64,000 bases of DNA. Origin: Azolla caroliniana (taxonomy: Eukaryota; Plantae; Polypodiophyta). Where the stretch lies: contig JBHGNT010000013.1 of assembly GCA_043228905.1 (NCBI GenBank), forward strand, positions 19,096,001 through 19,160,000. Direction: 5' to 3'. Position 1 is the stretch's first letter; every line of letters begins with the position of its first letter. Shown here piece after piece: positions 1 through 64,000 of the stretch. The notes beneath the pieces are model-generated. The model saw only the letters and a program-made list of their open reading frames with translations. It made no database searches and was not told the DNA's origin. The translations under genes were made by a program, and so were the position numbers.

Positions 1-25929: not shown

Positions 25930-28900
25930 AAAAAAAGCGATGACGTTCCAAGAAACATGTTTATGATGTAACTTTGTACTCAAAACTCTAATTTTTATGA
26001 TTTTTGGTTCGTTGCGAAGCTCATTCAGAGAGCTTTTGGAAACTAAGTTTCCTTATTGTTACATGAAGCTACTAGCAAAATTGTCATCGTCTCAGGTTCT
26101 CTCAATCTTTGTTAGGATGGCTGACACAACAACAAGAAGTGAGTTGATGATTGTTGATGGATGTGGTAGTAATGATGGTTGTGAAAATTACAAGAGGCAA
26201 AAGTGTATCGATTCCACAGAACATGAGAAAACATCATATGATGTTATTCTTGGTGGGAAAGATGTTATTGGAGATGATTATAATATTGACAGTCATGATT
26301 TTGTTAAGGCTTTGCTTTCCGATTTTACATTGGAAAAAAATGAGGAAGATGCTAAAGATTGTGTGGAGGAGGATGTTGTAGAGGTGGTGATGGAGACCAA
26401 GTCTATGCTAGCAACTTTTGACAAGTTTTATGATCGTGGTGTTATTTTGTATTTCACTAGCAAACTTCCTTTGGTATCATGGATTAAGCAGTAGTTGAAT
26501 TCATTCATAATGCCTAATTGTGTTGAGGATGTCTATGTGGGTCCAAGCTATGACGTGGTTTTTCAATCGTTAGAACATCGTACGACTTTGATGGCAAAGG
26601 TACTGATGTTTTTTATAGAAGAATAGTGCATGTGATGGATTATAAAGATTTATTAAAAGAACAATGTCCAATTTGGGTGACCGTTGATTGCAATAACTCA
26701 TTCTTTTGGGATTTACTACCAAGATTGATGTCTCAAATTGGTAAAGTTTTGGTTGCTCATTTTAATTCGTTGAACAAATGTAGATTTTGCATGTTATGGG
26801 ATACAAGTTATAAACTTCCAGGATGGTTGAGTATAGATACATCTCGATTTAGTCGATTCCATTTTAAGCTTCAATGGGAGACCTTTGCAGGACATTGTTT
26901 TAAATGTGGTAAATTGGGGCATTTTATAGTTGAATACCAATCTCATGGTGAACTATCCCTAGAAAATAATGTCAAAGGGAAAAATAAGGAAGATGTTGAG
27001 AAGGATATTGTCTCAATCGTTGATATGGTCATGGATGAAGGAACATCTCATGGGTTAGAGCGAGATCCTAAAGTTCATGGTCATGTTAGAGGTGTTGGGG
27101 AGGAGAATGGAGTATGCATTAATGATGAGCCAGATGTTGAGGATGGAGAGTGGCATCAAGTGAAGCATAAGATAAAAAAGGGAAGGGTGTTCCATAGAAA
27201 GGGACACAAAAAATACTAATGGTAAGGCAATACCAAAAGATCATTTGAGATTGAATGAGGGGTTTAAGAAAAATCCTTGGCAGAAACAAGTGCAAAATCA
27301 GAGATTGTCCAACCAATTAAAATTTGATTCTTCAGGAAGGGTGGGACGACCTCAATTAAATCAAGGACTTCGTTCTCCTAGAGCTAGACAACAAAAGCCT
27401 AATATTGTTGGAGGGGATATAGTACACACGAATCCTTATGCAGCTCTTGAACAAGTAGTTAGTTCATTCATGAATACACTTACTCATAAAGAGCAAGTTC
27501 TTACTAAAGGTGTTAAATGAAAGTGGTATCATGGAATGTGCGAGGGGCATCTTCTCCTCATAAGAAATATATATTATGAAAAACTTTATTTGATAAAGAA
27601 TGGGGTGTTTTATGTGCAGTTGAACATAAGTGTCATGATTTAGCAGGATCTGTGTTACATTTGCGTGGATATTCCGCATATTATGTAGGATAGTGATCAC
27701 ATCATTACTCAGGAGTTGTCATGATAAATCGTGATTTGTTTTATCCACATATAGCCTATAATGATCCATATGGACGTTTTTTGGTGATGGAAGTCAAGTA
27801 TTTTGAGGATTTGATATGGTTGGTAGGAATCTATGCACCCAATAATGCTAATCAACGCATTGAGTTATGGTCTTCAATGTATGCACGATTATTGGTGGGC
27901 TGTGTTGGTTTGTTAATGGGTGATTTTAATATGTGTGTTGATGCTTCACGATCTACTTCACGATTATCATTGATGGATTCTCATGAGCAAGCAGTTTGGG
28001 AAAAATTGGCATCAGAGGTTTTGAAGTTGGATGTATGGTGGAAATGGTTGCATCAAGATGAGGTTGGGTTTACATTTCAGTCTATGCAATATAAGGAAAC
28101 ATGGAGTAGGTTAGATAGAATGTATGTTATGCATGATGAGTCCTTTTTGCTAGAGATGCTTAATATGTCAATTATGCAAGAGGTTGTGACATCAGATCAT
28201 TTTCCCATATGTTTTGAGTTCAATAAACACGAGGTAGATATGTACAAAACATTGCTTGATCGAGTTCCTTTAAGGTTTAATTCTTCTTTATTATTACATT
28301 CCTTATTTGGTGCCTATATGCAACAATTTTTTGGCATGTTTTCAGAACAAGTTATTTCAAAAGGATGGCATGCATGGGATACAACACTAGAAAACATCAA
28401 TGATATTCACCATCTTTATGGTATGGCTAATGCTAAAAGACGTAAGAAATTGATTGATAAGTTTTCATATATTCTTATGCGATGCAATGTACTACTGATG
28501 AATAATCTGCATGATGAAGAGCTTTTGGATGCTCAAGTTCAAGTACAAGACATTGTGAAGAATTTGTCTTGTTAAAGTTATTGACAGACTAGACTACGTC
28601 AATTGAAGGGTGGATTTATAGATAATCAATCACAATCTCATATGTTTTTTCAAGGATTAAGACCACCATATGCTCGTTCAAATGTGGTACAAATTAAGAT
28701 AGGGGACGACATTGTTGTAGACCCAATCAAGGTTATTGAGTTATGTATTACTCATTTCAAGAATTTGATTGGGCCAGAGTTGATTATTAATGAGGGTGTG
28801 TTGAAAGCACGACAAGAGTTTTATAATGTAATTGGGAGTGTCGTGAATAAAAATATATGTCAAGAATTGGATGTTGATTTTGAAGAAGATGAGGTGGAAA

Positions 28901-31243
28901 AGGTATTGTTACACCTTCCAAATTGTAAAAGCCCTAGTTGGGATGGTGTTACAAATGAAGTTTTTAAGAAGTATGTTGGCATGCTTAAGAGTCCATTCAC
29001 ACAAATGTTTCAACAATGTTGGGATTCTGGTTTCATGCTTGAGAGCTGGAAGGTGGGCTTAATCAAATTGATACCAAAGGTACCATCTACAGAGTCATTT
29101 CATCAATGGAGGCCTATTTCATTGATGGGAGGGTTATACAAAGTGTTTGCAAAGATATTATCCAACAAACTTTAGAAGTTCTTACCTCAACTTATTCGTC
29201 CTCTCGATATGGTTTTATTACAAGTAGAAATATATTGCATAATGTTTTGAATGTTCAAATGACTACCGATTATGCTCGACATACACATCAAGAAATGGTT
29301 ATGGTGCAATTAGATTTGGAAAAAGCATATGATCATGTTAATTGGTCTTTCTTGTCAGGTCTGACGTATAATATGGGGTTTGGTCCTCGTATGTGTCGAC
29401 TTATCTTTTTGCTAGGGCAAAATGCGACCTCGCGTGTGATGCTTAATGGCGGAGTTACTTCGAAAGTGTTTCTTACTAGATCCGTGCGGCAAGGATGTCC
29501 ACTAAGCCCATTGTTATTTGCTATTGTTACACATTCTTTATTAGCAATGTTGTCAAATCTTGCGGCTAATGGTGATATTGTGGGTTTGCATCTTCCTTCT
29601 GGTGGACAATTGGTGGCTCAAGCGTTGGCTGATGATTCTTTTATGTTTTTACAAGCCTCAAAAGAAAATCTTGAAAGGAGTATGCAAGTTTGGGATCAAT
29701 TTGCTTTGGCTTCAGGGTTGTATATAAATTGGAGGAAGTCTCGCCTTATTTCTTGTATGGAGAGTGATTTTGAATGTTTGGGATGGCGAGGGTTAGTGAT
29801 TACACAAGGATCAATTTATCGACATTTGGGTTATCCATTGGGTGTTAATGTTACAAATGTTCAATTGATTGATTGGATTGGTAGTAAATTGAAGGACAAA
29901 TTACATGGATTTCATGGACCATTTGGCTACTCCTAAAAGGTTAGGGGGTGCAACAATATTGGATTTGGAAAGACATTTGATGGCTCGTAGATTTGCATTA
30001 TTATGAGATATATGTCAACAAGATCAACCATGGATATCTATGATGCAATATTTTATTGACCATGAAGGATTGGTGGATGGGAAAACTATGATTCAAGCAT
30101 CCTGGTGGCCATTACTCAATGGAAGTATTCCACTAAAGATTCGACATTATGTATGTGGACAACATTTGGTAAGATCGTGGCAAGATGCATTATCTCTTTT
30201 TGAATGGGGACCATCAAGTGATCAAGAATATTGCAATTCATTACAAAATGAATTGCTTGTTTCTTCTCGAGTGTTGTTTTGGCATAGGAAAGAGAAGTTG
30301 AGATCTCAATTCGATCGTTTATTTCCATTGGGGATTGTACATTTGGAAGATGTGGTTGATAATGAATCTCAAAGGTTGTCGGATTTTGAAGATGCCAAGC
30401 GATGGTTATGTATTCCCCTAACTTATGGATTTATTTGGGAGAAATTACAAGATATACCATTGTTGCAAGGATCTTTGCCATTGAAAATAAAATTTGCACC
30501 TTGGGTGGATTGACGGTTACAAGAAGGTACACGCTTATTACAGGTCACTACAAATATATTGTATCATCATGCGATGGCATCATTATCTTGGCTATCTCCT
30601 ACAACAACGAAGTTGTGAAATGTATGGAAGTTTGATGCAAGGTGGTGGAAAATATTACAACGTAGTAGGCATTCCCATCTACCATTTTGTGCAAAGGTAT
30701 TCATATGGAGAGTCATGATTGGTGGGCTCCCATTAGGTTCAACCTTAAAGAGACGAGGACTAGGGTTCAACACTTGTTTCTTTTGCACTGTTCCATTGGA
30801 TGATAGTCCACATAGGTTCATTAAATGTCCTATAGCGTGTACCATTTGGAAGTACTTATCGGACATTTGGCAAGTTTTAACCCGTTGTTGTTTGAGACCT
30901 CAACAATGGGTTTTTTCTCAATATGTTCAAAATGGTTCAAATGATGAGATGGAGATATTGTTCCAATTTTTACGTTATTGGGGTCTACAACACAATTGGA
31001 ATATGCGCAATGCTTTCATGTTTGATAATAGACATGGGGTGAAAGCCTATATAAAGAAGCTTAAAGGTATTCTCATGTGGAATTTTTGGATGTTAGAGCA
31101 TGTGGGGATCATTTCCTCAAATGCATATTCAGGTTTTTTAATAGTCCCTCTCCCTACATAGGCATATGATAGGTAGAGAAGACTAAGAAGTGTCGTAATT
31201 AAGTGGATTTTACTTACAATTAATATAATTGTGTGCTTTTACC
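25927..31243 (+). mobile_element. L1-clade LINE, near full length, decayed
   Basis: ORF1 remnants with a zinc knuckle (CFKCGKLGHF). ORF2 starts at 27517 (MKVVSWNVRG) and has APE (GDFN, SRLDR, SDHFP), RT (LDLEKAYD, RQGCPLSP, LADD) and a C-terminal zinc finger (CFFC...HRFIKC). (GA)n tracts flank it at 25893-25926 and 31244-31268. Confidence 0.93.
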
Positions 31244-33434
31244 AGAGAGAGAGAGAGAGAGAGAGAGATTATAACAATGTGACTATTTGAATTTTGAAAA
31301 GGGAACCATTCTCCTTACAATATGTGATATCGTTTACGCCTCTTGGACACCCTTGAGCAAGTCCCAAACAAACACAATGCATGTGTGCGATCCAACGAGG
31401 GAATTTGTCTATTTAACATGGGACAGAGCCCAATTGTTTCCAAATAAAAAGTTCAAAGTTTTGAAATCTCGCCAATCCCATTTTCCCAACTACTTTTTTA
31501 AGCCAATTCTTAGTTTAGAAATTAAACAAATAAATAGTTATTTTCTTGCCTCTTCTCCACCTTGTGCTACGTTACTTAATGCATTGTTGAACCCTATTGT
31601 TCTTCCCCATTGTCTTCTTTGATGTAAGTGGTTTATGTATATTTGTCTCAAGAATAAAATTGATTTTGTTTTGTTTTCTTGGGTCTCTACAAAAATAGTA
31701 AGTGTAGAGAGAGAGAGAGAGACTTTATTATTGAACCCAAAGTGACGCATTTTTGCATAGTAATGTAGAAAGGAGTAGTGAGTCGTGACACTAAATGTTC
31801 AAGAATTTTACTAGTAAATATTGCAACTAGGAATGGACATTGAAATTATAATAGGAATATTTGTAATTGGATTGACAACGTGTAGAAAGCAAACACTTCG
31901 ATTCCCAAACAAACTATGAATACTTGGTGAGTCTCCTCACCTATGCTCCAATGCCCTATCTCACATTAAAGAGAACATGACCTACATGTAGATATTTTTT
32001 AGTGTTCATAGAGAGGCCAACATTGATCCATGGAACCTTAATACACTATTTTTCTTGATGTGCATCTCCTTCTTGGGAGATACTGAGAGAGATTTTCTCT
32101 AGGTGTTGGGCAAGAGAGAGAGATCCTCTCTCTGTGGTGTCCAGGAAAAAAGACAGAGAGTAAAGATACATATTCTATTCTATGTGGGTGGTGTTAGGAA
32201 AAAGAGTTTGAGATAGTAGAGATATTCTATTCTCTCTCAAAGTTGGGCAAAGTCCGTAACACAATGTAAGTCTATTGTTTAGGGAGGGAGGGATTATGAA
32301 CTTTCATATTTCACTTGAATCACTAAATTAATACACCTCCGATGGAGTTGAAAGACAACGAATAGCCTTCATCCAACAATGGTCGTCCTCTCCATTTCTT
32401 GAGTCAGTGGGCATCCACATAAGATGGAACTATCGTGTCCCTAAAGGGATTCGTACATAATCATCTCATTTGTAAAATTTTATAACTAATGGAAGGAATT
32501 TTTTTGGAAAAAATAAAATAAAATAAAAAATAAAAAATAAATACACCTTGCATTATCTACAAGCTTTATTGGAAGTCTATTAGACTTCTACCAACACAAG
32601 GTGTAAGTGGGTTCTCTTTCTCTTTTTGGTAGACATTTTACCTGTGATTGCTGGATTGTTATTTGCATATTCTTAAAAGACAAAGGAATGGTTAAATCAT
32701 ATCATATTTACATATGATTAAATAAATGCAAAAGAACTCTCTCCCTATATCGCCACCTTTAATTATTTGTGGAATGTGTATGTAGATTGCATTTTTTATT
32801 ATCTATTATCATAGGTCACAAATAAGAAAAACACTAATTAGCTCTGGCCCTCAAAGTGTTTACTAAGTGGCTTAGTTACTATATTTTTAAATAGAAAGTA
32901 GGGATTGTGCATTCAATGTAATCACTTCTTTTATCTTGAGGGTCAAAGAGGTGGGAGATGTATTTGAGGTTCAATTTCAATGCATTTTTGACTTTCTTGA
33001 GATGTGATGATTATTACATATCCTGCCCAATTGCAGGATTGTTTGGTAGCAACTACAAAGGATACCATTGATGTAGGGTTCATTACCTATATAAACCAAA
33101 GACCAATTATGGGTTGATTGGTTGGTGTTTTATAAGGTCAACCTTAGTTTTTACTCTTGATTACTAATATCTTCGTTGAGAATTAGGTCCCTTTCGGATG
33201 GGCCGAATTCAGGACAAAGGAAAATGTAAATATATTTGAGTCGAGTCTACTTAGACCAGTTATGTAAATAGCCTGAAAGTTATCTAAGTATAAATATAAC
33301 TAGGGAAAACCTTATGTTTGTGTTCACTGTGAGCGTAGATAGTTGTGTTGTTCATTGTCTAGTAGTGTAAGTTGTCTGTTTAACGGTGTACAACGCGTGC
33401 GAGGTTGTTAACTCTGAAGTAGAGTAGCTATAGT

Positions 33435-33491
<57 letters not shown>

Positions 33492-33805
33492 AAAGGGGAT
33501 GGCGAGAGCTTCTCTATTGTAACCGACCGTCGGCAAAGTGTACGAGCTTAGGTCGATGCCTGTGAGTTCGTTTGTTGTATATTACTCTCTCATAGTGATT
33601 TTTTTGGTGTTTGTGGGCACCCGTGGTTTTTTACCCGATTTGGGGTTTTCCACAATATATTTTGTGTACTTTCATCTCAGAGAGGCTTGCTCTCTATTTC
33701 TGCTTGTGTTCCCTATTCTACATCCGACTCGGTTGTAGCCGAGTTCCCGTTTTTCTTACAAATTGGTATCAGAGCATAGAAAAATGGAAGATTCATTTGG
33801 GGGTA

Positions 33806-34970
33806 TAACACCGAGACATTTGAAACAGGTAATATGTCGCATTTTGAGAACTGTCCATAAAAAATGACACAAATTAGGGCGATTCACAAAAAAGGGTGCC
33901 GCATGTGTAAAGGATTTTAAAAAATGTCCCAAAAATATATTGATTTTTAGCATGTACGAAAATTTAGGTGTTCAAAAAAATGCCTAAATAATGGACATCC
34001 CAAACCCAAAATGACTAACACCAATATTTTTAGAAATTCATGAATCCAAATCTTGATGTACAATACAATATTTATAGTTAGCGTATTAGGACAATCGTTT
34101 TCCAAGTTTATGCCATCATCTTCATACCCATTAGATGAACTAGTAAGAGTTTATGAGGTCTCATCCTCATCATCAATGGCAACTAACGTATTGTCTTCAT
34201 CCAAGTGCAATCCAACCTCATCGAGGTTATGAGTCATGCTTCTTGTTTGTCTTTGTGTTGTGTCTGAAGCCACATTCAAGATCCTCTTTTAGTATCTTCA
34301 TTGTGGTCTGTCGCAAATAACTTGTTTTGGTCAAAGATAAGTCATAGACTAGTATATAAACATTATCCAATGTAAGAGTAGATGTGCTTGATGCATTCTT
34401 TCTTCTTCACTTTTTGGTTATGATATTTAATTATGTACTTTTTATATATGATATTTGATTATGTGAGTTAAACCTTCTACCAAAATCATTAGAATCTAAA
34501 AATTGCCGTAAAGATGTTTTTTCGTTTTTCTTAGATTCTCATAGTAAGCCTTTGATGTCAAACAGAAATCCGATTCATTCCATCTAGATTTGATGCACTA
34601 TGTTGAATTTTATTTTATACACCTAGAATTAAATGTAGTGCATCAGATTCTTGTTGTAAGTCTTGGAATTTTTAAAAAAAATTCCATTAAAAAAATACTC
34701 TTGCATTTTCAACTGAGACATAATGCATTGCATCGAATTCTAGCTATATAGACTAAAATATGATACATTGCATTGGATAGAATATATGTCAAATGATTTT
34801 GTTGACGTGATATTAGTTAGTTATATTTTTCGTTATGTTTTCATAAACCACATACGCATGCGTCGTGCCTTTTTGAAATTATGCTTAAATAAGGCATTTT
34901 TTAACATCTCATTACTTAGATATGAAAAAGAGAATGCGACATATTACTTGTTTCAAATGACCCGGTGTTG
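33806..34970. mobile_element. Non-autonomous TIR DNA transposon with TA target duplication (Tc1/mariner-like), 1165 bp
   Basis: About 38-bp imperfect TIRs (YAACACCGRGWCATTTGAAACARGTAATATGTCGCATT). TA at 33804-33805 and 34971-34972. Removing it restores the host gag GGT ATG TTC AAG. Confidence 0.88.
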
Positions 34971-35133
34971 TATGTTCAAGATAACCGACTCCAACTATTG
35001 AATGTGGAAGTCGAAGATGAGAGATATGCTAGTGTGCAAAGACCTATGGCTGCAAGTACAGTTCGGAAGTAAAAGGTCAGACAAGATTGATGCATCGACT
35101 TGGGAAGTGTTGCGTCTAAAGGCAGCAACATAC

Positions 35134-35690
35134 TATTGGGATCGCGACCGACAGCAACCGGTTTCTCGTATGTATATTCGGGTGCAAAGAATCGAGTAAG
35201 ATAGTGCACATACAGAAAACAGAAAATGGAGAAAACATAAACAAGGCACAAGAATTTTAACGTGGAAAACCCGAATGGGAAAAATAACGTGGAGTCCACA
35301 AAATCCAAACTAAATCACTAAATCTAGAGGAGGTACACTTAGAAACTCTGAGGCAACAACCTCGAGATCTTCTTCATCCGACAGACAGACGATTACAGAG
35401 TAGACACTCACTAACTCTCACTCTCTCTCATAGTTTCAGAGGCAATGACCTCATCAGTAACTATACATTTATGATTAACTACTCACTTATCTCATAATGA
35501 TTTCCCTAGGAGTATTTATACCAATACAACTTTCTGGGCTATTTACAGATATAGCCCACAAGGGGCACATTAAGACTATTTACAAATATAGCCTCTCTAA
35601 TCGGCTATTAAATCAATTATTTGATTTGTCGATTTTCGATTGTTCGATTTGACTGTTGCTCCTCCCATCCGGAGGGACCTGTTCCCAACA
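35134..35690 (-). mobile_element. Solo LTR (557 bp) with 5-bp TSD CATAC
   Basis: Termini TATTGGGA...TCCCAACA; CATAC at 35129-35133 and 35691-35695; TATAAATA on the - strand at about 35513-35520; host frame restored on removal. Confidence 0.9.
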
Positions 35691-36663
35691 CATACATTAG
35701 GTGTTTTATAGACAGACTCTATACAACAACTTTGATGCTGAGAACAAGGCAAATGTCCTTTGGGAGAAGATCAACATCATGTTCAAGAACAAAAATGCCG
35801 TCAATAGAGTCTCAGTCTTCAGAAAGATCGTGAGACTACGGTATCAGGATGGCTCCAACATGGTGGAGCACTTCAATGCCTTCTGTTGAGAATCAAACTC
35901 AACTTCCCAAATAAAGTGCTTTCACAATAGCCAATGGACATTCTAAGCTAGTTTTATAAATAGTTGAAAGGGCAGTTGCCCTAGACTAGTTGGTATTTAA
36001 ACCAACCTTTTGTAACTTAGTTACTGTTGGATGTAATTATGTTTCTCACTAAAACAACTTCTTGTTCTTGTCTCTCTCTCCTCCTCTCTTCACGTCTTAC
36101 GTACTCACACACAATTCACTTCCGTTGCACAACATCACCTACGTCACCCACTTCTTTACATGGTATTAGAGTGTGTGGTGGTCTGATCAAATTCGCTCAA
36201 CTGTGCTATGCTACACACCGACGATCAACAGAATCAGTTAAACAATAGAGGAGAAATCGACACCATGAACACTCAGATGGGAAGCACTCTTCCTACGGAG
36301 AAGCTCGATAGGAAAAACTTCACATCTTGGGAATACATGATGCATCAATACCTTCTCAAACAAGGTTATTGGAACTATATCGAAGTAGCTCACGAAAACC
36401 AACCCAACCTAGCACATGTCGACTACCCAACATGGAAGCAAGTGGCTAGTCGTGTGTTGTATTGCCTTGCATCATGCATTCATGATCACATGCTCGACTA
36501 TATTCAAGAGGCAAAACGCCTAAACAAGCTTGGGGCAATCTCAAGAAGATTTCCGCAGCCAACACGGCTGCATGAAAACTCCAACTCTGATAGGAGTTAA
36601 ACAATATGCAACAGAGGGACATCTTAATCACTAGCTATACCTTGAAGATCAAGGAGTTGTGTG

Positions 36664-36748
36664 TGTTGTAGACGAGGTCGTCTATGCGGAAGATCAAGAA
36701 GCATTCGATTGCTGTTGAGTACCTGCGTATAACAGAATCATAGATCGT

Positions 36749-36787
<39 letters not shown>

Positions 36788-39700
36788 CACAAAAGACTTT
36801 CTTATTCAACAAAGCAATAATACAACACCCAACCTTACAAAAAGGTTACAAGGTCACTATATATAGTGACCGACTTAGGGCAACTACCCTTTATGCTAAT
36901 TACACAAATGGTCTAAAGGGATAGTGTGAATACGTCCATTATACACTTGTATTCGACACTCCCCCGTAATGGGCGTATACATGGGTTATCTAAGATTACA
37001 GGTATAGACTTAGGTTCTCGGACATATCAGCTTTGTTCGAGTCGGCAGGGTCCGAAGGCAGAAGACCGAACTGGTCGGGTCGGAACAGTTGAAGCCGATC
37101 ATTAAGGAACTGATGTCGGTTGTCGGGAACCATCCTGCGCTGTGTCCGGCTCTAACCGGACTGGTTTGTCGTTACGCCCATCTGATGCCGAAGAGACCGA
37201 AAGCGGTCTGCCGAAAGACACTTGGTCATTCCATCTGCGACATTGTCGGTTGTGGATATTTTCTCTAGACCGATTTTCCCTGAGATGACGCAGTCCCGAA
37301 CGAAGTGATATTGAACGTCGATATGTTTGGAGGCGTTGTGGTGAACCGGATTTTTCGACAAGGCAACAGCACCTTGACTGTCGCTATAGACAACTGGGGC
37401 CGAGTCATGATCGACTTGCCGAAACGTGTGCGCCAGCCGACCGAGCCATAAGGCTTCTTTTGCTGCGTCGGACGCAGCTACATATTCTGCTTCGGTCGTT
37501 GAGGTCGCTGTGCACTCCTGAAGTTTCGACTTCCACGAAATTGCTCCATTGCCGAATTTGAAGCAGTATCCGGTTGTTGATTTCCGACTGTCTATACAGC
37601 CGGCGAAGTCCGAGTCGGTGTAACCGACTACGCCTGAGGTTCGGTTCGGACCGAAAAGAATGCCATGGTCTTTTGTGCCAGCCAGATATTTGAACACATG
37701 CTTGACTGCGTTCCAATGCGATCGGCCAGGATTGTGCATAAATCTGCTAACGACTCCTACGGCATGAGAAATATCAGGCCGTGTCGCGACCATCAGGTAC
37801 ATAAGGGAGCCGACTGCCGGTGCATACGGTACCGACTTCATATCTTCCCCCTCCGGGCCGGATGTCGGGCAGTCTCGCTGAGAGAGCCGAAGATTCATTG
37901 GGAGCGGGGTTGAAGCAGATTTGGCTGATTGCATGTTGAAGCGTTCCAAGACACGTCCGATATAGTCGTTCTGAGACAAAAAAAGATGTCGTTTGTCGCG
38001 ATGCCGACTAATCTTCATGCCGAGTATGTGTCGTGCCGGACCGAGGTCCTTCATGGCAAACTTCAACCGCAGTTGCCGAATGAGATCGGCAAGTTCGCCC
38101 GCGTGGCGTCCAGAAATTAGCATGTCGTCCACGTAAATGATGAGGAAGATGGGTGATCCATCTTGAGCTGTGTTGGTGAAGAGACAATGGTCCTCATCGC
38201 TTTTGGAGAAGCCGATCGATTGGATGAAGTCGTCGAACTTCTTGTACCATTGTCGCGGTGCCTGTTTGAGGCCGTATAGACTCTTCCTGAGTCGGCAGAC
38301 TAGATGTTCTTGGCCAGGTGCCACGAAGCCTTTTGGCTGCTCCATATAAATTTCCTCCTCGAGATCACCATGGAGGAAGGCTGTTTTGACATCTAGCTGA
38401 ATCAGCTCCAAGTTGTCGGCTGCCACTACGCCGAGTAGAAAACGAAGGGTTGTCATTTTCACCACTGGTGAAAAAATCTCGTCGAAGTCGACGCCATATT
38501 CTTGTCGGAAGCCCTTCGCAACTAATCTGGCCTTGTACTTTGGGGTGGTCGAATCAGACGTCTCTTTTAGTCGATAAACCCACTTGCAAGGAAGAGCACG
38601 TCGGTTCCTAGGTAATTCGACCAGATCCCAAGTCTTGTTTGCCCGAATGGAGTGCATTTCCGACTCCATCGCCAGATGCCAGGTGGCGGAATCGACAGAT
38701 GTCGATGCTTCTTCGTAAGACGTCGGTTCGCCGGCGTCGGTGAAGAAAATTCCAGGAGAATACCTCTCCGGAGGTTGCGACAGTCTCTCGGATCGTCGAG
38801 GTATGATTGGATTGGTCGCATCGGGTATCGAGGTCGGATGGTCCAAAAGCGGATTGTTCTGCTGTGCCGAGTCGGAGTTGTCCGAGTCGGTAGTGTAAGG
38901 TTCAGCTACCCGTGAAGCTGACCGTGTGTTGAGAGCGGGGCCTTCTTGAAGGGTCGGCACATCGGAAAATGTTACCCTTCGGACTTCGATCGGTTTTTCG
39001 ACTGATGGATTCATAGCCGACTCGTTGAACACAACGTCCGAACTTCGGACGATTTGTCTGCGTTCGGGATCCCAGAGTCGGTATCCCATTTCGCCGTTGG
39101 ATCCATATCCGAGGAAAATGCATTTCCTGGACCGAGGTGCAAGTTTTCGGCGATCATCTTTCGGAATAAGGGCGTACGCCTCGCATCCGAAGATCCTCAG
39201 CTTGTCGTAATTCGGCTTACTGCCGATCCATAGTTCCTGAGGAATTTGAAGTCCTAGAGGTCTACTTGGCGACATATTGATTATGTGTACTGCCGTGAGT
39301 AGAGCCTCTGCCCAGAAGCCATCCGACAGTCCGGAGTGTTGGAGCATGGAAACTATCCTTTCTTGGATTGTCCGATTCATTCGTTCGGCAATCCCGTTTT
39401 GCTCCGGGCTGTGTGGTGCCGTAAATTCACGTCGGATGCCGCGTTGTCGGCAGAATTTGACGAATTCTTCGGATTTGAACTCTCCCCCATTGTCTGTCCG
39501 AAGGCATTTCAGCTTTCGGTCGGTTTGATTTTCTACCATAGCGAGCCAATCGGTGAAGATCGAGAAGACACGATCTTTGGTGCGAATTGGATAAGCCCAC
39601 ACCTTTCGAGTCGAATCGTCAATAAAACTGACGAAGTAAGAGGCACCGCCTAGAGACTGATGCAGCATTGGGCCACAGACGTCCGAATGGACTAAATCAA

Positions 39701-41927
39701 GAGGTCTCGTTTCTCTTGGTGCTGATGTCGGGTGTGATGCGGCTGCTTGTTTGCCATACTGGCAATGCTCGCAGAATTGATGGTCGGAGAAGGAGAGTTT
39801 GGGGATGTATCCGGCTCTAGATAGATGCGTAATGCCGGCCTTGCTGAGGTGTCCTAATCTTCTATGCCATAGTGATGACACAGGAATATCCACCAAAAAC
39901 AGGTTACCCTCTCTGAGCGTAACATGTAACGGATACAGTGAGTGTATCTTGGGTCCTCTAGCAAGCAGGAGGTTCCCCCTGTGGAGTGTCCACCCTCCCG
40001 AAGAAAAACCGGCACGAATGCCGTCTTCATCTAGTTGTCCGACTGAGATCAATGGCCTTGAGAGCTCGGGTACATGTCGGACATTGTGGAGTACAAGTGT
40101 AGAGCCCCCTGCAAGGTTGAGCTCTACTGTGCCGATTCCGATGATGTCACAGTGTTGTGAGTTGCCGACTCGAACTGAGTCGGAGTGACGGATCGTATAT
40201 TGCCGAAATTGGGATCGATGAGGAGTCACGTGAAATGACGCGCCCGAATCTAAGAGCCATGTGCTCGACTCTTCAGTCGTGAGTAGAACTTCTGATCCGA
40301 CTGGATTTTCGATTGATAATATATTCGGGTCGTCTGGTAGCACATCAGCTGAGAAGCTGACGTAATTGATCTCCTCATGCCGGCCACTCTTCTTGTTGTT
40401 CTTGTTCTTGAGTGCGCGGCAGTCGGCTTTGATGTGTCCGGGTTTCTTGCAATAGTTGCAGATTCGGTTATCCCGTGACTGGTTCCGTCTTCGCTGATTG
40501 TTCGGCGGCCGTGAGGAATCTCTTCCTCGTATGTTCGATCGGTCTGTCGAACCTTGTACTACATAAGCGTCGTCTGTTGAGTCTTTGGCGAAAGACTTTC
40601 TCCGAGCTGCTTCGGTCAGGATTGCGCTCGTGACTTCGGAGTATTTAACAGCCGTGGTTGACGCGTTGCACACGGTTGTGACGAAAGTTTCCCATGATGA
40701 GGGAAGGCTACTCATGAGTATCATTGCTCTGAGTTCATCCTCGATTGCCGTCCCCTGTGACGAGATTTGGGAGCTTATGCTTTCGTACTCATTGAGGTGT
40801 GCTTGAACCGAGTCAGATTCTTTCATCCGCAAGTTGTAGAGGCGCCGGATCAGAAACATCTTTGTTGCGGCGACCTTCTTTTCGTAAGTGTCCGACAGTG
40901 TTTTCCACAGTTCGAATGCTGTCGTACACGATTGCACCGTAAAGTATACCGATTCCGATAGGTGCATCCGAATCGTGGCGCGGACGATTCTGTCCAGCTT
41001 CTGCCACTCAATTGGTTTGTATCCTTCTGGAGGTTCTTCATTTTCGATGGGATCGATTTGCCCCTTGACTATGAGATAGTCCTGCATTTGTTCCTTCCAG
41101 AAGTTGAAGTTCGATCCATCGAACTTGCGTAGACTCATTTCTGACGAGCCGGATGTTGATGCCATCAAATTTGGTTTCGGTTGACGGAGCTCGGTTCGGA
41201 GTTGACTACGAACCTTGTTGGAGTGCAGCCGGTTGGCTCACCCGATATCGTTCTAGTCGGATTTGAACCCGAGTCGGTTCGGCTTCGGAACTTGCTCGAA
41301 TTGACTCCGGTAGCTTGAGGGACAGAACCGACTGGTCTTCCCGAATGTTGCCGAGTCGGAGTGAGCCCGGTTCGCTTCGGATATATATGCCGAATACCGA
41401 TTATTGAAACCGATTATCTGGACCGATTCTGCTTCGGTTGACTGCAGCAACGAGAGAGACGGATCCAACTGATCCTCCCGAATGTCGATCAGCCAGATGA
41501 AGCACGAATTTGGGGTTGTTGTCTTAAGACCGATCTGCACCGAGTGGTTACAATGAGCGGCGTTTGATTACCTCTTCGGATGCCGTTTAACCGGGTGGAG
41601 CACGATCGTGTCAATGTTGCACAAGGGGATTTCACCTCGAGCGGTTACGATCACAAGGGACAGAGTACAACCTGCTGGCTTACTCCAAGCGAAGATGATC
41701 TAACGCGATGAGATGCAAGCCTCGTTTCTCTTCTTCTTCTCTCTTCTTCGAATGACGCAGGAAACCGAATGCTGTGCAGGCTGAGACGACGGCCGACAGC
41801 AGATTGAAGGACCGACTACTGTGCAGGCTCTGATACCAGATGTTGTAGACGAGGTCGTCTATGCGGAAGATCAAGAAGCATTCGATTGCTGTTGAGTACC
41901 TGCGTATAACAGAATCATAGATCGTGC

Positions 41928-41972
<45 letters not shown>

Positions 41973-42143
41973 CACAAAAGACTTTCTTATTCAACAAAGC
42001 AATAATACAACACCCAACCTTACAAAAAGGTTACAAGGTCACTATATATAGTGACCGACTTAGGGCAACTACCCTTTATGCTAATTACACAAATGGCCTA
42101 AAGGGATAGTGTGAATACGTCCATTATACACTTGTATTCGACA
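36664..42143 (-). mobile_element. Intact young Ty1/copia (Tnt1/Tork-like) with 5-bp TSD GTGTG
   Basis: LTRs 36664-36958 and 41841-42143 differ by 2 substitutions plus (GA)n length. PBS-Met 41826-41838; PPT 36959-36965; TSD 36659-36663 and 42144-42148. Confidence 0.98.
37152..41165 (-). CDS. Uninterrupted copia gag-pol polyprotein (1337 aa from the ATG at 41165)
   Basis: CCHC CNYCKKPGHIKADC, protease WLLDSGAS, integrase (HSDVCGP, RTDNGGE, NGIAE), RT IYVDDM, RNase H GYTDSD. Confidence 0.97.
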   Translation of the reverse strand: MASTSGSSEMSLRKFDGSNFNFWKEQMQDYLIVKGQIDPIENEEPPEGYKPIEWQKLDRIVRATIRMHLSESVYFTVQSCTTAFELWKTLSDTYEKKVAATKMFLIRRLYNLRMKESDSVQAHLNEYESISSQISSQGTAIEDELRAMILMSSLPSSWETFVTTVCNASTTAVKYSEVTSAILTEAARRKSFAKDSTDDAYVVQGSTDRSNIRGRDSSRPPNNQRRRNQSRDNRICNYCKKPGHIKADCRALKNKNNKKSGRHEEINYVSFSADVLPDDPNILSIENPVGSEVLLTTEESSTWLLDSGASFHVTPHRSQFRQYTIRHSDSVRVGNSQHCDIIGIGTVELNLAGGSTLVLHNVRHVPELSRPLISVGQLDEDGIRAGFSSGGWTLHRGNLLLARGPKIHSLYPLHVTLREGNLFLVDIPVSSLWHRRLGHLSKAGITHLSRAGYIPKLSFSDHQFCEHCQYGKQAAASHPTSAPRETRPLDLVHSDVCGPMLHQSLGGASYFVSFIDDSTRKVWAYPIRTKDRVFSIFTDWLAMVENQTDRKLKCLRTDNGGEFKSEEFVKFCRQRGIRREFTAPHSPEQNGIAERMNRTIQERIVSMLQHSGLSDGFWAEALLTAVHIINMSPSRPLGLQIPQELWIGSKPNYDKLRIFGCEAYALIPKDDRRKLAPRSRKCIFLGYGSNGEMGYRLWDPERRQIVRSSDVVFNESAMNPSVEKPIEVRRVTFSDVPTLQEGPALNTRSASRVAEPYTTDSDNSDSAQQNNPLLDHPTSIPDATNPIIPRRSERLSQPPERYSPGIFFTDAGEPTSYEEASTSVDSATWHLAMESEMHSIRANKTWDLVELPRNRRALPCKWVYRLKETSDSTTPKYKARLVAKGFRQEYGVDFDEIFSPVVKMTTLRFLLGVVAADNLELIQLDVKTAFLHGDLEEEIYMEQPKGFVAPGQEHLVCRLRKSLYGLKQAPRQWYKKFDDFIQSIGFSKSDEDHCLFTNTAQDGSPIFLIIYVDDMLISGRHAGELADLIRQLRLKFAMKDLGPARHILGMKISRHRDKRHLFLSQNDYIGRVLERFNMQSAKSASTPLPMNLRLSQRDCPTSGPEGEDMKSVPYAPAVGSLMYLMVATRPDISHAVGVVSRFMHNPGRSHWNAVKHVFKYLAGTKDHGILFGPNRTSGVVGYTDSDFAGCIDSRKSTTGYCFKFGNGAISWKSKLQECTATSTTEAEYVAASDAAKEALWLGRLAHTFRQVDHDSAPVVYSDSQGAVALSKNPVHHNASKHIDVQYHFVRDCVISGKIGLEKISTTDNVADGMTKCLSADRFRSLRHQMGVTTNQSG

Positions 42144-43860
42144 GTGTGATGCCCTTGGATCGATCAATGTCGTCATTGACGAGGATGAAATGGTGCAAAT
42201 ATGCCTCAATGGCCTAGCACCATGATTCGCCGCCATCAGATCCTCCCTCCTTTTTGGACCTTCAATCAATACCGTTGGTTGAAGAAAGTCATGCCCGACA
42301 AAGGATCAATGCACTCGATGGTTAGATGCTCTATTCCCAATCGGATGATGGAAGAGGATTTGGCCAAGGAAATAGAGGCTGATTTGGTCGAGACCGATAT
42401 TGTCAGCTGACCTGAGAACGCAATTCCCATCATTGCCAAGAGGCTAGAAACACTCCTAGGGAGTTCGGCAAAAAGGGGAGCCATCCTGCCGGACCGAGCC
42501 ACCAAAACAGCCCGATCGAATGCGGGTATTGAGGAAAACTCGACCACTACGAAGAGGAGTTTCGAAAGAAGAAACGAGAGTCGGCTTTGACTAGCCGACA
42601 ACTCACAAACTATGCCATGAATTCCAATTATGATGATCATGGAGGGATGTTCGTAATGAGGCATAAAGCGCATTCGATGTCGACACAGGGTGCGATTAGT
42701 ACCGCTCCCCCAGACGATGTATGGTTTGTAGACTCTGGAGCGTCCAATCACATGATGTCTCATGAAGATCGGTTTGGAGAGTTGAGAAAGCCCGATCAAC
42801 CTGGCTATGTCGAAACTGGAGATGACACAACTCACCCGATTCGGCATATCGGAAATGTCCCATTTGGGAACGACGACAAACAAACCTACCTAAAGAACGT
42901 CCTGCATGTTCCAACCATCACGAAAAATCTGGTCTCAATTGGCCAGGATGTTGAACAAGGCATGCAAGTATGATTCAATAATGATGGGTGCTTTATTGAA
43001 AAAGAAGGCCAACTAGTAGCTCACGGTCGAAGAGAAGGCTGGATGTTCATCCTCGAATCAAATGAGGTGAAGTCGGCTTTGTTCGCAAAAGGCCCCAAAG
43101 TCGAAACAGACTTGAAATTGTGGCACAAACGAATTGGCCACATCAACCTCCAGAAGCTCAAAGGCATGTAGTCGAAAGGAGTCGTGATCGGACTCCCGAA
43201 TTTTACGAAAAAGGAGATGGTAGGTGTATGTAAAGCGTGTTAGTTTGGCAAATAACACTGACAACTGTTCCCGAAAGAGAGGAACGTGAGCAAAGGGATC
43301 CTGGATGTAGTACATTCAGATGTATGGGGATCGACACAAACAACCACATTCGGCGGATGCCGATATTATGTCACGTTCATCGACGACTTCTCCATACACA
43401 CCTGAATCTACCCTATGCGGCAGAAGAGCAAAGTGTTTGAACACTTCCAAAAATTCAAAAATGGAGTCGAAAAGGAAACAGGTCGGCATGTCCAATGCCT
43501 TCGATCAGACAGAGGCAAGGAGTACTTCTCGGAGGAATTTACAACTTATCTCCGAAAGGAAGGAATTCGACAAGAGTTCTCGTGCCGGCACACCCCTGAG
43601 CAAAATGGAGTAGTCGAACGGAAGAATCGGCACATAGTACAGGTGGCAAGGGCAATGATGAACGAAAAGAACCAGTCGAAGTCATACTGGGGCAGAAGCG
43701 GCTAACACAGTTGTTCACCTTATGAATAGGTGTACAACCTCGGGGGTACACGATGTAACCCCAAATGAGATGTTCTTCGGAAAGAAGCTAGATTTATCCC
43801 ACGTTCGGATATTCGGTTCAATTGCATATGTACACATACCGACGAGAAGCGACAAAAGCT

Positions 43861-43996
43861 TTCTCGATTAGGATTTTCCACATAAACATTCAGTGTCATC
43901 TTTGTTGTCTGTGTAAAGTTGCATTGCTTATTTCTGCGTATTTCCTCCATTGTGAGTGTAAACGTAAGTGTTTGCGGAAGCGTAAAACAGAGAACA

Positions 43997-44043
<47 letters not shown>

Positions 44044-47000
44044 CAGAGAGAGCAGAACACAATTTCAAAATTATATTAAGACTCTGTATACACACTGTGC
44101 TAAGTAGCACTATTTATACAAGTCCTCTTGGGACTGACAGAAGTACCATGTACTTCAATGCTCACACGAGCATCTAACACTTACTACGAGACTATAGCTA
44201 CCTAGTAGTCTATCCTATACTAGGCTTCCGATTGGACTTCCGGTTACGGATTGCACCCGGCCTCCACTGCTTGCCGGTTCGGTTGCTCACCGTCATACCG
44301 ATCCATTTCGCCCGATCCGTCTCGCTTACCGGCTCCGGCTTATTCAGCCGATCCGGCTCCGGTTGAGCTTGCCGCTCAACACTCCCCCTCAAGCTCAACC
44401 TGAGGTGGGGTCGTAGTGTCGACCTCTGTGGCAGTCGGTTCTTCCAACCGACTTCTCCTGGCGTCACTCTGCCTTGCTCGCGCTCCTCGTCCGGTCCGGT
44501 CCGGTTTGTCGCGACCCCTTTGGTTCTGCGCGCCTCGACCCTCTCGGTCGGCATGTCTGCTCAATAGGCCCATCTCAGCACTCACGTTGTTGTGACTCCG
44601 GCGCTTGCCAATCCGTTGGTTCTCCCACGATGGCATCGACTTCCGCTGTGTCTGTGTCCCCTTGGCCTTCAGTCGATCCGACTCATCTAGATCCATCTGT
44701 TGATCCGAGTCAGCTATCTCCGACTCGTTCCAGCTCTTGTCCGAATCGGTACACTCCGATTCGACTTCCGGCTTTAGGCCTCTCACCACATCGGACCACT
44801 TCCGAGTCTTGGCCTTCTCCATGCTTCCCTCGGCTTCTTCAGCCGGTGAACCGAAATCGAATTCTTCATTCGACTCTGTATCATGGTCAGTACCGTCGTG
44901 ATGACCTCTGCACAGCATGCACTTCTCTTCCTGAGTGCACAACTCTTCTTCACAGCCGCTTGCTCTGACCTGTTCGGATGTGTCGACTTCCTTCGTCGAC
45001 TCGGCTTCCTTCATCTTCTTGTCTCCTCTTCTTCCGGCTCTCCTCTTACCGACGAGTTCAACAGGTTTTTGGCCTTTGCCCGTTCCGATAGAGACTTGGC
45101 CCTTGCTTCTCCCCCTCAAGTGCGGCACGTCGAGATGCTGAATACCAAGCATGTCGGTAAAGTGCTGCAACTTGTCCGATCCGAGCGGCTTGGTGAAGAT
45201 GTCGGCAACTTGCCGATCCGTATGAACATACCGTAGGTCAACTTCTCGCTCAGGACCCGCTCACGCACGAAGTGGTAGTGCACCTCGATGTGCTGTGTGC
45301 GAGCATGGAACACAGGGTTCCTGGCGAGCTGCAGGCTGCTCATGTTATCGCAGTAAATCAGGATCGGGGTCGGTACCTCGATCCGCAAGTCTCGCAGCAG
45401 TCGCCGAAGCCAGATGGCTTCACAAGTGGCAACGGTAGCGGCTCGGTACTCAGCCTCAGTGCTTGACAAAGCCACTATGGGCTGCTTCTTGCTGCTCCAC
45501 GCAACGGCCGCGCTACCCATGGAGAACATGTATCCGGAAGTGGAGCGACGATCAGACGCATCGCCGGCCCAAAGAGCATCTGTGTAACCGACAAGCTCTT
45601 CGGGTAGACCTCGCCGGTATAGCAGTCCCCGGTCCTTAGTGCCGCTGACATACCGTAATATTCATTGCGCGCACTGAAGGTGCTCCATGGTCGACTTCTG
45701 CATGAACTGACTTACCATCCTGACCGGATAGCTGATGTCGGGTCGGGTGATGGTTAAGTAGATTAGGCTTCCGACAACCTGTCGGAACCGTTTCTCATTG
45801 CAGGCCGGTCCGGAGTTGGGACGGAGCTTCTGGTTCCGGTCCAGGGGTGTGGAGACAGGTCGGCAATCCGTCATGCCGAACTTATACAGCATATTTAACA
45901 CGTAATGTCGTTGTGAGAGCAATATGCCGTCGGGGGTCCGGATCACTTCGATCCCAAGAAAATAATGAAGGTCCCCCAGGTCCTTCATTTCGAATGTGTC
46001 CGACAACTGGGACTTGACGCGGTTGATTTTGGGAAGACCCGGTCCGGTGATGACTAAATCATCCACATACAAGAGTATACATACTGGACCGTCAGAGCTT
46101 TGCCGGATGAACAACGAAGAGTTCGACTTAGAGACAACAAACCCCAGCTTACGCAACCGATGCGTGATCTTCGCGTTCCAAGATCGGGGGGCTTGATTCA
46201 AGCCGTAAAGCGACTTCTTCAGTCGGCATACCGCCGACTTGTTCATCTCCGATTGAAATCCGGGGGGCTGAGTCATAAAGACTTCTTCTTCAAGCTCTCC
46301 TTGAAGGAAGGCGTTCTTCACATCCATCTAGTGAAAATGCCACCCCCTTGCCGCAGCAACCGCCAGTACCACACGAACCGTCGTCATCTTCGCTACAGGA
46401 GCAAAGGTCTCGTCGTAGTCGATTCCGTGGGTTTGCGCGTATCCCTTCGCCACTAACCGGGCTTTGTACCGGTTAACAGAACCGTCGGCGTTGTACTTGA
46501 CCTTGTACACCCACTTGCATCCGATCGGTTTACAGTGACAAGGAGGATCAACTAGGTCCAAAGTTTCGTTGGCATCGAGTGCCCGCATTTCTTCGTCCAT
46601 AGCGGCACGCCAATTTGCGTCCTTTGCCGCTTCTGAGTAGCTCTCCGGCTCACGCACTTCTGTCACCTTAGTCCTGTACGCATAATGATGCGCCATGTAT
46701 TCATTGTACCCGTACCGCATGACGGGATCCTTCTGGCGGGTTGATTGGCGCAACGCACCATCACTTGATTTGAGTCCCTTCTTGGCCAGTTCGGTCTTCG
46801 TTGCTGAAGATCCGCCTTTTTCTTTTCCGGAGTCGGATACGCACCGATCCGACTCATCGTTGCCGGTTTCGAATTCCGGCATCTTCCTCTTCCCCTTCTC
46901 TTTGCGCGTGAACCGTTTCCTCGGTTCCTTGCGTGGGGAGAGCACGGCAGAGTCTCCACCACTTGCCGTCTCTTCATCTGACTGGTCCAACTGACTCAGT

Positions 47001-49544
47001 CGCTCTTCGGTCCACTCAACCGTAACGATTCCGGACCTCTTGAGTCCAGGCTTCATCATCCTCTGTCAGGGCTGATTCAAGCTCACTGGCCTGATCTTCC
47101 GACATTGGGTCGGGATCGGAAGTCGGAGTCGGGACGGAGTACCAGGATGCCGATTCGTCGAACTCGACATCCCGGCTAATTCGGACTTCCTTCGTCCGGG
47201 GGTTATAGCACTTATACCCCTTTTGCTCTTGAGCATAGCCGACTAGGATGCATTTTTCCGATTTTGCATCCAACTTTCTCCGCTTCTGATCCGGCACATG
47301 CACATACGCTATGCTACCGAATATCCGAAGGTGTCTTAAGTTCGTCTTGCACCCGAAATACAACTCATGAGTTGACACCTTGTCACCAATGCGGTTTTGT
47401 ATGTAGACGGCGTCCGGACCGCCTTCACCCAGTAGAACCGGGGCATGCTCTTCTCCTCCAACATTGCCCTTGCCGCTTCGACGAGTGTCCGGTTCTTCCT
47501 TTCGGCCACACCATTTTGCTCCGGTGTGTATCTGCAGCTGAACTCTCGCCGAATTCCCTTCTGCTGCAGATAACTAGTGAATTGGCCTGAAAAATATTCC
47601 TTTCCGCCATCCGACCGAAGGCATTTGATCTTCCTCTCCGATTCCCGTTCCACCATCTTCTGGAGGCTCCGGAAACAGTCGAAGACTTCGCTCTTCCGCT
47701 CAATGAGGTAGATCCAAGTATGTCGAGTATAGTCGTCGATGAAGGAGACGAAGTATCGGCTCCCGCCAAGGCTTACACTTTGTGCCGGTCCCCACACATC
47801 CGAATTGATGAGATCGAGCTTGTTACGGCTCCGGTTCCGTTTGGTGGGGAATGGAAGCCGGTGTTGCTTCCCAAGTTGGCAGGCTTCACAAATTTCGGCT
47901 CTCCGGCCGCTGAACTTCGGCAAACCGGAAACGACTTGTTTCGTTTGCAGGTCTTGAAGCCTCTGGTAGTTGACGTGGCCTATCCGCTTGTGCCACAGGT
48001 CGATGTCCGACTCGACCTGCTGTCGTTTCGCGAACAGAGCGGTGCCAAAGTCATTGGTGTTGAGGATAAACATCCTCCCGTCTCTGCGCCCTTGCGCAAT
48101 GACTTCGCCCTCATCCTCAATGAAGCACCCGAGGTGCGTAAACCGCACCTGCATCCCCTGGTCGACAATCTTACCGACGGACACCAGGTTCTTCGTGATT
48201 GTCGGAACATGTAATACGTTCATTAGCTTCCCTTTCTGTCCGACGTGGCTTAGAGGGACCTCTCCGACGTGCACGATTGGGTGAGGAGTGTTGTCTCCGG
48301 TTTCAACTACTCCTGATTGATCCGGTTTCTCCAGAAAAGAGAACCACTCTTTGTGGCTCGTCATGTGGTTCGACGCGCCGGAATCAACATACCACACTTC
48401 CTCCGTTTTGGAAGTGGTCTTCTTCATTGAGTTTGCCTTGTGATTCATCACCAAGGCTGGCCCCTTACCGGCCTTTCCGGTTCTGGATCCTCCTGATCCG
48501 TTTGCGTAGTGCGAGTTTTGCCGGCCATCCTTACCGGTCTTGCCGGATCCAGATTTGTCCGAATCGGCACGCTTTCTCCAGCACTCGCTTTCCATGTGGC
48601 CTTTTTTGCCACAGTACTAGCATTCCGTAGCGGATCTGTCTTGCCGGCCTCCGGCACCGCCTTGACTCCCCCTGCTTGTGGAAGTCCCGGAACTGCTGTC
48701 GGCACGTTCATAGTGCCTCCGTTCCTGCTCTTGCCGGTCGCCTCCATTGCGTGCCGACCCACCTCTTCCACTACGCCCACGGAACCAATCCGTTCCCGTG
48801 TACAACATTCGGCTGTTCGGGGATGCACTGGTAGATGCACCGGCGTGGTTCTCCTCTACAAGGAGCATCGACTGTAAGTCGAAGAATGAGGGGGTATTCT
48901 CCCTTGTACACACCGCAGTCCGGAACGCTCCGAACTTGGACGCCAGGCCTCCGAGATATACCTGCACCATCTCGTCTTCCTCTACGGTAACATTGATAGA
49001 GGCAAGCGAGTCGCATATCTCCTTTATCCGGCCCGTGTAGTCTGCCACGGACATGTCCTTCTGTCGAACATTGCTCAACTCCTGTCTGAGTTGCAGCTTC
49101 CGGGCAGTGGTGCTTGCGGCGAAAACCTTTTTCAGGTTCCCCCAAGCATCCTTCGGTGTCTTGGCGTCACGGATGTGGCTGAGTAGCTGATCGCTGACAT
49201 TGGACGCGAAGCAGTACATCACCCTGCTTGCCACCTGTTCCCATACCGGGAAGTCCTTGTGTGCCGAGTCGGGTGCCGCATCATTCGCTCCTTCGACATA
49301 ACTCCAGTACCCGTGTCCAAGCAGGTACTGGTGCATCTTGTAAGACCAGGATGCGTAGTTGCTCCTGTTGAGCTTCTTCACCGGGAGCGACGTAGCCATG
49401 CCTCTATCCATGTCTTCTACTGTGTCTGTTTTCGACCTGTTAGGGTTTTCTTCTCAAGAGTAAATGTCTGCAGCAGAGGTTCTCAACCCTCGCGCTCTGA
49501 TACCATGTAAACATAAGTGTTTGCGGAAGCGTAAAACAGAGAAT

Positions 49545-49590
<46 letters not shown>

Positions 49591-51556
49591 TAGAGAGAGC
49601 AGAACACAATTTCAAAATTATATCAAGACTCTGTATACACACTGTGCTAAGTAGCACTATTTATACAAGTCCTCTTGGGACTGACAGAAGTACCATGTAC
49701 TTCAATGCTCACACGAGCATCTAACACTTACTACAAGACTATAGCTACTTAGTAGTCTATCCTATACTAGGCTTCCAATTGGACTTCCGGTTACGGATTG
49801 CACCCGGCCTCCACTGCTTGGTGGTTCGGTTGCTCACCGTCATACCGATCCGTTTCGCCCGATCCGTCTCGCTTACCGGCTCCGGCTTATTCAGCCGATC
49901 CGGCTCCGGTTGAGCTTGCCGCTCAACAGTGAGTTTGAGACTCGGTTGTGGCTGAGCGCACTTCTTCACAAACTGGTATCAGAGCATGGAAGATCCATTC
50001 GGCAACATGTTCAAGGTCACCGGCTCCAACTACCTAGTGTGGAAGTCGAAGATGATGGACATGTTGGTGGTGAAAGATGTCGGGCTGCCGGTATAGTTTA
50101 GAGACAAAAGACCAGATAAAATTGATGTTGCGAACTGGGAGGTGATGCACATGAAGACGACGGCATACATTCGATGCATCATCGACGTGAGCCTGTACAA
50201 CAACTTCAACGAAGAAAGTAAGACCCATGTGCTTTGGGAGAAAATCGGCACCATGTTGGAGAGCAAGAACGCCGAAATTTGGGATTTGGTATTCCGGAAG
50301 TTAGTGAGACTCTGATACCAAGACAGATCCAGCATGGCAGAACACATGAATGCATACTAGGGACTGATAAACCAAACAACCTTGTTGGAAGTACCTCTAG
50401 CCGACGAGGTACTCAAGTTGCTGTTGCTCGGTCCCCTCCCAGATAGTTGGGAGACGCTAGTTGTCACTTTGGGCAACGCCAGGCCGGAAGGAAAACAGTT
50501 ATCCCTAGCAAGGGTAAAATCAAGCTTGCTGGATGAAGAAGCTCGCCTGAAGGACCGGGAGTCCAAAACCGAACCGAAGGCTTTGGTTATGACAAACGCC
50601 ATAATTGGGGAAGAGGCCGGAATCGGAGTCCCCAGAACCGGGACAAATCAGGGATGAGGTCGAAGTCAAGGGGGAGGCCCAGTTGCTTTTATTGTAGAAA
50701 GTTGGGGCACTTCCAGAAGAATTGCCGACACTTCTGGATTCCGGAAGGAGAAAGGAACCGACAATGCCGATTCAAAGAAGGGTCTGGACCCGAGAAATTC
50801 GGATCGGAAAGGAATGTCGACAATCGCGATAAGTGAGGAAGAATTGTTGCTGATCACCGAGGAGAGTGAGCTACATCTTGTCAGCGACGAGATGACATGT
50901 GTGGTCGACTCCGAAGCATCATTCCATCTGACCCCCGACCAAAAGTGGTTCACATCCTACATAGCTGGACATCATGATTGTGTCTGGATGGGGAATTGTA
51001 ATGGCTTGGTTCTAAGGAATCTTTGAAAGTAAAGTTAGCGTGAGGGATGAAAAGAATGAATGTTTGTGTTCAGGTGTTGGAGCGGTGTTGTGTGTATTTT
51101 TTTTGTTGTGCATGGCAGATTGTCGGCATAGGATACGTGTGGTTGTCGATGTCAACCGGGTGCAAGTTGTTGCTGAAAGATGTCTGACACATTTCGGAGG
51201 TTCGGTTGAACATGATATCAGCCGGTCAGCTAGATGATGAAGGCTACACGAGCAACATCCGGAACGGAGTCATGAAGTTCAGCAAAGGAAGCTTGATTGT
51301 GGCCCGAGCCCGGAAGATCACCACCCTGTACCTGATGCATGCTCAGATATGCCGGGAAGAAGTGAACGTGGCATCCAACAATGTAGGTGAGTTGTGGCCC
51401 AAAAGGTTGTGCCACATGAGCCAGAAGGGGATGCGAAGACTTGCCGAAGACAACCTCATTCCGTAGGTGAAAGACGTGCAGCTTGAGAAGTGCACCGACT
51501 ATTTGGCCGGAAAGCAGAACCGAACCTCCTTCCAAACTTGACCACCATTGAGACGG
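43861..51556 (+). mobile_element. Second Tnt1/Tork-like copia fragment (partial LTR 43861-43956 + 49929-49970, PBS 49974-49985, decayed gag-protease-integrase start)
   Basis: MEDPFGNMFKVTGSNYLVWKSKMMDML is homologous to the gag of the 33174 element; CFYCRKLGHFQKNC; interrupted at 51557 by a gypsy LTR. Confidence 0.85.
43957..49928 (-). mobile_element. Full-length decayed Ty1/copia (family A, copy 2) with 5-bp TSD GTGAG
   Basis: LTRs 43957-44381 and 49506-49928 (about 10 substitutions counted by eye); PBS 49494-49505; PPT 44382-44393; TSD 43952-43956 and 49929-49933; gag-pol in fragments 49411-44376. Confidence 0.97.
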
Positions 51557-51624
51557 TGCCGCGGTGTTACGCTTGTGCGTAAGGAATAAGGCGGGATCAC
51601 GGGGATCCTGAACCAAGGAGTGTA

Positions 51625-51667
<43 letters not shown>

Positions 51668-54600
51668 TTGCAGGCAACCCTCACCGGATGAACAAATCGT
51701 TTATGCGTACACAGATCAGTCAAATACACGCCCACACAGTGGGGAAAACGCAAACAAGAAGACACAAGGAGTCTCAATTACAACGACCGTTTGGATTACA
51801 AAATTTCTCGGTTACAACCAGCTAGCTAGGAATAGACCTGGAAACCCTGCAGAGACTGATTAGAAGGTAGGTAGGTAGATAGAGGAGAGAGAGCTTGGTT
51901 CCCAGTCTGATAACACTTCGTCCTTCCCAAAAAAAAATATATCTCTTGACTTCTCCCTCCCCCTCCTTTTATAGGTCGTCAAAGGGGGGAGGGGACCGTT
52001 ATACCTTGATACACTACTTTTATTCCCTATCCCTTCGGTCAAGGATATACTTCGATTCCCAAGACCTTTCAACGCGTGCTTACCTAGTATGTTCACAATG
52101 GTTGATTGTATCCTACTTATGTACAAGTCACGCCCTTTATTCCTCAATTTCTCCTAGGGATGGTTTTCTCCACGACATCCACCCCCACCAAACCGCACGT
52201 CCACCGATACGTGCCAGATTGTCCATCTGCCGGAGAAGGCCAACCCGTGATCATTCTTCATCCTCCGAGTCACCGTCCGCCCTGGTCCAGCCGTTACCGT
52301 CATTCATGCTTGCTAGGTCGGCTGTTTCTTGAACACCTTTATCCGCTTACCAGCCACCGGTACCGCTATCCGCTCTCCGTCAAGCTCAGCAAGATGATAC
52401 GTGCCGTTGTCGTTCGCGCTCGTCACGGTGTAGGGCCCGAACCATCTCTTCGCAAACTTACGTGCTGCCTTGTGTTGATTGTCAAGGCTGCTGTCATAGA
52501 CTAGCACCCAGTCGCCTTCTTCGATCTTCTTTGGTCGCAGTCGATGTGTTCGGTCGAACCAGTCTTTGTTCATTTCCCTTGCCGCACGCAGCTTCGCCTT
52601 TGCCCGTTCCACGTCCGCCGGTCTTCACTCGAGTTGTCGAATCCACGATTGGCCCATGCCCGCGCTCTACCTTTCCGTTTGCCTCCGGATTGTACGCCGT
52701 GGTGAGAGAGAGCTTGACTCCTAACCGATCGAACAACTCCTTAGCTTCTTGCGCGTCCAGCTCTCCTCGGCCCGCCATGATCTTCCCTACACACCCGTAC
52801 CGGCATACTACTTCTTCAATCAGGAACCGGCAGACTGCCGCAATCATCTTGTTTTGTAGTGCGCGACCCTCCACCTGGTTCCTCAAATCCTCCCGTGCTA
52901 GTACCAGGCATTTGCCCTACTCCCATCAGCATTGTTACTAAGTCCACCATCCACTTGAAATGGACGGTTGGCGGGTAGGTTGGGTGTAGCTCATCCTGAT
53001 GCCGGATTGAGGAGTGCATCTGGCAGTTTTCACATGTTGTCACGAATTGGTGCACATCCCGATACAGCCCCGACCACCAATACTTCTCCTTCAGCTTCTC
53101 GAAGGTGGCCCAAGTGCCGCGGTGTCCGGAACAAGGACTCTTGTGGTACGCCATTAACAACTTGTCTTGCTCGTCCTTTCCCGCCACTACGCGGAGCGGA
53201 ACGCCGCCTCGCTTCTTTGGGATCTTCCATATACTTTCGTCCCTTAGGAAGAATCAGTACGCTTTCTTTCGGATCCGGTTAGCCTCCTCTCTGGTCCATG
53301 CTACGTCTGGCGTCATTGTCCTCAGGAACCTTCCAATCTGGAACCACTCCCCATCGTACTTGCTCTCGCTGAACTCGTTAAGCGCCAGAGTGTTGCCTGC
53401 CCTTGTTGCTATGCGAGACGACTCGAAGAAGTCTACGCCGACTTCTTCGTCCTCTGAAACCATGCCGTTCTCGTCGTCGAGCCGTGCTCTAGAAAGCATA
53501 TCGCCCATGGTGTTGTCCTTTCCGGAGATGTGTCGTATCTCCGAATCTAGGGACTTAATGTACGCGACCTACATGAGCATCGCTAGGTCCGGAGTCACGC
53601 ATCCAGAAACCATACCGAGGATCAACAGGCAGTCCATCTCGATGATTACTTCTGTCCCAATCAAGTAGTCCCTATTGGTCTTGACCACAGAAACGATACC
53701 CCACAACTCGCGATTAACTTGGGCGTATCTTCGATGTCGCTCACTGAGAACCTTCATCCCGAACTGGATCGGGAATCGCATGCTGCTCTCGTCCTCCTGA
53801 TTGATCACCCATCCTATCCCGGTCGGGCTCGTATCTACGGTTACGTAGATTGGGACCTCCTTGCCGTAAACCGCTTTCCGGAGAGTCGGTGCTGCAACAA
53901 GCGCTTCCATCAGTCTCCGGATCGACTCCGTATGCTCCTCACAAGCGCTTTCTTCAGTAGCCCGTAGAGCGGTTCTGCTATGTGCGCGTAATGCGGGACC
54001 CAGATGTGGTAGAATGCACACGCCCCTAGGAACCTCCGCACCTCTGTTACTAACTTCCATTCCTCCTTCATCGCGGAAATGGCTTCGACCTTTGCCGGAG
54101 ATGGTTTCCAGCCATAAGGCCCGCACAAGTGACCGACCACTAAGATTTCTGATTGACCAAAAGCCGATTTTTCTCTGGAGAAGGTGAGCCTCGCCCTTTC
54201 AAGCCTCTGTAGCACCTTCTCACAATCGTCGATGTGGTCTGCCATGAACCTCCGACATCCGTCCGGCCCAACCGTTTCATCCTTCTCCTCCATCGGACAC
54301 CCTTTTATCGGGATGTCGTCTAGGAACAACATGGTGATGTTCGGGATGCAATCCCTCAACAACCTTGTTCATTGCATTCACCATGTGTGCCACCGAGTTG
54401 GTTCCTCCTTGCGGCAAGGTACACATCCGCACTAAGCCGAAAGGAGTCTGCATCGTCGTAATGTCCTTGCTCTCCATGGCTAGTTGGAACTGGTCGTACC
54501 CTGAGTATAGATCACCGACTGAATAGATTGACCTCCTGGCAAAGGCTTCCGCGAACTCGTCAATGGTTGGTCCTATCCCTGCGTTCCAAATGGTCACCTT

Positions 54601-56992
54601 GTTGACCGGTTGCAGATCCTGAATGAAGTGCAGAGCGCCGTTCTTCTTCGGCATGGTAAACCACCGGTTCGAATATGGGGCACTCGATGGCTCAAGGATG
54701 CCCATCTCCACCTTCTGTTTCAACAGCTCCATCAGCTTCAAGATGTGAGCTCTGGGTACTGGAATTGGTTTGAGATTCCACGGCACATGCGGTACTGTGA
54801 AGATCGCCATTGGTTCCACGATCGTCGGGTCCACGCACCCGATCTCTTCCGGCGAGAATACAAAGGCCTTCTCGTGCCTCCCGAGCATTTCCCGAAACCG
54901 TTCCTCTGCCGACAGTAGGAAACCACCCCCACCGACCTTGAGCTCCTGTAACGTCATGTCAGTGAATCAATGTCCTATGCCGGCCGGATCTCGTAGACTT
55001 GGGTCCGATGCGACCCCTTTTATCCTTTCCCTGCTGCCCTTCGGCAAGGGTGCCACGACTAGCCTCACCTTCCGGTCCACAGTCTTGTACTTGGTATCCA
55101 CATGGGCCGTCCGATCAGACCCAACCCCTTTCCCGAAGTTAGTGATTACTTTGTACATCTCCAAGGAATTAACCGGGATCATCCGTTCCTCACTGAGGCC
55201 TTCTTTGAACACCTTCCGTAACTCCCCCAAGGTGTTGTCAAAAGAGACCGCCTCCACGACGCCGCTAACTTCTTCACCAGGGGCGAGGACTCCGCATATC
55301 CTGAGTCGTTCCTTTGCTCGCTTCTTTTTCCGATCATTGACGTTGGCTAAAGTACAACCTCCGTTCTCGGAGAACCAAAACTTCCTACGTATGGTACATG
55401 TGTGGGGTTCTTCCGGTGTGTCCGGACTACAACGGCCCCATGCCTTGATAGCCCTCTCTAAAAATCCCCTCGGTTATCGCCGCCAAGGGTCTCGTGGTTC
55501 CTCTCATGGTTCGGCCTTACTGTTAGGAATTGGACGGAGTGTCGTCCATCTTGGCTTCTTACACGCGCGTACGCTAACCCATTATCAAGCACCTTTGTTT
55601 CCATGCGTGCCACCGTAATGTACGGTTCGCCGAGTATCACTGGGTGCGAGGACGTTTCCTGCACAAAGAAATGTTGATCTACCTCGACATCCCCAATCTT
55701 CACACGTATATTTGGGCACACCCCATGCAGCTCCTTTGTAGCGCGCGTTGCCGCTCGTATCTTCCAACCGTGCTTGGTGTTGATTGGCCACTTCCCCTTC
55801 TTGTAGAAGTCCATGGACATCAGGTTTATCTCCAAACCATGGTCTATCTCCAAACCATGTTCTATCTCCAAACCATGGTCTATCAATGCAACCACCCGCT
55901 CCTGCACGTCCCCGATCCGGACAGGGGTTTTCGTGGTGGCCCTGGCCCAGTGTAACTTTGAGTAGTCGCTATCCGCAAACTCGTCTTCTAGGGCCGCATC
56001 CTCCAGGTGCGCCGTCCACACCTCCACCAGCTTCTTCGGTTCCGCCTCTGTAGAGAACCGCTTGCGCTTCACTAAATCCACAATGGAGTCGTGGAATTCC
56101 TTCTTCGCGATCCCAAGCACTTCCCGCAAAGATAGCTCGACCTTGTTGTCGAGGATCCGTTCTTCTAGAACCTTTCGCAGGTCCGTCATTCTTTCAATTT
56201 CGGTGCTTAGCCGGTAACCGGCCGACCTAACTTTATCCGGCGTTCCCAGTTTGCCAGCTTCACTCTTCTTCGGCCTGAACCGGGTCTCGTACCGTTGCGA
56301 GGGTCCGGTCCCTCCAGCCTTCCCGGCGCGCTTGTCTTCTACCAGAATCTCATAATTCTGGCACGCGGCCTCCACGAAACCGATCTTTTCCTCAACCGGA
56401 TCGTCCCACCCGGTAATCTCCCGGACCCGCTGCTCAGCGCGGTGTTGCGAAAATACGACGAGGACACGTGAACGTGAAGGCAAGACCCCAGGGCCTTTGA
56501 CTAGAGGATATCAAATTCGTGTATTTATGTACTAAGAATTAACCGAAATTAGAAAGATTAACAAATTTCATTAACAAGTAGAAAGAAAGATTACAATTAA
56601 TCCCAAGATTGGGATTACAAAAAGTTTGCTAATGGAGATGGTTAGAGTAATAGATTAGAAGAAATGAGATATGGATTTAATTATTAGAATATTAGGGTTT
56701 TTAGATTCAATTCAAAAATTAGGGTTCTTGAGTTGTATGGCTTTGATTAGGAAATTAGGGTTTACTTGAGGGATATGGCTTCGATAAGATAGGGGAGCTA
56801 AGAAGGAAAAGAAAAACAATATAATATGGAGAGAGCGTATGGAGAGCCCGAGTGTAGGAAAAAAAAGGAATTTTATATGGAGTTTTTCCTTGATCATCTG
56901 CATGTCCACTTTTTGTTGCATGGCCTCTACTTTTGGTGAGGCTCCATTTTTTATTACTTTACTTTTTTATTGATGTACCCGAATCACCATTG

Positions 56993-58873
56993 TCATCTGA
57001 TCCACCATATTCTTCGTTCAGTCTTTGCATTTCCATGACCGATTGTTGTGGCTCTCTTTGCTCCTCTAGAGCATAATGCTTCACTCTTTATGCATGTGCC
57101 ACCTTCATCTCGGCCATCTCCTTGGTTATCTAAGTTTCTTTTATCATCCTTTCTTGTTCCATGCATGCCTTTCAAAGGCTTTATCGAAATACTATTGTTG
57201 AGTACTCTCAACGATTCATTATTTAGTGTCATGCTCTCCTCTAGGTGCTTAAGTGACCACACCACATGTTTCCCACTTTGTCCACTTTCTTGGTATACTC
57301 TTGTGTTGGAATTGACCATGACTTCTACGCTAGTATTATCCTTGTTAGATTTTGTGATCACATCTTTCGTATCCGCTTGGTCCACTTGGCCCACATCTTT
57401 GCTTTTTGAGGTTTGCTTGGTCTATTTGTCGCACACATTTGCTTTTGTCATTTTGCTTTGCTTTACTTCCTTGTTACACGCATTGGCTTTAACCCTTGCT
57501 TCCTCGCCGCCATTGTCCATCTCTTGGGTCTTACATTGGTTAATGCCCAAGTCTCTCAAACGAGTGTGGAGGAATTTTGTAATTTGGCGTTGCCTTTGTC
57601 GTGCTATTCTTTGCCATTTCCACCTTATGGTTGTTCGTATTAGCTTTGACCTTTCTTTCTTCGCCACCACCTTCTGTCTCTTGGGTCTTACATCGGTTAA
57701 TGCCCAAGTCTCAAGAACTTTTGTGGGGAAAGTCTCTTCATGATGGTTGTCTACCCTCTTTGGCTTGATGTCATTCTTCATGGCTATCTCTTTAGACTCA
57801 TGGGCCTCGTACCCATTAATCCTCTTGTTCGAGCAAGCCTCGATTATTCTCCCCTCTTCTTTGCATGTGTTAATTTTGGCCTTCACTTCCTCGCCGCCAC
57901 CTTCCGTCTCTTGGGTCTCACGTTGCCTTTTCGACACAACTGCCCAAGTCTCTAGAACAAGTGTGGAGAAAATCTCGACACGGCCATCCGCCATTGACTC
58001 GTCCATAGCCATCTCTGACTCGATGTCATTTTTCATGGCTATCTCCGCAATCAAATTGGCCTCACACTTTTTATCTCCCACGATCATGGAAGCTTTGCTC
58101 ATGCTAGCACCTTAATCACTTGATGTTTCAGACACAATATGTGTTCCGAAACATTTGTCTTCGCTTGAAGTTACATTCGCCACCCTCAATTCATTGGTTT
58201 CTTTCTTCGTCATTCTTTCTTTGCAAGATGAGAAGGTCTCTTGTTCCACACCTTCTTCTGTGGTTACATCGTGGTACCGAACCTGGGCCTTTGTATCAAC
58301 CATAACATTAATCCGCATTTGTTGGCAGGCCTCTTCTTCCTCGCTCATCATTTGCTTCAATTTTTTCTCCTTTTGAAGCTTCTCTTCAGCCTCAACTTGC
58401 GCCTTTAAGTTCTCGAATGCCTCTTCCATCAAGACTTCTGTGTCGATTATTGTTGAACATTCCCTCTTCGAGTTTTCTTCTTTAGGTGGTAGTTTGTAGT
58501 TGCATCCCGTCCTCCTTTCACCATCTGTCATGGGTTGTGTTGTTGCCGATGAGAATCTTGTCTTCCTCTTATCGTGAAGTCGACATACTCTTTCCACTTT
58601 AGTCCAATCTTCTGTGACTCGGCCATTTGCACCATCGTCATCTTCAAGTCGGATTTCAATGGCATTCCTTTCCTTCCGATCTATCGATTTCACAAACATT
58701 AGGACTTTTTCCACCCCCACCAATCTTTGATCCCGCTCCGAGAGTTGTGCAAAGCGACACTCGAACTCAATGAAAGCATGCATGGCACTTTGGTGGGTTT
58801 TTAATGATGATACCCATTGGTCGAACTCGTATAGTTTGCATCTCTTCGGCTCTTTGTATCTATATGCCTCCAT
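56993..58873 (-). pseudogene. Gag-derived ORF (about 627 codons, two in-frame stops) with a long charged repetitive tail
   Basis: ORFs 58112-58873, 57422-58102 and 56993-57394 share one frame. The N-terminal FIEFECRFAQLS..VLMFVKSID..TEDWTKVERVC aligns with host gag FREFEERFTRLS..VLLFVKSVD..TTDWAMV. Confidence 0.8.
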
Positions 58874-59679
58874 AAGATATCCTCCTGCCGCCTCGTTTCA
58901 CGTTGGGTTCACCAAAGATGTCGCAAAAATACGACGAGGATACATGAACTTGAGGCAGGACCCCGGGGCCTTCGACCGGAAGATATCAGATTCGTATGTT
59001 TATATTAAACAATTAATGGAAAATGAGAAAGATTAACAAATTTCATTAACAAGTAGAAAGAAAGATTACAATTAATCCCAAGATTGGGATTACAAAAGTT
59101 TTATCTTAAGGAGATTACTAGAATAATAGATTAGAGGAAATAAGAGATTATGATTCTTGAGTGATATGACTTTGATAAGGAATTTTGGATTTTGAGAGAT
59201 ATGGTTTCTGTAGGGAAATTTTAGGGTTTATGGCTTCTTTAAGGAAATTAGGGTTTTTGAGTGTTATGGCTTCCGTAGGGAATTTAGGGTTTATGAGAGT
59301 TATGGCTTCCCTAAGATAAGGGAGCTGAGAAGGAAAAGAAAATTAATGGAGAGAGAATGAGTGTAGGAAAAAAATGGAATTTTATATGGAGTTCTCCCTT
59401 GATCATTTGCATGTCCACTTTTTGTTGCATGGCCTCTACTTTTAGTTGCTTAGCTTTTTCTTTTAGTTGCATGGCTTTTTCTTTTAGTAGCATGCGACCG
59501 TCCACATGACCTTTACTTTTTGCATGCACTCCAACTTTAGTTGCTTGCGTCCACATGCCCTTTACTTTAGTTCTCTTCTCTTTACTTTAGTTTGTTGCAT
59601 GATCCAATCTTCCATCTGTCCGCGTCCAACCTCGTCCGGTCGCCAATTGCCACCGCCTCGCCAGCTCTGCCGCCGGATC

Positions 59680-59780
59680 CGGTTTGCTTACCGGCCGGTT
59701 TCCGGTTTTGCTTTCCGGTCGGTTTCCGGTTTTGCTTGCCGACCGGTTTCCGGTTTTGCTTGCCGGTCGGTTTCTAGTTT
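59680..59780. repeat. 24-bp tandem repeat (ccggtttccggttttgcttgccgg-like), about 4 copies, inside the LTR
   Basis: Visible tandem units. Confidence 0.85.
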
Positions 59781-61204
59781 TTGGGAACTTAGCCACCATC
59801 ATCCATCAAGTCAAAGTGGCCAAAGTGCTCTTAACACAAATGAAAAATGAGGCAGCTCAAGGTGCTTATATAGCCAGGGCCTTAAGTTTCCTATCTATGT
59901 GGGATAATTCTAATTTCCTATCTTCTCAAACTTCATTTTCACATAACTTGATAAGTATTTCTCCATTTTGTATATAGTAAAATACGTTTTGAAGCTCTTG
60001 AGTATATGCATCTTTCTATAGTAAGCTACTAATCTAATCTATAATAATTATTTCATTATTTTTTTACATAGTGTGTGAAGATTCACACGATAGCGGTCCG
60101 TCTCTTCTCTCCTTAACCGGAACCCGGAGAGGCCTTCTAGCACCGACGACCAGAACTCAGAGTTTGTCGCTTTCTTATCTTCACTTCCACTGAACCAGAT
60201 CCCAACCGATGCCGAACAGTGGATGGCCTCTAGATGGCGCGCCTCCGCCTCTTCCATTAGTCGCTTCATTCCGCCGTGTTCGAAGTTCGTTTCTACAGCC
60301 CTCCGAGTATCACTAGCGTGCACTCGCCCGTTCCACAGGTATACCACGTTACTTCTGAGCGCCTTGGAAAACTCCACGCAGTCTCGCCGGTTGTGTCCAA
60401 CCGCATCACACCATATACACCGTTGCCCACCCGACGGCCTCCGGTCGTGTGGCGGCCCTCCACTTTCTCTCTGGGCTTGCGCAATCTGCAAGTCGCGCAC
60501 CATTTGTGTCAGCTCCTCAAGAGCCGCTCTGCTGGATGGGCCCTTGACCACGCCGGTCGACGCTGGGCCATTTTCAAGCCAACCCCGGGTTTCCTCCTTC
60601 CGTGTTGACGAAGGCTCGTCGAACTTCCTTGCCGGGGTGGGTCCCGTCACCGACGACTTCTTGTCGCCCCACTCTCGTCGTTTGTCAAAGCGGCTGCAGA
60701 CCCCTTGACCATGGCCCAATCGGTCGTCAGCCCATTATTTGTCTCCATTAGGAGACCCACCTGGTCCCTATCTTGCGCGTCCACCGATTTGACGAATAAC
60801 AAGACACAGCTCGTGTCCAGCACGGTCTTGCCCAGCGTTGAGAGCCGCGTGAAGCGTTCCTCGAACTCCCGGAAGAGCGCCGATGCATTCCTCCCCTTTC
60901 CGGGGGTTTCCACCCACTCCATGAAGTCCCGTTTCGATAACCGAAGCGCGTCATCAATCCCGTACCTTTCGAGGAGCCATGCTTCGAGTTCTCCCCAGGT
61001 CCGACATCCGACCTGCACCTCGAGCATCTCTACGTGGATGCTCGGTGTCACCACCCAAGGGAACTTGGCCAGACGTCTATCCTCCGGAATGTCTCTCATC
61101 ACCATCTCGGCTCAGTAGGCCATCAAATAGCTCGTGGCATCCTTCCCATCGAATCGGCCTATCGTGCCGACAATTGCTTCAATAGCCCTGTCGAGGGCGC
61201 CCGT

Positions 61205-64000
61205 TGTCGAGGTATTCCTCGCGGATGCATGGAATGAGGTGGAACCTCGGGGGTCCTGTACCAAAGAGCAAGAGAGGAAGGGGAAGAAACCCTCTACGTG
61301 CGAGCGTAGATCCACAGGGACACGGCCCTTCGACGCAAAGACGCAAGTGGGACAGCGACACAGAAAGACACGAATGTATGTATGTATTAACAAAGACAAA
61401 CAACAAGAACACGAAGACAACAAAACACGAAGTCGGTTACAACCGAACAGGCCGGCGAACAGATGCCGATACCTGCTCGTAAACGCACAGAGAGGAAGGA
61501 GTAGGTTGGAGGTGTTGCCGGAAGCACTCGGGCATTCCTCAGAGCAACGCGAGCCTCCCGAAACCTGCACAGAAGGAAGCTATGGCGTTTGCAAACCAGA
61601 GAGAGAGAGAGAAGCCTTCGCACGCAAACCGACAGCACTTCGTCCTCGACTCTCCGCGATCCCCTCGCCCCTCCTCGTCTCCCTCCTTTTATAGGCAAGG
61701 AAGGAGCCGTTTCCCCTTTACTTCCTACCTACCGAATCTACCTAGGATCTCCTATGTACAACATAAGGCGCACGTGCATGAAGAGTCGGTTCCTACGCTC
61801 CGGTGCACCGATTCCGCTTGTGGACGGTTTTCTTCACGACATCCGCCCCCACCTAACCGCGCATCCACCGGCATGCGCCAAATTGTGTTGGGACGGAGAA
61901 AACCGGTCCAGCCTTCATTCTCCGCCCGTCGGTTCTTCCTCGGTTTCGGATCGCTCGTCGTCGCGGTCCAAGTCAACCGGATCCGGCTCGTCGTCGTGAC
62001 GCTTCTAGAACGCTTTGATCCGCTTCCCAGCTACCGGTATCGCCATTCTCGTACCGTCGAGTTCCGCCAGATGGTTCGTCCCATTGTCGTTGGCGCTTTG
62101 TACCACGTAAGGCCCGAACCACCTTCTTGCGAACTTCCGTGTCGCTCGGTGCTGGTTATCAAGGCTGTTGTCGTAGACTAGCACCTAGTTGCCTTCCTCG
62201 ATCTTCTTCGGTCGGAGCCGGTGCGTTCGGTCGAACCGGGCTTTGTTCCTCATCCTTGCTTCCCGAAGCTTTTCCGCAGCCTGCTCCACGTCCTCCGGTC
62301 TTCGCTTGAGCTGTCGTATACGCGCCGCCAGCAGTTCCTCCCGGCTCATCTCGTCTCTCCAGTCCACGGTTGCCCACGAGGAGATCGTACGTTCCATCGG
62401 CATGACCGGCTTCTGCCCAATCATGAGTTCTGCCGGCATGAACCCGGTTACCGAACTGTGCGTAGTTCGGTCCGCCCACAACGCGTAAGGCAGCAGCCGC
62501 GGCCAGTTCCCGACTTGACCTCCGCATGCCCGAACTAATGCCTTGACGATCGGTCTGTGTCCGCGCTCCACCTTTCCATTCGCCTCCGAATTCTACGCAG
62601 TGTTAAGCGAGAGCTTGACTCCTAGTCGGTCGAACAGCTCCTCGGCCTCTTCGGCGTCCAACTCCCCACGATCAGCCACGATCTTCCCGACGCACCCGTA
62701 CTGGCATATCACGTCCTTGATCAGGAACCGACACATGACCGCGGTCGATTTGTTCTGAAGGGATCGGCCTTCTACCTGGTTGGTCAGATCTTCCCGAGCC
62801 AGGACCAGATACCGCATCTCTCCTACTCCCATTGGCATCGTCACCAGATCTACCATCCATTTGAAGTGGATGGTCGGAGGGTACGTAGGGTGAAGCTCGT
62901 CCCGATGTCGGACTATGGAGTGCATCTGATAGCTCTCGCAAGTTGTCACAAACCGATGCACGTCCCGGTACAGTCCCGGCCACCAGTACTTCCCCTTTAT
63001 CTTCTCGAACGTGGCCCACGTTCCACGGTGTCCAGCCCAAGGGCTGTCGTGGTAGGCCGTCAGCAGCTCCTCCTGTTCTTCGTTCATCGCCACCACCCGG
63101 AGCGGGACGTCGTTCCTCTTCTTCGGGTGCTTCCATAAGTATCCGTCCCGGAGAAAGAATCGGTATGCTTTCTTCCAGATCCGGTTGGCCTCGTCCTTCG
63201 TCCATGACGCATCCGGCATCATTGTCCTCAAAAATCCACCGATCTGTAGCCACTCGCCGTCGTACTTGCTCTCGTCGAAGCCGTTAAGTGCCGGAGTGCT
63301 CGCCCCGTCCGTCGTCACGTACGCCGCCTCGAAGAAGTCCACGCCGACTTCTTCGTCCTCCGAAACCATGCCGCCCTCGTCATCAAACCTCGCCCTCGAA
63401 AGCATGTCGGCCATGGCGTTGTCTTTTCCGGGAAATGTGTCGTATTTCCGGGTCCAGGGACTTGATGTACGCTATCCACCTGAGCATCGCCAGGTCCGAT
63501 GTCGCGCATCCGGAAACCATGCCGAGAATCGGCAGGCAATCCGTCTCGATAACCACTTCTGTCCCGATCAGGTAGTCTTTGTCGGCCTTTACTGCCGAAA
63601 CGATACCCCAGAGTTCGCGTTTAACCTGGGCGTACCCTCGATGTCGTTCACTGAGGACCTTCGCGCCGAATCGGATCGGGAACCGAATGCCGTCCCCGTC
63701 TTCTTGGTTGACGACCCATCCGATCCCGGTCGGACTCGTATCCACCGTTATGTATACCGGGGTACCCTTCTCGTAGACAGCCTTCCGGAGCGCCGGTGCT
63801 GCCGCAAGAGCTTCCTTCAGCCTCCGTGTGCTCATCTCGCCACTCGAATTTTCGCCCTTTCTTCAGCAACCCGTATAGCGGCTCCGCAACGTGGGCGTAA
63901 TGCGGGATCCATATGTGGTAGAATGCGCATGCCCCCAGGAACCTCCGAACTTCCGTAACCAAGCTACAGTCGGTCTTCATCGCGGAAATGGCTTCTACCT
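61205..64000 (-). mobile_element. Ty3/gypsy element copy 2 (same lineage), 3' LTR 61205-61841, integrase and RNase H; runs off the window
   Basis: LTR TGTCG...CGACA is homologous at its ends to 51557-52177; pol pieces are collinear with 52180-54100; inserted in the gag of copy 1. Confidence 0.93.

What the first reader, a model, noticed from the sequence alone, without database searches (positions are those of the whole stretch)
56443..60092. Pol-less, gag-only LTR element with a tRNA-Trp primer, inserted in its probable autonomous helper
Seen: a 3.65-kb LTR-bounded insert with a 4-bp TSD and one long reading frame. Its first about 100 aa resemble part of the gag of the gypsy it sits in, followed by about 500 aa of charged, internally repeated sequence (VLETWA.. 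and GGEE.. repeats). It has no protease, RT, RNase H or integrase. Its LTR ends resemble the TGTCG..CGACA ends of the host family. Known: the PBS matches the 3' end of plant tRNA-Trp (..TTCACGTCGGGTTCACCA) with one mismatch, and gag-only non-autonomous elements (TR-GAG type) exist in angiosperms. Inference: a satellite family that borrows Pol from this gypsy lineage and encodes its own truncated Gag with a novel tail, possibly to hijack or interfere with helper particles.
Basis: partly seen in the sequence, partly recalled or inferred. Interest (0 to 1): 0.8.

Follow-up and report, generated by a model that had tools for sequence, protein, structure and literature searches.

The report
Capsid-swapping, pol-less plant retrotransposon family
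This is a broken copy of a many-copy plant jumping-gene family that has no copying enzymes of its own and likely borrows them from complete relatives; it encodes only a capsid (in this branch just its second half) joined to a long, predicted-disordered tail whose reading frame stays open while its amino acids drift almost freely, and the same tail is also found on capsids of a second, distant lineage.

Summary
The insert is real: 56443-60092, minus strand, 4-bp TSD, tRNA-Trp-type PBS, no pol. This copy is damaged. Its frame has four stops, and its 3' end lacks the PPT and about 650 nt of LTR.

Relatives show a true family: LTR-PBS-one ORF of about 600-720 aa-PPT-LTR, with the ORF ending 67-179 nt before the 3' LTR (12 of 13 ORF ends). 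TSD and PBS fit the Phygy gypsy lineage, so it works like a TR-GAG.

Three features go beyond that:
1. This subfamily keeps only the capsid C-terminal domain, which is conserved (dN/dS 0.2-0.5).
2. A 380-530 aa tail replaces the zinc knuckle and protease. It stays in frame but evolves near neutrally.
3. The same tail is joined to capsids of a second clade, up to 80% identical to an autonomous Gag-protease.

The element it sits in shares end signals but only 31-36% capsid identity, so it is a possible helper, not a shown one. Interference with helper particles is untested. Verdict: new variant of a known kind.

The parts
56439..56442 (.). Left copy of the 4-bp target-site duplication (GCGG; fits NCGN)
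   Evidence: Phygy TSD is 4 bp NCGN
60093..60096 (.). Right copy of the target-site duplication
58919..60092 (-). Complete 5' LTR, 1174 bp, TATCGTG...GCGACA; TATA-like word at 59865-59873; 24-bp repeats at 59683-59778
58897..58914 (-). Primer-binding site of tRNA-Trp type (tRNA identity recalled), one mismatch in this copy; exact at 15 sites in 14 of 28 related loci
56954..58873 (-). Single gag-type frame of 639 codons with four in-frame stops in this copy
   Evidence: relatives P0002 and P0003 are open over the same span
58564..58873 (-). Capsid C-terminal domain only; the ~100-residue N-terminal helix and N-lobe of full-length relatives are absent
58710..58723 (-). Internal PPT-like word inside the capsid codons R-L-V-G; these four codons are identical in all 8 lineages compared
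56957..58563 (-). Tail: linker, predicted coiled coil, then a predicted-disordered acidic repeat region, a basic region and a Trp-rich end; no zinc knuckle, no protease
56443..56937 (-). Remnant of the 3' LTR (distal 495 bp, mosaic). The PPT, its hairpin and the first ~650 nt of the LTR are missing at a junction near 56936
51565..61204 (-). Surrounding decayed gypsy element A (gag-PR-RT-RH-INT; 3' LTR 51565-52177; hairpin and PPT at 52178-52211)
61205..64000 (-). Second gypsy element B inserted in A's gag (3' LTR 61205-61841, flank CCGT, same hairpin and PPT)

Best explanation
This is a decayed copy of a multi-copy, pol-less Ty3/gypsy family with Phygy-type signals (LTR, tRNA-Trp-type PBS, one gag-derived ORF, hairpin plus PPT, LTR) that likely borrows protease, reverse transcriptase and integrase from autonomous relatives, and whose long tail likely serves mainly as a translated spacer rather than as a folded effector. 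Shown: the architecture, the absence of pol, the shared 3' hairpin/PPT and LTR ends, NCGN target sites, conservation of the capsid C-terminal domain, an open but near-neutral tail, and the same tail on two deep capsid clades. Inferred: family RNA is packaged together with helper Gag-Pol and copied and integrated by helper enzymes. Template switching in such mixed particles would join the tail/3' module to helper capsids, each time just before the zinc knuckle. Keeping the frame open to within 67-179 nt of the 3' LTR would keep the 3' UTR short and protect a ~2-kb internal region from nonsense-mediated decay (long-3'-UTR decay in plants is recalled knowledge, untested here). The window's branch has lost the capsid N-terminal half, so it likely depends on other elements for the shell as well.
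For: Architecture: 12 of 13 ORF ends examined reach an LTR start within 67-179 nt and the 13th contig ends at the PPT; PBS-to-LTR span 1986-2306 bp in 11 units. No PR, RT, RH or INT hit in 28 loci at E<=0.01. Of 23 proteins of 455-2000 aa with this capsid type, 17 carry the tail, 6 are Gag-protease with a zinc knuckle, none has both. Openness: 15 of 16 loci with depth >=12 are stop-free across the match, 0 of 7 with depth <9 (five matches under 170 codons left out). Three of this copy's four stops and its 3-nt insertion are minority or absent states in contigs from four runs. Helper signals: the 6-bp pre-PPT stem pairs in 60 of 60 cells across 10 sequences including hosts A and B, 2 of 6 pairs with compensatory change, 3 of 500 shuffles as high; 4 of 5 LTR flanks in loci and 3 of 3 junctions in the window fit NCGN; Phygy = 4 bp NCGN, tRNA-Trp 81%. 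Selection (kappa 4, 7 pairs): capsid CTD pN/pS 0.17-0.53, tail 0.85-1.0; window vs L002 5 nonsynonymous/11 synonymous against 113/41 (p 0.001); neutral simulation leaves the tail stop-free in 0-3 of 2000 runs. Net indels that are multiples of 3: tail 70 of 93, LTR 28 of 159. Capsid swap: clades I and II each 100/99 support; P0168 and P0170 are 78-80% identical to autonomous P0169 over the first 230-245 aa, then switch to the tail at the knuckle; P0176 has a different junction; P0170's tail groups with clade-I tails at 100/99; contig L020 (depth 92) holds PBS, clade-II capsid and tail.
Against: No intact copy with both LTRs and a matched TSD was recovered; L007 has both LTRs but unmatched flanks. 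The relatives are short-read metagenome contigs that likely collapse several copies, so single junctions are better supported than whole paths. The ORFs used for dN/dS and indels were chosen as open, the pairs are not independent, and the indel test is partly circular. The tail ratio depends on kappa: about 0.5-0.8 at kappa 1, and the estimate from fourfold sites is 2.9, so weak purifying selection on the tail remains possible. The Trp-rich end is kept in most lineages (ratio 0.63-0.87 in the four pairs between distant lineages, above 1 in the three close pairs). Shorter members exist (P0007, 475 aa), so length is not fixed. No autonomous element with a clade-I capsid was found, and no helper PBS was seen. 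The decay-avoidance step has no direct evidence.
Confidence: 0.62

Rival explanations
1. Same pol-less family, but the tail is a functional disordered protein region that replaces the nucleocapsid. Its basic half and Trp-rich end bind RNA or membranes and favour packaging of the family's own RNA; composition, not sequence, is under selection.
For: In all four junctions to a clade-II capsid the zinc knuckle is dropped. The acidic-then-basic layout recurs: in 9 of 10 proteins the last 40% has more K/R than D/E. The Trp-rich end shows synonymous variation. The tail is kept through capsid swaps.
Against: pN/pS near 1 over about 400 codons; the middle of the tail hardly aligns between subfamilies; L003 (depth 108) stops inside the Trp-rich motif and L010 ends early.
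Confidence: 0.22
2. The CTD-only branch encodes a dominant-negative capsid fragment, like Ty1 p22/p18 or Drt2, that enters helper particles and suppresses or diverts them.
For: The retained domain is exactly the CA-CTD (top matches Arc C-lobe Z 8.3, rmsd 3.0, 81 aligned; Drt2 Z 7.1, rmsd 2.9, 85 aligned). Two different N-terminal losses end at the same point. CTD pN/pS is 0.17-0.43 among the three NTD-less copies compared. Four NTD-less contigs keep 609-635 aa open frames.
Against: 9 of the 11 synonymous differences between the window copy and L002 lie in the second half of the domain, several shared with full-length lineages, and L013's CTD groups with full-length ones (97/96), so the constraint may have acted in full-length ancestors and arrived by recombination. 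An element that blocks assembly would hinder its own spread.
Confidence: 0.12
3. One-off deletion of pol from an ordinary gypsy element, or an assembly artefact.
For: This copy does carry a private 3' deletion and mismatched LTR ends.
Against: The pol-less layout with an intact PPT recurs in about 7 subfamilies. The tail has no similarity to 122 Pol or Gag-PR proteins (best E 0.23). Thousands of contigs from four runs lie along all 30 bins of the stretch.
Confidence: 0.04

Closest known systems
TR-GAG elements (Chaparro et al. 2015, PMC4350172; abstract and passages seen)
   Same: LTR, PBS, PPT, a single gag ORF, no PR/RT/RH/INT, several copies, presumed mobilisation in trans.
   Different: 4-bp NCGN TSD rather than 5 bp; the long-LTR branch is about 4.4 kb (over the 4-kb limit); no zinc knuckle (TR-GAG1 has one); a 380-530 aa unrelated tail; a branch with only the capsid CTD. 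The passages seen report TR-GAGs from angiosperms and a brown alga.
Barley RLG_WHAM and RLG_Sabrina_A (Wicker et al. 2017, PMC5738225; passages seen)
   Same: High-copy gypsy families with a potentially intact gag and no pol; DNA similarity to the presumed helper limited to LTR termini and the PBS.
   Different: Athila lineage in grasses; the passages seen mention no capsid exchange, tail or CTD-only form.
Phygy, non-chromovirus Ty3/gypsy (Neumann et al. 2019, PMC6317226; passages and supplement rows seen)
   Same: 4-bp NCGN TSD and tRNA-Trp PBS. The surrounding elements have no chromodomain hit, and the nearest named integrase relatives are liverwort polyproteins (57%).
   Different: Phygy was defined on autonomous 7.7-10 kb elements by pol phylogeny; this family has no pol.
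Ty1 p22/p18 and Drt2 restriction factors (PMC8458377 abstract and Introduction; PMC10951436 abstract)
   Same: A Gag fragment that begins at the capsid C-terminal domain; same fold.
   Different: Those are copia-type, made from an internal transcript or a domesticated host gene, and shown to restrict. Here the fragment is the only ORF of an LTR-bounded multi-copy unit, and restriction is untested.

Membership tests
TR-GAG | LTRs, PBS and PPT | tested here: met
   Family loci; this copy has lost the PPT and part of the 3' LTR
TR-GAG | Single ORF with capsid similarity | tested here: met
   No Pfam gag hit for the window pieces, but the model of a full-length relative matches dArc1 capsid at Z 11.0, rmsd 10.4, 143 aligned, and Atlas features give Retrotrans_gag at 0.94
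TR-GAG | No PR, RT, RNase H or integrase | tested here: met
TR-GAG | At least two copies | tested here: met
   28 loci, about 7 subfamilies
TR-GAG | Length up to 4 kb | tested here: inconclusive
   About 3.3 kb for 667-bp-LTR subfamilies, about 4.4 kb for the window's 1.2-kb-LTR branch (sums; no whole copy of that branch seen)
TR-GAG | 5-bp TSD as described in 2015 | tested here: not met
   4 bp. So: works like a TR-GAG, filed as a variant
Phygy | 4-bp NCGN TSD | tested here: met
Phygy | tRNA-Trp PBS | tested here: met
   Conserved 18-mer; its tRNA identity is recalled, not compared with a tRNA gene
Phygy | Placement by RT/RH/INT phylogeny with reference elements | not testable with these tools
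   The family has no pol, and no reference Phygy sequences were at hand for the neighbouring elements
TatI (also tRNA-Trp, 4-bp TSD) | Extra archaeal-type RNase H in the helper's Pol | tested here: inconclusive
   No such Pfam family is listed for the 116 relatives of element B's integrase region; not searched directly in A or B
CA-CTD restriction factors (p22, Drt2) | Protein begins at the capsid C-terminal domain | tested here: met
CA-CTD restriction factors (p22, Drt2) | Expressed, associates with particles, lowers transposition | not testable with these tools
   Needs RNA, proteomic and bench data

The most novel reading that the evidence does not exclude
A satellite retrotransposon built on a portable tail-plus-3'-end module that repeatedly captures capsids from helper lineages, always discarding the nucleocapsid, and whose most reduced branch spreads with only the capsid C-terminal domain, the fragment that acts as a restriction factor in yeast. 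That protein would co-assemble with helper Gag-Pol and divert particles to the satellite's RNA: a mobile, selfish counterpart of Ty1 p22.
Probability: 0.2. Interest if true: 0.75.

Novelty: new variant of a known kind. Interest (0 to 1): 0.52.

Why it matters
Why gag-only retrotransposons keep their gag is an open question in the TR-GAG papers seen (PMC4350172, PMC8704663). This family splits the question into testable parts: a constrained capsid domain, a tail selected for being readable rather than for its sequence, natural chimeras that join one tail to two capsid lineages, and a natural half-capsid branch. The chimeras also mark which autonomous lineage likely shares particles with the family, which is usually only guessed. 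If the half-capsid protein acts on helper particles, it would be a plant case of capsid-level conflict between transposons. Pfam-based TR-GAG screens would likely miss the family, since the window's capsid piece has no Pfam gag hit.

Tried and rejected
No whole genome is held for this window, so copies with two LTRs and a TSD could not be counted. No RNA holder listed. The PBS pattern found nothing in viral contigs. Laying contigs on element B's LTR end showed no PBS among the 24 loose ends listed (288 more not shown), so the helpers' PBS is untested. Sequence search of PDB with the family profile: 0 hits; Foldseek had no match at E<=0.001, best dArc1 at 0.047. The tail gave no usable Atlas feature hit and TM under 0.25; it was not folded alone, so no claim is made on its fold beyond low confidence in the full model. 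Rfam: 0 matches at E<=1 over 56300-60300. The bacterial promoter scan is not relevant to this organism. A capsid-CTD complex prediction was not obtained, so binding is open. Dating by LTR divergence was rejected because the ends are mosaic. The tandem LTR-ORF-LTR-ORF-LTR in L004 was not taken as real, because short-read assembly can join units through shared LTRs. An early idea that motifs inside host LTRs (51583-51612, about 61240-61265) were PBSs was dropped: they lie inside the LTRs. The idea that the tail derives from pol was rejected. Paper searches (listings only) showed no description of a pol-less Phygy family or a CTD-only gag element; the library lacks most subscription papers. One search (decay and gag) listed nothing relevant. 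Earlier scan notes held nothing on this family.
Full report
Observation. The insert spans 56443-60092 on the minus strand, with GCGG on both sides and no 5-bp match, and it interrupts the gag of a decayed gypsy element, here called A. A whole 5' LTR (58919-60092) is followed after 4 nt by an 18-nt primer site with one mismatch to the tRNA-Trp-type word (tRNA identity recalled). An ATG at 58873 opens a frame of 639 codons that carries four stops in this copy. The 3' end is a 495-bp LTR remnant, 74% like the distal part of the 5' LTR.

Is it a family? No genome was available. A protein search gave 16 relatives of 362-719 aa, two of them open over the whole span at 75-76% identity. A metagenome scan gave 28 loci. 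The primer site is exact at 15 sites in 14 loci. In 12 of 13 ORF ends examined an LTR start follows within 67-179 nt, behind a conserved hairpin and PPT; the 13th contig ends at the PPT. These fall into about 7 subfamilies. No protease, RT, RNase H or integrase query hits any locus. Among matches of 250 codons or more, 15 of 16 loci with depth 12 or more are stop-free and 0 of 7 with depth under 9; five short matches were left out. In contigs of four public runs, three of this copy's stops and its 3-nt insertion are minority or absent states; the fourth stop was not among the rows shown. L002 shows the intact ORF-PPT-LTR junction at the place where this copy jumps about 650 nt into the LTR. 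So pol-lessness belongs to the family, while the stops and the 3' deletion belong to this copy. Limits: the loci are short-read contigs that likely collapse copies, and none is a whole copy with a matched TSD.

Lineage and helper signals. Phygy elements have a 4-bp NCGN TSD and mostly a tRNA-Trp PBS (PMC6317226, passages and supplement rows). The insert's TSD, the flanks of A and of a second element B in the window, and 4 of 5 LTR flanks in the loci fit NCGN. A 6-bp stem, the PPT and the first LTR bases are shared by the family and by A and B; the stem pairs in 60 of 60 cells with two compensatory pairs. Beyond the ends the LTRs do not align. The nearest named relatives of B's integrase region are liverwort polyproteins (57%). 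The host plant was not identified; earlier scan notes call it fern-like, untested here.

The protein. A model of a full-length relative (P0008) has two confident helical lobes that match the dArc1 capsid (Z 11.0, rmsd 10.4, 143 aligned), a predicted coiled coil at 244-294, and pLDDT under 50 for most of the rest. The window's branch starts at the second lobe. Folded alone, that piece matches capsid C-terminal domains (Arc C-lobe Z 8.3, dArc2 C-lobe 8.0, Drt2 7.1, PEG10 7.0). The loss is shared by L002, L012, L013 and P0007; L001 has a different short leader that by eye resembles the start of clade-II capsids. None of 10 tails examined has a zinc knuckle, and a tail profile finds nothing in 122 Pol and Gag-protease proteins (best E 0.23).

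Selection. With kappa 4, seven pairs give pN/pS 0.17-0.53 in the capsid CTD and 0.85-1.0 in the tail. Window against L002 gives 5 nonsynonymous and 11 synonymous changes in the CTD, 113 and 41 in the tail (p 0.001). Neutral evolution over the same distances leaves the tail stop-free in 0-3 of 2000 runs. Net indels are multiples of three in 70 of 93 tail cases and 28 of 159 LTR cases. Caveats: open ORFs were chosen, pairs share history, kappa was estimated at 2.9, and at kappa 1 the tail ratio is about 0.5-0.8. The CTD signal within the NTD-less branch may be inherited by recombination: its synonymous changes cluster in the second half and L013 groups with full-length lineages.

Capsid exchange. 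A capsid-profile search of 455-2000 aa proteins gave 23 hits: 13 tail-bearing of clade I (the window's), 4 tail-bearing of clade II, and 6 Gag-protease proteins with a knuckle. The tree separates clade I (100/99; no autonomous member found), clade II (100/99; autonomous P0169 and P0174 with P0168, P0170, P0171, P0176) and element A's clade (93/88; no tail-bearing member). P0168 and P0170 are 78-80% identical to P0169 up to just before the knuckle and then switch to the tail; P0176 joins at another point. Their tails scatter among clade-I tails, P0170's with P0005/P0009 at 100/99. L020 shows PBS, clade-II capsid and tail in one contig of depth 92. I infer at least two joinings of the tail to helper-type capsids, most simply by template switching in shared particles. 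This makes clade II a better-supported partner than element A, whose capsid is 31-36% identical.

How it likely works. Shown: architecture, missing pol, shared end signals, a constrained capsid domain, an open near-neutral tail, mosaic capsids. Inferred: the RNA is packaged with helper Gag-Pol, primed by tRNA-Trp and the shared PPT, and integrated at NCGN sites by helper integrase. My preferred reading of the tail is a translated spacer that keeps the 3' UTR short and so avoids nonsense-mediated decay (recalled mechanism, untested). A composition-driven RNA-binding role is the main rival, and p22-like interference the boldest.

Comparison and novelty. It works like a TR-GAG (PMC4350172, abstract and passages) and like barley WHAM and Sabrina_A (PMC5738225, passages). 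TR-GAG transposition is reported in Arabidopsis (PMC8704663, passages), and gag-retaining families are common in sugar beet (PMC13570524, passages). It fails the 5-bp TSD description and partly the 4-kb limit, so I file it as a variant. CTD-only Gag fragments restrict Ty1 in yeast (PMC8458377, abstract and Introduction; PMC10951436, abstract). Passages of PMC12885004 and PMC6911290 place Phygy in a liverwort and a moss. Searches listed no paper on a pol-less Phygy family or a CTD-only gag element; only listings were seen, most subscription papers are missing, and the TR-GAG supplements were not read and could hold seed-free-plant cases. Verdict: real, a new variant of a known kind, interest 0.52.

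Noticed in passing
window 58710-58723; same place in L001-L016, L026: A copy of the PPT core lies inside the capsid codons R-L-V-G. These four codons are identical in all 8 lineages, against 2 of the other 12 conserved degenerate residues. Possible second, internal plus-strand primer site.
   Followed up: partly
window 56443-56937 against 58919-59446: The 3' LTR remnant is a mosaic: its first ~240 nt are closer to the element's own 5' LTR, its last ~260 nt to the L002 LTR, yet the TSD matches. Conversion after insertion or a chimeric cDNA; not resolved.
   Followed up: partly
L004 1-5560: Two different subfamily units in tandem sharing one LTR (LTR-ORF-LTR-ORF-LTR); real array or assembly path.
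   Followed up: no
window 61201-61841: A second Phygy-like element B is inserted in the 5' part of element A's gag, flank CCGT; contig loose ends stop at 61204.
   Followed up: partly
L005 657-922: Duplicated LTR end and primer site 175 nt apart, the first primer site degenerate.
   Followed up: no
window 36664-42143: Copia element with an unbroken 1361-aa polyprotein frame (37152-41237) and LTR matches of 97%.
   Followed up: no
window 43957-49928 and 122-5491: Two copies of another copia family, 84% alike; the right one has LTRs 97% identical.
   Followed up: no
window 22128-24536 (-), 9076-9564 (+), 25967-31161 (+): An 802-aa frame that reads as a MYC-type bHLH transcription factor, an exon of a likely PDZ-domain protein, and a broken LINE; names by eye, not tested.
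   Followed up: no
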